Virus record (IMG/VR): IMGVR_UViG_3300021400_004107
Strand: one strand, 5' to 3'
DNA length: 64,000 nucleotides
Source: an uncultured virus (IMG/VR IMGVR_UViG_3300021400_004107)
Lineage: Duplodnaviria; Heunggongvirae; Uroviricota; Caudoviricetes
Shown here one piece after another: positions 1 through 64,000 of this stretch (positions within the stretch are counted from its first letter, which is position 1; each line of letters begins with the position of its first letter). The notes below the pieces were generated by a model. That model had not been told where the DNA came from. It did no database searches and was given only the letters and a program-made list of their open reading frames with translations. A program made the position numbers and the translations under genes.

Positions 1-14
1 ACCAAAAAAGGCAC

Positions 15-425
15 TTTTTTCGACAGAGCCGTTAGTGAAATTGCATAGTGAGCACTCTTTCTTTTACAGCACGTTGCACAATAAATGTAACGAGATGTGT
101 AAATCTGCACGGTACTGTGCAATACTGTGCAGCAATACTGTGCAGTGCCTGAAAGCCTTGTGCCATAAGGCTTTGCGGGTTTTATCAAATTTTATTGCGA
201 AATACTGTGCAGTATACTGTGCAGGGGCCTCAAAGCCTTTGTTTTCAAGGATTTGTGCTATCTACTGCACAGTATATCTCCATTTTTCTCTAAAAACTTT
301 TTCCGGAAGTGTGCATAGCCTTAGGAAATTTATAGCGAAATACTGTGCATACTGTGCAGTTCCGCTTCCTTACCTTGGGCAAAGCCCCGCGCTGCAAGGG
401 TTTGCGTTGCTGCACAGTATTGCTG
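15..425. repeat. Iteron-like region, copy A (many ACTGTGCA/TGCACAGT motifs in both orientations plus imperfect inverted repeats); putative replication origin
   Basis: About 10 ACTGTGCA-type motifs; colinear similar copy at 52709-53119. Confidence 0.7.
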
Positions 426-714
426 CACAGTATGGATTTTCGCTGTTTTCCAAAGTTTTCATCCGAGAATATGTATTTCGTATTGTGTTTGATCGAGGAA
501 CTCCTGCAAAATTGTCCCATTAAAGGGATTAAAGCGAGGATTTTGGCCTTTTTTGGATCCTAAAAGCGCCTTAACTGTCACTTAAGGACTTATGAGCCCT
601 TTCTAGCGGCGCTCAGTATATACGCTATAATTAAGATAGCATTCTTGTAAAGGAATGCATGAGGAGTCACATAGCGTGGCTCCTTTTTTATTACTATTTT
701 TTGGAGGTGATCTC

Positions 715-993
715 ATGGATGTTATAGCATCCAATTCTAAAGATAACCCACACTATTTAGAGCTCAGCTCTATTGATCTTCATGCCTTTATGAAGGCTGT
801 GGATCAGTGCAAAGGTCCGGTTATCATGTTTACTGACGAGGGAGATAAGTTCAACTTGAAGAGTACCCTCTCCAAGGCGATGGGATTCCTGTCGCTTGTC
901 GAAGGCGGTCGCTTTGCCGGGGCTAAGGTCTACTGCCCGGAAGAGGAAGACGTTACTCTTCTGTTCAGGCTCGGTCTCTTCGGAGCATCGTAA
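715..993 (+). CDS. Small protein, possibly HPr-like fold
   Basis: GGAGGTG RBS before ATG 715; F..AV..CKGPV.....GD.FNLKS pattern. Confidence 0.45.
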   Translation: MDVIASNSKDNPHYLELSSIDLHAFMKAVDQCKGPVIMFTDEGDKFNLKSTLSKAMGFLSLVEGGRFAGAKVYCPEEEDVTLLFRLGLFGAS

Positions 994-1093
994 CAGAAAG
1001 GTTATACGTTTGTAATCTTATTGGCTCCGCCCTTTGCGATAAACGAAGGTGCGGGCCTCTTCTTTTATTCAAAATTTACGGAGGTATCAGTCT

Positions 1094-1357
1094 ATGTTTA
1101 TTACTCTTAAAAATGGAAATCACGCTGAAATATCAAAGACCGAGGCCGAGAGGATCGCGCTCCAGGTCTCGTCGGACGAGAGAACTATGATCAAAGCTTG
1201 CCTCGCGGAACGCTATGGCAAGGAGGTCGCCGGATGCACTGATCTCGTTAGCGCGGTGCTCGAGTATTACCACGGTGCTCTGGTTGAAGAGAGCCCTGAA
1301 GAAGCTCTCAAAGACGCTGTAGAATGCGTCAATGTTGTCACATTCATGTCCAGATAA
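1094..1357 (+). CDS. Hypothetical protein
   Basis: GGAGGT RBS before ATG 1094. Confidence 0.6.
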   Translation: MFITLKNGNHAEISKTEAERIALQVSSDERTMIKACLAERYGKEVAGCTDLVSAVLEYYHGALVEESPEEALKDAVECVNVVTFMSR

Positions 1358-1382
1358 TCTTATTATTCGCAGGAGGCCCGCC

Positions 1383-2315
1383 TTGACTTATATATCTTCG
1401 AACAACTGGTTCAGACCCGGCGATGCGCCCGGTCCCGAGGACCTTATCTCGCCTTGGTATGTTACTTCCGAGTCTGAAGTGACTGCTGAGAAGGTCGAGG
1501 ATTTCTTAAGCGTCACAGGTGGGAAGCTTCCTTCTGCCTGTAAGGACTATGAAGAGCTTGCCTCGGCTATACGTACTGCTTGGAAGGGGCATCTCGTTGA
1601 CAGGTTCGTGCCCAGGGAGAGAGGTTTCGTACTTCTCGATAACCTGGCCAAGTTTGCCTGTGACAATTGGAATGCCATTGCTTGTTACAAGGCCTTGTCT
1701 CCTTCAGCGAGACCTAACTGCTATCTTTCAAGGCGCGGTAATGTGCCGGGCATTGTGTACGGAAACAAGTTCCTCTTTATGAGGAATAGCAAGTGGACCT
1801 ATGACCCTGACTTTGACGCCAAGGACTTGCCCCCGATGTCGGATTTCGCCTTTAAGCGCAAGTTTGATGATGCGGACCAGTACCTGACTTCACTTCGCTC
1901 GCTCACCGACTTCAGGACGGTGGTCGCGGTCGATTCCCAGTGTGTCTCGGGGCTCATGTCAGTCATAAGACAGCTGTCGTCCGACAGCGCCGTGAGGCCT
2001 GTGGTCGTATATGTCGGCGTGCCTGACGCGGTGGTGAGGACGAAGATCGCTGCGCTCAGTCAGTATGCCGAAGTCTTCGTCTGCGAGACGCCGGGGCTGC
2101 TGCCTATATGCATAGGGTGTAACCGTTCCGTACTGGTTACTTCGGACCCTGATCTGTGTGACATTGCAGCATCAGGCGGTGTCAAAGTCGTGGCATACTG
2201 CGATAGAGGAGTGCAGGGCGAGTTCCCTAAAGCCATGATGTTCGCAGAGCCTGGGGCTGAGGACACGATAACCACGAGCAGTCTGTCTCGGTTGTTCGGG
2301 CTCGGCAGAGGGTGA
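1383..2315 (+). CDS. Hypothetical protein
   Basis: Long ORF; AGGAGG RBS before in-frame TTG 1383. Confidence 0.6.
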   Translation: MTYISSNNWFRPGDAPGPEDLISPWYVTSESEVTAEKVEDFLSVTGGKLPSACKDYEELASAIRTAWKGHLVDRFVPRERGFVLLDNLAKFACDNWNAIACYKALSPSARPNCYLSRRGNVPGIVYGNKFLFMRNSKWTYDPDFDAKDLPPMSDFAFKRKFDDADQYLTSLRSLTDFRTVVAVDSQCVSGLMSVIRQLSSDSAVRPVVVYVGVPDAVVRTKIAALSQYAEVFVCETPGLLPICIGCNRSVLVTSDPDLCDIAASGGVKVVAYCDRGVQGEFPKAMMFAEPGAEDTITTSSLSRLFGLGRG

Positions 2316-2319
2316 GTGA

Positions 2320-2408
2320 GTGTGCGGCGGCGCTGTGTGGCGCGTTCGCGGTGGATGTCAGACTCGGTTTGATCAATCTGCGATTGAGACTCTTTAACCA
2401 GCATACTG
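2320..2408. repeat. 89-bp structured intergenic element, copy 1
   Basis: 87/89 identical to 57996-58084; the two differences are compensatory in a hairpin. Confidence 0.85.
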
Positions 2409-2439
2409 CGTGTTAGAGAGACTTTTGTATAGAAAGATA

Positions 2440-2468
2440 TTGAAAAAATACGAAAGGGTAGTTATATT
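2440..2468 (+). promoter_or_regulatory. sigmaA-type promoter
   Basis: TTGAAA-17 nt-TATATT. Confidence 0.6.
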
Positions 2469-2475
2469 AAATATA

Positions 2476-2680
2476 GGGAACAGGAAGACCGGCTCTTACG
2501 AGTTCTTAATCCTGTTACTACCGGACTGGTTCACGGGATGCTGGCTCAACCGGCTGGCTGTGACTCGGGCCGTAGAAGTGCCGTAAAGGTGTAAGTCGTT
2601 CGGGACGCCGGACGCAGCGGATAAGCTTCTTGAACCCGGTAAGTTAACCCCTGTAGGAGGAAGGCTTCCTGCAACGTATC
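2476..2680 (+). ncRNA. Putative structured leader or antitoxin RNA
   Basis: Stems AACAGGA/TCCTGTT, TACCGG/CCGGTA, GGTTCA/TGAACC and a 3' hairpin at 2652-2673; no ORF. Confidence 0.4.
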
Positions 2681-2694
2681 TTGAGGTAGTGAAT

Positions 2695-3339
2695 ATGAAC
2701 AGATCGTGCTATAACGTCGAGATCGGCGATTTTGTTTTCATTAAGGAGCGTTGGCTCCATAAAGACAGACAGTCGTTGCATAACCATGTTAACGAAGACA
2801 AAGACCGACCTTTTTTGGTTATAGGTTACGCCAATGATAATCCTGACGTCTTATTAACGGTCCCGTTGACACATAGCTTGAACTTAGTGCTTCGCGATTT
2901 GAAAGATGCTGTCGAGGACGAGGTAACATCTTCTGCGGCCCCTTTTGCTTTTTTCTGTTCGACGAGTAACAATCGAAGCGGACGTGTTGTGGACGGGGCC
3001 TTGCTAATGGCCAAAGCGATCGCTGTTCCGAGACTTGAACAGTATTGTGAATTGGCTTATAAGTCTGCCGATCTGCGATTGGAACCGTTAGAGGCACCTA
3101 ATGGGCATAAGTATCCGACTAAAGCTTCGATGATATATGCCCGGGAGCTCTTTGCGGAAATCAAGGAACGCTATTCGAATTATGTTCTTCCGCGATATAC
3201 GGTACCGAATTCGCTAAACGCTCTGTGTGGTCATGTCTCTCATGCCTCAAGTATGCATTTTACAAAGACAAATATACCAAGGCTTGTAAAGCTGGCTGAG
3301 TGTGAGTTGGCGAAATCTCAGCAGAAAGGATTAGTATGA
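2695..3339 (+). CDS. PemK/ToxN-like endoribonuclease candidate
   Basis: GD.VFI...K.RPFLVIG...LLTVPLTH motif pattern of the PemK/MazF/type III toxin fold. Confidence 0.45.
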   Translation: MNRSCYNVEIGDFVFIKERWLHKDRQSLHNHVNEDKDRPFLVIGYANDNPDVLLTVPLTHSLNLVLRDLKDAVEDEVTSSAAPFAFFCSTSNNRSGRVVDGALLMAKAIAVPRLEQYCELAYKSADLRLEPLEAPNGHKYPTKASMIYARELFAEIKERYSNYVLPRYTVPNSLNALCGHVSHASSMHFTKTNIPRLVKLAECELAKSQQKGLV

Positions 3340-3572
3340 GAGATTACACTAAGGAAATATATCGAGACAAGGAAGCCCCTGAGGCTCTTCCTACTGAGAA
3401 TGTTTGCCGTTTGCTGGACAAGGTGACGACTTTAGTTTCACGCCTCGAGCGTCACGACGAGAACGACGACTTTGTTATCGGCGATTTATACGGAGCCATC
3501 GATAACTTTAGAACTTCGATTGGGTTGCCCACACTCGATGAGCAAGACGATCTTGACGGTAAGAACGATTAA
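3336..3572 (+). CDS. Small acidic hypothetical protein (possible antitoxin)
   Basis: ATGA overlap with upstream gene. Confidence 0.55.
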   Translation: MRDYTKEIYRDKEAPEALPTENVCRLLDKVTTLVSRLERHDENDDFVIGDLYGAIDNFRTSIGLPTLDEQDDLDGKND

Positions 3573-3622
3573 GAAAAAGACGTACGACTCTTTGGGCCGT
3601 AGATACAAATAACGAACACTGA

Positions 3623-3649
3623 CGCTGACTTTCACAGTCGGCGTTTTTT
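3623..3649 (+). terminator. Rho-independent terminator
   Basis: GACGCTGAC..GTCGGCGTT hairpin followed by T-tract. Confidence 0.6.
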
Positions 3650-3674
3650 ATTGCAACGAAAGTGGGAAATAATA

Positions 3675-4508
3675 ATGGCAGTAACTAAGATCTGGGCGGT
3701 ACACAGTAATGTGGATACGGTAGCCGGTTATGACATCAATGCTCTTAAAACAGAGTTCGATGAACGAAGCCTGGTTGATTCTTTATCCCTTGTAACCGAT
3801 CCGCTTAAAACCATTGACGGCAAACTTATTGCCGGGATCAATTGCGATCCGCTTCATGCTGCCGACGACTTTAATGCAGTTAAGGAGAAGTTCGGGAAGA
3901 CGGAAGGGGTGCTTGCCTATCATGGATATGTGTCCTTTCCTAATTCGGACAAGATCAACCCGATAGATGTTTTATCGGTAAGCAATGAGATAGCAACCGA
4001 GATGTGGGGCGAGTCGTTTCAGGTCTTACTTGCCGTTCACACTAATACAGAAACGTTGCACTCGCATTTCCTTGTGAATTCCGTCTCGTTCATCGACGGG
4101 CACAAGGCTACTGATAATGAAAAGAATTATTACAGGCTTCGAGCTGTGACGGACAGGATCTGCGGCAAGTACGATCTGCTGATACCCGTTCCGTCTAACA
4201 AAGCCGATATAGATTACAGACAACTCGAAAAACTCCTGGTCGACATTCGGATGAAGAGTCCGACAGTGGAACTTCTTAAGGCGAACTTGCTTAAAGAAGG
4301 TCTTACTTATTGCGGACCTGAATACATCAAGCTAAAGACCGGTAAATATCTAAAGCTCAGCAAGATCGGGCCGAGCATTGCTAAGTTATTCGAGTATAAG
4401 ACCGTAGACAATGTTGCCGCAATTGAGTCCCGTCGTGATGACAAGACTCCTGCTGCTCCTGACCTCGGTCGCGGAAGAAACTTCGGTTATGAATTTAACA
4501 GGGGGTAA
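3675..4508 (+). CDS. Relaxase/mobilisation nuclease (MOBP-type)
   Basis: MAVTKIW start; AYHGYVSF and HTNTETLHSHFLVNSVSF HUH motifs. Confidence 0.85.
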   Translation: MAVTKIWAVHSNVDTVAGYDINALKTEFDERSLVDSLSLVTDPLKTIDGKLIAGINCDPLHAADDFNAVKEKFGKTEGVLAYHGYVSFPNSDKINPIDVLSVSNEIATEMWGESFQVLLAVHTNTETLHSHFLVNSVSFIDGHKATDNEKNYYRLRAVTDRICGKYDLLIPVPSNKADIDYRQLEKLLVDIRMKSPTVELLKANLLKEGLTYCGPEYIKLKTGKYLKLSKIGPSIAKLFEYKTVDNVAAIESRRDDKTPAAPDLGRGRNFGYEFNRG

Positions 4509-4514
4509 TTTTGT

Positions 4515-6131
4515 ATGGCAAGACAGGATAGTACGATCTACAACATTTTGAAGTCGATGCAAACTCAAACAAATATGTTAGGTCAAGAATTCAATGCCAT
4601 AGGGCGATCTATCGGGGACGAAGATACCGGTGCAGCGCTGAACCTTGCTACTTTGGGTTTGGTCCTCAGTCTTGGGGCTATTGCAGGAGGTGTCGGGCTT
4701 GCTCTAAAGAACAAAGACGAGCAGACTAAAGAGTTTTTCAGCAAGGCCTTGCAGTACGGCGGCCTCGGTGATCCGATGGATGAGACCGGAGCGGTACTTC
4801 CCGAGCATTCGCTTTTGGCTAAGATGGGGCTTAGTAAGGAAACTGTCAATAGAAACGAGAAGAAAAACTTCAAGACTATTTATAAAAGTTCTCTTGAGAA
4901 CTTGCAAGAAAATCTCCGAAGCACTCAGGACACGACTGTTCAGCGTGCTTTGACTTCAAAGAATTTGTGGCAGAGTTTCACCTTCTGTCATCAGTGTAAC
5001 AAGAATCAGCTTTTCTTCGCAGTTGACGGTAAGTGGCCGCCTTCTTTCCAGATCAATCTTCAGGGTGTTTCCGAAGACGAGATTAGACAGCTGAAGAAGA
5101 CTCTGGTCAAGTGCGGAGTCACGATGGAAGCGTCGACTGCCCAGAATAAAGATGGCTTCTTTAACATCGGCGGTGATTATGAAGCACTTACCAAAGCCGC
5201 TGACAAACTTGAAGACAGCGGTATCGTGTTCAACATAGACGTCGGTAACGGTGAGTTCGATGACTTCAAGGCCTCTGACGCTTTACGCAAGCATCGTGAC
5301 GATCACACCTTGATGCTTAACGTAGCTGTAGATGATAAAGATTATAAAACTCTCAAAGGCTATTCGAAGAACTTCGGTGCGAAATTCATAGAAAGTGAGA
5401 CCGATTTCGGAGCCTTTGATCTGGGCAGTGAGACTATTGAGTCCCTTGAGGCTAAGCTGGGCGATGGTTTCAAGATCAATGACTTAGGTGGGGGCAAGGT
5501 ATCCATCAAGGGTCTTGCTTCCAAACTAAAAGGAGTGGATCCCGAACAGTTTAAGAATCTTGCCGGATTTGCAGACAAGATTAAGGACGTAGCAAGTGGC
5601 GCTTTAAAGACCACGGTCGCAGTTTATTGCCCGACTGGTTTCGACGGCTTGATGAAACTCATGTTCGTAGCAAACAGCCGTTTGGGCGGTGTCTGGGGCG
5701 ACGGTAAGATGGCAGAGACTGTTAAACAGCAGATGCGCAGATTTGCCGAGAACCTGACCTTGGATCCGAAAAGGGCTAATCTCAGTCTTTATTACGGTGA
5801 GAAGTCCGGCGCAGCAAAGTTCGACAGAACACTTAACACTCTCGTTCTCGACGAAGAGATGGCTCAGATGTTCGGTGTGGACATGACAGGCCCCGACGGC
5901 AGACCGAATCACGCGTTCTTTGATGCGGGTGGTAACTGTAAAGTTGTCAACTTGCTTGACCGAGAGAGACAGACCGAGTTTACAAGGCGCTCTCAGGAAG
6001 AACTTTTGGCAGGTCTCGCAGATCTGCTTAAGAATACAACTCCGGTTCCTCAAGGTACTTCCAATGCGTTTAGCGGCGGTGCCCTTGAGCAGTTGGGACA
6101 AGGCTTCGGCAGATTTACAGAAGGGAAGTGA
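4515..6131 (+). CDS. Conjugation-region hypothetical protein with N-terminal hydrophobic segment
   Basis: 538-aa ORF in transfer operon. Confidence 0.6.
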   Translation: MARQDSTIYNILKSMQTQTNMLGQEFNAIGRSIGDEDTGAALNLATLGLVLSLGAIAGGVGLALKNKDEQTKEFFSKALQYGGLGDPMDETGAVLPEHSLLAKMGLSKETVNRNEKKNFKTIYKSSLENLQENLRSTQDTTVQRALTSKNLWQSFTFCHQCNKNQLFFAVDGKWPPSFQINLQGVSEDEIRQLKKTLVKCGVTMEASTAQNKDGFFNIGGDYEALTKAADKLEDSGIVFNIDVGNGEFDDFKASDALRKHRDDHTLMLNVAVDDKDYKTLKGYSKNFGAKFIESETDFGAFDLGSETIESLEAKLGDGFKINDLGGGKVSIKGLASKLKGVDPEQFKNLAGFADKIKDVASGALKTTVAVYCPTGFDGLMKLMFVANSRLGGVWGDGKMAETVKQQMRRFAENLTLDPKRANLSLYYGEKSGAAKFDRTLNTLVLDEEMAQMFGVDMTGPDGRPNHAFFDAGGNCKVVNLLDRERQTEFTRRSQEELLAGLADLLKNTTPVPQGTSNAFSGGALEQLGQGFGRFTEGK

Positions 6132-6137
6132 CTTTAG

Positions 6138-6782
6138 ATGCCTAAAAGTATTGTAAGAACTATGTACGGTGTCGGAATAGAAGCATACGGAGAGAGCCAG
6201 GATAACTTAGTCCTGGTTCATTCTTTATATAACAACTATATCTTGACCCACAGACGCACTCTCAACAAGGAGTCCTTGAAGAATCCGCCTTTCACGACAA
6301 GACGAGGTGGTGACAGTTCAAAGCAGTCTTTTGTCCTCTTTATTCCTAACGATAAGGAAGGAGCTATGCTCAAGGCTCTTCACGAGGTCGGTGCTGCGTG
6401 TTCTATGTGGTCCGGTTTCGGTGAGAACTCCAAGACATTGTTCCTTGTCGACGAGCCTGACGTGGCCGAGCGTGCCGCTAAAATGGCAGGAGTCGAGCTC
6501 AGTAAAGAGGACTATATAACGATCATATTTACTGACGAGGGTCTCCAGGAGGCCTCTCTTGGCGACAGCATAGGGCTCGTGGATGTGCGTGGGGTGGGAG
6601 AGAGCCTGATTTTTGCTATCGGATTCCTGCATCTGCTTGAAAGCGAGGGTTGGACTTATCCGGCATTGCCCGAACGGTTCTTCTCACCGCAGGAGTTCAA
6701 CGAGTTTAAGGAAAGGAGCAAGCTCGAGAGTGAACTCGTATCCGAGTATAACGATCTCGCGCTGAGTCAGTATGCAGAATAA
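6138..6782 (+). CDS. Hypothetical protein upstream of coupling protein
   Basis: 214-aa ORF overlapping virD4 start. Confidence 0.6.
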   Translation: MPKSIVRTMYGVGIEAYGESQDNLVLVHSLYNNYILTHRRTLNKESLKNPPFTTRRGGDSSKQSFVLFIPNDKEGAMLKALHEVGAACSMWSGFGENSKTLFLVDEPDVAERAAKMAGVELSKEDYITIIFTDEGLQEASLGDSIGLVDVRGVGESLIFAIGFLHLLESEGWTYPALPERFFSPQEFNEFKERSKLESELVSEYNDLALSQYAE

Positions 6783-8622
6783 TCAGAGGAAAAAAGTCTA
6801 TATCAAGTTCGCTTTGTTCCTGGCGCCTTTTGTAGCTATATTCGGCTTTTTGGAAGGTCAGAGCATTGAAGAGAACGGATTCCTTGGTTTCTTAATGAAA
6901 CCCGGCAATGTCTTTATCTACTCGAACGATCTCTTGCCGTCGTTTAAGTGGGCTTTGTGGTTTCTCTTGTTTTTTGCAGGCGCAATGTTCATATTTATTT
7001 CGACCGCGAGCAATTACAGGTTCGGCGAAGAGTACGGTACTTCGGACTGGGGCGATCCGGTCAAGCTTGATAAGAAGTACCATGACCCGGATGACGAATC
7101 CTATAACAAGAGGTTCACAGAGACGTTCTCGCTGTCTTACAACAACAAGTTTGCTCAAAGAAATGCCAATGCATTGATCCTCGGCGGCTCCGGTGCAGGT
7201 AAGACGTTCAGATACGCCATGCCGAACCTTCTGACTGCCGGATGTTCGTTCATTGACGTTGACCCTAAAGGCGAGCACCTCGCTAATGCCGGTAATCGTT
7301 TGGTAGAACTTGGCTACGATGTTAAGGTACTGAACCTGACAAACTTCGAAGAGTCTGACTGTTACAACCCGTTTGTCTATATCAGAGAGAACGAGTATCA
7401 GAGAGACATTGAGAATCTGGTCAACATCATATTCTCTGCAGCAACGAATGGCTCAGAAAATAAGCAGGATCCTTTCTGGGATAACCAGGCTAAGTCAGTC
7501 CTGCTGGCGATCATGTACTATGTTTACTTCGAGTACCCTAAAGCGTCGCAGAACTTCGGTGCTGTTATGGACATTAAGCGCAGGGCTACGATCGTTACAG
7601 GTTCACCGATGCAGCCGTCTGCTCCCACTGAAGCCGATCCGCTGTTTGATGAACTCAAAGCCAGAAACCCTGACCACATTGCTCTGAAGTATTGGAATGA
7701 GTATGCGCCTGCTTCGTCTAACGTCAAGAAGGACGTTGCTTCGACGCTTAACTCGAAGCTGTCTAATTTCAACAATGAAGGCCTTGTCAAACTTACCAGA
7801 TTTGACGACATGGATCTCGGCTCTCTGGGCGACAGAAAGAGGATCATCTTCCTCGTTATTTCTGATACGGACACCTCGCTCAACTTCATTGTTTCGATCT
7901 TCTATTCACAGTTGTTCAATACGCTGTTCAGAGTAGCAGACGAGAAGTATAAGGGTCCGCTTCCGGAGCACGTAGAGATCTTAATGGATGAGTTTGCAAA
8001 TATCAAACTCCCTCAGGACTTCGACAAGGTTTTATCGACAATGCGTTCCAGAAACGTGTCCGCATCGATCATTATTCAGTCTCTGTCACAGCTTAAGGCT
8101 CTGTACGAGAAACAGTGGGAGACGATCATCGACAACTGTGACACGCTCCTGTTCTTAGGCTCGGGCGGTCTTGAGACCGGTAAATACTTCTCGGAGCTCT
8201 TAGGTAAGTACACGCTCGACACAAGAAACTCTTCACAGAACAAAGGAAGACAGGGTTCGATGTCCAATTCCGAACAAAGACTCGGCCGTGAACTTTTGGA
8301 CGCGTCAGAGATCAGACGACTGGATAACGAACTCTCGCTCGTATTTGTTCGAGGCGAGATGCCGATAAAAGACAACAAGATCAACATCGTAGAGGACCCC
8401 GCTTGGGGTCCTTTTATTAAGTATTCGGCTTACGACAGGAAGACCGGTAAGCAGTACGAGGCACCGAATCACCACATGATCGAAGCATTCGACGAGGATT
8501 CGTGCGACCTGCTAGACGAGGTCTCCATCGAGAAGCCGGATGATCTTTATTATTTCGTTTCCCAGGACGAGTTGGACTTAGTGAACTTCTCGCCCAGGAA
8601 AAAGAGACGTAAGAGTGCATAG
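6772..8622 (+). CDS. virD4: Type IV coupling protein VirD4/TraG
   Basis: N-terminal TMs, GGSGAGKT Walker A, DPKGE, DPFWD, LMDEFAN, RSRNVS motifs. Confidence 0.93.
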   Translation: MQNNQRKKVYIKFALFLAPFVAIFGFLEGQSIEENGFLGFLMKPGNVFIYSNDLLPSFKWALWFLLFFAGAMFIFISTASNYRFGEEYGTSDWGDPVKLDKKYHDPDDESYNKRFTETFSLSYNNKFAQRNANALILGGSGAGKTFRYAMPNLLTAGCSFIDVDPKGEHLANAGNRLVELGYDVKVLNLTNFEESDCYNPFVYIRENEYQRDIENLVNIIFSAATNGSENKQDPFWDNQAKSVLLAIMYYVYFEYPKASQNFGAVMDIKRRATIVTGSPMQPSAPTEADPLFDELKARNPDHIALKYWNEYAPASSNVKKDVASTLNSKLSNFNNEGLVKLTRFDDMDLGSLGDRKRIIFLVISDTDTSLNFIVSIFYSQLFNTLFRVADEKYKGPLPEHVEILMDEFANIKLPQDFDKVLSTMRSRNVSASIIIQSLSQLKALYEKQWETIIDNCDTLLFLGSGGLETGKYFSELLGKYTLDTRNSSQNKGRQGSMSNSEQRLGRELLDASEIRRLDNELSLVFVRGEMPIKDNKINIVEDPAWGPFIKYSAYDRKTGKQYEAPNHHMIEAFDEDSCDLLDEVSIEKPDDLYYFVSQDELDLVNFSPRKKRRKSA

Positions 8623-8703
8623 GTCTTAGGTCTCTGATACAAAACCCGGGCTGCGGGGAACGCAGCAGTAAAAGCTTTTATTTACCGAAAGGAGAATTTT
8701 CCT

Positions 8704-9069
8704 ATGTTTGTGAGTAACCTTCTCATGGCAGGTGCGCAGGGCGTAGCTGCCGTAAAAAGCAACCCCGTAGTTGTAGGTGCACAGCTTGTGGCTTACGGCC
8801 AGAACATTATGCAGCTTACTACGGACTTTAAGACTATGGCAGGCAACTTTGCAGGTGTTGTAGCGACTGTTCTCTCTGCGGTTGGTATCATCCTTTGCCT
8901 TTGGGGCGGATTCAATTTCGCTATGTCCCTTGAGGCCCGTGATAACAACCAGAGGATCCAGGGCGCGATCACGTTCTTCTCGGGCATCCTCTTACTCGTT
9001 CTCCCTCAGATCGTCAATACGGTCTCCGGCGGCACGGTAACGGTTACACCGAAAGACATTACGGGCTGA
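8704..9069 (+). CDS. VirB2/pilin-like membrane protein
   Basis: Two TM helices, position after virD4. Confidence 0.65.
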   Translation: MFVSNLLMAGAQGVAAVKSNPVVVGAQLVAYGQNIMQLTTDFKTMAGNFAGVVATVLSAVGIILCLWGGFNFAMSLEARDNNQRIQGAITFFSGILLLVLPQIVNTVSGGTVTVTPKDITG

Positions 9070-9141
9070 TCGTTTGTGGCCCCGTCTTCCAAGCGAGGAC
9101 GGGGCGTTCTTTATTTGTGTGAGAAAGGAGGGTAATACCTC

Positions 9142-10314
9142 ATGGATGTAATTAACGGGATTATTCAAGCGATATGGGGAATACTGAGCCTTATTATAAC
9201 TTTACTTAAGGCCCTCGGTGCGTTATTTACTATCTCACTTGGCGATATGTATAACGCAGGCCGAACGCTTTTGTTTAAGTTCTTAGGCTTTTCAGTAGAT
9301 CTGCTTCTGATGAATCCCTTTAATGTAGGTAGCGGAACCTACATGGGCCCCGGATTCGGAGAGGGTTCTGTAACTTCCGGCGGTACTGCGGAGAGTTCGA
9401 TAAACATGTTGTTCTCGTCGGGTTCGGGTATGGGCCTCGGAGCCGGTATCGGTACCCTTATAATCGAGGCAGGTTTGGCGCTGACCCTGATAGCTTTCTT
9501 TTACGGTTTTTCCGAGAGCTCGGTTCAGTTAGAGAAAACTAATATTCAATTGATCTTTTCCCGTATACTCAGATGGATAATAGCCGTGGGGCTCGTAACT
9601 GTCTCTTATCAGATGATCGGCTATCTTTTCCTCGCCTTTCGCTCCTTGTATGGAAGTTTTACGGGAATCGCCGGCGGTAATGCTGAAACCTGGTTCACTA
9701 ATAAACTAAGCACGGTGTGGCCGGAGGCTAGTAATTTAAGCGGTTCTTTCTTGGAAGGTGGACTTAGTGCCGATCAATACGACTCCATGTTCGGTGTCAA
9801 CGACTTTTCGGGTTCGATGTGGGACATAGATGCTACGACTTCGTTGAGATATTCATTCGTAGGCCCTGTTATCATGCTGCTTGGAATTCTTAAGTTGTTT
9901 AAGAAACTCGTTAAATACGTAATCAGTTTCGTTCCTAATCTATTCAGGGTCTTGGTGCTCTTTATCTGTGCACCTTTTGCTTTGGCTATGTATGCCGCGC
10001 CTGAAACGCAACAGAAAGCTAATTCTTATATAAGACTCTTTGCTGCGTCTGTGTTAACAAACCTATTGAAGGTCATTTCCATCACTATGGCTTGTGTAAT
10101 CGCTATCAACTTGACGATGGACGGCACATGCATATTGAACACCTATCCGTTAGCGGTTCAATTAACCGACAGCGCATTCGGATCGGGCGCTTTGTCAACT
10201 GATATAGCGTTCATCATGACTTCCGGCGGACTATTGGGTATGAACCTGCTTGTCGACTTGCTTACGAAGACCAGTGAAGTCTCCGACAGATTTGCCCAGG
10301 AAGTTCTGGCTTAA
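9142..10314 (+). CDS. VirB6-like polytopic membrane protein
   Basis: Multiple TMs, APFALA motif, synteny. Confidence 0.7.
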   Translation: MDVINGIIQAIWGILSLIITLLKALGALFTISLGDMYNAGRTLLFKFLGFSVDLLLMNPFNVGSGTYMGPGFGEGSVTSGGTAESSINMLFSSGSGMGLGAGIGTLIIEAGLALTLIAFFYGFSESSVQLEKTNIQLIFSRILRWIIAVGLVTVSYQMIGYLFLAFRSLYGSFTGIAGGNAETWFTNKLSTVWPEASNLSGSFLEGGLSADQYDSMFGVNDFSGSMWDIDATTSLRYSFVGPVIMLLGILKLFKKLVKYVISFVPNLFRVLVLFICAPFALAMYAAPETQQKANSYIRLFAASVLTNLLKVISITMACVIAINLTMDGTCILNTYPLAVQLTDSAFGSGALSTDIAFIMTSGGLLGMNLLVDLLTKTSEVSDRFAQEVLA

Positions 10315-10331
10315 AGAAGGGAGATCAGTTT

Positions 10332-10676
10332 ATGCATACACAATTCAATAAAGACGTATCGGATTACAAGTCGAACTTCTGGAAAGGCCTTACGTTCCGT
10401 CAGACGATCTGCGGCGCTGCGGCCATTTTCTGTTTCGTCCTCTTCCGCATCGTCTTGAATATCTGGTTTGAGGGTATTTTCCTCAATATAGCCGGATTTG
10501 GCGGCGCCATCATCTTTGCGTTCCTCGGTTTCTTCAAGAAGGATCGTCTGAACGGCGAAGAGCTGGCCCTGATATTTTCCAGATACAGAAAAACACCCAA
10601 GGTCTTGAACTGCCGCAATAAGATCATTGATTTTAACGGCATATCCGAGACTGGAAAGGAGACAGAATCCGTATGA
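10332..10676 (+). CDS. prgI: PrgI-family protein
   Basis: KDVSDY...GLTFRQ motif and two TMs directly before virB4. Confidence 0.85.
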   Translation: MHTQFNKDVSDYKSNFWKGLTFRQTICGAAAIFCFVLFRIVLNIWFEGIFLNIAGFGGAIIFAFLGFFKKDRLNGEELALIFSRYRKTPKVLNCRNKIIDFNGISETGKETESV

Positions 10677-13207
10677 GTTTCAGAAAGTTAAAAGATTCCC
10701 TGTACAAGGTACCTTCGACGGTTCAGGATACTATCTACATCGAGAAGGTAAACCTCGACAAGGGCATTTTCTATCACGGCAAGGACATTTATACCAAGCA
10801 GTATGAGTTCTCTGATGTGAATTATGAGGTAATTTCCGAAGAGGATAAGGAAGTTATCGTAAGTAAGTGGTGTCAGCTTATCAATTCGTTTACTGCGGGA
10901 GGAGAATTCAAGATCTCTCTTAACAACCGCCGTATTGACGAGCAGATGCTCGAAAAGTCCGCGTTCCTGCCGGACCAAAACGACGGAAGAGACGATTTAA
11001 GACACGAACTTAATGAGAACCTCAGAGAAAAGCTCGCCGCATGTAACAACATCGACACTCAGCTGATTCTCACGTTGCGCGTCATTGCCAGAGACTTTGA
11101 GGATGCGGCTATGCAGTTCGATCAGATGGAGAAGTCGACGATGGCCAGACTTACCGAGATCGGCTCTCATTTGACTCCTCTTACTGCTTATGACAGATTC
11201 CGCATCCTGTTCAACATCTACAGGAACGGTGAGGAGGATTTCTACGCTTTTGATCCGCACAAGGGTTTCTACCTTCACGACTTCAAGGACTACATCTGTC
11301 CTGACACGGTAGAAGTATTCCCGGACTATCTGAAACTCGGTGAGAAGTTTGTCAGAGTCCTTTTCCTCAAAGACTACGCCAGCAACGTAGCTGATACAGT
11401 GCTCCATAACACTCTGAACCTGCCTAAGACGGCGTGCCTTTCCATTGACGTCAAGGTTATGGATCCGGCAGATGCGAAGGATCTTCTCGAAAAGCACTTG
11501 TTCAACGTATCCGGCGACATCACCAAGTGGCAGATGTCCCAGAACAAGCACGAGAACTATACGGCTGAGATCCCTTACGATCTGAAGCAGCCCAGAGACG
11601 AAGCAGAAGCACAGCTGGCAGACCTCGTTGAGCATGACCAGAACCTCTGCTACACCTGGGTGTCTATCATGCTTATGGCAGACTCTCTGGAAGAACTGGA
11701 CGCCGATACCGAACTTGTGAGAAAGAACGGTAAGAAGAACAACATTCAGCTCATGGTACCGAAGCAGTATCAGATTGAGGCCCTTAACACGGCTATTCCG
11801 ATCGGAGTCAATCTGCATCTCATGAGCAGGCTGCTGATGACTGTCTGCCTTGCGACACTCATGCCGTTCAGGACACAGAACATAATGCACGATAACGGTG
11901 TATATTACGGAGTCAATCCACTCTCGAAGAAACTTATTACCGTTAACCGTGATAACCTCATTAACCAGAACTCGTTCGTTCTTGGTGCTCCGGGCGCAGG
12001 TAAATCCTTCATAAGCAAGTCCGAGATCCTCTCGCTTGTCTTAAGAGGCGACACTGATGTTATCATCATTGACCCCGAGTCAGAGTACGGCTCTCTGGTT
12101 AAAGAACTCGGCGGCGAGCTTGTCGTGCTTGACGCTGCAAGAGATGTCCACATCAATGCACTCGATTTGAACCAGGACTACGCAGAGGAGTCTTCTAATC
12201 CTATCGCAGTCAAGTCCGACTTCCTTATGTCAATTATCGCTCGTATCAATGGCGGTAATCTGACCGCAGAGGAGAGTTCCATCATCGACCGCTGCTTGGC
12301 CAAGGTCTATAAGCCTTTCATCAAGAAGCATTACGAAGGCACTCCGCCGACGCTGGTCGACTTCAAGGAAGAACTCGAGCGTCAAGGGGATCCGGTGTCT
12401 AAGCGTCTCGCTCTTGCTATCGAACTCTTCACTGAGGGTTCGCTGAATTTGTTCGCTAAACAGAGTAACGTCGACATCGACAGTTCGCTCGTATGCTACG
12501 ACATCTTAAACCTCGGAAGACAGCTCAAGCCTTTGGCAATGCTTATCACACTTGATGCTATCTTTAACCGTATGGCAAAGAACAGGCGAAATGGACGTAA
12601 GACGGCTATCTTCATCGACGAGATCTATCTCTTGTTCCAGGATCAGTATTCCGAGCAGTACCTCATGACCCTCTGGAAGCGTTGCCGTAAGTACGGCGGT
12701 CGTATGACAGGCATCACGCAGAACATCGAAGACCTTCTGGCTTCTGACTCTGCGAGACGCATCCTGAACACGTCCGAGCTCCTGGTCATCCTGTCTCAGA
12801 ACGGTACCGACAGAACCGAGCTTGCTCACCTTCTGAACATCTCACCGGTGCAGATGCCGTTCATCTCAACAGGACAGTTCGGTGAAGGCCTTCTCAAGGT
12901 CGGCAAGGCTATCGTGCCTTTTGAGAACAAGTATCGTGACGATACAAAGATATACCGTCTGCTCACATCGAAGATGTCCGATCTTGCAAGCTACGCTTAC
13001 GAGGCCAAGTCCTCTGGAGCAGCGACCGAAGAGGGAACACCCGGAGAAGACTTCGAAGAACCCTCAGACGAAGAGTATTATGCTGAGCCTGAGTACCCTG
13101 AAGATTATTCGGCGGAAGTCCCGACAGAGGAAGTACCTGGCGCTCAGGACGACTATTACGGAGAGGCTTCTTCAAACGACATTGATACAGAGAACGGGGA
13201 GAGCTAA
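10673..13207 (+). CDS. virB4: VirB4-like conjugative ATPase
   Basis: GAPGAGKS, IIDPESEY, FIDE, RKYGG...ITQN motifs. Confidence 0.93.
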   Translation: MSFRKLKDSLYKVPSTVQDTIYIEKVNLDKGIFYHGKDIYTKQYEFSDVNYEVISEEDKEVIVSKWCQLINSFTAGGEFKISLNNRRIDEQMLEKSAFLPDQNDGRDDLRHELNENLREKLAACNNIDTQLILTLRVIARDFEDAAMQFDQMEKSTMARLTEIGSHLTPLTAYDRFRILFNIYRNGEEDFYAFDPHKGFYLHDFKDYICPDTVEVFPDYLKLGEKFVRVLFLKDYASNVADTVLHNTLNLPKTACLSIDVKVMDPADAKDLLEKHLFNVSGDITKWQMSQNKHENYTAEIPYDLKQPRDEAEAQLADLVEHDQNLCYTWVSIMLMADSLEELDADTELVRKNGKKNNIQLMVPKQYQIEALNTAIPIGVNLHLMSRLLMTVCLATLMPFRTQNIMHDNGVYYGVNPLSKKLITVNRDNLINQNSFVLGAPGAGKSFISKSEILSLVLRGDTDVIIIDPESEYGSLVKELGGELVVLDAARDVHINALDLNQDYAEESSNPIAVKSDFLMSIIARINGGNLTAEESSIIDRCLAKVYKPFIKKHYEGTPPTLVDFKEELERQGDPVSKRLALAIELFTEGSLNLFAKQSNVDIDSSLVCYDILNLGRQLKPLAMLITLDAIFNRMAKNRRNGRKTAIFIDEIYLLFQDQYSEQYLMTLWKRCRKYGGRMTGITQNIEDLLASDSARRILNTSELLVILSQNGTDRTELAHLLNISPVQMPFISTGQFGEGLLKVGKAIVPFENKYRDDTKIYRLLTSKMSDLASYAYEAKSSGAATEEGTPGEDFEEPSDEEYYAEPEYPEDYSAEVPTEEVPGAQDDYYGEASSNDIDTENGES

Positions 13208-13306
13208 CTCCTCTTTCTCTTATCTGCTTGTGTATAACCGGCGGTGTCCTATTAAACGGGGCACCGCTTTTAATATCTGACATAAATAATAAGGAGTTGA
13301 TCTTGT

Positions 13307-16300
13307 ATGAGCGTAGATCCTACAAAGACATGGAATCGTGCAGCGGAAATAAAAAGAGTTAACGATGCCTATAACAAAGCCATGCATGATATCAACGTCA
13401 CTGCAGATAAGGCAGGTATCTCCTTAACTCATACACAGAAAGTTGAGATCCTCGAGTCCTATGGCATCCGAAAGCCGGATTTAGACGGTCTTGACGCAAG
13501 AAGCTTGAGAACTACTGTCGAATCGAATTTAGCCACTATAAATTCCGGTTCCGCTAAGATGACGAAGGACTTGACGGGCGTTAGTGGCGGACGTGTACAA
13601 AAGGAAGCGTTGCGCCGACTTATCGTGGCAAACAAAGTGAATGATGACGCGGCGAAGTTACAGGCGTTGGCGAGACAGCACCAAATAAAACTGTCCCGTG
13701 CTGAAGCTCAGCTCCTGCTGAAAAAGAATCCCAAGATACTCGATATGAAGCCTGAAAAGGCTCTGAGTGTTATTAAGACCAGTAAGAGCAAAGTTATAAA
13801 GGCTGCAAAAGCCGGCAAGGCCATTGGTGCCAGAGCGGTAACATATGGTTTTGGACTGGCTTCGCGTGTGGCTAATTCTGTTGATTCTGACGATGTCGGC
13901 ATTAACGGTCAAGATGCAGGTGCTGCCGGAACAAATGCGAAAGAGGCGTTCGATAAGCTTACGGAGAAGAAGCGTATCAAGGACGCCGAGAAGCATCAGA
14001 TAGATAAGGACGTTAAAGAGGCTCAGCGCCAATTGAGACGTAAGCAGAATGCAGAACAACGTGTTCGTGATTCCAGTAATAAAGATCTGTCTCACCGTGC
14101 TAAGAAGGGCGATACGAAACCGGTGAAGACAGCGGCAAAGAACGCAAAGAAACAGGCTAAGAACGCAGCTGCTGAAAGCATGAAGGCCAAGCAACGTGCA
14201 GATTCGGTAAGAAGACTTGTGGCGCAGAAAAAGACTGCTGCAAAGGCTGCTGCGGCAGTTAAGGAAGCAATCGCTAAGATTGTGTCTGCAATCATAACAG
14301 CCATCACTTCCGTGGTTACGAGCTCGGTTGCTATAGCCGTGATAGCTATCTTCTTCATACTTATTCTTATCGTGATCTTAATCACAGTGATCGTCTCTGT
14401 TATTACAGCTTTGCTTTACAGTCCTCCTATGGGCGACTGGTACGATCCTCAAGACATTAAGTATGTGGATTTTGTCGATGCTACGCAGGACATTCAGACG
14501 AAATATTATGATGATTGTTTGATGCTTGCCTATAGATACGGGGCGGATATTCCCAGCCCTGCCGAATGTGCTATTGACTGGAGCGAAGTTTATACACTCT
14601 GGGCTGCCATTGTCAATTATCGCTCCGAGAATGACCTGATGTCTACTGACCTCGGAGGTGATTCCGCAGGCGTTACGGCTTACAGCTCCGGCGGTATGTT
14701 CCTCGTAGCGGATGAAACAGACGCCTCGTTGTTCCTTACAGACGGAGACGGAGCAGATGACTATATCCAGGACCTGTACTTGGCTGTTTATTTTATGTAT
14801 TACGATCTTCGCGGTATGGATGAAGCCGGAAACCCTTTCTTAACTGACATTACGAATGGCGATCGATATATACCGTATTACGCAAGCGACGGGACGGCCG
14901 GCGGTTTTGATTTCTCTTCATTCAGTGAAGAAACAGGATATCCGCTCCGTAACGTGAGAACGGATGAGATCATTACCGGAGCTCTGTATCTCGATGACAA
15001 CATGATGTGGGCAATCAATACGGAAGCGTATCCGAATCTGTATTATTCGTTCGGTGCCTCCGATTCGACAGGCGGTAATGACGGCGGCGCAGGTTATATC
15101 TGCAGAGGCTATCCTCTTTTCGATGTTACCGGCAGTTCTTATTCTGATTCCGCCAGTGGCTCGTCGACGACATATCAGCTGTACGGTAATGTTCACTGGT
15201 CAGGTACTAAACTGCCTTCAACAGTTTATAGTACGAGTTTCAGTACCTTGAACAGTCCGAGCAGTTCAGGATTCTCCATAACAGCCATCCGTGATTCGAG
15301 CGGTACTAATCAGAACAGTCATATCGGTGATGTGACATTAAGCGTCAGCAGCTTGACGGGTTTGACGGATGAACGTAACAGTTATTCAAGTTTGGCAGAT
15401 GCCTATAGCAATTGTCCGGCTTGTAATCCCTCATCCGGAATGCCGCCCTCGATTCAGCACACGCACGATTTTTACGGATGCAATATCGGTTATTACGTCG
15501 AGTCTACAGAAGGGTTTGAAGTGTCGTATGACTATAGTGACATAACATTTACCCACCGAGATGCTCAAGGCGGATTGGCAGCAATGCATGACGCTTACCT
15601 GGCATGTTATGAAGATTATTTCACTAACCATGACTACACATATACGTTTGACATTTCTCAAGCGTATATTATCAGCACGGAAAACCGTACTGCGGTCGAG
15701 GGCGCTAATACCGGTCATGACTACGATGAGATGCTGTTGATCTTGAACCAGATCTTTGATCGCCGCGAATATTATCCATGGTCCACCAGCGGCGGCGGAA
15801 AATTCTACCGTCAGGGCTACGCGTGGCTCCCGGGCACAGTGCTTGAGAACCCTGAGTCTAACGTGACTGAAGATGTTTGGGATTGTTACGATAAGATCTC
15901 AGCCAGCATTGACTATGCCTTGGACAACAAATGGTACCCGACAAACTATAACGGTGATACCTATACGACGCCTCAAGGTGCATCTTTCTGGTTGCCGCCG
16001 TCAGGTCTGGGTGCCCATGGTTATCCGTTGTACGGTGAAGCGGGTTACAGGGAAGACGTACACGCAATTCCAATGATCAGCTGGCACAGTCAGGTTGACC
16101 TGTTCTTTGAAAACACAGAGATACCCGGCATGGGCGAGTCGATAGGCGGTTATTACTTAGAGGACGATATTATTATGTCTGTTCTTTACAGTGAAACCTG
16201 CTGGCCATTTAAGGTCTATGACACCGGCGATTACGAATGGATCGACGGGGAATTGAATTCTTATATAGGTACAGGCGGTGTATGGAATAACAATGCTTAT

Positions 16301-17290
16301 TTTATGTACCGTTGGCTTACCTGTGAGAAGGGCCTGACGCCTCAGTCGGCAGCAGGGTGCCTTGGTGCTTTGTATCGTGAAACCGGTTTTATAGGTGCTG
16401 ATACAGTGTCTAAGGACACTAATGATTGTTGGGCTATAGGCCTTCTGCAATGGAATGATGGTACCTATTGTAACGATCCCAATGTTCGTGACAGCAGTTT
16501 TTATGAGACCAACATCGTGTCGTGGTGTATCGATCATAACTACAACTGGGAAAACGCCGGGGCTCAGCTCAGGTTTGCCGATCAATGGCTCGTTGACTAT
16601 GACAGAGACTGGGTTTTTGACAGCCTGCGTTCTATTCAGAACGGCGAGACGGCTGTTACCTTGCTTTCTGCTTCGACTCGTTATTACGACAGCGCAGATT
16701 GGACTGAAGCGGCGTGGGCTTGTTATTACTGGGCTCGTAACGTCGAAATATGTTCAGAAGGTTGCGGATACGGTTCTGACGGCCCTGTCGGAGACGAGGA
16801 GGCATCCAGAATGACGTCGGCGGTCACTTATCTGTACTACATCGAAAACTCTGACCCGAACTACATAAGTATTGAGGGCGCGGAGTTGTCCGGTGGTACA
16901 GCAGCTCCGATTACTACAAGTTCCGCCGGTGAGGCTGCTGTTGCTATTGCAGAGTCTCTGCTTGGTACACCATATGGTCCCGGAGACGATCCTTATGTCT
17001 ACGGCTATGTGGACTGTTCCGGTTTATGCAGATACTGCTACGGACAGCTCGGTTACGACTTGTATTGGGGTGCCACTATGATCTGTGAAAACAACGGTAC
17101 TTCGGTATCTTTGAGCGAGATTCAACCGGGAGATATTGTTTGTTATCAGAATTCCAGCCATACAGGAGCTCAGCACTGTGCCATTTATGTCGGAGACAAT
17201 CAGGTCATACACGCTTCAAGTACCGCAGGTGTTGTTAAGTACGGAGACGTCGACATGATGGAGATACGAGATATAAAACGCATAGGTTAA
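13307..17290 (+). CDS. Large membrane-anchored cell-wall hydrolase (phage-tail-lysozyme-like + NlpC/P60), VirB1 analogue
   Basis: Basic N-terminus, TM, AAG.LG.L.RET..GLLQW, C-terminal DCSG..HCAIY..IHAS. Confidence 0.85.
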   Translation: MSVDPTKTWNRAAEIKRVNDAYNKAMHDINVTADKAGISLTHTQKVEILESYGIRKPDLDGLDARSLRTTVESNLATINSGSAKMTKDLTGVSGGRVQKEALRRLIVANKVNDDAAKLQALARQHQIKLSRAEAQLLLKKNPKILDMKPEKALSVIKTSKSKVIKAAKAGKAIGARAVTYGFGLASRVANSVDSDDVGINGQDAGAAGTNAKEAFDKLTEKKRIKDAEKHQIDKDVKEAQRQLRRKQNAEQRVRDSSNKDLSHRAKKGDTKPVKTAAKNAKKQAKNAAAESMKAKQRADSVRRLVAQKKTAAKAAAAVKEAIAKIVSAIITAITSVVTSSVAIAVIAIFFILILIVILITVIVSVITALLYSPPMGDWYDPQDIKYVDFVDATQDIQTKYYDDCLMLAYRYGADIPSPAECAIDWSEVYTLWAAIVNYRSENDLMSTDLGGDSAGVTAYSSGGMFLVADETDASLFLTDGDGADDYIQDLYLAVYFMYYDLRGMDEAGNPFLTDITNGDRYIPYYASDGTAGGFDFSSFSEETGYPLRNVRTDEIITGALYLDDNMMWAINTEAYPNLYYSFGASDSTGGNDGGAGYICRGYPLFDVTGSSYSDSASGSSTTYQLYGNVHWSGTKLPSTVYSTSFSTLNSPSSSGFSITAIRDSSGTNQNSHIGDVTLSVSSLTGLTDERNSYSSLADAYSNCPACNPSSGMPPSIQHTHDFYGCNIGYYVESTEGFEVSYDYSDITFTHRDAQGGLAAMHDAYLACYEDYFTNHDYTYTFDISQAYIISTENRTAVEGANTGHDYDEMLLILNQIFDRREYYPWSTSGGGKFYRQGYAWLPGTVLENPESNVTEDVWDCYDKISASIDYALDNKWYPTNYNGDTYTTPQGASFWLPPSGLGAHGYPLYGEAGYREDVHAIPMISWHSQVDLFFENTEIPGMGESIGGYYLEDDIIMSVLYSETCWPFKVYDTGDYEWIDGELNSYIGTGGVWNNNAYFMYRWLTCEKGLTPQSAAGCLGALYRETGFIGADTVSKDTNDCWAIGLLQWNDGTYCNDPNVRDSSFYETNIVSWCIDHNYNWENAGAQLRFADQWLVDYDRDWVFDSLRSIQNGETAVTLLSASTRYYDSADWTEAAWACYYWARNVEICSEGCGYGSDGPVGDEEASRMTSAVTYLYYIENSDPNYISIEGAELSGGTAAPITTSSAGEAAVAIAESLLGTPYGPGDDPYVYGYVDCSGLCRYCYGQLGYDLYWGATMICENNGTSVSLSEIQPGDIVCYQNSSHTGAQHCAIYVGDNQVIHASSTAGVVKYGDVDMMEIRDIKRIG

Positions 17291-17306
17291 ATAAGGAGAG
17301 AACACT

Positions 17307-18359
17307 ATGGGAAAAGATGTGAAGGAATTTTTGGACGATAACGGCAGACTGGATGATGTTGCTTTCGACTCGTACGCTGATTCGGAGGGGCTTGCCCCCT
17401 CTGAGTCGGCAGAGCTCCTCGCCGAGATCGAAGAGGTGGAAGGTGAAGAGGTTCAAGAAAGAGAAGTCAGTGTGCCAAGAGGTTTTGAGGATTGGTACAA
17501 GACGATCAAAGAGATCCCCCTTTTAACTCCCGAGCAGGAGAGGGAATTAGGCTCGATCATCAAGTATTCGGAAGACCAGGATAAGGTCAAAGAAGCGCGT
17601 AATGAGCTTGTCAGGCACAATCTGAGATTTGTGGTAAGTGTGGCATCTAAGTATGTACACTGGGCCTCCCCCTCTCACGGATTCGAGGACATGGTCCAGG
17701 ACGGTTCCATAGGTCTCACAAGAGCGGCAGAGAAGTTTGACGTCGACAAGGGCTTCCGTTTTACTACCTATGCTAAGGATTGGATCAGAGCGTCTGTGCA
17801 GCGTGGGATCCAGGCAAATGGTTATAAGTTCTCCGTCTCCTCTGCCATGGCTGAAAAGCACGTCAAACTCGTTCGTATCTCTAATGAACTGTTTAACGAG
17901 CTCCAGCGTAATCCGAGTATTGAAGAGATAGCGGACAGATATAACCAGACCTACAGTAAAGGCAGGCCTGTAACAGCGGATGTCGTGTCCGAGATCTTCA
18001 CCTTGATGTCGGATAAGCACGACTCTCTGGACCGAGAGATCGGCGATGACGGGGACACGACTCTCGGCGACTTCATCGAGAATCAGGACCCGGCTTTCAA
18101 TCCTGAAGAGGCAGCGTCGAAACACGACATCGAAGCAGTATTACACGAGATCATCAGGACTGAGCTTAACGAGAGGGAACAAAGGGTCATCGACGCAAGG
18201 TTCGGACTCACCACCGAAGTCAAGCAGAACCTCGAAGCCTTAGGCGAGCGTATGGGTGTCTCCAGACAGAGAATAAAACAGATCGAAGAATCTGCTATCA
18301 GGAAGATCGCAAAAGCTCTGAACGAGCGCGGCATCGACGAAAACGTGATCTTGCACTGA
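17307..18359 (+). CDS. RpoD/SigA-like sigma-70 factor
   Basis: IPLLT.EQE, NLRFVVSVA, GL.RAAEKFD..KGFRFTTYA..WIR, region 4 GVSRQRIKQIE. Confidence 0.9.
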   Translation: MGKDVKEFLDDNGRLDDVAFDSYADSEGLAPSESAELLAEIEEVEGEEVQEREVSVPRGFEDWYKTIKEIPLLTPEQERELGSIIKYSEDQDKVKEARNELVRHNLRFVVSVASKYVHWASPSHGFEDMVQDGSIGLTRAAEKFDVDKGFRFTTYAKDWIRASVQRGIQANGYKFSVSSAMAEKHVKLVRISNELFNELQRNPSIEEIADRYNQTYSKGRPVTADVVSEIFTLMSDKHDSLDREIGDDGDTTLGDFIENQDPAFNPEEAASKHDIEAVLHEIIRTELNEREQRVIDARFGLTTEVKQNLEALGERMGVSRQRIKQIEESAIRKIAKALNERGIDENVILH

Positions 18360-18443
18360 CTTGAAATAATTCCGATAAAAAGCTATATTAGATATAGAAA
18401 TATCTATTTTAATATAGCCTAAAAGAAAGGAAGGTGCTTTAAC

Positions 18444-18626
18444 ATGCCCGAGATTGAAGTCGAGAAAAGATTGGGCCGGCCTAAAACGAAGAACTATGCT
18501 AAGGTATGTTTAGGGCTTGATCGTGATCTGATGGAAGAAGTCAAAGAGTACGCCAAGAAATACGGTTGGACTCAAACTTATGCTATTGAGTATCTGTTAA
18601 GACTCGGTCTGGCTTCTGAGGAATAG
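18444..18626 (+). CDS. Ribbon-helix-helix regulator
   Basis: GRPK motif and RHH pattern; own promoter inside an inverted repeat at 18382-18418. Confidence 0.65.
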   Translation: MPEIEVEKRLGRPKTKNYAKVCLGLDRDLMEEVKEYAKKYGWTQTYAIEYLLRLGLASEE

Positions 18627-18929
18627 ACATCTTAAATTATCGTTTCTTAAGCCGGTGCCTCTTCGTGAGGTGCCGGCGTTTTTTTATTGCTTGAGTACGT
18701 GATTATCCGTAAGAAGTTATCATTTGTGCAAGATAGACAAAATTACGAAAATATATTCGTGATTATATCGTTACGAAACACGCAAGAAAATGTTGAAAAT
18801 GTAACTAATAACGCTATATTAGATATAGGCCTCCTTAATACAGGGCCGCAGGATTTCTTTTTTCTCATTTTTTCTCTCTTGCGGCCCCTTTTATCAGATC
18901 TTAACAGTTTGTGTGAAAGGAAACGCTTT

Positions 18930-19202
18930 ATGTACATAGCCACTATATCTTGCTCAGCGACTAATAAGAGAACCACGATCGCTTCCTGCGATAATCGTGA
19001 TACTGCATTTCACAGTCTCTACGGCTTTTATGTAAGAGACTTTTATCTCTCTGCTGATCTCATGGACGCAGCTGACGAACTCCTTCTTGCGGAAGAGCCG
19101 ACTTTCAGAAAGGCGGCGTGCTCCCCGGAAGGCTATTCTTTGCCCAGTTGGAACAGAGACGGCACAAGAATCTACAGAGTACAAGAGGTTACTACATGTT
19201 AA
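18930..19202 (+). CDS. Hypothetical protein
   Basis: GAAAGG RBS before ATG 18930. Confidence 0.5.
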   Translation: MYIATISCSATNKRTTIASCDNRDTAFHSLYGFYVRDFYLSADLMDAADELLLAEEPTFRKAACSPEGYSLPSWNRDGTRIYRVQEVTTC

Positions 19203-19576
19203 CACCAATAAGCAAAATCGCCGAAGACAGCTCCGAGAGCTTGTCGTCCTGGCAGCATAAGGCTCAGCAAGGTAAGGTCTTTGGCATCATTCAGATCGGA
19301 CACCGATACTACTCATACACAGACTCAGATGACCTTAACTACGTATCTGTGTCTGAGTACGCCGCGTCTGTTGGCAAGTCCACCGCAGCGATAAGACGGA
19401 TGATCGGCAGGAACGGGATTCCGGGTGCGATCTACTGCGGCTCTCAGTGGCTCATACCGCAGGATGCGGAATACCTTGACCGCAGGGGGAAGTGGGATCG
19501 TAACGCTAAAAATAGGCCTATGTGTCGACCGCCTAAGATCTCTAATTTGAACGCTCTGTTCAGAAGTGTGAGGTAG
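19196..19576 (+). CDS. Excisionase/MerR-like HTH DNA-binding protein
   Basis: YVSVSEYA..GKS..AIRRM...IPGA...GSQWLIP pattern. Confidence 0.7.
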   Translation: MLTPISKIAEDSSESLSSWQHKAQQGKVFGIIQIGHRYYSYTDSDDLNYVSVSEYAASVGKSTAAIRRMIGRNGIPGAIYCGSQWLIPQDAEYLDRRGKWDRNAKNRPMCRPPKISNLNALFRSVR

Positions 19577-19579
19577 GGC

Positions 19580-19801
19580 ATGATAATCGACTCGGGAATG
19601 TTGTCGGATAACGACAAGGAGAAGGTTTACTGTTACGTCTACCGTAACCCTTTCGGAATAGAGAAGAGAATGAACATATTCGCTTCGAGTCTCGCGGAAG
19701 CAGACGGGCAACTTACAAAGTTCGAAGGCACGAATATCCGTGTGCTCAGCGTTAAGGAAATGACGGTGTCGGAGTACAACGATTTTTACAACTACGGCTA
19801 A
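19580..19801 (+). CDS. Hypothetical protein
   Basis: Operon ORF with GAGG RBS. Confidence 0.5.
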   Translation: MIIDSGMLSDNDKEKVYCYVYRNPFGIEKRMNIFASSLAEADGQLTKFEGTNIRVLSVKEMTVSEYNDFYNYG

Positions 19802-19816
19802 GAAAGGAAATGTTAC

Positions 19817-20425
19817 ATGGCAAAGCTATATTTCAAGTACGGTGCAATGGGCGCGGCAAAGTCCGCTCAAGCGCTCGTTACCAAGTTCAACTACGAAGAG
19901 CGCGGTATGAGGTGCTGGCTCATTAAGCCCGCAGTCGATACCCGTGGCAGCATCTACAAGGTCGCGTCCAGGATCGGCATCGATTCCGAGTGTGAGCCTA
20001 TCTCTGAGCACCTGAACATCGTCGATCTGTATAAGGCTTTCCCGGCAAGTGAGAAACCGGGCGTGGTCATTGCAGACGAGGCACAGTTCTTCACAGTGGA
20101 TCAGATAGACCAGTTAAGAGAACTCGTGGATATTACCGACACGGCAGTGCTTTGCTTCGGGCTCCGCACCGATTTCAGGACCAAGCTCTTTCCTGCATCC
20201 GCAAGACTCATGGAAGTAGCCGACTCCATTGAAGAGATAAAGACTATGTGTGAGTGCGGAAAGAAGGCGACAGTGAACGCGAGGCTTGATCCTAACGGCA
20301 ATATCGTTACGGAAGGCGACCAGGTTGAGATTGGCGGCAACGACAGGTACCAAGCCATGTGCCACCGTTGTTACGCGGAAATGCTATCACAGCAGCAGAT
20401 GATGTTCGCATCACTCGGAAGATAA
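19817..20425 (+). CDS. tdk: Thymidine kinase
   Basis: KLYFKYGAM..KS, DEAQF, FGLRTDF, C.CGKKA..NAR, IGGND.Y...C..C. Confidence 0.95.
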   Translation: MAKLYFKYGAMGAAKSAQALVTKFNYEERGMRCWLIKPAVDTRGSIYKVASRIGIDSECEPISEHLNIVDLYKAFPASEKPGVVIADEAQFFTVDQIDQLRELVDITDTAVLCFGLRTDFRTKLFPASARLMEVADSIEEIKTMCECGKKATVNARLDPNGNIVTEGDQVEIGGNDRYQAMCHRCYAEMLSQQQMMFASLGR

Positions 20426-20451
20426 ATCAATACAGAAAGGAAATACTAACT

Positions 20452-20706
20452 ATGAAGAACGCAAACATTTCTATCACGCTCCCTGAGAGTACACTGCAGC
20501 ATCTCGACGAAATCTGCGCCGAGAAGAACCTTAAGAGAAGTCAGGTAGTTGAGCTTCTTATCGGTGTGCATAAGGCACAACTTGAAGAGGGCAATGAACT
20601 TCTTCCTATCTACAAGGTGTCTATGCCCGATCGTCAGGCTTACCTCACGCCCGATGAGATCGAATCTCTTAAGAGAAAGGGCTTCACAGTTACTCAGGGT
20701 GAGTGA
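20452..20706 (+). CDS. CopG/RHH regulator
   Basis: ISITLPES.L..LD......KRSQVV pattern. Confidence 0.7.
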   Translation: MKNANISITLPESTLQHLDEICAEKNLKRSQVVELLIGVHKAQLEEGNELLPIYKVSMPDRQAYLTPDEIESLKRKGFTVTQGE

Positions 20707-20708
20707 GA

Positions 20709-21050
20709 ATGCGACTTTTGGAAAAGATAACAAGAATAAAGGATCCTAAGTGCTGGTCGGAGTCTTCACAGGCTCCCAGCATGATCCATGCCGGTATGAC
20801 TAATGCGTTCGTGTTTGACTTCGCCGAAGGTGAGCCTAAATATGTCATCGAGGAAACGTGGTCTAACGGAGCGTCGCTGTTCATACCGGGCATCTTGGAC
20901 GGCAACTATGAGCCCAAGTGCTTCACTGAGGCTCGTGGCGACAAGGTGCATATCAAGTCAGCCAAGTCGCTTTCTGATGCCAGGGAGATGTGTGCTCAGC
21001 ATCTGCTTGCTTTGGTCACACTGAGTCAACTGGGATCAAGAGGGTATTAA
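20709..21050 (+). CDS. Hypothetical protein
   Basis: Operon ORF. Confidence 0.5.
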   Translation: MRLLEKITRIKDPKCWSESSQAPSMIHAGMTNAFVFDFAEGEPKYVIEETWSNGASLFIPGILDGNYEPKCFTEARGDKVHIKSAKSLSDAREMCAQHLLALVTLSQLGSRGY

Positions 21051-21052
21051 GC

Positions 21053-21598
21053 ATGGTACAGATAGACATTGCTATGCCGGAAGATTGTGGGATCTGTGAA
21101 CTGTCACATACAGACGAAGAAGGCGATACCTGGTGCCTGTACGGCAGATGCACCGTTAATCAGTATCAAGGCGAAAGACCTCACTGGTGCCCGCTGAAAG
21201 AAGGGAATGAGAATGAGTAACAATGAGCAAAATTGCAAGTGTCCGGATTGTCGATATTGCAGAAAGCTTAAGCACGATTTCGAGGTTGGCAAGGGTCATG
21301 TCGAAGGTCTTTGCTGTGTCGCTCTGGCAAATGAAGAAGACGGCTTCGTATTGGAAATAGATGAGAACAGTTACTGTGAGATGTTTTGGAGGAAGATGTA
21401 ATGGGTTCCGAATACTATGCCTCGCCATACTCACCGCGTAAGTGGCCGCCAACACCGGCGTCGATATTCAGCGGTGAAGCCGTAATTCTCGACGGTTGGA
21501 TTCTTTGCAGCAAGTGCGGTAAAAGGACATATGTACCGAAAATTGCCTGTAAGGATACGTCTTCGTTTATATGCTCCGATTGCAAGGAGAAAGAATAA
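21053..21598 (+). other. Three consecutive small Cys-rich phage-like ORFs (21053-21220, 21213-21401, 21401-21598)
   Basis: Overlapping stop/start codons and CxxC motifs. Confidence 0.5.
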
Positions 21599-21601
21599 GA
21601 T

Positions 21602-21967
21602 ATGACTTCCTATATCGGATACCTACCGCCTAACGGTGAACTTATTGAATGTGAGTCTTACGGTCATACATCTCTGGCGTTGGACTTAGTCGAGAAGATG
21701 AAAGACGTCCCGGCAGAGTTTAAGACCAACGGGGTCAAAGCCGAGGAATACCTGTTATCTCTCGGATACATAGCTGTCAGAGCTCGTGACGCCTACGGCA
21801 AGATCGGGTATTTCGTTAACGAAAACAGCGAGCGCAGGATCCACATGACCGAAGCACAGAAGACCTGGCTCCTTGAACACTATGATGATTTTGCCCCGGA
21901 AAAGCAAAGATGCGTTGACGAGCTGTTCCGTTGGGACGGCTCGGGAGCAATAAGAGAAAGGATCTGA
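21602..21967 (+). CDS. Hypothetical protein
   Basis: 121-aa operon ORF. Confidence 0.55.
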   Translation: MTSYIGYLPPNGELIECESYGHTSLALDLVEKMKDVPAEFKTNGVKAEEYLLSLGYIAVRARDAYGKIGYFVNENSERRIHMTEAQKTWLLEHYDDFAPEKQRCVDELFRWDGSGAIRERI

Positions 21968-21970
21968 ATA

Positions 21971-22582
21971 ATGATAGAACGTACGATCAGATTAAATAAG
22001 GATGTGCCCTTTTGGCTCGGCGACCGCTTTTTCAAGGTCGAAAAGAGGAACAAAAAGCCCTATAGAGACACTAAAGACAGTGAGAGGACTTTTGCCACCA
22101 AGTGCCCGTCCTGTAACGATGATAGGATGATCAGATATACCGGGGCTGACGGGAGGCAATATGAGGCTCAATGCCCTGTTTGTAAAAGCTCGTACGGAGT
22201 CAGTTACGGGAACAGGATCACGCTCTCACGCTGGGAAGTACACGAGTATATCGTGAATACGATCGCTGCCTCGGGGGAACCGGTGTTGGCTGCCTACAAG
22301 AATGGTCAGTGCGTCATTGAAAATGTGTCGTTAAGAGCTTTTTGCAAGACAGGACGATGCGCAGATGATTACGTTGAAGCCACGGTACCGTATTGGACAT
22401 CTAATATCGACCCTGATATAGACAAGTTAGCTATTGATCAGACCGGCTTTACTCCGGGGGACTTCGTGTTCAGGAGTAAGAAGGATGCAGAAAGATTTCA
22501 GGCTATGCTTATCGACAATGACAAGAAGCGTCTGAGTGACTTTAATAAGAAATACCAGACGGAACACGAATATCCGTTCTGA
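21971..22582 (+). CDS. Hypothetical zinc-ribbon protein
   Basis: CPSC...CPVC. Confidence 0.55.
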   Translation: MIERTIRLNKDVPFWLGDRFFKVEKRNKKPYRDTKDSERTFATKCPSCNDDRMIRYTGADGRQYEAQCPVCKSSYGVSYGNRITLSRWEVHEYIVNTIAASGEPVLAAYKNGQCVIENVSLRAFCKTGRCADDYVEATVPYWTSNIDPDIDKLAIDQTGFTPGDFVFRSKKDAERFQAMLIDNDKKRLSDFNKKYQTEHEYPF

Positions 22583-22659
22583 TATCAGCTTGTTGTAATT
22601 CTAAGCTTGAAACCCTGCGTTTGTCCGTGGGGTTTAATTCTATCTAAGGAGCATTTACT

Positions 22660-25089
22660 ATGCCATTTATTGCAGGAGGGTTTTATACTCCAAGCCCAAG
22701 AAGGAACACCGGATTTTCTCAGAGGCAGAACTGTGTTTTTGCAAATGAACTCAAGGAAGCGATAGACAGAGGAGACCCTGTAACTCTTGAAGGCGAACTG
22801 GTCAAGGAGCGTTTCCGCAACGACTCGACCGGTATCGCCTGCATTGTTATCAGACTTACGGGCAACTCGTCTGCAAGCGGGTACATTCCCGTGATCGGGA
22901 AAGTGGTACCTCTGTCCGACGGTGCTCGAGTATCCGCTACGGGTAAAGTTGTCAATGACCCTAAGTGGGGGCTTCAGATGCCCAAGGCGCTAATTGAGCC
23001 CGTTGTGGCCAACACCAGAGCCGGTATCGTCAAGTTCCTCGTAAATGAGGTACCGGGCTTAGGTGAGAAGAAGGCCAACAGGCTATACGATGCTTACGGC
23101 GAAGACACTCTTACCGTGCTTGCTACAGCACCCGACAGAGTAGCCGAAGAAATCCGCGGCATATCTCCTGCGCTCGCGGAGAATATCAGCCGCGCCGCTG
23201 CTATTCAGACCCGTACCGTCAACCGTGACGCGCTCCTGTTCTGCCTTAACGTCGGTCTGTCTCCTAACAACGCTATCGACATCTGTGATAAGTACGGCAG
23301 TCAGTACCGCACGGTCATCACTGCCAATCCGTATTGTCTTATCGAGGATATCCACGGTATAGGCTTCAGGAAGGCGGACGCCGTAGCCATGTCCATCGGC
23401 ATTCCTGCTGACAGCAGATTCCGTATAGGTGCGGCCATCAAAGAGGTACTTTCAGAGAACGAGAATCCCGGAAGTAACGTGTATCTGGATAAGGACGCAC
23501 TTATCTTCAGGACGTCGGCACTGTTATCTAACGGCTCCGTATCTTCTCCGGTCACTAATGAGAAGATCGCGGACGTCCTGGACGAACTCGCAAGAGAAGA
23601 AGATATCGTGTTAGAACCTGACCCCGTAACAGGAGAAACGCGCTGCTATCTGCGTGAGTCTTACGAGGTGGAGAAGTTCATCGCAACGCGCTTAATGGAT
23701 ATTTCTGACGCACCTTTGTACCGGGACTACACATCCGGTGTTGTCAATTCGAGACTTAATGACCTGGAAAGGATACTCACGAGCCAAGGCTATCCGAGCC
23801 TGGACGATGACCAGAAAGAAGCAGTCATCAGAGCGCTGTCGAACAATGTCTCAGTCATTACCGGCGGTCCCGGTGTCGGTAAGACGACTATTCTGAAGTA
23901 CATCTCCGAGTATGTAGATCGTTATGTCAGCGACAAAGTCTGGCTCTGTGCTCCGACGGGCAAGGCCGCCAAGAGAATGTCTGAGCAAGCCGGAATCAGA
24001 GCATACACGATACACCGTCTGTTCAAGACAAGCGGTAATGAGGTTCCGACTCCGTCTATCATCGGTACTAAGCGATCCGGTGTGTTTATCGTCGACGAGT
24101 CTTCGATGCTGAACGAGAGACTGATGGGATCTCTTCTTAATCACTTGGGCCCGGGTGCAAAGCTCATTCTTGTCGGGGACAAGGATCAGCTGCCGTCTAT
24201 CGGCGCAGGTCAGGTCTTGAACGATATTATCAACAGCGAGTGTGTGCCTGTGTCATTCCTTACCAAGATCCATAGACAGGCAGAGGACAGCCACGTCATT
24301 TCCTGTGCTCATGCAATTAACGAGAGAGGGTATGTCGATCTGACTTCTCAGTTTAAGGACTTCGCGTTCTGCCAGGCTAATCAGTCCAACTCCAAGGAGT
24401 CGGTCCGCATCCTGTATCAGGCGGCCTTGTCCAAGGGCTATACTACAGAGGACATCCAGGTATTAAGTCCCTGGAAGAGCGAGGATAAGAGTGAGTGTTC
24501 TGCCGACGCTCTGAACGCATTCTTACAGCCGATAGTAAATCCCGCAGCCGAGGATAAGGCCGAGTTCTCTATGCCTGACGGTAAGATCTTCAGAGAGGGT
24601 GACAAGGTCATACAGTCGGCAAACGACTATGAGATTACCTGCTATGATGCAGATGATCCCGAGGAGCCGGTAGAGAACGGTGTGTTCAACGGCGAGACCG
24701 GAACTATAACCGAGATCTCCGACGAGGACGGCTGTATCTATGTCAACTACGGCGATCGTATCGCTGCGTATGACTTCGCCAATTTGAATGACTTGAAGCT
24801 CGCGTATGCTATGTCGATACATAAGTCCCAGGGCTCTGAGTATAAACTCATAATCCTGCCTGTAACCAGAGGCGGCGGCGGAGACTTCTATACCCGTAAC
24901 ATGCTTTACACGGCCGTTACCCGTGCGTCCAAGACAGTCATACTGCTCGGCGATGCTCAGTATTTTAGAAGCATGGCCAGAAACGCATCTGCGTCTAAGC
25001 GTAAGACGGCTCTTGACGAGAAGATCCGCGCTGAGATCTCTCGCAGGATCGGCTCTTCAGGCTTGAATTTTACGCCCAATGGGCTATAA
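22660..25089 (+). CDS. recD2: RecD2/TraA-like SF1B helicase
   Basis: HhH region, NPY.L..DI.GIGF..AD, GGPGVGKT, DESSM, GD.DQLPS.GAG, AYAMSIHKSQGSEY, YTAVTRA. Confidence 0.93.
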   Translation: MPFIAGGFYTPSPRRNTGFSQRQNCVFANELKEAIDRGDPVTLEGELVKERFRNDSTGIACIVIRLTGNSSASGYIPVIGKVVPLSDGARVSATGKVVNDPKWGLQMPKALIEPVVANTRAGIVKFLVNEVPGLGEKKANRLYDAYGEDTLTVLATAPDRVAEEIRGISPALAENISRAAAIQTRTVNRDALLFCLNVGLSPNNAIDICDKYGSQYRTVITANPYCLIEDIHGIGFRKADAVAMSIGIPADSRFRIGAAIKEVLSENENPGSNVYLDKDALIFRTSALLSNGSVSSPVTNEKIADVLDELAREEDIVLEPDPVTGETRCYLRESYEVEKFIATRLMDISDAPLYRDYTSGVVNSRLNDLERILTSQGYPSLDDDQKEAVIRALSNNVSVITGGPGVGKTTILKYISEYVDRYVSDKVWLCAPTGKAAKRMSEQAGIRAYTIHRLFKTSGNEVPTPSIIGTKRSGVFIVDESSMLNERLMGSLLNHLGPGAKLILVGDKDQLPSIGAGQVLNDIINSECVPVSFLTKIHRQAEDSHVISCAHAINERGYVDLTSQFKDFAFCQANQSNSKESVRILYQAALSKGYTTEDIQVLSPWKSEDKSECSADALNAFLQPIVNPAAEDKAEFSMPDGKIFREGDKVIQSANDYEITCYDADDPEEPVENGVFNGETGTITEISDEDGCIYVNYGDRIAAYDFANLNDLKLAYAMSIHKSQGSEYKLIILPVTRGGGGDFYTRNMLYTAVTRASKTVILLGDAQYFRSMARNASASKRKTALDEKIRAEISRRIGSSGLNFTPNGL

Positions 25090-25106
25090 TATATTCAGGA
25101 GTAATT

Positions 25107-25766
25107 ATGGACGGTCGAGATCTTATGCTGTACGAAGACGCCAGGAAACTAAATCGAGCGTTAGAACTCATGAAAGAATTGAGTTTTGAGAGCGAGCTCG
25201 GCGTTAGTCTTAAGAACTCTTTGGCGAAGATCGAAGAGAGGTTTGAGAATTGGCGCCTCTTCGATGATTTCGAGAAAGCCGGGGATTTTTACACGGAGCA
25301 TCTGCCGAGGGAAGAAGGTGTCGACTTACGTATAAAGGCACCCGAGTCTATTGAGAACAAACTGCTTCGTACCAGACTTATGCAACAAAAAGGTGTTTTC
25401 AGGCCCTTTGAAAAGACGTTAAACGATTTAATGGGTTTGAGAATCATCGTAAGTGATTACAGTTTGTTACTAGGGCTGAGTTTAGGAGACGGTTACAGAA
25501 TTGTTGATATGTCTCAAGGGAAGGCTACAGATGACGGATATCGGGGTATCCATGTTTACTACCAGCCGGATCACAAGCATTATCCGGTAGAACTACAGAT
25601 CATGACGGAACAAGACAGAATATTTAATCTCTGGCTTCACGAATATACATACAAGATCCAAGGCAGAGAAGACGTTGGCAGGCAATTAAGGAAACTTTAT
25701 GAAAAGGGTGTTATTAGGACAGACAAGGATTTTAAGGAGAGTTTAGATGTATTACTTAGTCGTTAA
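25107..25766 (+). CDS. RelA/SpoT-domain protein (small alarmone synthetase-like nucleotidyltransferase)
   Basis: RIK..ESI..K, ND..G.RII, GYRGIH, ELQI.T motifs. Confidence 0.75.
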   Translation: MDGRDLMLYEDARKLNRALELMKELSFESELGVSLKNSLAKIEERFENWRLFDDFEKAGDFYTEHLPREEGVDLRIKAPESIENKLLRTRLMQQKGVFRPFEKTLNDLMGLRIIVSDYSLLLGLSLGDGYRIVDMSQGKATDDGYRGIHVYYQPDHKHYPVELQIMTEQDRIFNLWLHEYTYKIQGREDVGRQLRKLYEKGVIRTDKDFKESLDVLLSR

Positions 25767-25986
25767 GAGAATGGACGCGGGTCCCGGTGCTCATTACTTG
25801 GTAGCTCCATTTGAATACGAAGACAGGCAAGAAGCTCGCGCAATTCAGAGGGCGTCTGAAGGTTCGGGCATCTATGTTGCTATCGCCTCGAATGTATCAG
25901 ATGTTTACGGCGAGTATGCTAACCATGATGAAATCAGTCTCGAAGAACTCAAGGCGGTGCTTAGCGGCTGGGGAGCGCAACTTTGA
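25747..25986 (+). CDS. Small hypothetical protein overlapping the RelA/SpoT-like gene
   Basis: AAGGAG RBS, gene overlap. Confidence 0.55.
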   Translation: MYYLVVKRMDAGPGAHYLVAPFEYEDRQEARAIQRASEGSGIYVAIASNVSDVYGEYANHDEISLEELKAVLSGWGAQL

Positions 25987-25996
25987 GGTCTAAGTT

Positions 25997-26362
25997 ATGA
26001 TTTTTGAATTGTATAAGAGTGCTATATGTCAACGAGTTAAGTCGTGTGGGTACGAGGCTTTTGTAAAGGAGGTTTCTGCTTCTGACGAGATTCCTTCGTT
26101 GCTTGAGAAGCGCGAATTTGCAGAGGCTCTGTACTTGTTGGCGATGGTCGACTACCTTTCACGCAAGTACCGGATTCCTTTGTGCGAGCGTTTCGAATCT
26201 TTGAGAGGCTTGAAGTTGACTAAAACAATTTATCCTCGAGATATAGAGTTGTTGGCTACATTACAACACAGCGACGAAGTAAAAAAGAAAGCTTGGGAGG
26301 AAGCTATTCCCGAGTTCAAAAGGCACAACATAGTAGAAAACAACGTGGAGAATGTTTGCTGA
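25997..26362 (+). CDS. Hypothetical protein resembling TA-associated antitoxin C-terminal domain
   Basis: FELYKS.IC..VK, EALYLLAMVDYLSR, AIPEFKRHNIVE pattern. Confidence 0.5.
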   Translation: MIFELYKSAICQRVKSCGYEAFVKEVSASDEIPSLLEKREFAEALYLLAMVDYLSRKYRIPLCERFESLRGLKLTKTIYPRDIELLATLQHSDEVKKKAWEEAIPEFKRHNIVENNVENVC

Positions 26363-26499
26363 CTTCTCCTCGAATAAGGGAGGATGTTTTATTTCATACA
26401 CCTTTATTACAGGCAAAGCGTGAACTTGCATTGCCCTTGAAAAAACTTGCCCAGTGGGCTATATTATAAGTAAGAAAGATTACAGGAGATGTTTTCGAG

Positions 26500-26763
26500 A
26501 TGAAGGCTCTGTTTGAACAACTGGTAGAAAAGCTCAAGGCTCTCGGCTGCACCGAAGAAGAAGTCGGTGTGTTCTCCGAGGGTTTCGCGAAGCGCTGGGA
26601 ATCCTACGTTGCTCAGTACGGAGAGACTGAGGGCAGGAGCTATGCTCGTTTTGAGTTCGAGTCGTTGCAGGTAGAATTGTTGCAGCTCGAACGTGCCGGA
26701 GTCATCTCCCGTAGACAGCGTGAACAGCTCGAGAACTTTGTTTGGGAGGGTATTTCCGCATGA
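26500..26763 (+). CDS. Hypothetical protein
   Basis: Promoter and AGGAG RBS upstream. Confidence 0.55.
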   Translation: MKALFEQLVEKLKALGCTEEEVGVFSEGFAKRWESYVAQYGETEGRSYARFEFESLQVELLQLERAGVISRRQREQLENFVWEGISA

Positions 26764-27989
26764 ATAAGCGAATACTTAACGACAGATTGAATTTCGTAGG
26801 CGAAAATGACTATGGAGGACACGGTACAAAGACAGCTGTGCTTTACAACGGCAAGCGTTATCTTATGAAGATACCGGAACCGGTAAGAGAAACAAGCGAT
26901 TTAGACCTATCTCTGCATTCGGTTTCAGAATATATTTCCTGCCACATAGCACAATCTATGGGCCTTAATTGCCAAAATACCATCCTCGGTGAATGGACTG
27001 ACAACGACGGGCACAAGTATGATTGCTGCCTTTGTGAAGACTTTACATACGGTACTGATTATAAGTTGGCTGAAGTTAAGGCTATGTGCTATAAGTATGG
27101 CGACATGACTCAGGCAGAGCGCACTGCTCTCGAAGAAACGCCTACGTTCGAACGCATAGAGAATTTCTATAAGAGAGCCAAAAACATTGACGAAAAGGAA
27201 GCCTTGCGTGAGTTCGGCAGGATCTTCGTTCTGGATTCCTTCGTCGGCAATACGGATAGACATACAGGCAATTACGGTTTTCTGCAGAACTTGGCTACGG
27301 GTGAGATCAAGCCCTCTCCAATCTACGACTGCGGTTCTTCGCTGTTCCCTACTAAGTCCGATCAGGAGATATTGGGCAAGCCTTTGGGGTATCTTTCCGG
27401 GTCTGCGGACTCAGTTATCAGACAGCCCTCGAACGAGAAGTTGAGAATCAATTACAAAGCTTTCCTCTTCGAGGATAACCTTCCCTGGTACGTTCGTGAT
27501 GCAGTCCTGGAACTCGTCCCTCGCATCAATTTGGGCCAGATAAGAAGTTGCGTTGACTCAGCCGTGCCGTATATCTCACAGCAGAGAGCAGACATTCTGT
27601 ACAACGTGCTGGAATCCAGGTACAACGACACATTGATGCTGGCGTTCAAGAATCTCCTTACTAAGGATCTGGATTTGAACGCGGCGCAGAACGTCAACAC
27701 AAGAAGGATGCAGGAAGAGATCTTAAATCCGATTAAGAAGTATCCGATTAAGACGGATATTCCTGTAAAGTTGAATAACTCTTTCGTAAGTATCTTCCGC
27801 ATCAACGAGAATGTCGCCGTCGTTAAGAACGCGGAAGGGACACCAATCAGCTATCTCGATCTCAGACCTTCTAATAAGTATGTGATCAAGACAGCGGCAA
27901 GCCTTATGTCTAACGGTTTATTGCCCGACAGTTTCCTGTCAGGCCATCCTGCTCCTACAATACCGGGCGTCGGCGGTCTTATGAGGTGA
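26760..27989 (+). CDS. HipA-like kinase
   Basis: YGG.GTK, SEYISC.I, D..VGNTDRH.GNYG, PIYDCGSSL. Confidence 0.85.
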   Translation: MNKRILNDRLNFVGENDYGGHGTKTAVLYNGKRYLMKIPEPVRETSDLDLSLHSVSEYISCHIAQSMGLNCQNTILGEWTDNDGHKYDCCLCEDFTYGTDYKLAEVKAMCYKYGDMTQAERTALEETPTFERIENFYKRAKNIDEKEALREFGRIFVLDSFVGNTDRHTGNYGFLQNLATGEIKPSPIYDCGSSLFPTKSDQEILGKPLGYLSGSADSVIRQPSNEKLRINYKAFLFEDNLPWYVRDAVLELVPRINLGQIRSCVDSAVPYISQQRADILYNVLESRYNDTLMLAFKNLLTKDLDLNAAQNVNTRRMQEEILNPIKKYPIKTDIPVKLNNSFVSIFRINENVAVVKNAEGTPISYLDLRPSNKYVIKTAASLMSNGLLPDSFLSGHPAPTIPGVGGLMR

Positions 27990-28192
27990 CAATTGTGGAC
28001 ATACACTCTATCCGTAAACTATCAGGTCTTTCACAGATCGAGTTCTCGAGGACGTATGGCATACCGCTTCGAACACTCTGCCACTGGGAAAAAGGCGACA
28101 GAAAGACACCCGACTGGGCGTTAGCGCTCCTGGAACGGGTCGTCAGAGAAGACACGGAGAACGATAAGAATGGAGAATGCAGCAGAGTTTGA
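27986..28192 (+). CDS. XRE-type HTH protein (putative antitoxin)
   Basis: IR..SGLSQ.EFS..YGIPLRTL..WE.G.R.TP. Confidence 0.85.
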   Translation: MTIVDIHSIRKLSGLSQIEFSRTYGIPLRTLCHWEKGDRKTPDWALALLERVVREDTENDKNGECSRV

Positions 28193-28943
28193 TGATTTTA
28201 AGTTTCTGAGGCAGGGTTTCTACTGCCTCGGAGATGATGTGCCTGCTTGCGAGTCCGATCCTGAAGAGGAAATGCTCTGCGCTTATTTCGGCGAGTATTA
28301 TACCGAAGGCGAGTATCTGACCGAAGGATTTACCAGAGAAGACCTTCTCGACTGGGCTTATTACGATGGTGGTTACTACGGCTATGGTTACGGCTGTGGC
28401 TACGACCTCAGCGGAGTCTCTTACGCCGTCGACAGCAACATAGGCAACGAGCCTGCCGAGCATTCCATTTCCAAGAAGATCGACATTAAGAAGCAACAAG
28501 GTCCCAGATGCTCTGCGTACGCCTCTGCGCATCTTTTGCAGTTTTATGGCGTTAAGGCCAAGCCCAAGAAGCTCTACAAGCGCTTCCGTAAGCTCCCGGA
28601 CGGTTCTGCCATACCGTCATCCGTTGCCAAGGTCACGGGTTTTAAGATGCACCGTAACGGCAGCGTCACTGACATCGAGAGATCGATCGACGCCGACAAG
28701 CCGGTCATGGTCCTCGGTTACTACGATGATGAACCGAGTTGGGACAACCTGCATTATATGCTCGTTACAGGCTATGATGCCGAGAACATCTACATAGCAG
28801 ACTCGCTGCATACCTCAGGCGAGCGCTACTATAACCGTAAGATCAAGCGCGAGGATTTCGAGGAGATGTGGGACACCTCCGAGACTTTGCTCATTAAGAT
28901 CTTCTACGGCAGGAATATCTATTACGAATACAGCGAGGTTTGA
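28170..28943 (+). CDS. C39-like cysteine peptidase with acidic Tyr/Gly-rich N-terminus
   Basis: QQGPRCSAYA, HYMLVTGYD, YIADS. Confidence 0.7.
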   Translation: MENAAEFDDFKFLRQGFYCLGDDVPACESDPEEEMLCAYFGEYYTEGEYLTEGFTREDLLDWAYYDGGYYGYGYGCGYDLSGVSYAVDSNIGNEPAEHSISKKIDIKKQQGPRCSAYASAHLLQFYGVKAKPKKLYKRFRKLPDGSAIPSSVAKVTGFKMHRNGSVTDIERSIDADKPVMVLGYYDDEPSWDNLHYMLVTGYDAENIYIADSLHTSGERYYNRKIKREDFEEMWDTSETLLIKIFYGRNIYYEYSEV

Positions 28944-28945
28944 TC

Positions 28946-29749
28946 ATGACTCCAAGAGATGACAGAAAACTCGAGCTGTTGTATAAGATGCAACAGCCGT
29001 GCTACGACGACAATAAGGCCTTCACTAACACCGCTAAGCTCGACAAGATCCGCGAGCTCTCGGAAGGGAATAGTTACTCGGCGATCCGCGTTCAGGGCGA
29101 CCTGTTTCATCTGTGTTCCCAGTCGCCGTTAGACCGTCTGGATCCCGCACACACCATTGTACTCTCTACGCACGCAGACTTTGTGCCGGCGATCCAGAAC
29201 CCTTTCGTTGAAGTAAAGGGCGATGTCCTGCACGGTACGTTCGATAACTCGGCGACTAATGCCGCAGCGTTATACCTGATGCTGGAAGCGAACCTGCCGA
29301 TGAATGTCCTGGTCGCTTTTACCGGGAACGAGGAGCACGGTATGCGAGGCGCAGCTGAACTGGACAAGTTTCTTGTATCGCAGCTCGGTACGCATCCGTT
29401 CTATCTGACGCTGGACGTCACAAATATCGGCTATAAGAAGAAGCAATATTCCATTGAGAATACCTTCTCCTTACCTGAAGAGAACATTCAGGATTTGATT
29501 CAAATATGCAAGGGCACCGGTTACAACGGTTATCTGTACCCGCAAGCTCTTGCTGACGAGTCGTATGAGTACAGCAGGCTAGGTGCTAAGTGTTGTAGCT
29601 TTTGCGTTCCTACTAAGGGTCCTATGCATTCTGACAAGGGTTGCTCTATGGAACTTACGGCGTATTTGGCATACGTCGATGTTCTGGAACGCATTACCAA
29701 GTGGTTCAGGCCTCCTATGCCTGTGGCAGAAACAGGACTTGGCAGGTAA
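28946..29749 (+). CDS. M28/M20-like Zn metallopeptidase
   Basis: STHAD, GTFDN, FTGNEE.G, LDVT, MHS. Confidence 0.7.
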   Translation: MTPRDDRKLELLYKMQQPCYDDNKAFTNTAKLDKIRELSEGNSYSAIRVQGDLFHLCSQSPLDRLDPAHTIVLSTHADFVPAIQNPFVEVKGDVLHGTFDNSATNAAALYLMLEANLPMNVLVAFTGNEEHGMRGAAELDKFLVSQLGTHPFYLTLDVTNIGYKKKQYSIENTFSLPEENIQDLIQICKGTGYNGYLYPQALADESYEYSRLGAKCCSFCVPTKGPMHSDKGCSMELTAYLAYVDVLERITKWFRPPMPVAETGLGR

Positions 29750-29794
29750 GAGGAAGATCATGTGATAATTCCCGGCATTTTTGCGTTTTTGCTC

Positions 29795-29823
29795 TTGCAT
29801 TTCTGATAAGAAGTTGCTATATT
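29795..29823 (+). promoter_or_regulatory. sigmaA-type promoter of tnpB
   Basis: TTGCAT-17 nt-TATATT preceded by TGC. Confidence 0.65.
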
Positions 29824-29864
29824 ATTTGTATAGAAAAATATAGAAAGAATTGAGGGAATGCACT

Positions 29865-31265
29865 ATGCCCCGTTCAAAGGCGCAGAATCTGGCACACAAG
29901 GGATTTAAGTACCGCATCTATCCTGACGAGGAGCAGGCAAGGCTGATCCGTCAGAATTGCGGTGCGTCACGCTTTGTGTATAACTACGCACTTCGCTATA
30001 ACATTGATGCGAGGGACGCGGCTAAGGATGCGCTTGTGCGCGAGATCGAGGAGTTTGATGCTTCTTCTGAAGATAAGGCTCTGGCTTTGAATCTTGTCAA
30101 TATGACTTCCAAGGAACGTGCTAAGCATCTGTCTGAGATAACGGCTGGTAAGCTTAGAGAGCGCCTTCCCGAAGCGATCAAGGAAATGTACGCTAAGAGT
30201 GATTTTAACGCTTTTGCGATGCGTCCGGTTGTCGTCAGTCTGCGCGACGCGCTCGATGAAAACGGTGAGTATTCTTACGAGTGGCTCAAGAACTGTGACA
30301 ACGGTCTGTTCAGCTACGCGCTCGATGCTTTGGCCAAGGCTTTCGATAAGTGGAAGAAGGGTCAGGGCGGTTTCCCTAAGTTTAAGAACAGAGGGAACTC
30401 CAACAATTCTTACACTTCGCAGTGTGTCAACAACAACGTCAAGATCATAGATGATCGCTATGTTAAGCTTCCTAAGATCTCTCCTATCAAGATGATCTAT
30501 CACAGACCTGTTGAGGGCAAGATTAAGACTGCTACGGTGTCGTATACCGAGTCCGGCAAGTATTATGTCTCTTTGTGCTGTGAGTATGAGCAGCAGGAGA
30601 TGACTAACGGCGGTGACGTGGTCGGCATTGATGTTGGCATCAAGGAGTTCTACAGCGACTCCAAGGGCAATGTTGTTGATAACCCCAAGTTCTTGAAGAA
30701 GTCGGAAGAAAGACTTCTTAAGGAGCAGAAGCGTCTTTCTAAGATGATCGAGTCTCATATTGTAGAGTATAAGACTGGTCCGAGAGGTGGACGTGTTCCT
30801 GTTTTCGATAAGCCGATCCGCGAGTGCAAGAACATACAGAAGCAGAGAAGAAAGATCGCTAAGCTTCACGAGCACATTGCTAACCAGCGTGCGTATCTGC
30901 ACGATGTCGAGAGTTCCAGGATAGCGAAGGAGAACTCCTTGGTCTGCATGGAGACTTTGAATATCAAGGGCATGATGCAGAACTCGAAGCTCGCGCAGAG
31001 CATAGCCGATACAGGTTGGTATGATTTTAAGTCCAAGGTGAACTACAAGGTTAAGGATCACGGCGGAGTTGTCGTGGAGATACCGACATTCTATCCATCC
31101 TCACAGCTTTGTTCTGTTTGCGGATTTAAGAATAAGAAGATTAAGGATCTGAGTATCAGAGTCTGGAAGTGCCCTTCGTGCGGCGCGGTTCATGACCGAG
31201 ATGTGAATGCCGGAAAGAATATCTTAGCCGAAGGCTTAAGGATATTAGAAGGCATTGGAGCTTGA
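29865..31265 (+). CDS. tnpB: CRISPR-associated TnpB/Cas12-like RNA-guided nuclease (466 aa)
   Basis: KYRIYP..EQ..G..RFVYN N-terminus, GFPKFK, RuvC GIDVG / CMETL / HDRDVNA, CSVC..CPSC zinc finger; GAGGGA RBS. Confidence 0.93.
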   Translation: MPRSKAQNLAHKGFKYRIYPDEEQARLIRQNCGASRFVYNYALRYNIDARDAAKDALVREIEEFDASSEDKALALNLVNMTSKERAKHLSEITAGKLRERLPEAIKEMYAKSDFNAFAMRPVVVSLRDALDENGEYSYEWLKNCDNGLFSYALDALAKAFDKWKKGQGGFPKFKNRGNSNNSYTSQCVNNNVKIIDDRYVKLPKISPIKMIYHRPVEGKIKTATVSYTESGKYYVSLCCEYEQQEMTNGGDVVGIDVGIKEFYSDSKGNVVDNPKFLKKSEERLLKEQKRLSKMIESHIVEYKTGPRGGRVPVFDKPIRECKNIQKQRRKIAKLHEHIANQRAYLHDVESSRIAKENSLVCMETLNIKGMMQNSKLAQSIADTGWYDFKSKVNYKVKDHGGVVVEIPTFYPSSQLCSVCGFKNKKIKDLSIRVWKCPSCGAVHDRDVNAGKNILAEGLRILEGIGA

Positions 31266-31269
31266 TAAT

Positions 31270-31437
31270 TAAATAACAGTGTAGGAAGGTTGGCCTCCGA
31301 ACACTTAAAAATATACGTCTGTGGAGATCCAACGGCGTAGCTCAAGACTCAATCGGTTGACTCAGTTTGATCGAATGGCGAATAGCCGGTTTTGAGAGCG
31401 ATGCGGTCGTAGAAGCAGAAAATATGTGTAACTTGAG
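31270..31437 (+). ncRNA. omegaRNA(reRNA)-like scaffold / putative tracrRNA
   Basis: Hairpin AGTGT..ACACT; ACGTCTGTGGAG...GAAGCAGAAA motif like IS605-type TnpB RNAs; 3' end complementary to the repeat. Confidence 0.7.
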
Positions 31438-31984
31438 GGTCAAGACCTGATGTGTTTAACACAGTAGTCAAACACGGAATTCGCGGATCTTATCAAGACC
31501 TGATGTGTTTAACACGGTAGTCAAACGGGATGGTGCAACAAGAGATCGATCGCGTGGTCAAGGCCTGATGTGTTTAACACAGTAGTCAAACAGGCTGTTT
31601 GGTGTCGAGAGTCCTGAGGGCGGTCAAGACCTGATATGTTTAACACAGTAGTCAAACTTCTCTTTCAAGCATGGGATCAGACATTTTGGTTAAGACCTGA
31701 TGTGTTTAACACAGTTGTCAAACGAGATATGGAAGGGTAGAGGCTACGAAAAAGGTCAAGACCTGATGTGTTTAACACAGGAGTCAAACGAGATATGGAA
31801 GGGTAGAGGCTACGAAAAAGGTCAAGACCTGATGTGTTTAACACAGGAGTCAAACATATATGCAAGTCCTGCTCCTAGCAGGCGAGGTCAAGACCTGATG
31901 TGTTTAACACAGTAGTCAAACTTTCGTTATAATCAATATAGCGTCTTTTTGGTCGAGACCTGATGTGTTTAACAGTAGTCAAAC
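31438..31984 (+). CRISPR. CRISPR array: 9 repeats (consensus GGTCAAGACCTGATGTGTTTAACACAGTAGTCAAAC), 8 spacers (17,29,30,30,30,30,30,29 nt); divergent 10th repeat at 32014-32049
   Basis: Repeats start at 31438, 31491, 31556, 31622, 31688, 31754, 31820, 31886, 31951. Confidence 0.96.
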
Positions 31985-32135
31985 GAGAGAAACTCCTTTG
32001 AGGAAGCATGTGAGTTTGAGAACTGGTGGCTTTTGCATTGTGACCAAACGTCACACAGTATAACCATTGGTAAGGGGGGTATAAAATTACCCGTTCGCCG
32101 AAAAATATAACTGCTATGACAAGGGAAACAAAGAT

Positions 32136-32891
32136 ATGAACGTATTAGTCATACCCGATTCGCACTTGAGAGCCTGGATGTTCGACAGCGCAGACAAAAT
32201 AATTCAGCAGCATAAGCCCGATAAGGTCGTTGTGCTTGGGGACCTGGTAGATGACTGGGACCAGCAGCGCTGCGTCGTGCTGTATCAGAAGATGATGGAC
32301 AAGTGCGTAGAATTCGCAACTAAGTACCCGGATACGGTCTGGCTCTACGGCAATCATGACATCGCCTATTTGGACGCAGCGTGTCAGTGCTCCGGACACT
32401 CCGTCTTTGCCACGGCCACAGTAGCAGAAGGTCTGAACAGAATCCAAAACGCCCTCAATGATGAGATCAGGATCGTGGCAAGGATAGACGACGTGTTCTT
32501 TTCTCATGCCGGACTTGCCGAAGTGGAATGCCAGCTGTCGAAGGAAGCGGCGAGCAGGGAAGCAGAGTGGGATCTTATAACAAAGCATTTTAATCAGATG
32601 AATTATCGTAAGCTCTGGACTGATCTGTCGCCGATCTGGTATCGTCCGAATAACAGGTTTTTGCCATATTCTGCGGGCGGATGTCTTCAGGTGGCAGGTC
32701 ATACGCCGGTCCGCATGGCAGGTCTGTTTCAAAATCTGCTTATCACAGACACGTTCTCCACGGACAGAGTGCTCAGACCATTGGGTAATCAGTATTTTAC
32801 TATGGTCGACACTAAGACACACGAGTTGATGTTCTTCGACAAGGAGGCCGGAATCGTTACAAATACCGAAGTTGTCAGCGTTATGCGATAG
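32136..32891 (+). CDS. Calcineurin-like metallophosphoesterase
   Basis: DSH, GDLVD, GNHD, SHAG, GHTP. Confidence 0.85.
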   Translation: MNVLVIPDSHLRAWMFDSADKIIQQHKPDKVVVLGDLVDDWDQQRCVVLYQKMMDKCVEFATKYPDTVWLYGNHDIAYLDAACQCSGHSVFATATVAEGLNRIQNALNDEIRIVARIDDVFFSHAGLAEVECQLSKEAASREAEWDLITKHFNQMNYRKLWTDLSPIWYRPNNRFLPYSAGGCLQVAGHTPVRMAGLFQNLLITDTFSTDRVLRPLGNQYFTMVDTKTHELMFFDKEAGIVTNTEVVSVMR

Positions 32892-33005
32892 GAGTTATTA
32901 TTTATAGAAATATATAGATAAATATTGAAAATAATTCTAAGGATGGCTATATTATATATAAGAAGATAGGTATAGATACATCTCTTAGAAGGGAGACAGA
33001 AGAAT

Positions 33006-33749
33006 ATGAAACACGACAAACGCAATGTAAAACTTATCGCCATGATCGTTATGATCGGCATTAGTGCTACGGCACTTACTGCTTGCCTCAGCAAATGTTC
33101 CAATAAAGGTACTACTAATGAGACTGTAGAGAGCGTTATCGCTACCGAGCCTGTTGAAACGACTGAGGCTTCTGAGCCTACAGTTACTCCGACTGTTACA
33201 GTCAAACCTACGGCTACTCCCAAACCTACTGCTACGGTAACTCCTACAACCGCTGTTACTGAGAATGGTGGCGAGGGTACAGAGGCTACTACGACAGCAA
33301 CGGCTACGCCTACGACAGCTGGGATTAAACCTACTGCGGCAGCTCCTACTGAGGCTCCTGCTACTCAGCCTACAGCAACTGAAGCACCTGCTACACAGCC
33401 TGCGGCTACCGAGGCTCCTGCTGTTCAGCCTACAGCTGCGCCTGAACCTACTGCGACGCCTACACCTGAGCCTACAGCTACTCCGACACCAGAGCCTACG
33501 GAACCCGAAGAACTTAACTATTGCACAGTAGATCTTGAAGTTAGAGCCGGTACGGGGGAATGGGTGTCCTATTACACAATTTACGGCTACACTGCTAATT
33601 GTGTAAACGGCGTTTGGGAAGTTAGAAACAGCGAAGCGGATAGAGCTGAGGCGGATATTCAGGCTTTGTATGAAACAGACTGGGGCTTCCCTTGTGGCGG
33701 TTGCGGTTGGACTCTCACTAATTTCAGAGATTACAGAGCAAATCCATGA
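33006..33749 (+). CDS. Pro/Thr/Ala-rich lipoprotein
   Basis: Signal peptide with LTAC lipobox; TEAPATQP and TPEPT repeats. Confidence 0.8.
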   Translation: MKHDKRNVKLIAMIVMIGISATALTACLSKCSNKGTTNETVESVIATEPVETTEASEPTVTPTVTVKPTATPKPTATVTPTTAVTENGGEGTEATTTATATPTTAGIKPTAAAPTEAPATQPTATEAPATQPAATEAPAVQPTAAPEPTATPTPEPTATPTPEPTEPEELNYCTVDLEVRAGTGEWVSYYTIYGYTANCVNGVWEVRNSEADRAEADIQALYETDWGFPCGGCGWTLTNFRDYRANP

Positions 33750-33769
33750 TCATTGAGGAAAGGAGACAA

Positions 33770-33815
33770 ACGACGGAGCCTTCGGGCTCCGCCTTTATTT
33801 TTTGTCTGTCTATGC
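33770..33815 (+). repeat. 46-bp direct repeat containing a terminator, copy 1
   Basis: Identical to 34612-34657; CGGAGCC-TTCG-GGCTCCG hairpin + T-tract. Confidence 0.9.
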
Positions 33816-33853
33816 TGATGAATGGTCAGATTAAAATATGTTGTTGATATAAG

Positions 33854-34549
33854 GTGGTATATATGGACTTAAGAAATGAATTAAAACATTTAATTGATAA
33901 TCCTCTTAAACCCAACCCGTCTGAATGGGCTATGGATGCAGAAGACGTATTGGATAAAATGAATAGCCTTTCGGAAGAAGCACGGAGACACATTAAAATA
34001 ATCAAAATGCACGGTGGAGCATTTATGCAAGATAATGATGCTCTTGTTGCTATTTTGAAAAGAGCCTATAAAGCTGTGGCGGTGACAATTGTGCCTCCGC
34101 CGATCAAAACAAGGCATCAAGTATTTGTTGCAATGAAGTTCGATGATGAGCGTGAACGTTTGTATAAAGAAGTATTGACTCCAGTAGTTCAATCAGCGAA
34201 TTATTCAATAATTAAGGTCAATGAACAGGAATACGAAGGATCTGTTATTGAAAAGATAATTGATGATATTACTGATTCAACAATTCTGATCGCTGATTTA
34301 ACTGGAAATCGTGGTGGTGTGTATTATGAATTGGGTATAGCAAGGGGGCTTCAATTATGCAACCACCCCATCAAAATAATTCTTACTTGTGAAAAAGTTT
34401 TCTTTGATAGTGAGGGAGTTCATTTTGATGTTCAAGGAGATAACATCATTCTTTACACTTCTGATATTGATTATAAAGAAAAATTGACTCGAAGGATTCA
34501 GGCGTATCAAAGCAAAAAAGAGAATGATGATCATTATGCCCAGACCTAA
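33854..34549 (+). CDS. Nucleoside 2-deoxyribosyltransferase/TIR-like protein (AT-rich, putative defence effector)
   Basis: QVFVAM.F, IADLTGNRGGVYYE.G.A, VHFD. Confidence 0.7.
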   Translation: MVYMDLRNELKHLIDNPLKPNPSEWAMDAEDVLDKMNSLSEEARRHIKIIKMHGGAFMQDNDALVAILKRAYKAVAVTIVPPPIKTRHQVFVAMKFDDERERLYKEVLTPVVQSANYSIIKVNEQEYEGSVIEKIIDDITDSTILIADLTGNRGGVYYELGIARGLQLCNHPIKIILTCEKVFFDSEGVHFDVQGDNIILYTSDIDYKEKLTRRIQAYQSKKENDDHYAQT

Positions 34550-34613
34550 GAAAGACGGTAAAGTAATAAATTAATATGTACGGAAAGACTTGGCTGATCG
34601 CCTTGATCTATAC
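34536..34613 (+). pseudogene. Remnant of RHH-type gene (MPRPKKDGKVIN*YVRKDLADRLDLY)
   Basis: In-frame stop and truncation at the direct repeat. Confidence 0.4.
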
Positions 34614-34657
34614 GACGGAGCCTTCGGGCTCCGCCTTTATTTTTTGTCTGTCTATGC
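34612..34657 (+). repeat. 46-bp direct repeat containing a terminator, copy 2
   Basis: Identical to 33770-33815. Confidence 0.9.
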
Positions 34658-34712
34658 ACAAATAGTTACATTTTTGATATTATAATTAAGAAATAGATGA
34701 GAGGAGCGGAGT

Positions 34713-35903
34713 ATGGCAGGGAATAAAGACTTAGGCAAGGCCAAAGATGCTAAGAAAGACGAGTTTTATACTCAATTAGAAGATATAGAGCTTGAAATGA
34801 AGCATTACAAACAGCACTTCAAAGGCAAGACTGTATTCTGTAATTGTGACGACCCATATGAAAGCAACTTCTTCAAGTATTTTGCTATGAACTTTAACTA
34901 CCTGGGTCTTAAGAAACTTATTTCGACTTGTTATGTCTCCTCGCCTGTAATGTACACTCAACTGTCATTGTTCGATGACATGGAACAGACTTTTGAGAAG
35001 CCTGCAGATCCGAATAAGAAACCATATAAAGTTGAAATCACCGAAGTTACAGACGAAAATGGCGACGGTGCGTTCGATCTGGATGATATAAAGCAGCTCC
35101 TAAAGAGTAAAAAGAATGTCTGTACTGTCTTAAAAGGTGACGGAGATTTTCGTTCTGATGAGTGTGTTGAACTCTTAAAAGAAGCGGATATTGTGGTTAC
35201 TAATCCGCCATTCAGTTTATTTCGGGAATATGTATCACTTCTGACGAAATATGGTAAGGATTTTATCATTCTTGGTAATCAGAACGCGATTAACTATAAG
35301 GAAGTTTTTCCTTTGATAAAAGCTAATAAGGTTTGGCTCGGGGCCAGTATACACAGTGGAGACAGAGAATTCCGTGTTCCTGACGATTATCCGCTGCAAG
35401 CATCGAGTTATCGTGTGGATGATGAGGGCATCAAATATATTCGGGTAAAGGGAGTGCGTTGGTTTACCACTCTTGATTACGAAGAGCGACACGAAGATTT
35501 GATCCTATATAAATCATATGCACCAGCAGAATATCCTAAATATGATAACTATGACGCTATCGAGGTAGCAAAGACCGCCGAAATCCCTTGTGATTATTAC
35601 GGTGTCATGGGGGTACCCATTACATTTATGGATAAGTACAACCCAGATCAGTTCGAAATAGTAGGCATCAGTAAGACCTGGGCGACCGATTACGAGGTAA
35701 CTAAGTCAAAAGTATATAGAAACGCTGTTCAGTATAACAAGGATGGTACAAGGACATCTGGAAACAAGGTCAATGATGGCAGCGTCATTGCCTTAACCGA
35801 AAAACCGGAAGGAACCTATTACATGGATGACGCGTCTCCGGATAGGTATCTTGTACAGGTTTATGCCCGTATATTTATTCGCAGAAAGGAGCAACCCGTA
35901 TGA
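34713..35903 (+). CDS. EcoRI-family adenine DNA methyltransferase
   Basis: AK.DEFYT, CNCDDP, GDFRS.EC, VTNPPFSLFR, MGVPITF. Confidence 0.9.
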   Translation: MAGNKDLGKAKDAKKDEFYTQLEDIELEMKHYKQHFKGKTVFCNCDDPYESNFFKYFAMNFNYLGLKKLISTCYVSSPVMYTQLSLFDDMEQTFEKPADPNKKPYKVEITEVTDENGDGAFDLDDIKQLLKSKKNVCTVLKGDGDFRSDECVELLKEADIVVTNPPFSLFREYVSLLTKYGKDFIILGNQNAINYKEVFPLIKANKVWLGASIHSGDREFRVPDDYPLQASSYRVDDEGIKYIRVKGVRWFTTLDYEERHEDLILYKSYAPAEYPKYDNYDAIEVAKTAEIPCDYYGVMGVPITFMDKYNPDQFEIVGISKTWATDYEVTKSKVYRNAVQYNKDGTRTSGNKVNDGSVIALTEKPEGTYYMDDASPDRYLVQVYARIFIRRKEQPV

Positions 35904-36991
35904 AGATCGATCTTCACGAAATTACAGTAAAAGATGTAACTGAAGGATTTAAGGATTCTGCTGAGAACGGAGTTGTGGGTTATAACGGCAAGCTCAATAT
36001 CCGCCCTGCGTTTCAGCGTGAGTTCGTCTATTCAGGCAAGCAGCGTGATGAAGTTATAAATACTGTTCGCAACGGCTTCCCCCTTAACGTGATGTATTGG
36101 GTAAAGTCTGACGACGGCAACTATGAGCTCCTGGACGGCCAGCAGCGCACGTTATCCATCTGCCAGTATGTAAACGGCGATTTCTCTCTTAACAGCAAAT
36201 ACTTCCATAACCTGACACAGACTGAGAAAGACCAGATCCTGAACTACAAGCTCATGATCTACATCTGTGAGGGCAATGACAAAGAGAAACTCGACTGGTT
36301 CAAGATCATAAATATCGCCGGCGAAGAGCTGACAGCTCAGGAGCTCCGCAACGCAATCTACACAGGTCCGTTCATCTCCGATGCCAAGCGTTACTTCAGT
36401 AAGTCCGGCTGTGCAGCATATCAGATCGCAGGTGACTACATGTCCGGATCTGCTATTCGCCAGGACTACTTAGAAGCCGCCATCAGCTGGATCGCAGCCA
36501 GAGAGGATAAGTCCATCGAGGACTACATAGCCGAGCACCAGCACGATGCCAATGCCAACGCGCTCTGGCTCTATTTCCAGCAGGTCATAAGCTGGGTCAA
36601 AGTCGTGTTCCCGAAGTACCGTAAGGAGATGAAAGGCTTACCTTGGGGCATCTATTTCAATAAGTATGGTGCTAATTCCTATGATGCCAATGTCCTTGAA
36701 GAGCGCATTGTCGAGCTTATGGAGGATGAAGAAGTTACCAGCAACAAGGGTATCTATGAGTATCTGCTCTCGGGTAACGAGAAGACTCTGAGCCTAAGGG
36801 CTTTTCCGGATAAGATAAAGAGAGCTGTCTACGAGAAGCAGGGTGGTAAGTGCGCCTTCTGCGGGCAATCTTTCCCGATCGAGCGCATGCAGGGCGATCA
36901 TATCGTTGCCTGGAGCAACGGTGGCACTACAGTCATCGAGAACTGTCAGATGCTCTGCGCTCAGTGCAACGGTACGAAGTCCAATCACTGA
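35900..36991 (+). CDS. DUF262 + HNH restriction endonuclease
   Basis: RP.FQRE.VY, DGQQR; C-terminal C..C..DH...W..GG.T..N.Q.LC..CN. Confidence 0.88.
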   Translation: MKIDLHEITVKDVTEGFKDSAENGVVGYNGKLNIRPAFQREFVYSGKQRDEVINTVRNGFPLNVMYWVKSDDGNYELLDGQQRTLSICQYVNGDFSLNSKYFHNLTQTEKDQILNYKLMIYICEGNDKEKLDWFKIINIAGEELTAQELRNAIYTGPFISDAKRYFSKSGCAAYQIAGDYMSGSAIRQDYLEAAISWIAAREDKSIEDYIAEHQHDANANALWLYFQQVISWVKVVFPKYRKEMKGLPWGIYFNKYGANSYDANVLEERIVELMEDEEVTSNKGIYEYLLSGNEKTLSLRAFPDKIKRAVYEKQGGKCAFCGQSFPIERMQGDHIVAWSNGGTTVIENCQMLCAQCNGTKSNH

Positions 36992-36995
36992 CACT

Positions 36996-37160
36996 ATGGA
37001 TCGGTCTGACTACAACAACCTCACGCCTGAAGAAAAGCGCCGTCAGCTCTACCTTATCCAGAAAAACACCCTGGATAAGTTCCTGGAGCGTAAAGCTATA
37101 TCCGAATACCAATACGAACAGAGTCTCCGGGAGCTTCAGACCAAGATGTGCCTTCAATAA
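36996..37160 (+). CDS. Small hypothetical protein
   Basis: ATG five nt after the HNH gene stop. Confidence 0.45.
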   Translation: MDRSDYNNLTPEEKRRQLYLIQKNTLDKFLERKAISEYQYEQSLRELQTKMCLQ

Positions 37161-37296
37161 ACTCTTCTCTTATCTACTCAAAAGCCTATTCTCAAAGGTC
37201 GGGAAAATAAATCCTGTCTCCTCTACTTAATTTTGCATTTTTTGTAACATTACACGCTATAATATAAATAAGGAATATTTATAAGGATGTAATGTT

Positions 37297-38502
37297 ATGA
37301 CAATCGATAAACGAGAAGGTAAGAAGGGTGTGTCTTACCGTATAAGGGTGTACGCCGGAGCAGACGCTACAGGCAAAAAGAGGTTTTTTGTCGAGACATA
37401 CAATCCGCCTCCGGGTATGTCGGCCAGGCAGGCTTATAAGGAGGCTTATCAGATCGGGCTTGAACTTGAAAAGCGTTGCGAAAAGGGCGCTCCGGTTGAG
37501 TACGACCGCTTGACTTTCGCAGAGTTTGTGAACGGTATGTACACAGAACAGCACTTATCCAAGCTCAAGTCACGCACCAGAGCCGGATACCTGGAGATAC
37601 TTAATGCGAGGATCCTGCCGTACTTCGGCAGTATGTACCTGCGCAAGATCAAACCCGGTACTATCCGTGCGTGGCTCGACGGTCTCAAGAGATTCGACAC
37701 CAGCCCTTTCAAAGGCGAACTTACCGATACCAGCAAAGCTGATTGGCTGAGGACGTTATCTGCAGTGCTCGGTAAGGCTTACGAGTGGGAGCTCATAGAC
37801 GAGAATCCCTGCCGGCGCGTCAAATCGCCTACCAAAGCTAAGATCAATGTTGTTGCATGGCAACTGGAAGACGTTAGGAAAGTTTTGACCAGTCTTGACG
37901 CTTATAAGAACATCCGCGCATGCATGTTCATACTGGTCGCATTGAACTCGGGACTTCGTGAAGGCGAACTTGCGGGACTGCAATGGTCTGACTTTGATTT
38001 TGAGGATAATAAGTTCTCTGTCAACCGTACGATCCACTACGAAAAGGGAGGCTTGGTTGTCGATACTCCTAAGACTCAACATGGCTATAGAGACATTCCG
38101 TTCAGTGACGCTTTGAAAGACAAACTCCTGCAATATAAGATCTGGCAAGACGAACAGATAGAAAAGCTCGGCGACCGGTATTTGGGGAATCCTGGCCTTA
38201 ATGCCAATGTCTTTATGGCCAAAAACGGAAAACCCGTCTATGATACTACATTTCGCAAGTGGCTCAGGGATTACTGTGAGTGGTGTGGCGTGCCGAGGAT
38301 CCCTGTCCATGCTTTGAGACATACCTTCGCTTCCGTGCTTATAGCCAACAATGTCGATGCCAGAACAGCTGCGGATCTTCTGGGTCACGCGTCGGCGTCT
38401 CTGGTCCTTGACGTGTATGCAAATCCGCAGGACGAAGCCAAGAAAAGAGCTGTTAAAAAATTAGACGACGTGTATAATAATTCAGACAGCAAAAAGCCGT
38501 AA
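37297..38502 (+). CDS. Tyrosine integrase
   Basis: GLREGE..GL.W.D, PKT, HALRHT, LLGH, Y catalytic pattern; N-terminal arm-binding region. Confidence 0.95.
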   Translation: MTIDKREGKKGVSYRIRVYAGADATGKKRFFVETYNPPPGMSARQAYKEAYQIGLELEKRCEKGAPVEYDRLTFAEFVNGMYTEQHLSKLKSRTRAGYLEILNARILPYFGSMYLRKIKPGTIRAWLDGLKRFDTSPFKGELTDTSKADWLRTLSAVLGKAYEWELIDENPCRRVKSPTKAKINVVAWQLEDVRKVLTSLDAYKNIRACMFILVALNSGLREGELAGLQWSDFDFEDNKFSVNRTIHYEKGGLVVDTPKTQHGYRDIPFSDALKDKLLQYKIWQDEQIEKLGDRYLGNPGLNANVFMAKNGKPVYDTTFRKWLRDYCEWCGVPRIPVHALRHTFASVLIANNVDARTAADLLGHASASLVLDVYANPQDEAKKRAVKKLDDVYNNSDSKKP

Positions 38503-38521
38503 GTCCGACTTACGTTTTCAG

Positions 38522-38812
38522 TTTTTGGACAACTTTTGGACAACTTTTATCTGTCACTTAAGCATTTTGCAAGGAAAACGCAACCAATTATCAGTAGTGT
38601 AAGGGTTTTCAAAGCCTTTGAAATAGGGAAAAGTGACAGATAGAGCGCGGAATTACGGGCGTTCCGAGCGAGCCTACGGATCAGAAGGTTCCGGGTTCGA
38701 GTCCTGGCAGGCGCGCCAGACAAAGCCCTTGAAATCATTAGGTTTCAGGGGCTTTTCATTTATGTAAGAGTCTTGCAGATTCTGTATTTGGACAACTTTT
38801 TGGACAACTTTT
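38522..38812. mobile_element. attP-like site: core = 3' half of tRNA-Arg(ACG) (38674-38718) flanked by tandem TTGGACAACTTTT arm-type repeats
   Basis: CTACGGATCAGAAGG..TTCGAGTCC..GGCGCGCCA lacks a matching 5' half; paired repeats at 38522-38548 and 38787-38812. Confidence 0.8.
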
Positions 38813-39023
38813 TATGTAAGTCTTAAATTTCGGACACCGGGTTCACAGTTTCTTCGGGCGCCGTCGGAAAACATGTCTGTATATTTATGCACAGCGCCGT
38901 ATGCCCTTGCAGATGCCTCTGTAAGGCCCTGCAACGAGTTTAATGATACTGACATCCTTTGGAGAAAAGAAAAGCCCCTGAGAAGCTCTCAGAGGCTAAT
39001 ACGGGTATATATAAATTAGGATC

Positions 39024-40031
39024 TCACATCAGATCACCTGAATGCATCTTTTCTAACTTGGCCTTCATTTGGTCTGCAATGCGTTTTCCTGCGAGATCAC
39101 TGGAATTGTTCTCATATCTTAAATGGTACCGGTACAGCTCACTGTAGTCGAGCTTCTCGGGGTCCTGTACGAACGTCAGGCACCGATACAGATCATCCAC
39201 GTTGTATTCTTCTACGAACCACATCAGGTTCTCTACAAGTTCCGGCAGCTCGAAATCTTCATATCCGTGAAGTTGTGAGCCTTTCAGAATGCCGCTTTCC
39301 AGCGTGGTTCTCACTTTGTCTTTATCACCGCGTGTCATTTCGAAAGCTTTCATGAAACGACCGAACACCCAGATCTCGTTCTTAGATACCTTTATCGGGT
39401 CGACGTCTCTGTCGTGGCCCATACTTTCGGTAATAATATCTCTCATAAAATGGATGCTGCGCAGGTCTTCCGCTGCGTCTAACTCGCACCGGAGCTTCAG
39501 AAGGTTGAAGTCCAGCGTTTTGGGATTGACTTTACGCTCGTAATAAGCTCTGTTACGCTTGACTTTACGTTCGGTCTCACAGAGGGCTCTGACCCATAGA
39601 TCCAAATACCCTAAGCCGTTTCTGAGATACTCGTCCCGGTCTATCAAGACGTGATCATCATCCAAGAGCTCGACCGGGCTGGTGCGCCCGTACAGTATCA
39701 GATTCATCGCGCTGTTTCGCTCAGCCTCGAGGTTCTTCTCACGCAGTATCCGTGTCTCCTCATCCTCAGGCGTTTCTGCCACGACATTACCGGCTGCGTC
39801 GACTATCTCGTACGCTACCATGCGCCGTGCGTAGGCGTCTTTGCCTCTCTCGAGCGCGGCTCTCTTTTCGAGCATTTCTCTGTTTTTGCGCTCTTCCAGA
39901 TCGCGGAAGTATTTCCCGGATCTTTTATCACGCCGGACTATTCGTGCGTCGTTCCAGACTGCGAGTTTATTCCTCGCATCCTCAAATAAACGGATCTTCA
40001 TGGGTTTTGTCTCTCTTTCTGTGGTTTGCAT
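39024..40031 (-). CDS. Hypothetical protein
   Basis: 335-aa ORF with upstream promoter. Confidence 0.6.
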   Translation of the reverse strand: MQTTERETKPMKIRLFEDARNKLAVWNDARIVRRDKRSGKYFRDLEERKNREMLEKRAALERGKDAYARRMVAYEIVDAAGNVVAETPEDEETRILREKNLEAERNSAMNLILYGRTSPVELLDDDHVLIDRDEYLRNGLGYLDLWVRALCETERKVKRNRAYYERKVNPKTLDFNLLKLRCELDAAEDLRSIHFMRDIITESMGHDRDVDPIKVSKNEIWVFGRFMKAFEMTRGDKDKVRTTLESGILKGSQLHGYEDFELPELVENLMWFVEEYNVDDLYRCLTFVQDPEKLDYSELYRYHLRYENNSSDLAGKRIADQMKAKLEKMHSGDLM

Positions 40032-40112
40032 AAGTTGTTACATTCTTATGCAATCAATATGTCCACCTCGATCAATTTTTTCAAGGGTAGCAGAGAGGAA
40101 AATTTTGAAAGA

Positions 40113-40334
40113 TTACCTGTACTGGTTATAGGAGTTTATATTGGAAGCCGTTCGCTCTCCGTATTCTTCGTTATCTATCTCGTCCCTTAAGAAGGCTCTA
40201 TAATTAGACTCGTCAGCTTTTTTCAGCTCGCGTTTGGCTTTCTCCTCGTAAGAAAAATACTGAGCCAATTTGGCCAAGCCGATAATCGCTGCTATAACAA
40301 CTGCCATAATTCCTATTGCTATTAACCAATTCAT
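40113..40334 (-). CDS. Small membrane protein
   Basis: N-terminal TM, GAGGT RBS. Confidence 0.6.
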   Translation of the reverse strand: MNWLIAIGIMAVVIAAIIGLAKLAQYFSYEEKAKRELKKADESNYRAFLRDEIDNEEYGERTASNINSYNQYR

Positions 40335-40490
40335 ACTATTTACCTCTTTTCTTCGTTTGCATAACTCGATACCTTTTCTTAATTATAGTATGTCCACCTG
40401 GTTTAGTTTTTTCAAGGGCGTCGCAAAAGAAAAGACGGGACGCCGCTTGGGACGCCCCGCCTTTCGTATAAAGGGGAATGGGTAAAAGTC

Positions 40491-41291
40491 TCAGATGGAG
40501 ATCATTCCTGCAAGCTCTTCAGCGCTCATTGCCTCAGGCTCTGCGGGTGCTACTCCGGGATCCTCTTCTCCGAGATCAAGGAGATCGGATACGTCGTAAG
40601 AAGCATCTCTTGCAGGAGCAGGCTTAAGGGTGATATCGGAAGCTCTTGTCATAAGCTTGTTGTCACCACTAAGGTGTGCGTTGATCTTGACTTCGATGTA
40701 CGCACCGTTCTTGCCCTCTGCATCAGGTCCCAAGACCTTATCTGCGTTAGCAAGAGTTACTTCCTTGCCGTCGACTTCGCTGGCGAACTTAACGATCTGC
40801 CAAGCGTTGGCCTGGTTCTGAACGGAAGTCGTTACAGGGAGTGAGCAGTTGACCCAAACACCGGTAACTTCCTGCGTGTCCTTGTTGATCCTGTCTCTGA
40901 CGTCGAAAGGAAGCTTGTTGCCGAATGCGTTTGTAAGTCCGTCTTCGATCTTGCCACCGGTCTTGAGCTGCCAGCCCTTGACCATCGCATAAATAGTAAG
41001 TGCAGTCATCTTGTAGCTTGCCTGATCGACGCCGATACGGATTTCTGCAGGGTAGAATACTCTGCCGTCCTTAGAAGTCATCTTGTCAGGGTTAGAGATC
41101 TTACACTTGTTGACCCAGCCCTTGATACCGAATCCTGCCATCTTGTCGAAAGGAAGGATGGGGTTCTTGGCGTTCTTGAGCTTCTCACACTGAGCGTCGA
41201 TCTTCTGTCTCTCTGCTGCAGAGAGCTGATCACATGCCCAATCGTAAGTCTTCTGAAGCCTTGCGTTCAATTCCTCAACTGAAAGTGCCAT
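40491..41291 (-). CDS. Hypothetical protein, possible ssDNA-binding protein
   Basis: Strong RBS, acidic tail, position after DUF2800 gene. Confidence 0.45.
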   Translation of the reverse strand: MALSVEELNARLQKTYDWACDQLSAAERQKIDAQCEKLKNAKNPILPFDKMAGFGIKGWVNKCKISNPDKMTSKDGRVFYPAEIRIGVDQASYKMTALTIYAMVKGWQLKTGGKIEDGLTNAFGNKLPFDVRDRINKDTQEVTGVWVNCSLPVTTSVQNQANAWQIVKFASEVDGKEVTLANADKVLGPDAEGKNGAYIEVKINAHLSGDNKLMTRASDITLKPAPARDASYDVSDLLDLGEEDPGVAPAEPEAMSAEELAGMISI

Positions 41292-41340
41292 AATGGTTTC
41301 CTCCGTTAAATAAATGTTTTGTATTTCAGTGCCCTAAGGC

Positions 41341-42168
41341 TTACTGACTTAATAGGTCGGCGATGGAGACTGCTATCTCCGGTGCCTTTGTCGCCGGGCA
41401 ATTTCCCTTACCTGCACAGAACGCGCAATGCTCGCCGGTATGGTATTCGCCCTCGTTCTTAAGAGCCTGCTCCACCTTGACGTTCGTATCGGCAGCCCAA
41501 GCCTTCAGTTCCGTTACCGTTAGCTTGTCGTGTGAAATCGCTCCAACTGTGGGAAGGGTCTTTACGAAGCCCTTGGAGTAGTCGGTAGTTGCCCTCGGCT
41601 GGAAGATATAGTATTCCGCTTCGGTGACATTCTTTCTCTCGTGCTCGGGCAAAGACAGATATGCGCCGAGAGAATAGGCTCTGAGCTGGAAATTGCCCGT
41701 AGCCTTAACCAATGCGTGACCATACTTGAAGTCAACTATGGTGATCTTGGTAGGAGAGACCAGGAAACAGTCGCAAGTACCCCAGCACTCAGAAAGGTAC
41801 TTGGTCATATCGACCTTGCGCTCTGTATAGATCTTGGTGTAACCGCCACCCTGATACAATCTCAAGATAAAATCCCTGTAAGCCGCGCCGCAGATGCGCA
41901 TTGCACGGTCAGCTCTCTTAGCCTCTTCGACAGAGTCCGGCTGCAAGGGCAGGCCAAACGCTTCGTTGACCATGTTCTCGGCAACAGCGTGCGCTGTCGT
42001 GCCTTCCTTAGCGGCTTCCGATGTCGTCTCGCCGTGCTCTAAACGGTAATCTTCGTTTATCTTAAGGGACTTTGTACAGGAAACTGTCCGAACAAGCGAA
42101 GAGGGGGACACTAAAGCGTGCTCCCTCTGGACAATTGAGTTTGAGTTTGAGTTCGTGTTGTTCGGCAT
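41341..42168 (-). CDS. DUF2800-type PD-(D/E)XK (Cas4-like) nuclease
   Basis: HALVSPSS..C, EGT.AH, GTCD...IVDFKYG, QLRAY, C.FC...C. Confidence 0.8.
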   Translation of the reverse strand: MPNNTNSNSNSIVQREHALVSPSSLVRTVSCTKSLKINEDYRLEHGETTSEAAKEGTTAHAVAENMVNEAFGLPLQPDSVEEAKRADRAMRICGAAYRDFILRLYQGGGYTKIYTERKVDMTKYLSECWGTCDCFLVSPTKITIVDFKYGHALVKATGNFQLRAYSLGAYLSLPEHERKNVTEAEYYIFQPRATTDYSKGFVKTLPTVGAISHDKLTVTELKAWAADTNVKVEQALKNEGEYHTGEHCAFCAGKGNCPATKAPEIAVSIADLLSQ

Positions 42169-42430
42169 AAACGTTTCCTTTGCTGTAATTCGTTTTGTAT
42201 AAGTTGTTATCATAAATGCAAGTTCAAAGGCATAAAAGCCTATAGACTCGCAGTAACACTAACTGGTTACATTTATCATTATAGCAATAAGTTATCAGAA
42301 ACGCAAGATTAGGCAGGAGAATTCTTTTGCAGATAGGAGAAAAGCATCTGTTGTTGAGGGCTGCTGTTGGCTATAATGTGTCAGAGACCTCGTTTTCGTC
42401 CCGACCAAGGATCAGAGGACTTGTAACAAC

Positions 42431-42475
42431 AAAATAGAGCCCCTGATCTACCGCGTGGCCAGAGGCTCTATTTTA
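42431..42475. terminator. Terminator at the end of the tRNA array
   Basis: AAAATAGAGCC...GGCTCTATTTT inverted repeat. Confidence 0.7.
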
Positions 42476-42477
42476 TT

Positions 42478-42571
42478 TGGCGTCGACTGCGGGACTTGAA
42501 CCCACACATCCTGCTTAAGGACTACTCACGGTTTAGCAAACCGCTGCCTTACCAATTCGGCTCAAGTCGAC
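42478..42571 (-). tRNA. tRNA-Ser(GCT)
   Basis: Cloverleaf, long variable arm, encoded CCA. Confidence 0.85.
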
Positions 42572-42581
42572 ATAGCATCGA

Positions 42582-43139
42582 TCATCTCGACATCCCGAGA
42601 CGCTCTGCAATCTTTTCTTCGATGTCTCTCATTATCGTATCTATCGACACCGGTTCACAGTTATGGGCGTCACAGGCCACGTTATACATGAACGGGTTGT
42701 CTTCGTAGAACTTATCCGGACTGTGGGTGTGACCGAACAGGTTGATCACGGCTCTGTCAGGATCCTTATCGTATTCTGCGGTCAGGGTCGGATAGTGACA
42801 AAGAAAGAACTGGTGCTTACGGATCTTTAGCAGCTGTGCATAGCTGATCTCAACGATATTCGGCAGCTCAGAGTAAAGTTCGAGCTTAGCCGGGGTGTCG
42901 TGGTTGCCGGCAATCAGATGGATCTTTCCCGGCAGTGCGGCTGCCGTATTCTTAATAGATTCTACGTCAGAGCCCAGGAACATATCACCTAAGACATATA
43001 CATCGTCGTCCGGCTTGATCATCTTCTTCCAGTTTCTGAGGATCTTCTCATTCATTTGCTCAACAGAGTTGCATCCGCGCGGGGCATAGACAAATTCCCG
43101 GTCATGATTCAAATGCATGTCGCTTATAAAATAGATCAT
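42582..43139 (-). CDS. Calcineurin-like phosphoesterase embedded in the tRNA array
   Basis: SDMH..H, LGD, GNHD, CHYP, GHTH. Confidence 0.85.
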   Translation of the reverse strand: MIYFISDMHLNHDREFVYAPRGCNSVEQMNEKILRNWKKMIKPDDDVYVLGDMFLGSDVESIKNTAAALPGKIHLIAGNHDTPAKLELYSELPNIVEISYAQLLKIRKHQFFLCHYPTLTAEYDKDPDRAVINLFGHTHSPDKFYEDNPFMYNVACDAHNCEPVSIDTIMRDIEEKIAERLGMSR

Positions 43140-43171
43140 TTTTCATATTTCCTTTTCTATAGTGTAGTGAT

Positions 43172-43247
43172 TGGCACCCGCACAGGGACTTGAACCCCGA
43201 ACTTCTGAGTCAGAGTCAGATACGTTACCGCTTACGCCATACGGGTA
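43172..43247 (-). tRNA. tRNA-Gln(CTG)
   Basis: Cloverleaf, CCA. Confidence 0.9.
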
Positions 43248-43258
43248 TGAAATGAAAA

Positions 43259-43330
43259 GTGAGCAAACAGGATTCGAACCTGTACCCCCGGCCGTCACTC
43301 GTGTGTGCTTCCGATTACACCATTGCTCAA
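43259..43330 (-). pseudogene. Degenerate tRNA (acceptor, D and T arms present; anticodon arm unpaired; no CCA)
   Basis: GAGCAA/TTGCTC acceptor, CAGGTTCGAATCCTG T arm. Confidence 0.55.
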
Positions 43331-43425
43331 GATACTTATCGGTGTTACATTCTCTTCTTCAGATCATTCCGGACTTCACCTCGGTCAACAATATATCCTT
43401 GACTTTCTCCTCTTTACTTTTCAAA

Positions 43426-43514
43426 TGGCGCTACAGACAGGACTCGAACCTGCATGTCCCGCTAAGGACTGCCTGCTCTCCAAGCAGGTGCTCCACCAAT
43501 TGAGCGACTGCAGC
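43426..43514 (-). tRNA. tRNA-Ser(GGA)
   Basis: Cloverleaf, CCA. Confidence 0.9.
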
Positions 43515-43519
43515 GTGTT

Positions 43520-43604
43520 TGGCGCCGTGCACAGGACTCGAACCTGCAAACCGTTTCCGGTCAAATGCTTTCAAAACACCTTCCTCACCACCCGGACACA
43601 CGGC
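43520..43604 (-). tRNA. tRNA-Ser(TGA)
   Basis: Cloverleaf, CCA. Confidence 0.85.
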
Positions 43605-43608
43605 GTAT

Positions 43609-43684
43609 TGGGGCTCACAGTCGGGATCGAACCGACGACTTCATCCTTACCATGGATGTACTCTGCCTGCTGAGTTATGCGAGC
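43609..43684 (-). tRNA. tRNA-Thr(GGT)
   Basis: Cloverleaf, CCA. Confidence 0.9.
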
Positions 43685-43688
43685 TTAT

Positions 43689-43774
43689 TGGCGACAGACA
43701 GAGGTGTCGATCCTCATCCTTTTGAGACCACTTGTTTTCGAAACAAGGTCAGGAGCCGTCCTGATTTATCTGTC
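43689..43774 (-). tRNA. tRNA-Ser(CGA)
   Basis: Cloverleaf, CCA. Confidence 0.8.
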
Positions 43775-43776
43775 AT

Positions 43777-43850
43777 TGGCTGCTCTTGAAAGAATCGAAC
43801 TTTCTCCTAAGGTGTCAAAGGCCCCGGCGCTACCATTACGCTAAAGAGCA
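43777..43850 (-). tRNA. tRNA-Gln(TTG)
   Basis: Cloverleaf, CCA. Confidence 0.85.
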
Positions 43851-43854
43851 ATAT

Positions 43855-43930
43855 TGGTGATCCCGCAGGGACTCGAACCCTGAGCTGTTCGGTTCGTAGC
43901 CGAGTAGTCTTCCAGTTGGCTTACAGGACC
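43855..43930 (-). tRNA. tRNA-Arg(ACG)
   Basis: Cloverleaf, CCA. Confidence 0.88.
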
Positions 43931-43933
43931 ATT

Positions 43934-44007
43934 TGGAGCGTCTCGTGAGAGTTGAACTCACAGTAAACGGTTTTGCAGACCGATCGCCTTCCGCAGACAA
44001 GAGACGC
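43934..44007 (-). tRNA. tRNA-Cys(GCA)
   Basis: Cloverleaf, CCA. Confidence 0.82.
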
Positions 44008-44012
44008 ATAAG

Positions 44013-44088
44013 TGGTTGGAACACAAGGACTCGAACCTTGAACCGATCGGATATAAGCCGACTGCTCTGCCAGTTGCGCTATGTTCCA
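44013..44088 (-). tRNA. tRNA-Ile(TAT)
   Basis: Cloverleaf, loop CT-TAT-AT, CCA. Confidence 0.88.
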
Positions 44089-44092
44089 GTGT

Positions 44093-44166
44093 TGGTTGGT
44101 ATGACAGGAATCGGACCTGTATTAACCGCGTATCAGACGGTCTTCCTACCATTGAAAGACATACCA
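44093..44166 (-). tRNA. tRNA-Ile(GAT)
   Basis: Cloverleaf, CCA. Confidence 0.85.
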
Positions 44167-44170
44167 GTGT

Positions 44171-44257
44171 TGGTGCCGCCTGAGGGTATCGAACCCACTC
44201 GAGTCTGATGACAGCGGATTTACAGTCCGCTCCGCCTCCTTAACGGGTTACGACGGC
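44171..44257 (-). tRNA. tRNA-Tyr(GTA)
   Basis: Cloverleaf, long variable arm, CCA. Confidence 0.88.
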
Positions 44258-44264
44258 ATATGTT

Positions 44265-44409
44265 AAGCCAAGCAAGATTTGCACTTGCACCTCCGACTCC
44301 ACGCCGGTAGTCTTTGTCGCGGTTAATTACTCCGCCGAGACCGTTCCGGACGCCGCATGCTACGCGCGCTTGATGCTTTGTTCGGACGAGTCCTTTAACA
44401 TATTGGCTT
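44265..44409 (-). ncRNA. tRNA-like RNA with expanded interior
   Basis: AAGCCAA/TTGGCTT acceptor-like stem, GCAAG-TGCAAAT-CTTGC T arm. Confidence 0.55.
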
Positions 44410-44410
44410 C

Positions 44411-44487
44411 TGGACCGTCATAAGGGATTCGAACCCTCTCCCTCTGCTTGGAAGGCAGACATGCTAAGCCGTTGACACCAATGACGG
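44411..44487 (-). tRNA. tRNA-Gly(TCC)
   Basis: Cloverleaf, CCA. Confidence 0.88.
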
Positions 44488-44664
44488 ATAAGGTGCGAGG
44501 CTCAACCCTCGCTTGCAGGGTATATCCCTGGAGTTCCCCGACTTGAAGTATCGGGTGATGGACCTCTTCTCGGTATTATCGTTGTGACCTACGCCTTCGG
44601 GCGGGCTGGTAAGAAGCAATCAAGTGCCCCGAATATTTGGTTAGGAACCGAGTCCGGCCACTGT

Positions 44665-44739
44665 TGGGAGGAGGTAAGAGTATCGATCTCTTGCTTGCAG
44701 TGCCACAAACTGCCGTGCTGCCATTACACTAACGACCTC
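44665..44739 (-). tRNA. tRNA-His(GTG)
   Basis: Cloverleaf with imperfect acceptor, CCA. Confidence 0.75.
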
Positions 44740-44743
44740 ATGT

Positions 44744-44816
44744 TGGTTGCGGAGCCGGGAGTCGAACCCGGAAGGTCCGGCTTATGAGGCCGGCTTGGTC
44801 GCCGTACCTCTCCGCA
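44744..44816 (-). tRNA. tRNA-Met(CAT), initiator-like
   Basis: Cloverleaf, CCA. Confidence 0.82.
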
Positions 44817-44820
44817 ATAT

Positions 44821-44895
44821 TGGCACCGGCACGAGGAATCGAACCCCGGATTTCGGTTTTGGAGACCGTTGTGTTACCACTAGCACTATACCGAT
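44821..44895 (-). tRNA. tRNA-Trp(CCA)
   Basis: Cloverleaf, CCA. Confidence 0.88.
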
Positions 44896-44899
44896 ATGT

Positions 44900-44975
44900 T
44901 GGAGCAAGCAACGGGATTTGAACCCGTGTATCCGACTTGGCAAGCCGGTGTAATAGGCCACTATACGATACCTGC
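44900..44975 (-). tRNA. tRNA-Gly(GCC)
   Basis: Cloverleaf, CCA. Confidence 0.88.
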
Positions 44976-44978
44976 ATC

Positions 44979-45055
44979 TGGTACCCGCAGAGGGGATCGA
45001 ACCCCCGACCTTGTGCTTGTAAGGCACCTGCTCTCCGCTGCTGAGCTATACGGGT
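44979..45055 (-). tRNA. tRNA-Val(TAC)
   Basis: Cloverleaf, CCA. Confidence 0.9.
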
Positions 45056-45185
45056 AGATTTGGCAGCGTGTGCACCGTCGCGAACGGCATCGGAACTGCT
45101 AAGTCGGAAGATCTCACGTCTATTTAAGACAAGCCACCTTCCTATAAACCCTACGGTTTGCTGCACACTTTGATCCTCACTCACT

Positions 45186-45261
45186 TGGTGGACCACACGG
45201 GGATCGAACCCGCCATTTCATGCTTGCAAGGCACGCGGCACCCCATTGCGCCTTCTGGCCC
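45186..45261 (-). tRNA. tRNA-Ala(TGC)
   Basis: Cloverleaf, G3:U70, CCA. Confidence 0.88.
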
Positions 45262-45424
45262 ATATTTGCGTAGCGGAATATGTAAGCAAGGACTTATATC
45301 TCCTCGGAGAATTGTCCAAACCTGGGCTACCGGACCTACGCTATTCTTGAGCAGTTTCGTTTTACTCAAGACCTTACCCTCAGGTTTTTACATACGGGTG
45401 ACGAAACCTTCCGTATGATGCAAT

Positions 45425-45499
45425 TGGAGCTTCCCCAGGGAGTCGAACCCTGACAATCCTGCTTACAAGGCAGGCGCAGTACCGTTGTGCCAGAGAAGC
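45425..45499 (-). tRNA. tRNA-Thr(TGT)
   Basis: Cloverleaf, CCA. Confidence 0.88.
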
Positions 45500-45669
45500 G
45501 TATTGTCTCGAACAGCTCTCAGAGCTAACCGAATGCTCATTCGTCTGTATTTCACCGGATTCGAGATCCGATCCGTCTTACCTGTATCGCTCGGTAAGTC
45601 GCAGGTTACGATTACGGCCTGCTCTCGGTTCTTGTCGCATCGGTCATGCAGTAGGTGATACAACCTTAG

Positions 45670-45789
45670 TGGTGTGGGAGGCCGGACACGACTCCGACCA
45701 TGCCCTCCGGGACACATGTGCACTTAATCCCGTACGAGCGCCAGGGGTACCGATGCCCCGGCTGCGTGTGCTTCTTGCATACTCCCGAC
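45670..45789 (-). ncRNA. tRNA-like RNA with extra arm, ends in CCA
   Basis: GGGAG/CTCCC acceptor, T-like arm, two internal hairpins. Confidence 0.5.
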
Positions 45790-45866
45790 TGGTGTCCGAC
45801 AAGGGCCTCGAACCCTCAAGAAACTGATTTTGAGTCAGTCATGTCTGCCAATTGCATCAATCGGAC
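45790..45866 (-). tRNA. tRNA-Leu(CAA), short variable region
   Basis: Cloverleaf, CCA. Confidence 0.85.
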
Positions 45867-45869
45867 ATG

Positions 45870-45945
45870 TGGTACTCCGACAGCGGCTCGAACGCTGAAC
45901 CGACACTTTAGAAGAGTGTTGCACTTCCAGTTGTGCTACCGGAGC
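45870..45945 (-). tRNA. tRNA-Arg(TCT)
   Basis: Cloverleaf, CCA. Confidence 0.88.
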
Positions 45946-46034
45946 ATTTATGTGCGGTTAAAGTCCCGCAGACTGCACATCCGGTTTAATTTGGCGCCGG
46001 CAGGGACCGTATTATTTTGCTCTAAACCTGCCAC

Positions 46035-46113
46035 TGGTACCCGAGGAGGGAGTCGAACCCTCAAAAGACCCGGATCCTTAGTCCGGCGCATACGCCAATT
46101 CTGCTACACGGGC
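46035..46113 (-). tRNA. tRNA-Leu(AAG), short variable region
   Basis: Cloverleaf, loop CT-AAG-GA, CCA. Confidence 0.85.
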
Positions 46114-46118
46114 ATATA

Positions 46119-46194
46119 TGGTGCTTGCTATCGGATTCGAACCGATACAACGCGAGGTTTAAGCTCGCTGACTCTGCCGTTGGCCTAAGCAAGC
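46119..46194 (-). tRNA. tRNA-Leu(TAA), short variable region
   Basis: Cloverleaf, CCA. Confidence 0.85.
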
Positions 46195-46197
46195 ATT

Positions 46198-46273
46198 TGG
46201 TATCCCTGAGAGGATTCGAACCTCCAACTTTACGGTTCTGAGCCGTCTGCGTCTGCCGTTCCGCCACAAGGAT
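46198..46273 (-). tRNA. tRNA-Leu(CAG), short variable region
   Basis: Cloverleaf, CCA. Confidence 0.85.
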
Positions 46274-46280
46274 ATATTAG

Positions 46281-46342
46281 GACCGCGTGCTCTCCGTTAC
46301 ACTAATCAAGGGCGCCTTCCTGAGTCGAACAGGTCTTCGGTC
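46281..46342 (-). ncRNA. Circularly permuted tRNA mimic (YrlA/Y-RNA-like topology)
   Basis: GACCG - T arm CCTG-TTCGACT-CAGG - closed acceptor AAGG/CCTT - D arm GTGT-AACGGAGA-GCAC - CGGTC. Confidence 0.7.
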
Positions 46343-46417
46343 TGGTGACGCTTCAGGGAGTTGAACCCTGCTTCACGGGCTGAGAACCCGTTTTCCTGGC
46401 CGATAGAAGAAAGCGCC
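46343..46417 (-). tRNA. tRNA-Glu(CTC)
   Basis: Cloverleaf, CCA. Confidence 0.88.
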
Positions 46418-46420
46418 ATG

Positions 46421-46499
46421 TGGTGACGTGTGCGGGATTTGAACCCGGCGAATACCGCCTTGAAAGGGCGGCGAGTTAAACCAACTTCTCCAACACGCC
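46421..46499 (-). tRNA. tRNA-Glu(TTC)
   Basis: Cloverleaf, CCA. Confidence 0.88.
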
Positions 46500-46608
46500 A
46501 TTTTTTGTTTGCGCTGATCGCAGACCCGGCAATTCATGGATTTGCTTTTAAGTCTGTTGACATAATGGCCACTTTTGTCTTCTCACTGTAAGTGAACGAC
46601 CCCGCATT

Positions 46609-46684
46609 TGGTCCGAGTAGCAGGTCTCGAACCTGCGGCTTCCTGGTCCCAGGCCAGGCACTCTTCCAACTGAGCTATACCCGG
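46609..46684 (-). tRNA. tRNA-Pro(TGG)
   Basis: Cloverleaf (C at position 33), CCA. Confidence 0.88.
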
Positions 46685-46690
46685 ATATAG

Positions 46691-46796
46691 AAGGGTTTAG
46701 GTGAGCTTTCCCCCAGCTCGGACTCGAACCATTCTCTTCCGTTTCCAGAAGCGTCCCCCACGGGACCAGCCGGGCTACTTGCTGCACCATGCCCTT
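46691..46796 (-). ncRNA. Long-stem RNA with T-loop
   Basis: AAGGG..GGTG/CACC..CCCTT closing stem, three-hairpin head with GGTTCGAGTCC. Confidence 0.5.
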
Positions 46797-46872
46797 TGGC
46801 GACCACAACGAGAGTTGAACTCGTATCTTCAGCGTGACAGGCTGACATAATAAACCGTTATACCATGCGGCC
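46797..46872 (-). tRNA. tRNA-Asp(GTC)
   Basis: Cloverleaf, CCA. Confidence 0.88.
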
Positions 46873-46879
46873 GTATAAG

Positions 46880-46997
46880 TGGAGGGGAGCAGAGGAGTTG
46901 CACCTCATTCTACGTTATTGACCAAGTAACACACCATGCTAAACCCGTCTGTATCCTTGATAGTCTCATCAAGTCCGTTTCGGTCTTGGAACTCCCC
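46880..46997 (-). ncRNA. tRNA-like RNA with expanded interior, ends in CCA
   Basis: GGGGAGT/GCTCCCC-T-CCA acceptor, GAGG-TGCAACT-CCTC T arm. Confidence 0.6.
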
Positions 46998-46998
46998 T

Positions 46999-47074
46999 TG
47001 GTGGGCGTGATAGGTCTCGAACCTACAACCTTCCGATTAAGAGTCGGCTACTCTGCCGATTGAGTTACACACCC
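46999..47074 (-). tRNA. tRNA-Lys(CTT)
   Basis: Cloverleaf, CCA. Confidence 0.9.
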
Positions 47075-47079
47075 GTAAA

Positions 47080-47155
47080 TGGTGGGCGGTGTTGGTTTCG
47101 ATCCAACCTCCACGGGGCTTCAACCCGTTGCTTTCACCAGATTAGCTTACCGTCC
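47080..47155 (-). tRNA. tRNA-Phe(GAA)
   Basis: Cloverleaf, CCA. Confidence 0.88.
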
Positions 47156-47163
47156 ATAAGGTG

Positions 47164-47341
47164 ACGTTATTAAGTTAAGAAGTCGAGGCAAGGATTCGAA
47201 CCTTGCAGTGATATGCCGGGGCTTATCAGTGATGCAACTTACAAAGGCTGATTCAAACAGCAATACCGGCTATTATTAGGAGCATCTTATCCGCAACTCT
47301 TACACCTCGTCGAGCTACTCAACTCCTTAACTTAATGATGT
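47164..47341 (-). ncRNA. tRNA-like RNA with 24-bp terminal stem and canonical T arm
   Basis: 22 of 24 positions pair between 47164-47187 and 47318-47341; GCAAGG-TTCGAAT-CCTTGC. Confidence 0.65.
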
Positions 47342-47386
47342 TGATCCATAAGGTCCCGAATTTAAAGGCTCGGTCCCACACCTTAA

Positions 47387-47462
47387 TGGCACCCTCAGCA
47401 GGACTTGAACCTGCAACCTTTCGGTTAACAGCCGCTTGCTCTACCGATTGAGCTATAAGGGT
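47387..47462 (-). tRNA. tRNA-Asn(GTT)
   Basis: Cloverleaf, CCA; first tRNA of the array. Confidence 0.9.
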
Positions 47463-47473
47463 GTATGAAAATA

Positions 47474-47487
47474 AATTGTCAAGGTAC
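47474..47487 (-). promoter_or_regulatory. boxA-like antitermination signal
   Basis: GTACCTTGACAATT directly upstream of the first tRNA. Confidence 0.5.
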
Positions 47488-47530
47488 AAATCAAAACCGC
47501 CCGGATCTTTTTAAGGTCTGAGCGGTCTGA
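47487..47530 (-). terminator. Attenuator terminator of the tRNA-array leader
   Basis: ACCGCTCAGACCTT-AAA-AAGATCCGGGCGGT followed by TTTGATTT. Confidence 0.75.
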
Positions 47531-47576
47531 TGTGAAGATATAACGTTTGCAATGCAATGAAAACCTTAATTAGACA

Positions 47577-47720
47577 TCATAACCGCTTTGGGCGTCCATA
47601 CTCGTGCATATCATCGAGGCAGACTTCTTCAGCCGGGGTAAAGGACGCGCGTGAACTAATCGCTGTGTTCAACAGTGATACGCTCTGCCATATAGATTGT
47701 GTATTTCTTAATACAGTCAT
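47577..47720 (-). CDS. Leader peptide, 47 aa, containing all 20 amino acids (MTVLRNTQSIWQSVSLLNTAISSRASFTPAEEVCLDDMHEYGRPKRL)
   Basis: AAAGGA RBS; stop codon lies within the antiterminator strand. Confidence 0.7.
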   Translation of the reverse strand: MTVLRNTQSIWQSVSLLNTAISSRASFTPAEEVCLDDMHEYGRPKRL

Positions 47721-47779
47721 CTTGTCCTTTGTCCTTTCGTTATAATGGTTCGGTAAAGCTTTTTGACTTACCTACTATC

Positions 47780-47807
47780 AATATAGCGACCTTTTTCTAA
47801 AAGGCAA
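47780..47807 (-). promoter_or_regulatory. Promoter of the leader/tRNA array
   Basis: TTGCCT-16 nt-TATATT with the element-typical GC before the -10. Confidence 0.65.
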
Positions 47808-47976
47808 GGGGTTATCGTTACATTTTTTGAAAATTGTTGTAATTTGTGCAAATTGAGCAACCGTGTCATCAATTTGTAATATCTTATCTCACGGCATTGA
47901 TTTTTGGGCTTCCGGTCGCTATACTAATCTCAAAAGCAAGATGTTGCGAGTTGCGCAAGAGAAAGGAGGAACCTAA

Positions 47977-48321
47977 ATGGCTACGTTTCCTGAGAGGCTG
48001 AATGAAGCTTTAGAGATGAAAGGTATGAGCGCTGCTGATCTGGCACGCGAGTCGGGAGTGTCCGAGCCTAACATATCCCGGTACCGCAAGGGTGAGTTTA
48101 TGCCTAAGGATCAACAGATGACCAAGCTCGCTTCCGTTCTGGGTGTCGCCCCTGACTGGCTCTCCGGTAAGAGTACCGTCATGGAGCCTGACACTAAGTT
48201 CAGAATGGACGTTGCCCCGTCTGAGCACGATCTTATCGTCAAGATAAGAAACATGCCTGCCGCTCAAAGAAAGTTTGTCATTGATTTCATCGATTATGTG
48301 AGCTCACGCCCCGGAAGATGA
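47977..48321 (+). CDS. XRE-family HTH regulator, divergent from the tRNA array
   Basis: RL......GMS.ADLARESGVS...ISRY.KG...P; AGGAGG RBS. Confidence 0.9.
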   Translation: MATFPERLNEALEMKGMSAADLARESGVSEPNISRYRKGEFMPKDQQMTKLASVLGVAPDWLSGKSTVMEPDTKFRMDVAPSEHDLIVKIRNMPAAQRKFVIDFIDYVSSRPGR

Positions 48322-48323
48322 TA

Positions 48324-48659
48324 TCACCGCATAGACAAACACTGATCCGATTCGCTTGGATCCGAACGGAGCTCCGGTAACAATAACAGTTCTTTGATAA
48401 AGTCGTCTACTTTATCCCGGGTGTCGATAACCCTCGCGTCTCCTCCGGCTAATCGAATCTCTTTCATAGTCAGTCTTTGAAGCTCTCGTGCTTTTTCGCC
48501 GGGGGCTTTTGTTTCGACAAAAGTTGTCTTGCCCCTGAAGATCACTATCTCGTCGGGAAGACCTGCAGTGCCGGGTGACTCCCATTTCTCTATGAATCCG
48601 CCCATGCCTCTGATCTTATTTCTCAAATAATTCTCTACTGCGCCCTCAGGTTTACCCAT
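48324..48659 (-). CDS. VRR-NUC domain nuclease
   Basis: SPG.AGLPD.....G...FVETKAPG.K.R.LQ. Confidence 0.88.
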   Translation of the reverse strand: MGKPEGAVENYLRNKIRGMGGFIEKWESPGTAGLPDEIVIFRGKTTFVETKAPGEKARELQRLTMKEIRLAGGDARVIDTRDKVDDFIKELLLLPELRSDPSESDQCLSMR

Positions 48660-50388
48660 TAGAAGACCCTCCTTCGAGCGGAGGCTCTTGGGCAGGTAGG
48701 AAGAAATTGTCGTCGATCGGATCTATTGAGCCTTGTGTGTCGGAGTTCACTTCACTCGGTCCCGGTCTTACACTGCGTTCCGGCTTAGGTGATTCCGGAT
48801 GTTGAGGTGCGGACTTTGCGTTTTCATTCTCCTTATCTTCCGTCAGGGGAGCATCGTCTATCTCCCAGGGCAGGTCGACACCTGTATCGGGCTTTCTTAC
48901 CATATCAGACTCTGTATTGTCGGACTTTTTCGGACAATCTCGGACACTTTCGGATTTCTCAGCAGCCGGTTTTGGAGCAGCTAAGGAAGGATCAGCGTCT
49001 GCTACCTGCTTTTTAGCAGGACCTTTCTCAGGATTCTGGCCCTTATTATCGGGCTTGTTCGGGGTATTGCCCGGGCGCTGCTTGAGAGTGAATACCCTTA
49101 CGCGGCCGTATCCCGGAAGCGTTTTCTGGGCGCCATTGACATAGCCTAAGATCTGAAGCTCTCTTGCGATAGACCTGGCTGTCTTGAGGTCCATATTGTG
49201 ATCGGCATTGCCCATCATCTCACACCAGATCTCATTGGTGGAGATCTGCGGGGTCAGAGGATTATTGTCGTCAGGGTTCTTAAGGTACTCGACATAGTGT
49301 GCGTACTTGGATGCCTTGTCCCTGCAGTCCCAGTCAGCTGGCCTCGGCATTCTGAGGAACGTTTCGAGGTCAGAAAGGTTGTCGTCTCGGCAGACGTAGC
49401 TGCTGTTGATCTCTCTCTGCTTGCTGCCGATCTCGTCGGACAGTTCTGAATATTTAATGCCTGCCTTGTACATAGCAACCATCTCGCCCAGTATGAGTTC
49501 GACTTCCTCTTCGGTCATGTCCCAGGCAAACTTAGTCTGTCTGCTCGGATCGCATTCCATAACGATGAATCTTCTGTTGTCCTTATCAGGGAACAGGTCG
49601 CCCTTGTTGTTGGTAGTGCCGACCAGTACCATACGTCTCGGCATCTTCTTTACGTTTCTTGCGTACTTGGGCCTATAGTCATCTACCTCTGTTGAGATAA
49701 ATGCCTTCAGAGTATTTTCATCAGATTTTGAGATCTGCTTCATTTCCTGGATCTCTGCGAGCCAGATGCCCTGGTACAATCTCTCGAGCGCCTGCTCGGT
49801 ACCGAACATGGAGAAGTCCATAGTGTCGTTGAAGAATGCACCGCCGAGCTTTCTGAACAGGGTAGACTTACCCTGACCCTGCTCGCCGGAGAAGACTACG
49901 AACGTGTCGTACTTCATACCGGGGTTATAAGCTCTGCCAATAAGTCCGTAGGTGAGGATCTTGGTAACGTTTCTCGTGAAGTCAGAGTCTTCGCAACCAA
50001 GATAGTCCTGGAACATGGTCATGGCCTTTTCGGGACGGCCCTTTTCTTTCCAGAGCTTCTCTGCAGCTTCAAGTCTGTCTATGAGAGGGTCGAAGCCGTG
50101 CTTCATACACGCAACCGAAACAGACGTCGCTACCAGGTCCAGACTGACAGCTGAATGATACTGCAAAAAAGATGTCTCTATGTCGCCTCTGATGCAGGCG
50201 ATAGTGTAATCTGAGATCGGCTCACCGTTGACATATTCCTCGTTGGACCACAGATTATACGAGCAATCGTAAACATCGTCGATCAATGGAGTTATTGTGG
50301 CCGCGGTGAATACGGGAAGCTTGCCTCTTGCTGTCTTTCTGAATGCGAAATTGTCGGGTATTGCGAATGCGTTATATACTTCAGACAT
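48652..50388 (-). CDS. VapE/VirE-family ATPase (phage replication helicase)
   Basis: PG.KYD, GEQGQGKST, W..EI.E, D.YRPKY, GTTN, RRF. Confidence 0.88.
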   Translation of the reverse strand: MSEVYNAFAIPDNFAFRKTARGKLPVFTAATITPLIDDVYDCSYNLWSNEEYVNGEPISDYTIACIRGDIETSFLQYHSAVSLDLVATSVSVACMKHGFDPLIDRLEAAEKLWKEKGRPEKAMTMFQDYLGCEDSDFTRNVTKILTYGLIGRAYNPGMKYDTFVVFSGEQGQGKSTLFRKLGGAFFNDTMDFSMFGTEQALERLYQGIWLAEIQEMKQISKSDENTLKAFISTEVDDYRPKYARNVKKMPRRMVLVGTTNNKGDLFPDKDNRRFIVMECDPSRQTKFAWDMTEEEVELILGEMVAMYKAGIKYSELSDEIGSKQREINSSYVCRDDNLSDLETFLRMPRPADWDCRDKASKYAHYVEYLKNPDDNNPLTPQISTNEIWCEMMGNADHNMDLKTARSIARELQILGYVNGAQKTLPGYGRVRVFTLKQRPGNTPNKPDNKGQNPEKGPAKKQVADADPSLAAPKPAAEKSESVRDCPKKSDNTESDMVRKPDTGVDLPWEIDDAPLTEDKENENAKSAPQHPESPKPERSVRPGPSEVNSDTQGSIDPIDDNFFLPAQEPPLEGGSSNG

Positions 50389-50490
50389 ATCTAATCCTTT
50401 CTCCGAGATCCGTGTTTTTGGGGGTAAAAGTCCCACTCTCCCGGATTTCGGAAGTGAGGAGAACGGGGCATGTATAGATCGGTAAAATGC

Positions 50491-52503
50491 TTATTCTTTT
50501 AAGAAGAAATCACATTGATATCCTTCGGCTTTGAGCGGAAGCCCTTTGTACGGCTCGGCAGCGGACGCTAAGATTTTTGCTATATCATCAACACATTCAG
50601 TCGGATATTCGACAAGGACTTCGTCGTGAATGTGCATTACCACAGGGTATTCGGCTTCCTGGAGTTTTCCCAGCGCTGATACCAGAATGTCTCTGGCAAT
50701 TCCTTGCACCATATTCTCGGTGAGCTTTCCTCCGTACAGATCAGTAGAGCCTCTGGCGGATGTGTACATGATCTTATTGGTACCGGGCTCGATCCTTATA
50801 TACGGATACACCAGCTTCCTGTGTGATACCGGCAGTTCGATCTCCAGCTGAAATGCATCTGCGTACGGCATTTTGCGGCATCTGACCGAGACCTTTTCTT
50901 CAGGACATCCGGGCACTGCCCAAGTTCTTATCAAGGCTCTTGCTTTGCCGTTCGGGCCGGGAATGACATCTCGCACGAATTCTTCGATCTTGTACCAGAA
51001 GTTCTTAGTACGAGGGTTTGCGGCACGCCATGTGTCGACCATCTTTTTCTCGTCTTCCTGGCTCATGCCGAGCTGTGATCCGCCCATTCTCTCGAATGCG
51101 CCTACGCCGCCTTGGTATCCACAGGCCAGAGTTGCTACCTTGCCGACGGCACGGAGTTCAGCGTTCTCGCCGTGCTTTTCCACCTTGACCGGCTGATGTC
51201 TCAGGATAGAAAACATCTGGGACGCGGTCTCGCAATAGATATCCTTGCCCTGTGCAAAGGAGTCCAAGACCCACTGTTCGCCGGTAAGCCAGGCTGTGAC
51301 TCTCGCCTCGATGGCTGAGTAGTCGGCGTCTGAGAACGTCTTACCTTCGCAAGGTACGAATGCCGTTCTTATGAGTTCGCCTATGTCGGACAGCATCTGG
51401 TATGAGAACTGCGGGTTTCCCATATAGTATTCACGGGCCTTGGCCGGGTCGTCGAAGTGATTCTTCTTCAGATTCTGGAGCTGAACGAGTCTGCTCGTAA
51501 ACCTACCGGTACCTGCGCCGTAGAACTTGAAAAGGCCTCTTACTCGGCCGTCGGCACAGACACATTCCAGGATCTTGTCGTACTTGGTAACGGCTGACTG
51601 TGACAGGGACGACCTGAGCTGCAATATCTTCTTCTTATCTTCCGGGACATTCGGGCCGTCATAGATAGAAGGATTGGACTTCTTATCAAGAGAGCCTTCG
51701 ATGTCTAACAGGTCCTTTATTTGCTGATTCGAATTCTTATTGGCGATCGGCATCTTGCCGTGGTCTGCTGCGTATTTGTCGCACAGGGCGATAAGTGCTG
51801 CCGAGCCGGTCTCCTTGAACTCGTTAGATAGTTCGATCATCTTATGGACCATATCAAGATCGACTGCTACGCCGTGGTCATTGATGCGCTCGGATACCTG
51901 ATACTCGGTAAAGAGCTTCGGGTATAAGGACTCGTGCATCCTCATGAGCATATTCCACACGGCACGCTCCGCTTCCACGTCCTGTCTGTTATATTCCTTA
52001 TAGTCCAGCCAGTCCTGATCCATCGGGATCGTGCTCATGTCTGCATAGCGGCCGGTGCTGAACTTCTGAATGAGTGCCTTGCCCCTCTTATCCTTACGAA
52101 AGTTGAAAGGAAGATTCAATGCTTCGCCCAGTTCATCGAGAGCGCCGGGGAGGTTCAGGTAGTTAGCCAAAACAAGAGTGCAGCCCCAACCCTTGGGGTC
52201 AATGTACTTCTCATGATCTAATAAGGCTTGCGTAGGGAAGAGCCACTTTCTTGAAAAGCATACGCGCTCGAATGAGGCGTTGTGGATTATTTTGGGCTGG
52301 TTAGGATTCATGATGTCGCTCTGGAGCGTAGGCGGAATGCTTTCGCCGTGCGCCAGATCTAAAGTAACGATCGGATCGTCGCCATAAGCATATGACAAAA
52401 GCTGGATACCGAAGACCGGAGACTCGACGTATCTGTATACGCCTTGGTCTCTAAGATTTACATCTGACTGTGTCTCTATATCTATATGTAGTATCTTAGG
52501 CAC
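50491..52503 (-). CDS. polA: Phage-type family A DNA polymerase
   Basis: DIET, HNASFE exonuclease; GTGRF, QLQNL, ADYSAIEAR, GK.A.L..GY, HIHDE. Confidence 0.92.
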   Translation of the reverse strand: MPKILHIDIETQSDVNLRDQGVYRYVESPVFGIQLLSYAYGDDPIVTLDLAHGESIPPTLQSDIMNPNQPKIIHNASFERVCFSRKWLFPTQALLDHEKYIDPKGWGCTLVLANYLNLPGALDELGEALNLPFNFRKDKRGKALIQKFSTGRYADMSTIPMDQDWLDYKEYNRQDVEAERAVWNMLMRMHESLYPKLFTEYQVSERINDHGVAVDLDMVHKMIELSNEFKETGSAALIALCDKYAADHGKMPIANKNSNQQIKDLLDIEGSLDKKSNPSIYDGPNVPEDKKKILQLRSSLSQSAVTKYDKILECVCADGRVRGLFKFYGAGTGRFTSRLVQLQNLKKNHFDDPAKAREYYMGNPQFSYQMLSDIGELIRTAFVPCEGKTFSDADYSAIEARVTAWLTGEQWVLDSFAQGKDIYCETASQMFSILRHQPVKVEKHGENAELRAVGKVATLACGYQGGVGAFERMGGSQLGMSQEDEKKMVDTWRAANPRTKNFWYKIEEFVRDVIPGPNGKARALIRTWAVPGCPEEKVSVRCRKMPYADAFQLEIELPVSHRKLVYPYIRIEPGTNKIMYTSARGSTDLYGGKLTENMVQGIARDILVSALGKLQEAEYPVVMHIHDEVLVEYPTECVDDIAKILASAAEPYKGLPLKAEGYQCDFFLKE

Positions 52504-52708
52504 GAAACTCTCTCCCTTCGTTTTGTTTGTCCATATTCAATATAGCGACCGAACATTACTTTTTCAGCAAGAAATTACGAAAAAATTGCGCGGAAAATTT
52601 TGTGAAACCTGCACATACGTTTTTTGGCGGGGCGGTTTCTTCCGAGTAGGATCCTGCCGTCGGGAAATCCTCTGCCGAAAATTTCGCCGTTTTTGGTCAA
52701 AATCGCCG

Positions 52709-53119
52709 TTTTTTTCGACAACACGGTTAGACAACGTGCATAACTGTGCAGTACGTCTGTAAAGCAATTTGCACAATAAATGTATCGAGATGCGCAACTT
52801 TGCACAGTACCGTGCAATACTGTGCAGCAATACTGTGCAGGGTTGGGAACGTCCGTGGTTATTGCGTTTCAAGGCTTTCTCAAAATTTCTTGCGAAATAC
52901 TGTGCAGTATACTGTGCAGGGGCTTTAAAGCCTTTGTTTTCAAGGGTTTGTGCTATCAGCTGCACAGTATATCTCCATTTTTCTCTAAAAATTTTTCAGG
53001 AAGTGTGCACAGCTTCAGGGAATTTATAGCAACATACTGTGCATACTGTGCAGTTCCACTTCCTTACCTTGGGCAAAGCCCTACGCTGCAAGGGTTTTCG
53101 CTGCTGCACAGTATTGCTG
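52709..53119. repeat. Iteron-like region, copy B; putative origin upstream of polA
   Basis: Colinear with 15-425; same ACTGTGCA motifs. Confidence 0.7.
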
Positions 53120-53304
53120 TTCGGCCAAGTTTTGCCAACGTGTTTGCCTCGATCTTCGGATGCAGTCTGTCCGGTGATTCCTGTTTTAGCCTTTTAGAAT
53201 TCGCCTGTCACTTAAGCCGATAAGGCGTGTCTGAAACGAGAAAATTACATAACTGCTAAATTGGTTACATGAGTTGATCTTTCGCATTAAAGGAGACGAG
53301 TCTT

Positions 53305-54300
53305 ATGTCACGCAAACAAATTAACTGGTCTAAGGTGTTCCCGATACCGACTAAGGAAAAGCTTACTAATTCTATGAAGAAGTCTCTTAAGGAAACAGGT
53401 ATTGAGATCGCAATAATCTTATTCGTCGTTCTTGGTATCTGGGTCTATCGCTGGGTGGATTCTACCGGTGCGCACAGTGCCGAAGACCTCGCAACCGATC
53501 CGTCTGTAGCATCTCTTTTTGAATATCTGGACATTTCGGTAGAGACCTCTGAATCTGATCTTCCTCAAGATTCTGTTATGACAGAACCTTCTACAGGTAC
53601 TGTTCAGATCATGGCCTCGTCTGAGGCAGAGACTACTTCCGTATATGTTCCTTACACTGTGTATGATGCAGCTTTCGCTGTTGACGTTGATTCTCTTGGT
53701 GAGGATGATTATGCCGTAGCCCTTAATAACAACGAGCCCTTTTTCTTAGAAGAAGAGGGTTTTATTATTCCCGATCCGGACAATCCTTCTGCTTGTGTTT
53801 TTGAATACTATTCACCTTTGGACGAGCTTGGTCGCTGCGGTCCTGCTTTAGCTTGTTTATCCTCTGCCACGATGCCTGCAGACGGTGAAGAGCGCGGAGA
53901 CATCTCCTCTATAAAGCCTTCGGGCTGGCAGTCTGTCTCTGCTTCAGATGTTGACGGTGGCTGGCTTTATAACAGGTCGCATCTCATTGCCTGGTCCCTT
54001 GCAGGCGAGAATGCCAATGCACTCAATCTTATTACCGGCACACGTTCTTTCAACGTCGACGGCATGTATCAGGTTTGTGAGGAGCCGGTTTTGAATTACC
54101 TTCGTGATCATCCCGGTATTCACATTCTTTATCGCGTAACACCTGTCTTTAATGCCGACGAGCTGGTGCCTAGAGGAGTCGTCATAGAGGCTTGGTCTAT
54201 TGAAGACAACGGCGGTCTTTCTTTCTGTTTCTATGTCCCGAATGTTCAGTCGGGCTGGAGTATAAATTACGCTACCGGCGAGGCAGAGCCTGTCGTCTAA
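53305..54300 (+). CDS. Membrane-anchored DNA/RNA non-specific endonuclease (DNA-entry nuclease type)
   Basis: TM; YS.LDELGRC, PSGW, NRSHLIA..L.G, NLITGT, YRVTP. Confidence 0.88.
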   Translation: MSRKQINWSKVFPIPTKEKLTNSMKKSLKETGIEIAIILFVVLGIWVYRWVDSTGAHSAEDLATDPSVASLFEYLDISVETSESDLPQDSVMTEPSTGTVQIMASSEAETTSVYVPYTVYDAAFAVDVDSLGEDDYAVALNNNEPFFLEEEGFIIPDPDNPSACVFEYYSPLDELGRCGPALACLSSATMPADGEERGDISSIKPSGWQSVSASDVDGGWLYNRSHLIAWSLAGENANALNLITGTRSFNVDGMYQVCEEPVLNYLRDHPGIHILYRVTPVFNADELVPRGVVIEAWSIEDNGGLSFCFYVPNVQSGWSINYATGEAEPVV

Positions 54301-54326
54301 AGGTAGAGAAAGGATTAGGTAACGTT

Positions 54327-54563
54327 ATGTATTTGGCTTTTTATGACACCGAGGTCGATCTTACTCCCGACGAGGAGAAGAATATCTATTCCGACTATTC
54401 TAAGGTTATGCGAAGTCTCGACATGCCCATGGAGGATCAGGAGTTCGATCAGGCTTCCGTTGTCTCTCATTATCTATATTTCATTGACTCGTTCGGGAAG
54501 CCGTCTCCGGTTACGAAAGACGTGCTTAACAGAGTCAAATTAAGAAAGGCGGTATTATCATGA
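54327..54563 (+). CDS. Hypothetical protein
   Basis: Operon ORF. Confidence 0.5.
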   Translation: MYLAFYDTEVDLTPDEEKNIYSDYSKVMRSLDMPMEDQEFDQASVVSHYLYFIDSFGKPSPVTKDVLNRVKLRKAVLS

Positions 54564-55165
54564 GTTCTTTATCACCATCAAAGCTGTGTGCCGATTTCAT
54601 GACTGAATATAAGGAGATGGAGCAGGCGTTATCCGGGATGGGTCAGACTGTCTTGGACTACGAGCAGACCCTCCCGGACTCTGATAAGCACAAGATGCAG
54701 CTGTGTCGTTTGACACGCAACTACCTGGCTCACGAGCCGGCGGGCTTTGCCGTTCCCTCTGAGGCTATGATTGCTTTCGTATCGGGTATAGCGCAGAAGT
54801 TCTTAAGACAGAAAGCCAAGGTTTGTGATGTCATGACGCGTGTCACGCCTTTGTCTGATTCGGTTAAGATTCACGAGGCGGCCAGACGCATTACGGATAA
54901 ACGTCCCGTCATTCCTGTCATTGATCCTGACGGTGTGTTCATAGGTTTATTCACTAAGGACTCTGTAGTGGATGCCGTATCTCTTGACTGCTTAAAGCGT
55001 GCTTTGTCCAGGCACAAAGAGCTTCTTCAGACGTGCACGACCATGCACTGGCGTGACCCTGCATCAGAGGCTCCGATCGGTTGCGTTTGTGCCGTGGACG
55101 AGAAAGGGAAGTACAAAGGCTTGGTATTCACAGCGCCTGAGGCTGCGCCGCGTAAGACACAATAA
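54560..55165 (+). CDS. CBS-domain-containing protein
   Basis: V.DVMT, IPVID..G..IG..T..S pattern. Confidence 0.6.
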   Translation: MSSLSPSKLCADFMTEYKEMEQALSGMGQTVLDYEQTLPDSDKHKMQLCRLTRNYLAHEPAGFAVPSEAMIAFVSGIAQKFLRQKAKVCDVMTRVTPLSDSVKIHEAARRITDKRPVIPVIDPDGVFIGLFTKDSVVDAVSLDCLKRALSRHKELLQTCTTMHWRDPASEAPIGCVCAVDEKGKYKGLVFTAPEAAPRKTQ

Positions 55166-55336
55166 TAAACTCCCCGGAGGGCGGGCCCCGTTCTTCCCGT
55201 GCTACCGAGGAGCTGTTTAAGACTTGGATTAGATGTGTCTTATGTACATCTTAGCTACGTTCTGTAATTTTTTCAAGTTTTTGTTTTTGATCACATATTG
55301 CAGATAAGAAGGATCCTATAGGAGGAAAGTAAATTT

Positions 55337-57712
55337 ATGAAGGTTATCGTTGCGGAAAAGCCGTCCGTTGCCAGAGGTATTGCAGAGGTCGTTGGGGCTC
55401 ATAGCCGGGAAGACGGATATATCGAAGGCGCCGGTTATATCGTTACCTGGGCACGTGGGCATTTGGTAGAGCTCTGGCCCGATCTCAAGGACTATGACCC
55501 TGCGTATGAGAAGTGGGACATCAACATGTTGCCCATCATACCGGATCCGTTCAGGTACCGCGTAGGTACGGGTGATGGAGTCAGGCAGCAGTTCAATATC
55601 ATTAAGAAGCTTATCAATGACCCTGACTGTACTGAGGTCGTTTGCGCTACTGACGCGGGTCGCGAAGGTGAGCTTATATTCCGTTTGATCTATAATGAGG
55701 CACACTGCACAAAGCCTGTTACGAGGCTCTGGGTATCCTCACTCGAAGAGTCGTCTATCCGCGAGGGTATGGCCAATTTACGCCCTGACTCGGACTATGA
55801 TGACCTTTACGATGCAGCTTGCGCCAGACAGCAGCAGGACTTCCTGCTCGGTACCAACATGTCGCGTTTTTATACCTGCAAGTATCACACCAAAGTCATT
55901 GTCGGGCGTGTCATGACAGCCGTCCATAATTTCGTCGTCAAGCGTGACCTGGAGATAGAGAACTTCGTTCCGGTACCGTATTACATCATCTCGACAGATC
56001 TCGGCGGGTTTATTGCTTCTCACAGAGAGGATGACAAAGATAGTGCCTCCGAGTGTATGGACATGTGCCAAGGCAAGTCGGCAACAGTTACGTCTGTTGA
56101 GACTAAGGATGTCGTTACTAAGCCGGATCCGCTCTACGATCTGACTACTTTGCAGCGCGACTGTAACAAGACTTTCGGATACTCTGCTCAGGAGACTCTG
56201 TCTATCGCCCAGTCACTGTATGAAGCACGTCTTGCCACTTACCCGAGAACGTCCAGCAAGTACATCACGGCTGCGCAGGAAGGCACCGTGTTATCTCTTA
56301 TTGAGCATCTCAAGACTTCCGGCATGGCGCGCGGTCTTCCTGAATTTGAGCCTTCGCTTCGCCGAATCGTTGACGACTCCAAGGTCACGGACCATCACGG
56401 CATATTACCGACTAATGAGGTCACGACATCGTCATTCGCATCTCTCACTGACGAGCAGAAGAATGTCCTGACTCTTGTCATCTGGCGACTTCTGGCAGCT
56501 GTTGCACCGGACTCGGTACACAAGTCTACGAAGGCTCTCTTCGACATTTCGGGCTACGAGTTCAAGGCTGAAGGTAAGGAGATCGTTAACTCAGGCTTTA
56601 AGGCTGTTATCCTGGCCAAGTACCGTGCTCTCGGTAAGACGGCTGTTGAATCGGAGAACATTTTACCCCCGCTCACCGAGGGCCAGACTCTCAGGACTGA
56701 CAACTGGCTTAACGAGGAGAAGCAGACGACACCGCCGCCACATTACACGGACAACACTCTTCTCGGTGCGATGGAGACATGCGGTAAGGACATTGAAGAC
56801 GAGGCGCTCAAGGAGGCTCTTAAGGGCAAGGGTGTCGGTACCCCGGCTACCCGTGCAGAAGTCATAGAAAAGCTGATCCGATACAAGTACATCGAGCGCC
56901 AGGGCACTAAACTTATCTCGACTCAGTTAGGTCGTGACGTCATTGATGTCATAGATCCCGAGTTTGCGCAGCCCGATCTCACAGCTAAGTGGGAGTCGCA
57001 GTTGACGGACATTGCCGAGGGCAGGCTCCCGGCTATGCTCTTCGCATCGGATGTCACGGATTTCCTTCACGAGTTCATCAACACACACAGAGACGAGGCG
57101 CCTGTTAAGGCCATTGCTCAGGGTAGCGGCGACAGAGAAGTGCTGGGCAAGTGCCCCAAGTGCGGCAGTCCGGTCTGCGAGAATAAAGCCGGGTACGGTT
57201 GTACTGCAGGTAGAGATGCTTGTGATTTCATCATCTGGAAGTCGATGGGCAACAGGGAGCACCCCAAGACCATTACGCCTGCTCAGGTCAAGAAGGTCTT
57301 GGATAAAGGCAGGTCAGATCTGATCAAGGGCTTCGTCGGCAGCAGCGGCAAGTCCTTCGACGCGTACCTTGTTTTGAACGAGGACAAGAACGGTGTCAAG
57401 TTCGATTTCGGGGACTCGTCTTCGGGCGAGAAGGCTCTCGTCGGTAAGTGCCCGTTGTGTGGCAAAGAAGTGTTCAGTGGGCCGAGAGGTTGGTCGTGCT
57501 CGGACAGCGCTTGCAGGTTCGTTATCTGGAGGACGGTTGGCAGCAAGGAGCACCCCAAGACTTTGACTGAGGCTCAGGTGAAGAAGCTCCTCTCCGTCAA
57601 AAAGACAGATCTGATCAAGGGCTTTGTCGGTAAGAGCGGCAAGTCGTTCGACGCCTATCTCGTGCTCCAACCAGACGGTAAAGTCGGCTTCGAGTTCCCG
57701 CCTCGCAAGTGA
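55337..57712 (+). CDS. topB: DNA topoisomerase III (type IA) with C-terminal zinc-ribbon repeats
   Basis: AEKPSVA, TWA.GHL, ATDAGREGE, GRV.T, TYPRT, GTPATRA. Confidence 0.95.
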   Translation: MKVIVAEKPSVARGIAEVVGAHSREDGYIEGAGYIVTWARGHLVELWPDLKDYDPAYEKWDINMLPIIPDPFRYRVGTGDGVRQQFNIIKKLINDPDCTEVVCATDAGREGELIFRLIYNEAHCTKPVTRLWVSSLEESSIREGMANLRPDSDYDDLYDAACARQQQDFLLGTNMSRFYTCKYHTKVIVGRVMTAVHNFVVKRDLEIENFVPVPYYIISTDLGGFIASHREDDKDSASECMDMCQGKSATVTSVETKDVVTKPDPLYDLTTLQRDCNKTFGYSAQETLSIAQSLYEARLATYPRTSSKYITAAQEGTVLSLIEHLKTSGMARGLPEFEPSLRRIVDDSKVTDHHGILPTNEVTTSSFASLTDEQKNVLTLVIWRLLAAVAPDSVHKSTKALFDISGYEFKAEGKEIVNSGFKAVILAKYRALGKTAVESENILPPLTEGQTLRTDNWLNEEKQTTPPPHYTDNTLLGAMETCGKDIEDEALKEALKGKGVGTPATRAEVIEKLIRYKYIERQGTKLISTQLGRDVIDVIDPEFAQPDLTAKWESQLTDIAEGRLPAMLFASDVTDFLHEFINTHRDEAPVKAIAQGSGDREVLGKCPKCGSPVCENKAGYGCTAGRDACDFIIWKSMGNREHPKTITPAQVKKVLDKGRSDLIKGFVGSSGKSFDAYLVLNEDKNGVKFDFGDSSSGEKALVGKCPLCGKEVFSGPRGWSCSDSACRFVIWRTVGSKEHPKTLTEAQVKKLLSVKKTDLIKGFVGKSGKSFDAYLVLQPDGKVGFEFPPRK

Positions 57713-57731
57713 TGAGGAGGAACTGCCCGCC

Positions 57732-57935
57732 ATGACTCTTGCTCGGTTTCTTGACTCAACAGACGTCGACAAAGTCTTTCTCTTCACCGGTTGGAAAGAT
57801 TCGGACAATATCCTCTACGACGGCGACTACGACGGGCTTGTCACAGTGATGACAGGCAAAGCCTGGGCTGACGCAGAGATAATGCGCTGGGCATTAACAG
57901 GACGCGTGGCCATGATCGAGATCAAAGTGTCTTGA
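57732..57935 (+). CDS. Small hypothetical protein
   Basis: GAGGAGG RBS before ATG. Confidence 0.5.
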   Translation: MTLARFLDSTDVDKVFLFTGWKDSDNILYDGDYDGLVTVMTGKAWADAEIMRWALTGRVAMIEIKVS

Positions 57936-57995
57936 GATGTTAGGGCCGTGGGCCGTGTATAGCGCAGAGGATCAAGGCAGGCGAGAGGATGGTTG

Positions 57996-58084
57996 GTGTG
58001 CGGCGGCGCTGTGTGGCGCGTTCGCGGTGGATGTCAGACTCGGTTTGATCTATCTGCGATAGAGACTCTTTAACCAGCATACTG
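57996..58084. repeat. 89-bp structured intergenic element, copy 2
   Basis: 87/89 identical to 2320-2408. Confidence 0.85.
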
Positions 58085-58440
58085 AATGGGTAGTGGCTTG
58101 TGCAAATAAGAGAGGAGCTCCGGTCGGGTTATTCAGGGGCTCCTCTTTTCGTAATGTATGGGCATTTTGCTGTCAGGATTATTGTAACATATTGTGCAGA
58201 TTATAAGGTCGTGTATTTATCTGCGAAAGTTTTCATAGTTTGTCATCTCATTTACATTCGCCTTCAAGGGGATCCAGTATGTCGCATGTATGATTGTGCA
58301 GGTGTGAACAGCCATAACACCAGAAATGGTTAGCGACGTACTGTTTCTGCATCAGGTGTTTAAGACGATTCTTGATGCGCTTGATCGTCCACTTGGGTTT
58401 CTTATGTTTCATATTGATTGGATCCATGTTCAATATCCTC

Positions 58441-58845
58441 CTATTCGTTCTTGTACACAGAGTATTCATCATACTCACCGAGATAGTAGGTCCAGCACTC
58501 ATGACCGAAAGCTTCGGTGCGGACTAACACGGTATCTTCATAGCCGCTTAAATTCATATAGTTCAGATCTTTTCTGTCTTTGATAATGGCATTGTAATCT
58601 TCCGCCATTTGTTCTATATCGTATCTATCCTGGGTGAAGTAGGTGGAAGTCGGCGCAAAGCCGCCTATCAACATAGCGATGAATCCGATCACTATAAAGC
58701 AGAACGGGAGTGGCAAATGCTTAGGCTCTATACCATAATCGTCTCTGGATATCCATAGCCAACAAACTATACCTACTATGATGATGATCAGTCCACCTAT
58801 CAATAATCCGGTCGGTAAATCGTAAACCCAATTTGCTTCTGTCAT
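58441..58845 (-). CDS. Membrane protein
   Basis: Two TM segments. Confidence 0.6.
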   Translation of the reverse strand: MTEANWVYDLPTGLLIGGLIIIIVGIVCWLWISRDDYGIEPKHLPLPFCFIVIGFIAMLIGGFAPTSTYFTQDRYDIEQMAEDYNAIIKDRKDLNYMNLSGYEDTVLVRTEAFGHECWTYYLGEYDEYSVYKNE

Positions 58846-58860
58846 AATAAGATTTTCCTT

Positions 58861-60162
58861 TCACGCGTCTGTTTGCTTTGTTAACGTGTACTGGACTTGT
58901 ATCGTTCTCGTGTTCGCAGGAACTTCATACTCAAGATCCACTTTGCCTTCGCGGTTTTCGAGTCGGACGGTTACTTCTTTTGTAGCTACTACTTCATTTG
59001 TCTCGGTGTCTATTGCTACTATGGTAATGACATAGGTTCCCGGGTTCAGATTTGAATATTGACAACTGTCATAGCAGGTAATGAATTCCTGGTCGGGATC
59101 TGCGTTAACGACGACCATGCTCTCCGGTCCGATAAAGGCGTTGTCGAAATGCCACATGGCACTTGTGTCGCCTTCGTATTTGACCCATGTACCGGACGAA
59201 GCTTCTATATACCATCTTTGTTCGCTGTCATCATATTCCATCCAGCCGTAGTCACCGTACTGTCCTGATATGGGCTCATACCAGTATTGCCACTGAGCGG
59301 GGGATATGTCGGTGTTATACCAGAAGTACATATTAGATTCTTCGTCATAGTAATTTTCACCGTCAAAGCTGCATTCGCGGCCTATCGGTTCAACGTAGAT
59401 CGTGTTCAGACTTCCTGAGACGACTCTCGTGGCAGTTGCCTCTACCGGTCGATTCTCCAAATAATCTACTAAGGTGACGCCTCCTACAATAAAACCTGCT
59501 ATCAATATCACTACGATAATGGCCCCGAATACTGTCGGCAGGATATCAAGCACCTTTGCCTTGAAATCTTTCCAGCGGGCTTCCGGAGTCAGTTTTTCCG
59601 TCTCTTTTACATACTCTCCGTCTGCTTCGTCGGGGACTATAAATCTGTGATCGCAGAACGGGCATGTAACAGCGTTATCCGGCGATTCCCAGGTGTGGAA
59701 ATGTTGAGCTCGGCATTGAGGACATGTTACTATGTTCCGGATGCCGGGCATGACCATATTCTCGCAGCATCTGCCTGTATCTTCGTCGTAATATCCCGCT
59801 TTATTCTCGTGACCATATTTGTCCGTGAAGGAGCGAGGGTGATAAGTATAGTGTTTCTTTCTACGCTCCTCTTCATTACGGAAGAGATAGTGCAGAAGTA
59901 AGATGTTGAATATGATATTGGAGTCTCCTGCGTGTATCTCTCTCGGTGTCGGCGGCTTAGGCTCGTATCTTTCCGTACGCTCGTAACTGCGAGGAGATGG
60001 TGATGACTCTGATCGGGATAAGTGGCTGCTCGAACTCGAGCTCCAGCTTGAGGAATGTGAAGAATAGGAATGCAAACTCGGTGAGGAATGGAATGAGGAG
60101 CTCCCAAATGAAGATCCGCCGCTAAATGATGAATGCGACGAAGATGAATGTGAACTTGGCAT
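58861..60162 (-). CDS. Membrane protein with Ser/His-rich N-terminus and zinc ribbon
   Basis: Low-complexity start, CPQC..CPFC, TM; AGGAG RBS. Confidence 0.7.
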   Translation of the reverse strand: MPSSHSSSSHSSFSGGSSFGSSSFHSSPSLHSYSSHSSSWSSSSSSHLSRSESSPSPRSYERTERYEPKPPTPREIHAGDSNIIFNILLLHYLFRNEEERRKKHYTYHPRSFTDKYGHENKAGYYDEDTGRCCENMVMPGIRNIVTCPQCRAQHFHTWESPDNAVTCPFCDHRFIVPDEADGEYVKETEKLTPEARWKDFKAKVLDILPTVFGAIIVVILIAGFIVGGVTLVDYLENRPVEATATRVVSGSLNTIYVEPIGRECSFDGENYYDEESNMYFWYNTDISPAQWQYWYEPISGQYGDYGWMEYDDSEQRWYIEASSGTWVKYEGDTSAMWHFDNAFIGPESMVVVNADPDQEFITCYDSCQYSNLNPGTYVITIVAIDTETNEVVATKEVTVRLENREGKVDLEYEVPANTRTIQVQYTLTKQTDA

Positions 60163-60180
60163 GATATTATCGCTCCTTTC

Positions 60181-60531
60181 TTACGAATATTTTCTTATGA
60201 AGTCCTCTATCGGACTTTCAAGATCCGCCTCTATTGCGAAGAAGTTATCCATTTCCTGCCTGCCTATAAACGGAAACACGGTTCGGGCCGGATCAGACAT
60301 GCTTATGATCAATGCCTCAGATAACTCTTGACGGACTGTTGCAAGTGCTTCAGGCGTCGTTATACCTTTGAGTTCCTGATTGTTGTATCGGGATACGAGA
60401 CGCTTGCACAAAGCCACATATATCAATCTGTTCTTGCACACCCTTCTTCCGACTAAGATAGCTGTAAAGCAGAAAATGAGTGCGATTAGAATCATAAGCC
60501 AGGCGATGTTGGATATAGTGATGTTTTCCAT
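60181..60531 (-). CDS. Membrane hypothetical protein
   Basis: N-terminal TM. Confidence 0.5.
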   Translation of the reverse strand: MENITISNIAWLMILIALIFCFTAILVGRRVCKNRLIYVALCKRLVSRYNNQELKGITTPEALATVRQELSEALIISMSDPARTVFPFIGRQEMDNFFAIEADLESPIEDFIRKYS

Positions 60532-60735
60532 GTTGTCATTCCTTTCGAAAACGCCCCATAAATGCCTTGAACGCATTATCTCCTTGTGGGGTACGCCTTG
60601 ATGCAAGATAAGTATCTATATAGGCAAGATCTTCTTCGGTTAACGGTCGGCCTAATCTTTTCTCGATGATCTTTCCCGCTTGACGGAGGATCTCTGTATG
60701 GGGTTTAGGTGATATGGGTTCGAAGTCGTTCGTTT

Positions 60736-61494
60736 TCATGTTTCTTCCCAGGTCTTGTATTCCTGTCTCTGGTTGCTCCAAGTCTCGCCGCGTTCTTCGC
60801 ACTGGTTGTACTCGAGAGCTTCAAGTGCCTCTCTGACTTTCTGTTCGTCTTCGGTGCTATAGTTTGATGTGTACTGCCCGAAGATGGCCGTATCGAGCAG
60901 GGGACGAGCAGCAAGCCCCAGTGTCTTGATCGCTATAGCAATTACGACCTCGTCGTAGTCGTGGCGCTTCTTGATGAGCTTGTTGTGAGTTTTGTCCAGA
61001 AATGCTATCGTGAGCATCTGGTCTGTGGACTTCGATGAATCATAGTCCACATGCCCCATGCCCGGGTTCGGCTCAGGTGTATACCTGTCGGTCGGGTCCT
61101 TGTCAAGCTGAAACTTTATTCTCTTGATTATCGAATAGACCTCGCTCCTGTGAGTAAGATAGTAGGCTACGCCACAGTCGTAGAGTGTCAGGTTCTTTCT
61201 GCCGATATAAGGTCGGTAATCGGGGCGGGGAGCGTACAGGTCCATATCGCGTAAAAATTTATCAATGTCTGTTTGCTTGACTATGAAATCCTTAGCCTCT
61301 GATATTCCGGCGGGGAGGCTGTTTCGGTTTGAAATGCCATTGGTTCGTCTGGTCATATCGGACAGCTTGAGCCACTGTTCGTATCTTTCTACCAAAGGAA
61401 GGTCACATCGGTCTTCTAACGAAAGTAGCCACATTCTGATTAAATTGCGGTAATTGTAATGAAAAAACGGATCTCCTACATGATTGTCAGCCAT
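60736..61494 (-). CDS. Hypothetical protein
   Basis: 252-aa operon ORF. Confidence 0.6.
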   Translation of the reverse strand: MADNHVGDPFFHYNYRNLIRMWLLSLEDRCDLPLVERYEQWLKLSDMTRRTNGISNRNSLPAGISEAKDFIVKQTDIDKFLRDMDLYAPRPDYRPYIGRKNLTLYDCGVAYYLTHRSEVYSIIKRIKFQLDKDPTDRYTPEPNPGMGHVDYDSSKSTDQMLTIAFLDKTHNKLIKKRHDYDEVVIAIAIKTLGLAARPLLDTAIFGQYTSNYSTEDEQKVREALEALEYNQCEERGETWSNQRQEYKTWEET

Positions 61495-61844
61495 TATGCT
61501 ACTACCATCCCTTCGTAAAGTTCGCCTGTCTGCTCGAGGTATTCACCTATTCTGGTAAGCGCGTTAGTGTAAGACCTCATGTACCTGTTCTGGCCCTTAA
61601 AGATCGCAGACATTTTTGCCCTTGTCTCGTCTGTCAGAGGACTCCAACCCTGGCCCTTAATGAGATTGATGACCTCGATTTGGGTCGGTTGGATCCTGGC
61701 TATGGGGTAAAGAGCCGTAAGCTTCTGCCTGATCGCTCTGGCTTCGGGCGTCATGACGTCTTCCATCTCGTCAGGAAATCTGATGATCGTATCGAGGATT
61801 TTAATTGCCGGGTCGTCTGTCTGAATCTTTCTGCTGCGGTTCAT
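61494..61844 (-). CDS. Hypothetical protein
   Basis: Overlaps the SNF2 gene stop. Confidence 0.55.
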   Translation of the reverse strand: MNRSRKIQTDDPAIKILDTIIRFPDEMEDVMTPEARAIRQKLTALYPIARIQPTQIEVINLIKGQGWSPLTDETRAKMSAIFKGQNRYMRSYTNALTRIGEYLEQTGELYEGMVVA

Positions 61845-63253
61845 GCTGTCTCTCTTTCTGCAAGATACGCTTGCTTTTCTTCTTCTACTATTGCCTTCGT
61901 AAGTTCTATCAACTGATTGTTGTTAGCCATCTTGAAATTGACTACCTCTATGAGCCTGTCGTCTATGGTTCCCTCGACCAGGATCGAATGCATAATGGTT
62001 CTGCGTTCCTGACCGAGTCTGTATATTCTCTTGACGGTCTGCTTGAACTCGTCATATGACCAGGGCAGGGAGTACCAAACGAGTCTTCTGCAGTGGTTCT
62101 GAAGGTTGAGTCCGTACATGTCCGACTTGGGCTGCAAGAGCGCCACTCGGCCGTAAACCGTATCGGACTCCGCCTTGAACTTTTCGATGTTGGCAGCCGA
62201 ATCCAGTCTGATCGATTCTAAGCCCATACGCTTCAATAGTTCCTCGATGCGTCTGAGGTCCTCTTGGTAGTTATAAGCGACTACGACATCTTCGCTATTG
62301 CCGTCCATTCCGGCTGTTACTTCCAGTATCGACTGAAGGGCATCGAGCTTCTTATCGTGAATGTACTGGATATTACCCTTCGTGTCGTAGATGAAGCCGT
62401 TCGTAAGCTGCGAGAGCTTGTTGGTCAAGATACCGGAGTTCTTTGCCTTGATGATCGAGTCGCCGAGCTCCAGACAATACTCACGCTTGAGCTTCTTGTA
62501 GAGCTTCATCGTGTCCTCGTCCAGCTGTATGGTCTTTCTTACTGACTGGAATGGCGGCAGCTTGATATGCTCTTCGGAACGCATTGAGATCGTGATATCT
62601 TCTATCCTGTCAAAGACCCGGTCTATAGCGTTAGGCTGCGGTCTGTACAGATAACGCTTCGGATCGTAGAGCTGCATATACTTCTCCCTGAAGGCGGTCA
62701 CTGTGCGTTCCAGCCTGATTCCGCCGTCAAGGATCTTGTACTGCGCGAACAGGTCTTCTACGTCTCTCGGCATCGGTGTGCCTGTGAGAATGACCTTGCG
62801 CGGGTGGGTAAGGCCAAAAAGCGCCTTGGTTCTTGCTGCGCTGTAATTCTTAAAAGACGTAGATTCATCCATGACGATCATGTCGTAAGAGTTGAGATCC
62901 ACTATGCCTGACTGCTTTAAGTAGTCGACATGGTCCCTGGATATAATATGAATGTTAGCAGGAGCCTTCATCTTCTGAGGGACGTAGTCCTTTCTGGTCT
63001 GGCTCTTCTTGTCGGGTTCGACTGCAATCGCCGAGATGCTCTTTAAGTGATCCCACTTATTTATTTCCTGGATCCATTCATTAACGACAAGTCTCGGTGC
63101 TATGACCAATACATTCTTAAGACCCATGTCCTTAATCGAAGTGAGAGTGATTGCTGTCTTACCGAGGCCGCAATCTAAAAGCAAAGCCGCATTAGGGTGC
63201 GTCTTAACGAATTCAATAGCAGTCTTCTGGTAAGGAAGGGGGTAAAATATCAT
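61841..63253 (-). CDS. Phage-type SNF2/DEAD-box helicase
   Basis: P.PYQ..A, LDCGLGKT, DESTSFKN, LTGTP, GLNLQ, RIYRLGQ. Confidence 0.9.
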   Translation of the reverse strand: MIFYPLPYQKTAIEFVKTHPNAALLLDCGLGKTAITLTSIKDMGLKNVLVIAPRLVVNEWIQEINKWDHLKSISAIAVEPDKKSQTRKDYVPQKMKAPANIHIISRDHVDYLKQSGIVDLNSYDMIVMDESTSFKNYSAARTKALFGLTHPRKVILTGTPMPRDVEDLFAQYKILDGGIRLERTVTAFREKYMQLYDPKRYLYRPQPNAIDRVFDRIEDITISMRSEEHIKLPPFQSVRKTIQLDEDTMKLYKKLKREYCLELGDSIIKAKNSGILTNKLSQLTNGFIYDTKGNIQYIHDKKLDALQSILEVTAGMDGNSEDVVVAYNYQEDLRRIEELLKRMGLESIRLDSAANIEKFKAESDTVYGRVALLQPKSDMYGLNLQNHCRRLVWYSLPWSYDEFKQTVKRIYRLGQERRTIMHSILVEGTIDDRLIEVVNFKMANNNQLIELTKAIVEEEKQAYLAERETA

Positions 63254-63468
63254 TAGGTTTTATTCTTCTTTCTGCGGAGGTGTATATACTTTCGATTTCT
63301 ATATTGAGTATAGCAACATCTTTCCATAAATGCAAGTGATAAATGTCACTTAAGTCAACAAGAACCCTTGGAGACAAAGTTTTTACACCGTGCTATAATT
63401 ACACTAACACAATTGGTGCAAGAAACGTATATGGGTTTCTTGCCCTCTTTCATTTTTGGAGGTTATAC

Positions 63469-64000
63469 ATGGCTGTATACGCTATTACATGTGAGTCTAG
63501 TGGCCCGTTTCCCGCTCCGGGGATGAACAATGAGGCTACCATGCTCACTTCTATAAGGATCGTTACCTGTCCTCAAAACAAGCCGATCGCTGCAGGGTTC
63601 TTTACCCGCTCCGATGGACAAACGGTCGTGTCCAGATATAACGCGATCACTGACGAGATGTGCAAGGGCCGTCCTTCTTTTGAGTCGGCGGTACCTAAGC
63701 TTAAGGGCTTTATAGGCAATCCCGATAACATCTTCCTTTGCTTTGGCAACGGGTACTACGAACAGCTCCTGCTCAGATACGGAATCAAGGGCAAGTTCGT
63801 CGATCTGCTTCCTGCCGCGCGTGATCTTATGGCGCGTTCTGCCAACATCAACAACCCGAGTGGATCAGGTGGGGCCAAGATTCCGAAGATAGCAGAGCTT
63901 GCAGAATGGCTCGGGTTTGATAACCCGGTCATGCCGGAAGATAAGGCCAAACTTATCTGTGAGACAGCACTCTGGATAAAGGCTGAGCAGAATAATACTG
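63469..64000 (+). CDS. DnaQ/DEDD exonuclease-like protein with degenerate active site (runs off the window)
   Basis: GGAGGT RBS; AITCESSG, NAITDEMCKGRPSF..V...L..FIG pattern. Confidence 0.55.
   Translation, partial: MAVYAITCESSGPFPAPGMNNEATMLTSIRIVTCPQNKPIAAGFFTRSDGQTVVSRYNAITDEMCKGRPSFESAVPKLKGFIGNPDNIFLCFGNGYYEQLLLRYGIKGKFVDLLPAARDLMARSANINNPSGSGGAKIPKIAELAEWLGFDNPVMPEDKAKLICETALWIKAEQNNT

Follow-up and report, generated by a model that had tools for sequence, protein, structure and literature searches.

The locus described here raises two questions: has a stand-alone TnpB nuclease become directly coupled to a CRISPR array, and, if so, how would its guides be made? It lies in an uncultured virus record (IMG/VR IMGVR_UViG_3300021400_004107), of which a stretch of 64,000 nucleotides, hereafter the window, was analysed. 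Its features are collected in Table 1.

Table 1. Features of the tnpB-array locus, in window coordinates.
Feature	Position	Strand	Description or basis
tnpB-family nuclease gene	29865-31265	+	466 aa from ATG; ORF call and Pfam/NCBIfam profiles
Conserved non-coding 160-nt module (omega-RNA-like scaffold/tracr-like leader)	31278-31437	+	Homology to the orphan copy L122
Variable hairpin within the module	31353-31374	+	Alignment, run variants and folds
CRISPR-like array	31438-31984	+	9 repeats of 36 nt, consensus GGTCAAGACCTGATGTGTTTAACACAGTAGTCAAAC; 8 spacers (7 distinct)
Spacer 1, only 17 nt	31474-31490	+	Array parsing

The original prediction described a TnpB-family protein of 466 aa, with a KYRIYP N-terminus, an intact RuvC D-E-D triad and a zinc finger, and profile searches and alignment bear this out. 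Pfam recognised HTH_OrfB_IS605, OrfB_IS605 (RuvC) and the Cas12f1-like TNB zinc ribbon, all above gathering cutoffs, and the NCBIfam model guided_TnpB scored 298.9 bits (cutoff 100); the narrower IS200_TnpB model gave 385.3 bits, under its cutoff of 425. The N-terminus reads FKYRIYP. In an alignment of the 16 sequences of the clade, the RuvC triad (D256/E363/D446) and the zinc-finger cysteines (C416/C419/C436/C439) occupy invariant or nearly invariant columns, and both sets align with their counterparts in a TnpB-like PDB chain. An alternative TTG start at 29850 would extend the ORF to 471 aa. The proposal that the gene has its own promoter was not confirmed by a consensus scan: shuffles led one to expect 3.1 promoter-like sites in the region, 2 were seen, and neither is upstream of tnpB.

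Compared to ordinary TnpBs, the nuclease carries a helical insertion at about residues 50-130, in the REC lobe. The predicted structure (mean pLDDT 75.9) models this insertion as confident helices, and its top fold match is 8h1j, the ISDra2 TnpB. Sequence and fold agree on ISDra2 TnpB with its omega-RNA (8h1j, 8exa) as the closest known system: in a search against PDB chains it scored 186 bits, against 128 for LaTranC, and it shares with the nuclease the domain order, the RuvC triad and the zinc finger, the nuclease being longer by about 65 residues in the REC region. LaTranC (clade 11, 574 aa), the one TranC with a solved structure, is not close, matching residues 304-462 only, i.e. the C-terminal third. 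TranC clade 3, as far as the accessible portion of its description goes, has an enlarged bridge helix, whereas here the helical insertion follows the N-terminal helix. The miniature effectors Cas12f (V-F), Cas12n (V-U4/c2c9) and c2c8 (V-U2), whose tracrRNA lies between gene and array or inside the gene, were also compared. The PADLOC Cas12u4 and Cas12f models, which have no curated cutoff, gave about 192 bits, below the TnpB models (385 and 299 bits); the NCBIfam model V_cas_c2c8 gave 117.7 bits for a cutoff of 350, and the solved Cas12f and Cas12n chains matched at E = 1e-20 or worse. Judged from these comparisons, the nuclease belongs to the TnpB lineage, nearer to ISDra2 TnpB than to LaTranC, Cas12n or Cas12f.

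The nearest homologues (P0002-P0016) are only 54-61% identical. The clade is small and well separated, the nuclease has a long branch within it, and the 'recent' origin first proposed is not supported by these distances. No relative above 45% identity was found in the IMG/VR, plasmid and phage sets; a search of genome contigs gave a best identity of 45% among the matches listed, and in a sample of Clostridia-class genomes none of 399 matched at E <= 1e-95 (2 genomes were unscored). When the loci of 119 more distant relatives were inspected, an array followed the gene in a single one (L120, 26% identity).

The window holds one copy of tnpB, and a second was absent from 24.5 kb of a matching contig. 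No tnpA, cas1, cas2, cas4, Y1 or serine transposase domain was detected in 69 of the 70 selected ORFs of at least 70 aa, the one omitted from the domain search being an artefact ORF inside the array; the predicted lack of tnpA and cas genes in the window is thus confirmed. Transposon ends were not recognisable in the window either, in a search made without a dedicated end model. The lack of tnpA and of recognisable ends sets the locus apart from ISDra2, and a single gene copy with no tnpA nearby is not, within the window, what is expected of a transposon. The locus lies instead in the cargo region of a conjugative element, as had been proposed, since the window encodes a relaxase, a coupling protein, PrgI, a VirB4-like ATPase and an integrase. 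It sits beside the integrase and a type II restriction-modification pair (methyltransferase and restriction enzyme, 412 and 453 bits), and further defence-type neighbours include a HipA-like candidate defence protein and a weak TIR-like match. The topoisomerase is only 42% identical to named Lachnospiraceae and Lawsonibacter proteins.

The array begins where it was predicted, the first repeat, at 31438, lying 172 nt past the tnpB stop. Successive repeats start 53, 65, 66, 66, 66, 66, 66 and 65 nt apart, leaving spacers of 17, 29, 30, 30, 30, 30, 30 and 29 nt, a regularity that is beyond chance. The repeats are 89-100% identical, except for the terminal one (31951-31984), which is degenerate (34 nt, with one substitution) and stands at the array end far from the module. 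Repeat 2, which follows spacer 1, is altered at its 5′ end (TA for GG). The claim of 9 to 10 repeats with distinct spacers of about 30 nt holds for the number of repeats, nine, and for most lengths, 29-30 nt; it fails for the first spacer, at 17 nt, and for one of the others, 7 of the 8 being distinct, as spacer 6 is an exact tandem duplicate of spacer 5. No terminator was predicted after this array or after that of the orphan copy L122 described below, and a hairpin with a T-run noticed by eye behind the L122 cassette is accordingly not put forward as one. A 17-nt inverted repeat between spacer 1/repeat 2 and positions 29039-29055 was taken as chance, because only about 10 contiguous nt fall in the spacer.

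What is known of TnpB-array associations gives the locus its place. TranC has been described as a transposon-CRISPR intermediate (Jin et al., Cell 2025, to the extent that it is presented in PMC13565253, bioRxiv 10.1101/2025.09.28.678669 and bioRxiv 10.64898/2026.03.27.714800), and typical TranC arrays have 3-20 repeats of 32-38 nt with no cas genes nearby, according to the accessible sections of PMC13565253 and bioRxiv 10.64898/2026.03.27.714800. In the terms of these sections, the present locus resembles TranC by its effector near TnpB size, its downstream array and the lack of cas accessory genes, by its 36-nt repeats, nine in number, by its gut Bacillota-type source, and by a guide scaffold placed between gene and array; it differs in having no clear anti-repeat. 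About 40-50 independent TnpB-array associations are in print. The accessible part of Altae-Tran et al. 2023 (PMC10691335) gives candidate variants V-U6 to V-U45 and asks for at least two clusters with arrays per clade; a V-U bin exists in the 2025 CRISPR-Cas classification (PMC12669027). Like type V-U systems as that part presents them, often on plasmids or mobile elements, the locus combines a TnpB branch and a downstream array with no other cas gene. We found here the TnpB-lineage effector and the adjacent, same-strand downstream array that define the TranC/type V-U kind, and no adaptation module in the window, in contrast to canonical adaptive CRISPR-Cas systems. A TnpB lineage directly coupled to an array, the core of the original prediction, is therefore what the locus presents, with ISDra2 TnpB as closest relative and the array adjacent. 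We favour, with somewhat more confidence than doubt, the reading that it encodes a domesticated TnpB-lineage RNA-guided DNA nuclease of the TranC/type V-U kind, carried as cargo by the conjugative element.

How this nuclease would be guided depends on the 160 nt between gene and array. This module begins 12 nt past the stop codon and continues unbroken into repeat 1. A copy of it, followed by 2 repeats and lacking the nuclease gene, was found about 67 kb away on the matching contig (L122), where it also runs unbroken into the first repeat. Over module and repeat 1 (196 nt), the window is 88% identical to L122:5767-5960. The homology begins precisely at 31278, which is also the junction for three different upstream sequences in contigs from sequencing runs, so that the module has a sharp 5′ boundary. 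When the scaffold was searched against 122 loci by blastn and nhmmer, matches came from L121 and L122 only, and no Rfam family was found in 29500-32300 at E up to 1. A consensus fold, fitted to the two sequences, has 51 pairs, with 1 compensatory change, 6 one-sided changes and none broken; the folding of the module is no more stable than that of shuffles (z = -0.60 and -0.14). The variable hairpin exists in three versions (the window, L122, and the X5/X6 strains), which differ at 5-8 positions and each form a stem-loop, and run variants fall at 31358, 31360, 31364, 31366 and 31368. From a pair-by-pair reading by eye, this central hairpin appears to vary in a structure-preserving way, which suggests that the module is more likely an RNA than a DNA leader.

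A split guide would be expected to show pairing between repeat and module, and no significant anti-repeat was found: the best duplex (-18.1 kcal/mol) is no better than those of 500 shuffled repeats (mean -19.0, sd 2.9), 56% of which pair with the module as well as the real repeat does. The repeat tail has a single 6-nt complement, GUUUGA at 31365-31370, which neither L122 nor the X5/X6 variants preserve. In a first scan, the strongest duplex clear of repeat 1 fell in the last stretch of the ORF (about 31232-31265, -19.1 kcal/mol); it was dropped, since the conservation with L122 does not extend to it. By eye, each repeat would form a hairpin, CUGAUGUGU-UUA-ACACAGUAG, with a short tail, UCAAAC, directly before the guide, and the variants inside the array disrupt the outer part of this proposed hairpin as often as they preserve it. 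Taken together with the missing anti-repeat, the internal hairpin could mean that the system is tracr-independent, the repeat hairpin and tail sufficing as a handle in the manner of Cas12a or Cas12m, short crRNAs acting alone, and the 160 nt being a mere CRISPR leader or promoter. The orphan array has the same leader, and it is ordinary for CRISPR arrays within one genome to share one. We nevertheless consider this unlikely, as the 160-nt stretch occupies the exact place of a TnpB omega-RNA scaffold, its far 5′ end is its most conserved part (56 nt identical to L122), and the structure-preserving changes of the central hairpin suggest RNA. The nuclease is moreover nearest to ISDra2 TnpB, which depends on a long scaffold containing a pseudoknot strand upstream, according to the accessible part of PMC10097598.

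For the domesticated nuclease that we favour, a guide of the omega-RNA type offers itself. The layout given for the ISDra2 omega-RNA, in that part of PMC10097598, is guide, pseudoknot and stem 4. As in ISDra2, the scaffold follows the gene immediately on its 3′ side and ends in the guide. Two differences from ISDra2 are that the scaffold's 3′-terminal 36 nt are here reiterated 9 times with differing guides, and that the scaffold starts past the stop codon without ORF overlap, judging from where the homology to L122 starts. The module runs into repeat 1, so that module, repeat 1 and spacer 1 make up a single guide in one piece, omega-RNA-like, with a scaffold of about 196 nt followed by the guide; eight more repeat units come after it. 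The 36-nt repeat would be the final 36 nt of the scaffold, its hairpin and tail corresponding to the 'stem 4 + pseudoknot strand' found just ahead of the guide in the ISDra2 omega-RNA. The downstream repeat-spacer units may serve as crRNA-like modules, completed in trans by the 160-nt module acting as tracrRNA. The loaded nuclease would cut spacer-matching DNA beside a 5′ TAM/PAM, and new spacers, if any are gained, would have to come through machinery encoded elsewhere or recombination.

Contiguous guides might also be the only ones. Module, repeat 1 and spacer 1, like the orphan cassette, would then be ordinary omega-RNAs, and the further repeats a by-product of serial 3′-end duplication with little or no function. 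The continuity of module and repeat 1 in both the window and L122, the tandem duplicate of spacers 5 and 6 and the lack of adaptation genes fit this scheme, and serial duplication of omega-RNA segments has been put forward as an origin of arrays (Altae-Tran et al., PMC10691335, in the sections accessible). Neutral duplication would not be expected to yield seven distinct spacers, uniform in length at 29-30 nt, between repeats 89-100% identical (terminal repeat excepted), and the very spacer on which the scheme depends is truncated to 17 nt; we give it little credence.

The association of gene and cassette was followed in sequencing runs. The locus is present in 20 of the 22 listed runs, from 9 animal-gut studies, RNA libraries included, and the order gene-module-array, observed in near-identical strains only, persists where a flanking gene has diverged by about 10%. 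In the X5 and X6 contigs a repeat is followed by a different sequence, and in run X6 the module cassette also occurs without tnpB in a third context. Since cassettes without tnpB exist there and in L122, they might serve another effector encoded elsewhere, with tnpB merely adjoining one of them by chance. This is very unlikely in our opinion: 12 nt only separate the stop codon from the module, the order just mentioned outlasts the divergence of the flank, and no Rfam CRISPR repeat family was matched; the array also shares the strand of the gene and lies downstream of it, the arrangement of nearly all conserved Cas12-array associations (PMC10691335, accessible portion). In two RNA libraries from different studies, contigs span gene, module and array. 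Contig depth over 31272-31791 exceeds that of the ORF by about 5x (X3) and 3x (X9), compared to about 1-1.5x in DNA runs. This is no more than a weak hint, as contig depth is not a reliable measure and the orphan copy contributes to it. These contigs fall short of proving transcription, strand or processing. Positions 32000-32207 lacked contig cover in all four runs, and such stretches were left uninterpreted.

No protospacer was found in the window or the fetched loci, among 72,556 plasmid records, or among 50,697 phage records, where the only matches were 23 nt long and at chance level (E = 7); IMG/VR was searched with the 5′ 23 nt of spacers 3, 5 and 7, three of the seven distinct ones, and gave none. 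The suggested use against competing elements or phages thus found no support in the sets searched, even if competing mobile elements or phages would be the most likely targets of an active system. A match of the repeat core in IMG/VR (L081) proved to be a lone chance match within an unrelated ORF. With no target found, a truncated first spacer, a degenerate last repeat and several repeat variants, the locus could be a decaying, non-functional relic. We hold this to be extremely unlikely: the ORF is intact with all catalytic residues, the locus is widespread and figures in RNA-library contigs, and strains differ in the gene mainly by synonymous changes (6 of 8 listed; 12 further, unlisted differences lie in the 3.1-kb stretch), from which purifying selection appears to act on tnpB.

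This kind of system is already in print, as TranC and the 40-50 or so associations mentioned above, to judge from the accessible parts of those sources, and current views are not overturned, because dozens of such transitions have been catalogued. A bolder reading, which we offer tentatively and consider clearly less likely than not, is that of an independent TnpB-to-CRISPR transition outside the published TranC/V-U clades. The guide-proximal omega-RNA hairpin and tail would have been reiterated whole, and not split within a repeat:anti-repeat stem; the 160-nt scaffold and its repeats would form a portable cassette, with nuclease-less copies spread over the same large mobile replicon, and one 466-aa nuclease would be served in trans by several guide loci in mobile-element conflicts. 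The nuclease-less cassette on the same replicon, together with the conjugative setting, does suggest a role in such conflicts. If active, the locus would provide a programmable nuclease of 466 aa, a size useful for delivery, that naturally has a single-guide form, and it would capture the path from TnpB to Cas12 with an unsplit omega-RNA and an array in one transcript-like unit.

The nuclease gene of the locus (see table) encodes a protein, P0001, carrying the three Pfam families of TnpB (HTH_OrfB_IS605, OrfB_IS605 and the Cas12f1-like TNB zinc ribbon). It passes the NCBIfam model guided_TnpB (298.9 bits, cutoff 100), falls short of the narrower IS200_TnpB model (385.3 versus 425), and is far under the cutoff of c2c8 (117.7 versus 350). 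Residues D256, E363 and D446 and four zinc-finger cysteines occupy invariant or nearly invariant alignment columns, and line up with the matching motifs of a TnpB-like PDB chain. Domain models and conserved columns thus agree with the original prediction of a TnpB with intact RuvC D-E-D and zinc finger. Six of the 8 strain differences listed within the gene are synonymous. The promoter that the gene was said to own was not found by consensus scan. In this region, the site most like a promoter (31904-31933, + strand; TTAACA, 18 nt, TATAAT; 11 of 12 matches) lies within the array and probably arises by chance from repeat 8 and spacer 8.

The array announced downstream of the gene was confirmed, with nine repeats, the last of which is degenerate. 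Its spacers measure, in order, 17, 29, 30, 30, 30, 30, 30 and 29 nt. They had been described as distinct and of ~30 nt: this holds for the length of seven of them, but the first is shorter, and spacers 5 and 6 are identical in sequence. The absence of tnpA and of other cas genes also stood, as no transposase or cas domain was detected in the 69 other ORFs of at least 70 aa scanned across the window. Searches with the array spacers yielded no protospacer match.

Features of the locus, its surroundings and related loci (window coordinates unless prefixed)
Feature	Position	Strand	Remarks
HipA-like kinase (415 aa), then HTH protein (68 aa)	26742-28192	+	PADLOC candidate family PDC-M03A
TnpB-family nuclease ORF	29865-31265	+	466 aa counted from ATG
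CRISPR-like array	31438-31984		9 repeats of 36 nt; repeat 1 begins 172 nt past tnpB stop
Lipoprotein-like ORF	33006-33749	+	Pro/Thr/Ala-rich tandem repeats, 15- to 30-nt periods, 33331-33499
ORF just upstream of restriction-modification pair	33854-34549		weak TIR-like match
Type II restriction-modification pair	34713-36991	+	PADLOC: EcoRI-like adenine methyltransferase, 412 bits; GmrSD_N + HNH restriction enzyme, 453 bits
Tyrosine integrase	37297-38502		
32 tRNA genes, beyond integrase	42478-47462	-	ARAGORN; 27 also at Rfam threshold
Orphan module copy	L122:5767-6027		~67 kb from L121 array, same contig; two repeats, 31-nt spacer
Distant TnpB-like gene	L120:3001-5013		253-kb IMG/VR viral contig; 9-repeat array ~200 nt later

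Scanning metagenome contigs with the repeat as query retrieved one 126-kb contig. One part of it (L121) is identical to window 25447-37921, and another (L122) holds a second copy of the 160-nt non-coding module that separates gene and array. This copy matches window 31278-31473 at 88% identity and continues with a spacer and a second repeat, with no nuclease gene upstream; it is flanked by a lipoprotein-like gene and a SpaA-type surface protein of >1896 aa, and a HipA-like gene is found nearby, as in the window. Homology begins exactly at 31278, 12 nt past the tnpB stop, and in contigs of public runs three different sequences abut this position upstream: the end of tnpB, the sequence seen in L122, and another one in run X6.

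The two copies are identical over the first 56 nt, have 4 differences in the last 40 nt, and differ mostly in a hairpin at 31353-31374. This hairpin exists in three versions (window, L122, and the strains of runs X5 and X6, which depart at 31358, 31360, 31364, 31366 and 31368). The changes turn U-G into C-G, G-U into G-C and A-U into G-U, and add a loop-closing C-G, so that, read pair by pair, the predicted stem is kept in all three. When both full copies are folded to a consensus, 51 pairs form; 1 change is compensatory, 6 are one-sided and none breaks a pair. This counts for little because the fold was fitted by a program to only two sequences; the thermodynamic stability of the module is no better than that of shuffled sequences. 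We infer that the module is a structured RNA and not a DNA leader.

There is no gap between the module and repeat 1, so that these two, followed by spacer 1, are laid out like a TnpB omega-RNA: a scaffold of ~196 nt with the guide at its 3′ end. By our reading, the repeat would comprise a hairpin (CUGAUGUGU-UUA-ACACAGUAG) and a 6-nt tail ahead of the guide. In the ISDra2 omega-RNA, a short pseudoknot strand and stem 4 precede the guide, and are described in PMC10097598 as the crRNA-like part of a 'natural sgRNA'. The hairpin and tail resemble these parts, so that the array looks as if the scaffold end nearest the guide had been repeated. Between repeat and module, the best duplex reaches -18.1 kcal/mol, a value that 56% of shuffled repeats equal or exceed in stability, and the sole 6-nt complement of the repeat tail in the module is lost in L122 and X5/X6. 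Among repeat variants within the array, we read the inner stem as held by wobble in one case and its pairs as broken in three.

Of solved structures, ISDra2 TnpB (186 bits) is closest to P0001 by sequence, together with a TnpB-like nuclease designed by AI. The LaTranC match is confined to residues 304-462 (128 bits), and Cas12n and Cas12f match far more weakly. The nearest fold to the AlphaFold model (mean pLDDT 75.9, two RuvC segments poorly predicted) is again ISDra2 TnpB (8h1j), with LaTranC ranking fourth. Compared to ordinary TnpBs, P0001 carries an insertion of ~65 residues behind its first long helix, which the model shows as confidently predicted helices and which amounts to an enlarged REC region. 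A search of 5.8 billion protein clusters gave nearest proteins, beyond its own cluster, at 54-61% identity (54% by BLASTP, up to 61% in the alignment); most have ordinary TnpB length, and P0008 (453 aa) carries a comparable insertion. In a quick maximum-likelihood tree of the 60 best hits, P0001 and its closest homologues P0002-P0016 form a fully supported clade (stem 0.62), within which P0001, P0008 and P0013 are long basal branches.

Parts of the locus stretch were present in 20 of the 22 runs listed, from 9 studies, all of animal gut by run records; 6 of the 20 are RNA libraries. Contigs of two of these (X3 and X9, different studies) span the gene, the module and, as far as the duplicated spacer, the array. 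Depth was 21 on module and array versus 4 on the ORF in X3, and 7-9 versus 2.7 in X9, compared to a ratio of ~1-1.5 in two DNA runs; contig depths are weak evidence, and the orphan module copy adds to the module and array value. The X5/X6 strains share spacers 3 and 4 with the window, but in them a repeat gives way to 255 nt that do not resemble the window; strains thus differ in array content or in trailer. One X6 contig shares only 34 nt (31190-31223, zinc-finger region) between flanks of other sequence, which suggests that the sample contains another, different TnpB-like gene.

The window is mobile DNA. Genes between 3.6 and 38.5 kb encode a MobA/VirD2 relaxase, a coupling protein, PrgI and a VirB4-like ATPase, which together with the integrase bear out the proposed location on a conjugative element, as well as a large NlpC/P60 hydrolase, a sigma factor and a RecD2-like helicase. 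Two peptidases and the HipA-like kinase precede the nuclease locus, and a metallophosphatase is among the genes after it; the kinase, whose PADLOC match is to a candidate defence family, may form a toxin-antitoxin or defence pair with its HTH protein. Given the conjugation genes, integrase and defence-type neighbours, the nuclease locus lies in the cargo or defence part of the conjugative element; the role proposed against phages or rival elements is drawn from context alone. The tRNA cluster is set between a PD-(D/E)XK/DUF2800 nuclease, a metallophosphatase and phage-like replication genes (VapE-like primase, family A DNA polymerase, VRR-NUC, SNF2), a layout which, right beside the integrase of a conjugative element, recalls large phages or phage-plasmids. 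A ~450-nt sequence occurs three times at 84-91% nucleotide identity (3-469, 52664-53133, L122:4140-4640); it matches no Rfam family, and its overlapping ORFs (162 and 147 aa) have no Pfam match.

The best identity to P0001 among the matches listed in a genome scan was 45%; plasmid, phage and IMG/VR collections contained no relative above this value, and none of 399 sampled Clostridia-class genomes gave a match at E <= 1e-95. Only one of 119 loci of distant relatives had an array after the gene (L120, viral, 26% identity), apparently a further mini type V-like locus carried by a phage; 3 of the 119 had unrelated tandem repeats upstream.

The coupling of a TnpB to an array is real, and was read correctly in kind, but as described in PMC10691335, PMC12669027 and the TranC reports the kind is already well known. 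The first lists 40 candidate branches (V-U6 to V-U45) lacking other cas genes, often on plasmids, with the array nearly always downstream; the second, the 2025 classification, counts about 50 independent events. According to PMC13565253 and two preprints, the TranC concept (Jin et al., Cell 2025) is a transposon RNA functionally split into tracrRNA and crRNA; the arrays reported for it comprise 3-20 repeats of 32-38 nt without accessory genes, and only in two TranC clades could a tracrRNA be identified, a description that our locus fits. The system is a further member, possibly a new clade, of this known kind, and what merits follow-up is the guide cassette that has no nuclease gene, the junction at which the scaffold passes unsplit into the array, and the location on a conjugative element.

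Follow-up and report, generated by a model that had tools for sequence, protein, structure and literature searches.

A phage-borne tnpB gene followed by an omegaRNA-like scaffold and a small CRISPR array: a probable TranC-type transposon-CRISPR intermediate

Does the non-coding stretch that separates a phage tnpB gene from the CRISPR array behind it derive from the guide RNA of an IS605-type transposon, now divided between a tracr-like RNA and the repeats of the array? The question was raised by a 64,000-nt stretch of DNA from an uncultured gut phage (IMG/VR record IMGVR_UViG_3300021400_004107; hereafter, the window), in which a TnpB-type nuclease gene, an omegaRNA-like scaffold and a small CRISPR array follow one another on the (+) strand (Table 1). 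The stop codon of tnpB is separated from the start of the array at 31438 by 172 nt of non-coding sequence. The original prediction, which was made from the letters of the DNA, held that an omegaRNA scaffold is retained in this region and has apparently been split into a tracr-like RNA and a CRISPR repeat. A check of the sequence located the strings that it quoted where it had placed them, with TGTGT-AA-CTTGA at 31425-31436 and the repeat beginning at 31438. The idea that an omegaRNA might be split was proposed in 2023 (discussion of PMC10097598), and division of a reRNA into a tracrRNA and a crRNA has since been demonstrated for TranC (Jin et al., Cell 2025, doi 10.1016/j.cell.2025.09.004, as described in PMC13565253, PMC13639567, 10.64898/2026.03.27.714800 and 10.1101/2025.09.28.678669). 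On the evidence given below, we consider it likely that the locus is a phage-borne intermediate of the TranC type between transposon and CRISPR system, a TnpB on its way to becoming a Cas12.

Table 1 Features of the TnpB-array locus and of the gene island around it, with positions in the window.
Feature	Position	Strand	Basis or remark
TnpB-like RNA-guided nuclease gene, P0001, 466 aa	29865..31265	+	Pfam, NCBIfam, alignment, AF2 model
Start hairpin of conserved non-coding module	31278..31306	+	MFE fold
omegaRNA-like 5' module, tracr-like scaffold	31314..31421	+	Covariance models R1 and R2, family covariation, ISDra2 architecture as described in PMC10097598
Scaffold ACGTCTGTGGAG	31316-31327	+	
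Scaffold stem 1	TCTG 31318-31321 with CAGA 31416-31419	+	
Scaffold pseudoknot-strand motif GGAG	31323-31326	+	
Variable apical hairpin of scaffold	31353..31374	+	Inverted repeat
Scaffold TCGTAGAAGCAGAAA	31407-31421	+	
Scaffold GAAG (triplex region)	31412-31415	+	
Scaffold tail, candidate anti-repeat	31422..31437	+	Sequence, folds, chance tests
Repeat 1, 36 nt	31438..31473	+	Last omegaRNA hairpin and tail GTAGTCAAAC
Repeat 1 hairpin TGTGT-TTA-ACACA	31451-31463 (31451-31455 with 31459-31463, loop TTA)	+	
Spacer 1, 17 nt, candidate cis guide	31474..31490	+	
Remaining array, repeats 2-10	31491..32050	+	Period 65-66 nt
Degenerate tenth repeat	32015-32050	+	In phase
RelA_SpoT	25107-25766		Accessory, defence- or toxin-like gene of island
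HipA_C kinase	26742-27989		Island gene
C39 and M20 peptidases			Island genes
Metallophosphatase	32136-32891		Island gene
EcoRI-type adenine methylase	34713-35903		Island gene
GmrSD_N-HNH	35900-36991		Island gene
Integrase	37297-38502		At end of island 25107-38502

Matches to PHROGs across the window included a terminase large subunit, a tail protein, a sigma factor, a DNA polymerase, a primase-helicase and an integrase, which places the locus in a phage. The TnpB-array locus lies within an island of accessory, defence- or toxin-like genes, beside an integrase. Neither cas1 nor cas2 was detected among the ten flanking ORFs scanned, and scans of 22 and 10 ORFs around the locus gave no Y1 transposase (tnpA). 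The hallmarks of a mobile IS200/IS605 element, tnpA and transposon ends, were not seen here: the omegaRNA-like end continues into the array rather than into flanking DNA. The motif GCTATATTAT occurs just 5' of several island genes, including tnpB and the integrase (exact at 26458, 29816 and 32946; with one mismatch at 25083, 37256 and four more sites). Its nine matches compare with 3.3 expected, a count of nine being reached in 2 of 100 shuffles, and it may be a promoter element shared by genes of the island. A scan for promoters and terminators yielded no usable signal. Thirty-two tRNA genes that cover most amino acids are clustered at 42478-47462 on the (-) strand, an unusually large number for a phage of ~126 kb.

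The effector P0001 contains the Pfam domains HTH_OrfB_IS605, OrfB_IS605 and Cas12f1-like_TNB, all three of which are also present in each of its nearest 120 database relatives; the closest proteins (P0002-P0016) are 49-61% identical to it. With NCBIfam models, P0001 scored 299 bits for guided_TnpB, passing the cut-off of 100, 385.3 bits for IS200_TnpB, under the curated cut-off of 425, and 117.7 bits for V_cas_c2c8, far under the cut-off of 350. The PADLOC profiles for Cas12u4 and Cas12f, which carry no curated cut-offs, each gave ~193 bits. Its closest solved relatives were ISDra2 TnpB (E 8e-54) and an AI-designed nuclease in the PDB, and LaTranC matched over the C-terminal 160 amino acids only (E 4.6e-36). 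Alignment with 18 relatives revealed an intact RuvC triad, D256/E363/D446, in P0001. The triad is kept in all 19 aligned sequences, with D256 nearly invariant and E363 and D446 invariant or nearly so.

The REC region of P0001 (about residues 45-138) contains a helical insertion of ~60-85 amino acids, which forms a confident helix bundle in the AF2 model (pLDDT 85.7). Residues ~50-135 are absent from most of the 18 aligned relatives, with P0008 and P0009 also having insertions there. Residues 45-138 correspond to residues 38-68 of ISDra2 TnpB, whose REC region holds the TAM-reading residues Y52, S56 and Q80, as described in PMC10097598. The top folds retrieved with Foldseek were the TnpB structures 8h1j and 8iaz (TMt 0.79-0.80), with Cas12p, LaTranC (TMt 0.51-0.57) and Cas12f (TMt 0.55-0.59) at lower ranks and Cas12n likewise under TnpB. 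By its top matches in both sequence and fold, which are TnpBs, P0001 falls in the TnpB (IS605/IS607) lineage rather than in an established Cas12 subtype. As judged from alignment and model, it is a TnpB-like protein with an active-looking RuvC site and a predicted TnpB fold in which the REC region is enlarged.

The RNA of this lineage offers a yardstick for the non-coding stretch. The sequence [CT]TGTGGAG was found at 75 of 158 TnpB loci, lying between -150 and +300 nt relative to the point at which the TnpB match ends. Behind it there usually come GAAGCAGGAA, a hairpin whose loop is of the UUUA type and a terminal GT(T)CA[ACG], past which the copies diverge. A stricter composite omegaRNA pattern was recovered at 79 of 252 loci (58 distinct sequences). 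When 41 of these RNAs were analyzed with RNAalifold, stem 1 was recovered as CCUG/CAGG, both C:G pairs of which showed double changes to U:A, together with an inner stem in which double changes numbered 17 and 7; ten long-form omegaRNAs gave the same covariation and, in addition, the last stem. Across the TnpB family, stem 1 covaries as CCTG/CAGG, CTTG/CAAG and TCTG/CAGA, and the window has the rarer UCUG/CAGA type, which it shares with the loci L159, L161 and L164. Both the GGA in UGUGGAG and the UCA in the tail are invariant across the omegaRNA alignment, a pattern that fits the pseudoknot of the ISDra2 omegaRNA, in which bases -105 to -103 pair with -3 to -5. According to PMC10097598, that RNA also contains a stem 1 and a triple helix, and the UUUA loop of its last stem links a 'tracrRNA-like' to a 'crRNA-like' part. 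The likeness to IS605-type right-end RNAs on which the original prediction was built is therefore borne out by the frequency of [CT]TGTGGAG at TnpB loci and by TCTG/CAGA being a form of the family's stem 1. The scaffold of the window has a large insertion in its stem-1 loop.

We built two covariance models without the window, R1 from ten short-form and R2 from ten long-form omegaRNAs. The sole R2 match at E <0.01 in the 64-kb window was 31314-31471 on the (+) strand (23.4 bits, E 2e-4). It spans positions 1-123 of the 123 in the model and has its 3' end inside repeat 1, the consensus tail AgGAAGUCAA being aligned to CAGUAGUCAA of that repeat. R1 matched 31314-31443 (16.7 bits, E 0.016). Given that R1 ends at 31443 and R2 at 31471, the 3' end of the cis omegaRNA depends on the model. 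In the R2 alignment, neither the middle region nor the last hairpin is aligned, both lying in a local stretch, so that the score reflects the 5' module together with the tail. When R2 was applied to TnpB loci outside the seed, it detected an RNA at E <1e-3 in 36 of 39, with 24-116 bits, and distant gut and short forms scored 24-28 bits; the 23.4 bits of the window therefore lie at the low end of the real range. As far as sequence and family covariation can tell, the scaffold at 31314-31421 is a real homologue, beyond chance, of the 5' part of an IS605-type omegaRNA (reRNA), and both models thus place an omegaRNA-derived tracr region between effector and array. The covariance-model alignment accordingly upheld the retained scaffold of the original prediction, and the end-to-end match to the full-length model R2 speaks for its further proposal that scaffold, repeat 1 and spacer 1 form a single guide. 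With R2, no second copy of the scaffold was found in the window, and a search of Rfam matched no relevant family. Two further R1 matches, at 46592-46755 on the (-) strand, were rejected; they lie on or between tRNA genes of the cluster. In actinobacterial loci, partial R2 matches (model positions ~71-113) were seen 5' of tnpB (L138:2596-2638, L169:2601-2626 and L156:2480-2504), and these we took to be left-end hairpins that resemble the right end.

The array adjoins the effector locus and comprises nine clear repeats and a degenerate tenth. Spacers 2-9 are 29-30 nt in length and unique, save that spacers 5 and 6 are the same, and repeat 2 starts with TA rather than GG. A 26-nt repeat core gave 8 matches at <=3 mismatches, compared with 0 in 100 shuffles, and no others in the window. 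Spacers 5 (31724-31753) and 6 (31790-31819) are identical and repeats 6 and 7 share a T>G variant, which points to a recent duplication of one unit. Searches of GenBank phages, PLSDB plasmids, the 252 other loci and the window itself returned no protospacers.

Each repeat contains the hairpin UGUGU-UUA-ACACA followed by GUAGUCAAAC. At their 3' ends, family omegaRNAs have a hairpin of 6-10 bp, in most cases capped by a UUUA loop, and then a tail, for example UAGUUCAC or AGGAAGUCAA; the repeat tail GUAGUCAA is identical to the tail of L164, and two extra conserved bases (AC) extend it past the canonical omegaRNA end. The 3' module was scored with a regular expression rather than a covariance model, MAFFT alignments of the hairpins being out of register, and a loose descriptor (5-bp stem, U-rich loop and GU(U)CA within 6 nt) recovered seven of nine repeats together with 12 other sites in 128 kb (both strands). 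By this sequence likeness, each repeat is an apparent omegaRNA 3' module, made up of the last hairpin with its UUUA-type loop and a GUCAA-type tail. The resemblance of the repeat to an IS right end, also part of the original prediction, thus holds, the repeat carrying the 3' hairpin and a tail like that of the element end. The same result contradicts the claim that the terminal hairpin and the end of the element had been replaced, given that repeat 1 retains both in cis and every other repeat holds them too. Since the repeats carry the last hairpin and tail, the scaffold, repeat 1 and the 17-nt spacer can be read as a complete cis omegaRNA; the guide of ISDra2 TnpB is described as 16 nt long (PMC10097598), which is near the length of spacer 1.

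The 5' part of the repeat (positions 3-10, UCAAGACC) copies the scaffold strand CUCAAGACU (31341-31347). It is also complementary over 8 bp to scaffold GGUUUUGA (31388-31395), which itself pairs with the CUCAAGACU strand in the predicted scaffold fold. Docking of a crRNA on the scaffold by strand exchange is therefore conceivable. The 7-mer TCAAGAC common to the repeat and to scaffold 31341-31347 would be expected ~0.3 times by chance, as estimated from the lengths, and its presence is thus at about chance level.

According to the original prediction, scaffold bases 31425-31436 can pair with the repeat. TGTGT (31425-31429) lies 3 nt past GAAGCAGAAA, a position at which short-form omegaRNAs begin the 5' strand of their last stem, and CTTGA (31432-31436), which follows after AA, makes a 5-bp hairpin with TCAAG (31440-31444), the first conserved bases of repeat 1. 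Two readings are possible: UGUGU and CUUGA of the tracrRNA may pair with ACACA and UCAAG of the crRNA, or the repeat may keep its own hairpin, with CUUGA:UCAAG as the only intermolecular pairing. The best duplex of 31418-31437 with the repeat had an energy of -8.2 kcal/mol, a value also attained by 40.5% of 18,021 20-mers drawn at random from the window, and that of the whole scaffold with the repeat was -18.1 kcal/mol, compared with a mean of -18.8 over 744 random 172-nt windows, 53% of which were as good. Pairing between scaffold and repeat is therefore not clearly above chance, and by duplex energy both readings are at chance level. The geometry of the junction, which was defined only after the locus had been seen, is uncommon, being present at 711 of 127,940 positions (0.56%) for a perfect 5-bp hairpin at a fixed position and at 114 of 42,620 (0.27%) for two colinear 5-mer arms.

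Variation among the repeats and between samples also bears on the two readings. Repeat 5 (UUAAG) and repeat 9 (UCGAG) would still pair with CUUGA via G-U, two transitions that prove little, and repeat 4 is changed in the 5' strand of its own hairpin, which slightly favors the reading in which UGUGU of the tracrRNA pairs with ACACA of the repeat. In two public DNA runs (X5 and X6), 31416-31473 or 31416-31467 is identical to the window, and the tail 31425-31436 is invariant in all contigs seen. The predicted pairing is thus possible and sits at the position of the 5' strand of the last stem, and its energy is that of chance; we put the odds that this tail holds tracrRNA and crRNA together by pairing with the repeat slightly below even. 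Another candidate for the anti-repeat or pseudoknot site, 31355-31371 within the apical hairpin 31353-31374, is complementary to the 3' end of the repeat in the window only. It was rejected because the variants in X5 and X6 destroy this complementarity with repeat 1 unchanged. The apical variants are 31358 T>G, 31360 A>G, 31364 A>C, 31366 T>G and 31368 T>C; assessed by hand, three of these five changes keep or add local hairpin pairs, one is in the loop and one breaks a pair.

The stretch was present in runs of 9 studies, all gut or unspecified metagenomes, and four of these runs (X3, X9, X5 and X6) were compared. In the RNA libraries X3 and X9, which are from two studies, contigs identical to the window begin at 31304, span the border between scaffold and array and end at 31522 and 31789 in X3 and at 31729 in X9. 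Contig depths were 21 and 16 versus 4.1 for tnpB in X3, and 6.9 versus 2.7 in X9; such depths cannot rank genes, Logan contigs do not reveal strand, RNA ends or processing, and RNA libraries may contain DNA. These contigs provide a weak hint that the scaffold-array region is transcribed. The DNA runs X5 and X6 each yielded one contig over 31304-31445, differing from the window at six sites including 31411, and a second scaffold variant in an RNA library diverges after 31357. At least two natural variants of the scaffold therefore exist, which indicates the presence of related loci in gut metagenomes. The sequence from 31278 onward also recurs behind other upstream sequence in contigs of X3, X9 and X6, which suggests that 31278 is the start of the module and, again, that there are related loci. 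A different 30-nt sequence follows repeat 8 in X5 and X6 (a loose end behind 31922), so the content of the array differs between samples. Portions of the array at 31800-31883 and beyond 31968 had no contig cover in the runs. A search of IMG/VR and of metagenome and genome contigs for relatives with arrays returned, among the matches listed, only TnpBs of <=50% identity in the best segment, the match L010 being the window's own contig, and the repeat pattern gave 0 matches in IMG/VR.

We propose the following scheme for the locus. A TnpB of IS605 lineage would be followed by the 5' two-thirds of an ancestral omegaRNA, with stem 1, the pseudoknot strand and the GAAG/CAGA triplex region, and each repeat of the array would supply the missing 3' third, the last hairpin and a GUCAA-type tail that abuts the guide. 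A single transcript might begin near 31278, cover the scaffold and continue into the array. The first unit of this RNA, scaffold plus repeat 1 plus the 17-nt spacer 1, could fold into a complete cis omegaRNA. With spacers 2-9, the scaffold would instead take the part of a tracrRNA and, together with a processed crRNA, restore the omegaRNA fold, the two RNAs being held together by the pseudoknot (in which GGA of UGUGGAG pairs with UC of the tail), by the protein and probably by the tail 31425-31436. The complex would then cut DNA that matches a spacer beside a short TAM or PAM, and the phage might benefit through action against competing mobile elements. This scheme draws on the homology of scaffold and repeat tail, the regularity of the array, the intact triad, the presence in RNA libraries and the differences in spacers between samples. 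The loading of the other crRNAs by the scaffold in trans, which was also part of the original prediction, is suggested by analogy with published TranC systems, and crRNA processing, DNA cleavage and targets are likewise inferred. A more specific version, which we consider rather doubtful, is that the split has been preserved mid-way, so that one precursor would give rise to a tracrRNA for 30-nt crRNAs as well as to a complete cis omegaRNA bearing a 17-nt guide, the break lying 5' of the last hairpin rather than in its loop and the REC insertion holding the longer heteroduplex.

Given that every repeat has a complete hairpin and tail, the repeats might instead be self-sufficient condensed guides of the Cas12a or Cas12m type, with the scaffold serving the cis guide only or being a leftover. 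The repeat 5' TCAAGAC, shared with the scaffold, would then be a variant of the conserved UAAGAC motif of the family, and a condensed-and-duplicated route is one of the two that have been proposed (PMC10097598). However, the repeats have neither stem 1 nor the GAAG/CAGR triplex region nor the GGAG pseudoknot partner, which are the most conserved parts of the family and are described as being contacted by RuvC and WED (PMC10097598). The expected chance frequency of the shared 7-mer also weakens this explanation, as do the conservation of the scaffold across samples and its presence in RNA-library contigs, and we judge it improbable. Alternatively, an ordinary mobile IS605-type tnpB with its omegaRNA may have come to lie beside an unrelated orphan array of the phage that uses host Cas proteins. 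Phage-borne orphan arrays exist, and R1 ends the omegaRNA at 31443, ahead of most of repeat 1. Nevertheless, an omegaRNA-type hairpin and tail are found in the repeat itself, in the right orientation and directly abutting the scaffold, the flanking ORFs scanned include no tnpA, and the window holds no extra copy of scaffold or repeat, all of which makes such a coincidence very unlikely.

The locus might also be a relic without activity: the TnpB would be dead or domesticated and its right end amplified in tandem, with neither scaffold nor array now serving as a guide. The failure to find protospacers in the collections searched would fit such a relic, as would the lack of adaptation genes among the flanking ORFs scanned, the point changes in several repeats, the short spacer 1 and the damage to the last two repeats. 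The reading frame is nonetheless full-length, with an intact triad and a confident fold, and regular, mostly unique spacers of 29-30 nt are not a product of simple amplification. In addition, the locus is nearly unchanged in runs of several studies, with its spacers differing, and is present in RNA libraries. We therefore hold this explanation to be quite unlikely, and retain the TranC-type intermediate as the preferred reading.

TranC systems are described as combining a TnpB-lineage effector of 300-600 amino acids with a small CRISPR array and, between the two, a reRNA-derived tracrRNA of 100-200 nt, the same idea of a split RNA (PMC13565253, PMC13639567, 10.64898/2026.03.27.714800, 10.1101/2025.09.28.678669). 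The present locus has all three features by which a TranC is recognized at the sequence level: its effector is of TnpB lineage, an array adjoins it, and the tracr region derives from a reRNA. LaTranC, the sole TranC compared with P0001 by sequence and fold, is not close to it, P0001 being nearer to ISDra2 TnpB (E 8e-54, TMt 0.79) than to LaTranC (TMt 0.51-0.57). CauTranC9, an ultra-compact TranC interpreted as a phage-against-phage defence (10.64898/2026.03.27.714800), is likewise encoded by a tailed phage and has a small array (5 repeats), but by its description it lacks expanded domains and has 38-bp repeats, whereas the P0001 locus has a REC insertion and 36-nt repeats. ISDra2 TnpB (8H1J and 8EXA; PMC10097598) has the same protein core, and its omegaRNA, as described there, shares stem 1, the pseudoknot between the 5' GGA strand and U-C of the 3' tail, the last stem with a UUUA loop and the 3' position of the guide. 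In contrast to ISDra2, the window locus has no tnpA or transposon ends that were seen, its guide slot is multiplied, with 30-nt spacers, and its REC region is enlarged. A tracrRNA between effector and array is also found in Cas12f (V-F), in which repeat:anti-repeat 1 forms the pseudoknot and repeat:anti-repeat 2 the last stem (PMC10097598). A scheme like that of Cas12f splits the RNA at the loop of the last stem, whereas here the hairpin is intact in the repeat and the tail of the tracr region duplicates its 5' strand.

The concept of the split is thus already known from TranC, and a phage-borne TranC from CauTranC9; the present locus is one instance, found in nature, of the transition from transposon to CRISPR system. 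It is characterized by a complete cis omegaRNA whose first spacer is 17 nt long, by a last hairpin that is whole in each repeat and by the REC insertion in an otherwise ISDra2-like protein. It adds to the evidence for phage mini-systems inside accessory gene islands and leaves the current picture unchanged. With a compact enzyme of 466 amino acids that is close to ISDra2 TnpB, it makes the published splitting model testable, and it bears on the contacts between tracrRNA and crRNA, the coexistence of cis and trans guides and the relation of a REC insertion to longer guides. If the split is indeed preserved mid-way, a single natural enzyme would work in both transposon and CRISPR modes, with two guide lengths. 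The locus is a clean natural specimen of the split of an omegaRNA into tracrRNA and crRNA on a phage, with every ancestral RNA element recognisable by homology.

Follow-up and report, generated by a model that had tools for sequence, protein, structure and literature searches.

The window, by which we mean the whole stretch of 64,000 nucleotides analysed here, is by its predicted gene content a conjugative mobile element rather than a phage. Its conjugation genes comprise a MobA/VirD2 relaxase, a T4SS coupling protein, PrgI, a VirB4-like ATPase and a cell-wall hydrolase, and a replication module is made up of a family-A polymerase, a VapE-like primase-helicase, VRR-NUC, an SNF2 helicase and a topoisomerase. 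A sigma-70 factor of its own (17307-18359) is present as well, and a tyrosine integrase is encoded after a defence island. One part of the window (41655-57436) is identical to positions 17698-33479 of metagenome contig OCVV012856584.1, and the window starts about 24 kb ahead of the first base of that contig. The exact HTH protein discussed below is also present on a contig of 267,713 bases, which implies that much of the element lies outside the window; the element, or its integration context, is far larger (more than 126 kb) than the 64 kb in the window.

The defence island occupies 25107-38502 and houses the CRISPR array that concerns us here. It also encodes a RelA/SpoT-like protein, a HipA-like kinase (PADLOC PDC-M03A), C39 and M20 peptidases, a metallophosphatase and a TIR-like ORF, together with a type II restriction-modification pair, an EcoRI-type methylase and a GmrSD/HNH restriction enzyme, in a stretch of low GC content (39%).

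Ahead of the array and on the same strand, a gene at 29850-31265 (plus strand) encodes a TnpB-derived RNA-guided nuclease, the predicted effector of the array, identified from Pfam, PADLOC and PDB matches. The protein is 471 residues long from a TTG start codon, or 466 from an ATG at 29865. It combines the Pfam domains HTH_OrfB_IS605, OrfB_IS605 and Cas12f1-like_TNB, which is the set found in IS605-type TnpB, and PADLOC assigns it to Cas12u4 (1.4e-57) and Cas12f (3.3e-57). ISDra2 TnpB is the closest PDB entry (1e-53), and the match to LaTranC (4.7e-36) is confined to the C-terminal 160 residues of the effector. In the printed PDB alignments, its GIDVG, METL and HDRD segments align with the RuvC motifs of TnpB; we take these segments to carry the catalytic RuvC Asp-Glu-Asp, and with such motifs aligned the effector looks like an active nuclease. 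The nearest proteins, among 5.8 billion, are TnpBs of about 400 residues with 54% identity, and the 90% cluster of the effector is found on 7 contigs. Its 28 matching loci in genome_contigs are all distant TnpBs, which do not exceed 39% identity where the match is long and reach 51% where it covers a short segment. Cas1, Cas2 and Cas4 are missing from the 62 ORFs scanned in the window. On these domain and similarity matches, which include a RuvC-type core and a zinc-ribbon (TNB) domain, the array effector is a TnpB-derived type V protein, TranC / V-U4-like; effector and 10-repeat array may belong to a TranC / V-U lineage not yet described.

The array itself (31438-32049, plus strand) contains eight good copies of a 36-nt repeat, GGTCAAGACCTGATGTGTTTAACACAGTAGTCAAAC, followed by a ninth (31951-31984) with a 2-nt deletion and one substitution, and by a strongly decayed tenth (32015-32049) in which 20 of 31 aligned bases are as in the repeat. 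Spacers are 29-30 nt long, with the exception of S1, which has 17 nt. We read the array on the plus strand because repeat decay is found at its far end and because the effector gene lies on the same strand; if it is transcribed in this direction, we argue that spacer 8 (31922-31950, plus strand), at the decayed end, occupies the old, leader-distal side of the array. The region between the effector gene and the array (31266-31437, plus strand) is, by position only, the probable leader and/or tracrRNA scaffold. A search for anti-repeats on both sides of the array returned only short and weak complementarity, and no Rfam family matched in the effector-array region. The array also shows irregularities at 31474-31555 and 31724-31819, where the short S1 is followed by a repeat 2 with a changed 5' end and where S5 and S6 are identical in sequence. 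These alterations and duplicates indicate that the array has been rearranged and that growth was not the sole process shaping it.

Spacer 8, TTTCGTTATAATCAATATAGCGTCTTTTT, whose sequence and position were established by sequence read-out and exact-word search, lies between an intact repeat upstream (31886-31921) and the decayed ninth repeat downstream (31951-31984). A sequence-only reading had proposed that this spacer matches, in two pieces, the promoter and leader of a tRNA array within the same element, and both read-outs and exact-word search bear out the proposal. Spacer positions 1-12 are identical to 47735-47746 (12/12, plus strand) and positions 13-29 match 47779-47795 (plus strand) with two mismatches (15/17), the two halves being separated by 32 extra bases (47747-47778, plus strand) that are missing from the spacer. 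The placement of this block is ambiguous by 2 nt, AT being common to both ends; given the shared AT, the match first described, positions 11-29 against 47777-47795 at 17/19, is the same alignment. The terminal C of the repeat also pairs with 47734, which brings the bases held in common to 13 contiguous ones. The distance from spacer 8 to the target site is 15.8 kb.

With a gap allowed, the local alignment of spacer 8 against the window scores 38.45. As a null model for the pair of halves, 300 dinucleotide-preserving shuffles of spacer 8 were aligned against the real window, giving a mean score of 23.4 (sd 2.1) and a maximum of 33.3; none of the 300 reached 38.45, so that the split match is significant against such controls. 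Taken separately, the left half scores 24, a value equalled by 235 of 1000 shuffles and thus not significant, and the right half scores 28, equalled by 18 of 1000, which is marginal. The signal resides in the collinearity of both halves. It belongs to spacer 8 only: among the nine spacers compared, all others score 29 or less against the window. The split self-match is real and statistically solid, and is not due to chance.

The site matched by spacer 8 belongs to a divergent control region (47721-47976), with a gene for a Cro/CI-type HTH regulator, recognised by domain search, to its right (47977-48321, plus strand) and a small ORF to its left (47577-47720, minus strand). The latter, read out from the sequence, has 47 codons and a strong RBS, GGACAAAGGAC, and is the first gene after the promoter; 115 nt separate it from the first tRNA gene of an array on the same strand, in which 32 tRNA genes (42478-47462, minus strand) were counted by ARAGORN and 27 by Rfam at gathering score. 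The small ORF has no Pfam match and belongs to no known family, and its exact protein was not found in a collection of 15 billion proteins. The leader peptide proposed by the sequence-only reading is therefore retained as a 47-codon ORF with an RBS ahead of the tRNAs, and as an ORF only. The tRNA genes serve all 20 amino acids, Ile through two anticodons (GAT and TAT), and one promoter-like site and the 47-codon ORF lie ahead of them.

By a consensus scan, the control region has a single promoter-like site on each strand. The one on the minus strand (47807-47780) reads TTGCCT-16-TATATT, and its plus-strand counterpart (47897-47925) reads TTGATT-17-TATACT. The -10-like TATATT (47785-47780, minus strand), itself part of a motif, GGTCGCTATATT (47791-47780), falls in the right half of the match, and the left half, on the minus strand, corresponds to the last 12 nt of the 5' leader, ending 1 nt short of the GGACAAAGGAC RBS. 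In outline, then, the site does span a -10 box and the region upstream of the RBS, as first described. The motif GGTCGCTATAYT is found at three promoter-like sites (47780-47791, 47914-47925 and 52539-52550). At the HTH-side site it appears in the mirrored form GGTCGCTATACT, the two copies of the control region forming an inverted pair, and the third copy (52537-52550, minus strand), identical at 14 of 14 positions to 47778-47791, precedes the gene for the family-A DNA polymerase by 36 nt. When up to two mismatches were allowed, a motif scan yielded four matches including the spacer itself, against 0.36 expected, and none of 100 shuffles reached four.

Between the two divergent promoter-like sites lies a perfect palindrome, AATTTGTGCAAATT (47841-47854), a likely operator for the HTH regulator encoded next to it. 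With the 32 bases included, the 5' leader folds no better than usual (z = -1.6, with 14 of 200 shuffles folding equally well), and an Rfam search of the target-site region retrieved tRNAs only. Among the RNA contigs from a metatranscriptome of what may be the source sample, one spans 47518-47785 and includes the 32 bases and the left half; RNA contigs are absent over 47799-48175, and one ends at 47785. Such contigs indicate presence only and cannot mark transcript ends, and no inference is drawn from their edges.

A second partial match of spacer 8 (positions 1-18, 17/18) is found at 34464-34481 (minus strand), inside the 3' end of the TIR-like ORF. This match is continuous over the junction that is split at 47.7 kb, and its score of 31 is equalled by 3 of 1000 shuffles. 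Its 5' flank resembles the end of the repeat, with 23 of 26 bases in common over repeat end and spacer, and the 5' flanks of the two partial self-matches differ (TTTGTCC at 47.7 kb, GTCAATT at 34464-34481). It may be due to chance, it may be a relic, or the site may belong to the same promoter-like motif family as a member with a short linker.

For the other spacers, no protospacer was traced in plasmids, phages or viral_contigs, and 22-mers of S2, S3, S4, S5 and S7 had no match in viral_contigs. A match between S2 and the VirB4-like gene of the element itself (22/29, 12618-12646, minus strand) was rejected as evidence: its mismatches are distributed over all codon positions, with no wobble bias, and its score of 29 is within the chance tail across seven spacers. 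The best match of S3 was also rejected, as it requires a 1-nt gap inside a coding region.

The block of 32 bases occurs once in the window, with no donor copy there. Contigs from three further studies cover the full 851-nt stretch around the site with 97.8-98.8% identity (10, 16 and 19 differences from the window), and all three retain the 32 bases, with a single T>C change at 47760 in two of the three. The 32 bp are thus fixed in four lineages. Both matched halves are unchanged in all three relatives, although zero changes in 31 matched bases is uninformative, since the 256-nt control region, with its 10 changes, predicts only about 1.2. It had been suggested that the insert might be an escape from self-targeting; since all three inspected relatives carry the 32 bases, a recent escape private to this element can be set aside.

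Relatives with an uninterrupted protospacer, which the same reading had envisaged, were not found in the viral, genome, plasmid or phage collections. The 22-mer of spacer 8 has no match in viral_contigs, and a 17-mer spanning the junction retrieves 13 viral loci that are only 17-23/29 identical to the spacer, which is the chance level. A gapped pattern covering the continuous and the interrupted forms had no match in genome_contigs (185,579 species). The whole array had no match in plasmids and just three 23-nt matches in phages (E=7), and blastn of 47300-48400 against plasmids and phages matched the tRNA part alone. In genome sets from one family (401 genomes) and one class (399 scored genomes), the target-site region gave only chance-level matches of 23-32 nt, and spacer 8 with up to three mismatches was found in none of four genomes. 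In metagenome_contigs, VapE retrieved the window's own sequence and four loci at 54-76% identity, none of them resembling spacer 8.

The explanation that we favour, tentatively and at somewhat less than even chance, is that spacer 8 derives from a sibling allele of the tRNA-operon promoter and leader that lacks the 32 bp, and that it enables the element to tell a competitor from itself. We do not place it higher because the short allele was not seen in our searches and the PAM of the effector was not derived. The protospacer would then have been the promoter and 5' leader of the small-ORF/tRNA operon in its short form, in an element of the same family; a deletion between the two AT dinucleotides would be one simple route to such an allele. 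Acquisition would have taken place in trans, as suggested by the lack of visible adaptation genes. The RNA of TnpB and type V systems carries its guide in the 3' part, with the PAM or TAM on the 5' side of the protospacer, which would make the left half of the match the PAM-proximal part. Provided that the system is active at present, the resident allele would pair with the guide over 12 (or 13) PAM-proximal bases and then diverge; with pairing stopped after 12-13 bp, the R-loop should be blocked and no self-cleavage is expected. A sibling with the short allele would, by contrast, be fully matched by the guide and hence excluded. A spacer taken from a near-identical competitor could be retained only where the two elements differ, and one that covers an indel junction would satisfy this.

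Several observations agree with an origin from a sibling allele. The left half, which is identical to this leader at 12 of 12 positions, is only about half identical, as compared by eye, to the paralogous leader of the polymerase gene, which argues that the source was an allele of this locus. The decayed, leader-distal position of spacer 8 and its two further mismatches fit an old spacer. The 90% cluster of the HTH protein beside the site is found on 36 contigs against 7 for that of the effector, so siblings without the effector may exist. As for the length of pairing, ISDra2 TnpB is described as having a guide of 16 nt and a seed about 12 bp long (PMC13639567), and a TnpB-like TranC is reported to have similar needs in guide length (10.64898/2026.03.27.714800). 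TTC/TTTN PAMs are reported for two characterised TranCs, and the 5' flank of the 47.7-kb site (..TTTGTCC) is unlike these, which counts against the sibling-allele explanation. That the array targets siblings is a claim that rests on spacer 8 as its sole support.

The principal alternative, which we regard as unlikely, is that no indel ever occurred at the 47.7-kb locus and that the spacer was drawn from a paralogous promoter with the same modules, a -10 motif, a short linker and an AACGAA-RBS, situated in the unseen part of the element or in a relative; the 47.7-kb site would simply have the longer linker. The right half does carry a motif common to three promoter-like sites, the left half by itself is insignificant (235 of 1000 shuffles) and overlaps AACGAARGGA, a stretch that also precedes the polymerase gene, and a continuous junction of the form TATTGA-TTAT-AAnGAAA does exist at 34464-34481. 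Moreover, with the HTH protein on a contig of 267,713 bases, there is ample unseen sequence to accommodate such a promoter. The collinearity of the match speaks against this alternative, however: all 12 bases of the left half lie in order within 32 nt of the right half, an arrangement that no shuffle in 300 reproduced as a pair, and the other two motif copies are accompanied by far less of the left half. Were such a promoter in the same element, the guide would also match it in full, and with an intact RuvC nuclease this self-targeting should kill the element.

Less probable again is that the spacer was derived from the element itself and that insertion of 32 bp after protospacer position 12 rescued the element from self-cleavage. 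The break is inside the protospacer, just past a seed of the length described for TnpB (about 12 bp; PMC13639567), and both flanks are identical in all lineages. Against this, point mutations or deletions are the usual means of escape, the 32-base block is unique and has no donor in the window, and it was already fixed in lineages 1.2-2.2% diverged; the two extra mismatches in the distal half would also have to be accounted for.

We find it very improbable that the match serves regulation through the seed only, in the manner of CreR/CreTA, in which the nuclease would bind the leader between transcription start and RBS, leave it uncut and thereby tune the small ORF and the tRNA operon. The 12 contiguous PAM-proximal matches equal the length of the TnpB seed (PMC13639567), crRNA-like RNAs that are partly complementary to promoters are described as repressing transcription with Cas12a and Cascade (10.1101/2023.03.10.532045), the repeat downstream of spacer 8 is decayed, and the site is within a regulatory region. 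On the other hand, the flank is unlike TTC, the guide would pair with the non-template strand, and the spacer belongs to a normal array 16 kb from its target, whereas CreR and CreA adjoin theirs. The distal half matches as well, which regulation would not need, and the unchanged 31 nt in the three relatives, with about 1.2 changes expected, is uninformative on this point. Slimmer still are the prospects of an elaboration by analogy with CreR/CreTA, in which the 32-bp block would have turned a lethal self-target into a regulator and spacer 8 would be kept as part of a circuit that makes tRNA supply, or a small toxic ORF, depend on whether the nuclease is present. Origin from a sibling allele thus remains our preferred explanation, and most likely the split match records a conflict with a sibling element, not an active self-attack.

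Work on TnpB-derived arrays has to date been concerned mainly with genome editing. If the spacer does come from a sibling allele, the locus would offer a natural example of a nuclease aimed at near-identical competitors without self-killing, in which a spacer spanning an indel provides allele-specific recognition, and inter-element exclusion would be a biological role for a TnpB-derived array. If the match is regulatory instead, the smallest type V effectors, and a tRNA operon, would join the known cases of crRNA-like regulation. On either account, a target identical to the spacer and the target interrupted by 32 bp make a defined pair with which the need for contiguous pairing can be measured.

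The locus can be set against four kinds of known systems. Self-targeting spacers can be tolerated through mutation of the target or of the PAM, and spacer 8 is comparable to these in that it matches its own genome at a target that differs enough to prevent cleavage. It departs from them in that the difference is a 32-bp block inside the protospacer, common to diverged lineages, instead of a point mutation or deletion. CreR/CreTA systems (10.1101/2023.03.10.532045; PMC8501985), as described there, share with it a decayed repeat on one side, and its 12 (or 13) contiguous proximal matches recall their PAM-proximal match to a promoter. Spacer 8, unlike these stand-alone mini-arrays, is the eighth unit of a regular array, has an intact upstream repeat and is 15.8 kb from its target, which is neither a cas promoter nor a known toxin; its PAM-distal 17 nt also match after the 32-nt gap, and this distal match points to common descent rather than to designed partial pairing.

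A closer likeness is to TranC and type V-U systems (LaTranC, PDB 9JFO; 10.64898/2026.03.27.714800, 10.1101/2025.09.28.678669). TranCs are described as TnpB-derived nucleases with short arrays of 32-38-bp repeats and without adaptation genes of their own; their PAM lies on the 5' side, and a tracrRNA is encoded between the effector gene and the array (10.64898/2026.03.27.714800). Our locus resembles them in its TnpB-like RuvC protein, its 36-nt repeats, about nine in number, its lack of cas1/cas2, its occurrence in animal-gut metagenomes and its location on a mobile element. It differs in that only the C-terminal 160 residues of the effector align to LaTranC and in that its nearest proteins are TnpBs of about 400 residues, 54% identical.

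With regard to its carrier, the array can be compared to those borne by plasmids and other mobile elements and directed against competing plasmids (Pinilla-Redondo et al., NAR 2021/22, PMC9071438; reviewed in PMC11656645), whose plasmid-borne spacers are reported to be biased to other plasmids, especially conjugative ones, and which often miss adaptation genes (PMC9071438). Here too the carrier is conjugative, adaptation genes are not found nearby, and the sole traceable spacer is directed at an element that is itself conjugative and of the same kind. The differences are that the effector is a TnpB-derived miniature nuclease, and not of type IV, type I or V-F, and that the single match is to the carrier itself and interrupted, no target having been found in another element. 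Altogether, the locus fits the known biology of CRISPR systems deployed between mobile elements, as a rare case of a TnpB-derived array on a conjugative element.

Follow-up and report, generated by a model that had tools for sequence, protein, structure and literature searches.

Amino-acid operons are headed by attenuators such as the trpL, hisL, pheL, thrL, and ilv leaders, and T-boxes, which need no open reading frame (ORF), bind uncharged tRNA directly by means of their specifier loop together with a conserved bulge, the T-box bulge. Why phages carry near-complete sets of tRNA genes is debated, with codon usage, the replacing of host tRNAs that have been degraded, and evasion of defenses that cleave tRNA as the proposed reasons, and to our knowledge the regulation of phage tRNA genes is largely unknown. 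Among the leader-peptide transcription attenuators, those of amino-acid operons are treated in two reports (PMC1183508, PMC3082878). According to a third report, bmrB-bmrCD of Bacillus subtilis comprises a small ORF, three alternative stem-loops, and an intrinsic terminator; translation of the ORF is required, read-through rises with general disturbance of protein synthesis, and rare codons affect the decision (PMC4191407). In mycobacteria, knocking down tRNAs, tRNA synthetases, and genes for amino-acid synthesis activates the upstream ORF (uORF) attenuator of whiB7 (PMC10274678), stalling in the uORF is thought to give antitermination (PMC10274678, PMC10287673), and VapC5 strongly upregulates whiB7 (PMC10287673). 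The logic of a translation-stress uORF attenuator is already described, and the statement in a preliminary description of the locus studied here that no equivalent was known does not stand: both the whiB7 (PMC10274678) and bmrB (PMC4191407) uORF attenuators answer general translation trouble. In full-text searches of the literature, no report turned up in which a switch of this kind precedes tRNA genes or belongs to a phage.

The window (the whole 64,000-nucleotide stretch of DNA that was analyzed) is a portion of a large phage-like element and encodes a terminase large subunit, a tail protein, a sigma factor, an integrase, and a transposase. Its source is a large uncultured gut phage, and what follows draws on the sequence of this single lineage. 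Positions 41655-57436 are identical to 15.8 kb of a metagenome contig 126 kb long, and this stretch is present in sequencing runs of animal gut and rumen metagenomes belonging to nine studies (20 of the 24 records listed). An array of 32 tRNA genes, together covering all 20 amino acids, occupies 42478-47462 on the minus strand and begins with tRNA-Asn(GTT) (47462-47387, minus strand). A metallophosphoesterase and a DUF2800 nuclease are encoded within and beyond the array, and an intron-containing tRNA, sought in the 231-nt gap past tRNA-Asn, was not found there. Upstream lies a replication block, also on the minus strand, with a family-A DNA polymerase (52503-50491), a VapE-type helicase (50436-48652), and a weak match to VRR-NUC (48659-48324). 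A lone plus-strand gene for an XRE-type helix-turn-helix (HTH) protein (47977-48321; HTH_3, E 9.8e-12) is divergent from the leader of the array, and its product is a possible regulator of the control region that the two share.

In this leader, read on the minus strand, the preliminary description had placed a promoter, a ribosome binding site, a 47-codon ORF, a hairpin, and the first tRNA gene, and we found every one of these elements in its place. A promoter-like site (47780-47807) is followed by two tandem AAAGGA motifs resembling Shine-Dalgarno (SD) sequences (47737-47732 and 47730-47725, 11 and 4 nt before the ATG), by an ORF that runs from ATG through 47 sense codons to TGA (47577-47720), and by a terminator-like hairpin with a U tract (47487-47533), and tRNA-Asn starts 24 nt past the U tract. 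A recount of the ORF gave the same 38 distinct codons and all 20 amino acids as first reported; Ser, the most frequent residue (6 of 47), is encoded there by five different codons.

Similarly to the attenuators of amino-acid operons, the phage leader combines a short ORF with a putative terminator and an antiterminator predicted to be mutually exclusive, the ORF ends at the antiterminator arm, where the position of a ribosome would choose the fold, and a possible region 1 further upstream would pair with region 2. Unlike them, it has no run of codons for a single amino acid, which places it outside the amino-acid-specific type; it precedes tRNAs rather than biosynthetic enzymes, its ORF is long at 47 codons, its region 1 is predicted in the 5' UTR and not within the ORF, and it matched no leader in Rfam. 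With bmrB it shares a small ORF, alternative stem-loops, and a host that uses SD sequences, and its hairpin would correspond to the intrinsic terminator of bmrB, whereas bmrB controls a drug transporter in a bacterium and is induced by antibiotics, and the two have no sequence similarity. With whiB7 it would share the logic of sensing general decoding trouble; however, the whiB7 uORF is enriched for alanine, its output is a transcription factor, its host is an actinobacterium, and it neither belongs to a phage nor controls tRNA genes. A T-box is likewise a terminator/antiterminator switch in a leader that reports the state of tRNA, but the phage leader matched no T-box model (E up to 1) and the bulge in its predicted antiterminator is one base only. 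By analogy, the leader appears to match the general translation-stress kind of attenuator better than the amino-acid-specific kind, and the leader ORF with a start codon and an SD-like motif that characterizes the general class is present in the sequence.

We tentatively propose that the locus is a ribosome-mediated transcription attenuator of the leader-peptide type heading a phage tRNA operon, which we regard as the best single explanation while stopping just short of calling it probable; that a two-state RNA precedes the array is, judging from modeled folds, likely. Transcription would start near 47780-47807 and would have to pass the hairpin and U tract (47533-47487) to reach tRNA-Asn and the 31 other tRNAs. 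Region 2 (47594-47574) would pair with region 3 to form an antiterminator that excludes the terminator. A ribosome that has arrived at the stop codon would cover region 2, the terminator would form, and part of the transcripts would end, whereas a ribosome delayed earlier in the ORF would leave region 2 free, and the antiterminator would let transcription continue into the tRNA genes. Since the ORF lacks a single-codon run and every amino acid is represented in it, general decoding speed would be what is sensed, rather than a single amino acid. From this arrangement we infer the translation of the ORF, termination at the hairpin, control by the ribosome, and the physiological signal.

The alternative pairing, as modeled, is the strongest part of the case. 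Region 3, ACAUCAGACCGCU (47521-47533, minus strand), is common to the antiterminator, where it pairs with region 2, and to the terminator, where it pairs with region 4. Region 2, CGCCCAAAGCGGUUAUGAUGU (47574-47594, minus strand), consists of the final six ORF codons with the stop and three bases, and would form the 5' arm of the antiterminator. Within it, AGCGGUUAUGAUGU (47587-47574), which includes the stop codon, pairs with region 3 (47533-47521) in a helix of 6 bp, a U:G pair, and 6 bp, in agreement with the pairing of ORF end and terminator 5' arm that had been described earlier; our computation of the competing fold adds a single bulged A to these 13 pairs. The CGCCC of region 2 (47594-47590) also pairs with the GGGCG of the terminator 3' arm, and a repeat search identified region 2 as a near-repeat of that arm (family D1, 81%).

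When the 118 nt between codon 40 and the U tract were folded, the antiterminator, extended by this CGCCC pairing, came out as the minimum-energy structure (pair probabilities 0.80-0.93). When the hairpin was held fixed and the 65 nt upstream were shuffled, the pairing probability of the terminator was 0.07 with the real upstream sequence vs. a mean of 0.75 with shuffled sequence, and a probability as low was reached in 3 of 1000 shuffles and with 6 of 1000 natural 65-nt segments of the window; these values, like every chance estimate in this study, are post hoc, having been computed after the feature had been picked. The whole leader (47773-47480) is bistable, at -75.7 kcal/mol with the antiterminator vs. 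-74.7 kcal/mol with the terminator, and the ensemble shares of the untranslated full leader are 0.65 and 0.35, respectively. In silico, then, the antiterminator excludes the terminator.

The overlap of ORF and switch is seen in the predicted geometry, with the stop codon (47579-47577) inside region 2. When the RNA was left free only from 47573-47560 on, as with a ribosome at the stop, the terminator folded in the model; when it was free from 47660, 47620, or 47600 on, as with a stall upstream, the antiterminator was predicted with 12 of 12 pairs and the terminator core with 0 of 6. The geometry modeled in these masked folds therefore does what a ribosome-mediated attenuator requires. The earlier proposal that ribosome position sets the switch thus fits both the layout and the masked folds, and its remaining parts, namely translation, termination, and the response to stalling, are presumptive. 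A predicted region 1, CAUUAUAAC (47739-47747, minus strand, in the 5' UTR), pairs with GUUAUGAUG of region 2 in minimum-energy folds. This helix has 9 of 9 pairs in all folds of the growing transcript up to 47533, after which the optimum shifts to regions 2 and 3. It would make a region 1 in the classical sense and a possible anti-antiterminator, and is modeled as weak and A-U-rich, around a loop of ~155 nt.

The hairpin itself (-17.3 kcal/mol, z -3.2, none of 200 shuffles as good) has a GC core, CCGCUC/GGGCGG (47525-47520 with 47502-47497), which together with the inner stem contributes -11.0 kcal/mol, and it ends in the tail UUUUGAUUUG (47496-47487). It is not a textbook terminator, and a simple terminator scan passed it over, probably on account of the loop, which is partly paired and 17 nt long where the scan accepts no more than 8. 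The remainder of the leader folds no better than shuffled sequence (z -1.0, 33 of 200 as good), and Rfam models searched over 42000-48500 with E up to 1 gave tRNA-related matches only, with no riboswitch, T-box, or leader family; both results speak against a riboswitch-like sensor.

These observations bear on the chief alternative, possible if somewhat unlikely in our estimate, namely that the two-state RNA is real and is not read by a ribosome, the ORF being a chance open frame. In that case the hairpin would act as a leaky terminator, as an element that processes or stabilizes the tRNA precursor at its 5' end, or as a terminator conditional on some other factor, be it a phage or host RNA-binding protein, RNA polymerase speed, the NTP level, or an antitermination complex. 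The coexistence of both folds in the untranslated leader (P 0.65 and 0.35) is in keeping with such a switch, as are the phage's own sigma factor and the adjacent HTH regulator, which offer other means of control. It is harder to reconcile with an upstream leader that shows no significant structure for a ligand or protein pocket (z -1.0) and matches no riboswitch, T-box, or leader family (E up to 1).

Much of the weighing between this alternative and the attenuator falls to the ORF. The leader peptide belongs to no Pfam or PHROG family, has no homologue of 25-83 residues in 5.8 billion protein clusters, and gave no tblastn match in 50,697 phage records. Its codon-usage score of -0.21 per codon is below 99.7% of windows from real genes (mean +0.25) and mid-range among spurious ORFs (mean -0.26, n = 349), and its composition is led by Ser, Leu, Arg, and Thr, six-codon amino acids among them, as in a random frame. 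The ORF thus looks non-coding and without homologues, as a chance open frame would; a peptide selected for codon diversity would look alike, and codon usage does not separate the hypotheses. The genes of this phage have strong SD sequences, mostly AAGGAG or GGAGG ~7-10 nt upstream, and in a comparison with the regions upstream of 37 other ORFs the SD-like motifs of the leader are weaker and their spacing is unlike that of most genes here. When the 243-nt leader was shuffled 5000 times, an ATG ORF of at least 40 codons arose in 11.2% of shuffles, a frequency that again suits a chance frame; with an SD-like 4-mer added, it arose in 1.4%. An ATG ORF with an SD-like motif and with its stop in the antiterminator arm or at most 12 nt before it arose in 0.3%, and this combination argues for an ORF that belongs to the switch, as the attenuator would have it.

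Strain variants of the locus were available in contigs from three DNA runs (X7, X12, and X13) of three other studies, and the following counts are among the differences listed. The leader (47463-47773) carries 2, 2, and 1 substitutions in the three strains (0.3-0.6%), vs. a divergence of 1.7-4.8% in the flanks, that is, in the HTH gene (2.9, 4.3, and 1.7%) and in the Asn-Phe spacer past tRNA-Asn (3.5 and 4.8%). Changes in the HTH gene fall at third codon positions in 9 of 10 cases in X7 and 14 of 15 in X12. For leader vs. flanks, Fisher's test gave p = 0.017 (X7), 0.0009 (X12), and 0.13 (X13), values that are not independent, as the strains share ancestry. Contig totals exceed the placed differences by 1 in X7 and by 10 in X12, and the unplaced differences are taken to lie in tRNA, where contigs of foreign tRNA swamp the share threshold.

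In each of the three variant strains the A run in the hairpin loop is shorter by one A (47508), the stems are untouched, and in each variant the two folds lie within 1.3 kcal/mol of each other. The sole listed substitution within the ORF (47667, Asn codon 18) is synonymous, and the frame is intact in four strains. At third positions of the ORF, 0-1 changes are seen among the differences listed, fewer than the 2.0-5.7 that the HTH gene would predict, a deficit that indicates constraint on the nucleotides themselves and not only on a peptide. Synonymous sites of the ORF are thus conserved like the rest of the leader, and such constraint at the level of RNA or DNA is also what a switch that no ribosome reads would predict.

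Diverged relatives of the leader were sought across IMG/VR, one-genome-per-species genomes, metagenome contigs, and phage and plasmid records, and only near-identical strains were recovered. The VapE helicase had no relative in IMG/VR and none in one-genome-per-species contigs; in metagenome contigs it gave five loci, one of them identical to the window, and the other four contain no tRNAs. One of these (L002, VapE 76% identical) keeps the order of VapE and HTH gene and ends 55 nt past the HTH start, with unlike sequence upstream; another (L003, 67%) is represented by 1.2 kb of a 36.8-kb contig, with no tRNA in that part; in the remaining two (L004 and L005, 54%) the HTH gene stands in a different context and similarity stops at 47954. 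The DNA polymerase gave 80 loci in IMG/VR at 24-39% identity, of which 60 were scanned for tRNAs; only four contained tRNA genes, which three loci carry within their first 1.2 kb and the fourth (L049) ~6.8 kb beyond the polymerase match, positions uninformative for the leader. In the same database the HTH protein had one weak match only and the terminase no match, and a T-arm 21-mer hit 118 loci, none similar past the tRNA. Exact leader patterns were absent from IMG/VR (the first pattern included the strain-variable A run), as was an exact leader pattern from species genomes. Neither the leader nor the peptide had a BLAST match among phage records, and in other BLAST searches against phages and against plasmids the tRNA alone matched.

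That all statistics are post hoc and that no diverged relatives exist in these searches to show conservation are the points in favor of a further reading, in which the promoter alone is functional and everything else (ORF, hairpin, and complementarity) is coincidence, singled out by a reader in search of attenuators. We consider it improbable: it would require that two nominally separate rare features coincide (0.3-0.6% for the fold and 0.3% for the ORF), it is at odds with a leader whose conservation in three strains exceeds that of its flanks several-fold, and it leaves a hairpin with a z-score of -3.2 to chance.

For the attenuator as proposed, the origin of the transcript and its passage through the hairpin are central. 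The promoter-like site consists of a -35 element TTGCCT (47807-47802), a 16-nt spacer, and a -10 element TATATT (47785-47780), and matches the consensus at 9 of 12 positions; consensus promoter matches in the region are not above chance (4 found vs. 6.0 +/- 2.6 expected). The -10 element sits inside a 12-mer, GGTCGCTATATT (47791-47780). This 12-mer, GGTCGCTATAYT, has exactly three copies in 64 kb, at 47791-47780 (minus strand) before the leader, at 47914-47925 (plus strand) before the HTH gene, where it forms part of a promoter-like site (47897-47925, plus strand), and at 52550-52539 (minus strand) before the DNA polymerase. All three are directed at the gene or operon that they precede, and together they resemble a single class of phage promoter or operator. 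Since the 12-mer recurs at three gene-proximal sites, the leader promoter has independent support.

Transcription of the region is represented in one metatranscriptome (X9, from a sample that also provided DNA), with contigs covering 47518-47785, 47369-47544, and 47100-47390, the second of which bridges from before the hairpin into tRNA-Asn. This library held no contigs over 47786-48177, a weak hint of a transcript boundary, and the uppermost contig reaches 47785, ~12 nt upstream of the start expected from the -10 element. Contig depth past the first tRNA is 7.76, not below the 6.1 of the leader, contig depth being a poor measure. The contigs fit a transcript that begins near the promoter with partial read-through of the hairpin, strand, ends, and level being unreadable from them.

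Between the hairpin and the first tRNA, the consensus scan found no promoter-like site; a perfect TTGACA is present at 47482-47477, with no acceptable -10 element at 16-18 nt, and no additional copy of the 12-mer occurs inside the tRNA array. Because there is no separate promoter-like site in this interval, the array seems, on sequence grounds, to depend on passage through the hairpin, and a strong constitutive terminator at this position would silence 32 tRNA genes. Very improbable, finally, is an ordinary gene for a small phage protein with its own terminator, the tRNAs being reached by read-through or from an unrecognised promoter: the promoter, the SD-like motif, the ATG, a frame intact in four strains, the hairpin and U tract, and the synonymous nature of the single ORF substitution (47667, Asn codon 18) would suit it, but the peptide has no family or homologue, its codon usage is unlike that of 99.7% of windows from phage genes, the complementarity of the ORF end to the terminator arm is left unexplained, and the scan offers no promoter-like site from hairpin to tRNA.

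Beyond the attenuator as such, the preliminary description had seen in the ORF a sensor for all amino acids at once, and of this claim the presence of all 20 stood up. All 20 amino acids also occur in 33 of 2796 47-residue windows of the real proteins of this phage (1.2%), in 3.2% of random codon strings, and in one of the 38 ORFs with an ATG start and 44-50 codons that the window contains over its six frames, and at least 38 distinct codons are found in 1.9% of random codon strings. The support for the pan-amino-acid property is this chance value of 1-3%, and the composition of the ORF is that of a random frame. By standard wobble rules the array reads ~54-55 of 61 codons and 45 of 47 codons of the leader ORF, and such matching of ORF codons to array anticodons has no discriminating power. 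The idea that the leader works as a test strip for decoding as a whole, its frame kept so as to hold every amino acid and many codons, is a doubtful and, in our judgment, unlikely elaboration. If it held, the loss of almost any tRNA, whether to host anticodon nucleases, to degradation of host tRNAs during infection, or to starvation, would slow the ribosome before the antiterminator is masked. The phage would then raise the transcription of its own full tRNA set, a homeostatic feedback on tRNA supply.

If the proposed attenuator is real, leader-peptide attenuation, so far a matter of amino-acid and drug-resistance genes in bacteria, would extend to tRNA genes and to phages. The phage would measure decoding capacity and answer with its own tRNAs, and phage tRNA arrays would be directly linked to the host defenses that target tRNA, a link that simple reporters could test. 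Were the leader in addition a sensor of every tRNA, and were similar leaders to exist in unrelated phage clades, it would represent a widespread and undescribed principle in the control of viral tRNA genes.

The 12-mer GGTCGCTATAYT is present in three exact copies in the window, each just upstream of a different transcription unit and directed toward it. One copy (47780-47791, minus strand) precedes the tRNA leader, the region comprising a promoter-like site, a 47-codon ORF and a terminator-like hairpin ahead of the tRNA array; another (47914-47925, plus strand) precedes the divergent XRE-type HTH gene, and the third (52539-52550, minus strand) precedes the family A DNA polymerase gene. When up to two mismatches are allowed, the number of matches to GGTCGCTATAYT rises to 13, against 7.4 expected. 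The 12-mer probably marks a single type of promoter or operator used by the phage, which itself encodes both an RNA polymerase sigma factor (17307-18359, plus strand; phrog_351, E 7e-58), the gene for which lies immediately 3' of the large tail protein gene, and the HTH protein.

The tRNA array (42478-47462) includes tRNA-Lys(CTT) and lacks tRNA-Lys(TTT), and lysine in the long ORFs of the phage is encoded by 713 AAG versus 235 AAA codons. The array also carries tRNA-Ile(TAT), only one tRNA with a CAT anticodon, and a minus-strand calcineurin-like metallophosphoesterase gene (42582-43139) flanked by tRNA-Gln (43172-43246) and the last tRNA-Ser (42478-42571). tRNA-Asn and tRNA-Phe are 231 nt apart, and the intervening gap (47156-47386) is an insertion/deletion polymorphism among strain variants assembled from DNA runs of other studies: run X13 has 39 different bases in its place, and another contig, from run X12, skips it. 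Within the gap, a tRNA-like T arm (GGTTCGAATCC flanked by complementary 5-mers) is found at approximately 47200-47180 and acceptor pairing is possible; neither ARAGORN, with introns also allowed, nor Rfam identified a tRNA in this interval.

The metagenome contigs L004 and L005 carry an HTH gene nearly identical to that of the window (86% DNA identity over 47954-48323) in a different context, so this gene appears to be mobile between elements. In both contigs it is co-oriented with a shortened VapE-like ORF of 211 residues (908-1252 and 1299-1934, respectively, in L005), followed by a 925-residue ORF that, judging by its sequence, resembles a type IIG restriction-modification enzyme. A 34-nt sequence present twice in the window (31723-31756 and 31789-31822) also has a match in L005, at 91%. 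The window further encodes a transposase (29850-31265; phrog_506) and a tyrosine-type integrase (37297-38502; phrog_1), and the element may be both temperate and mosaic. The window also contains an inverted repeat of approximately 360 bp (86% identity), with one copy at the window start (65-425) and the other upstream of the DNA polymerase operon (52760-53119).
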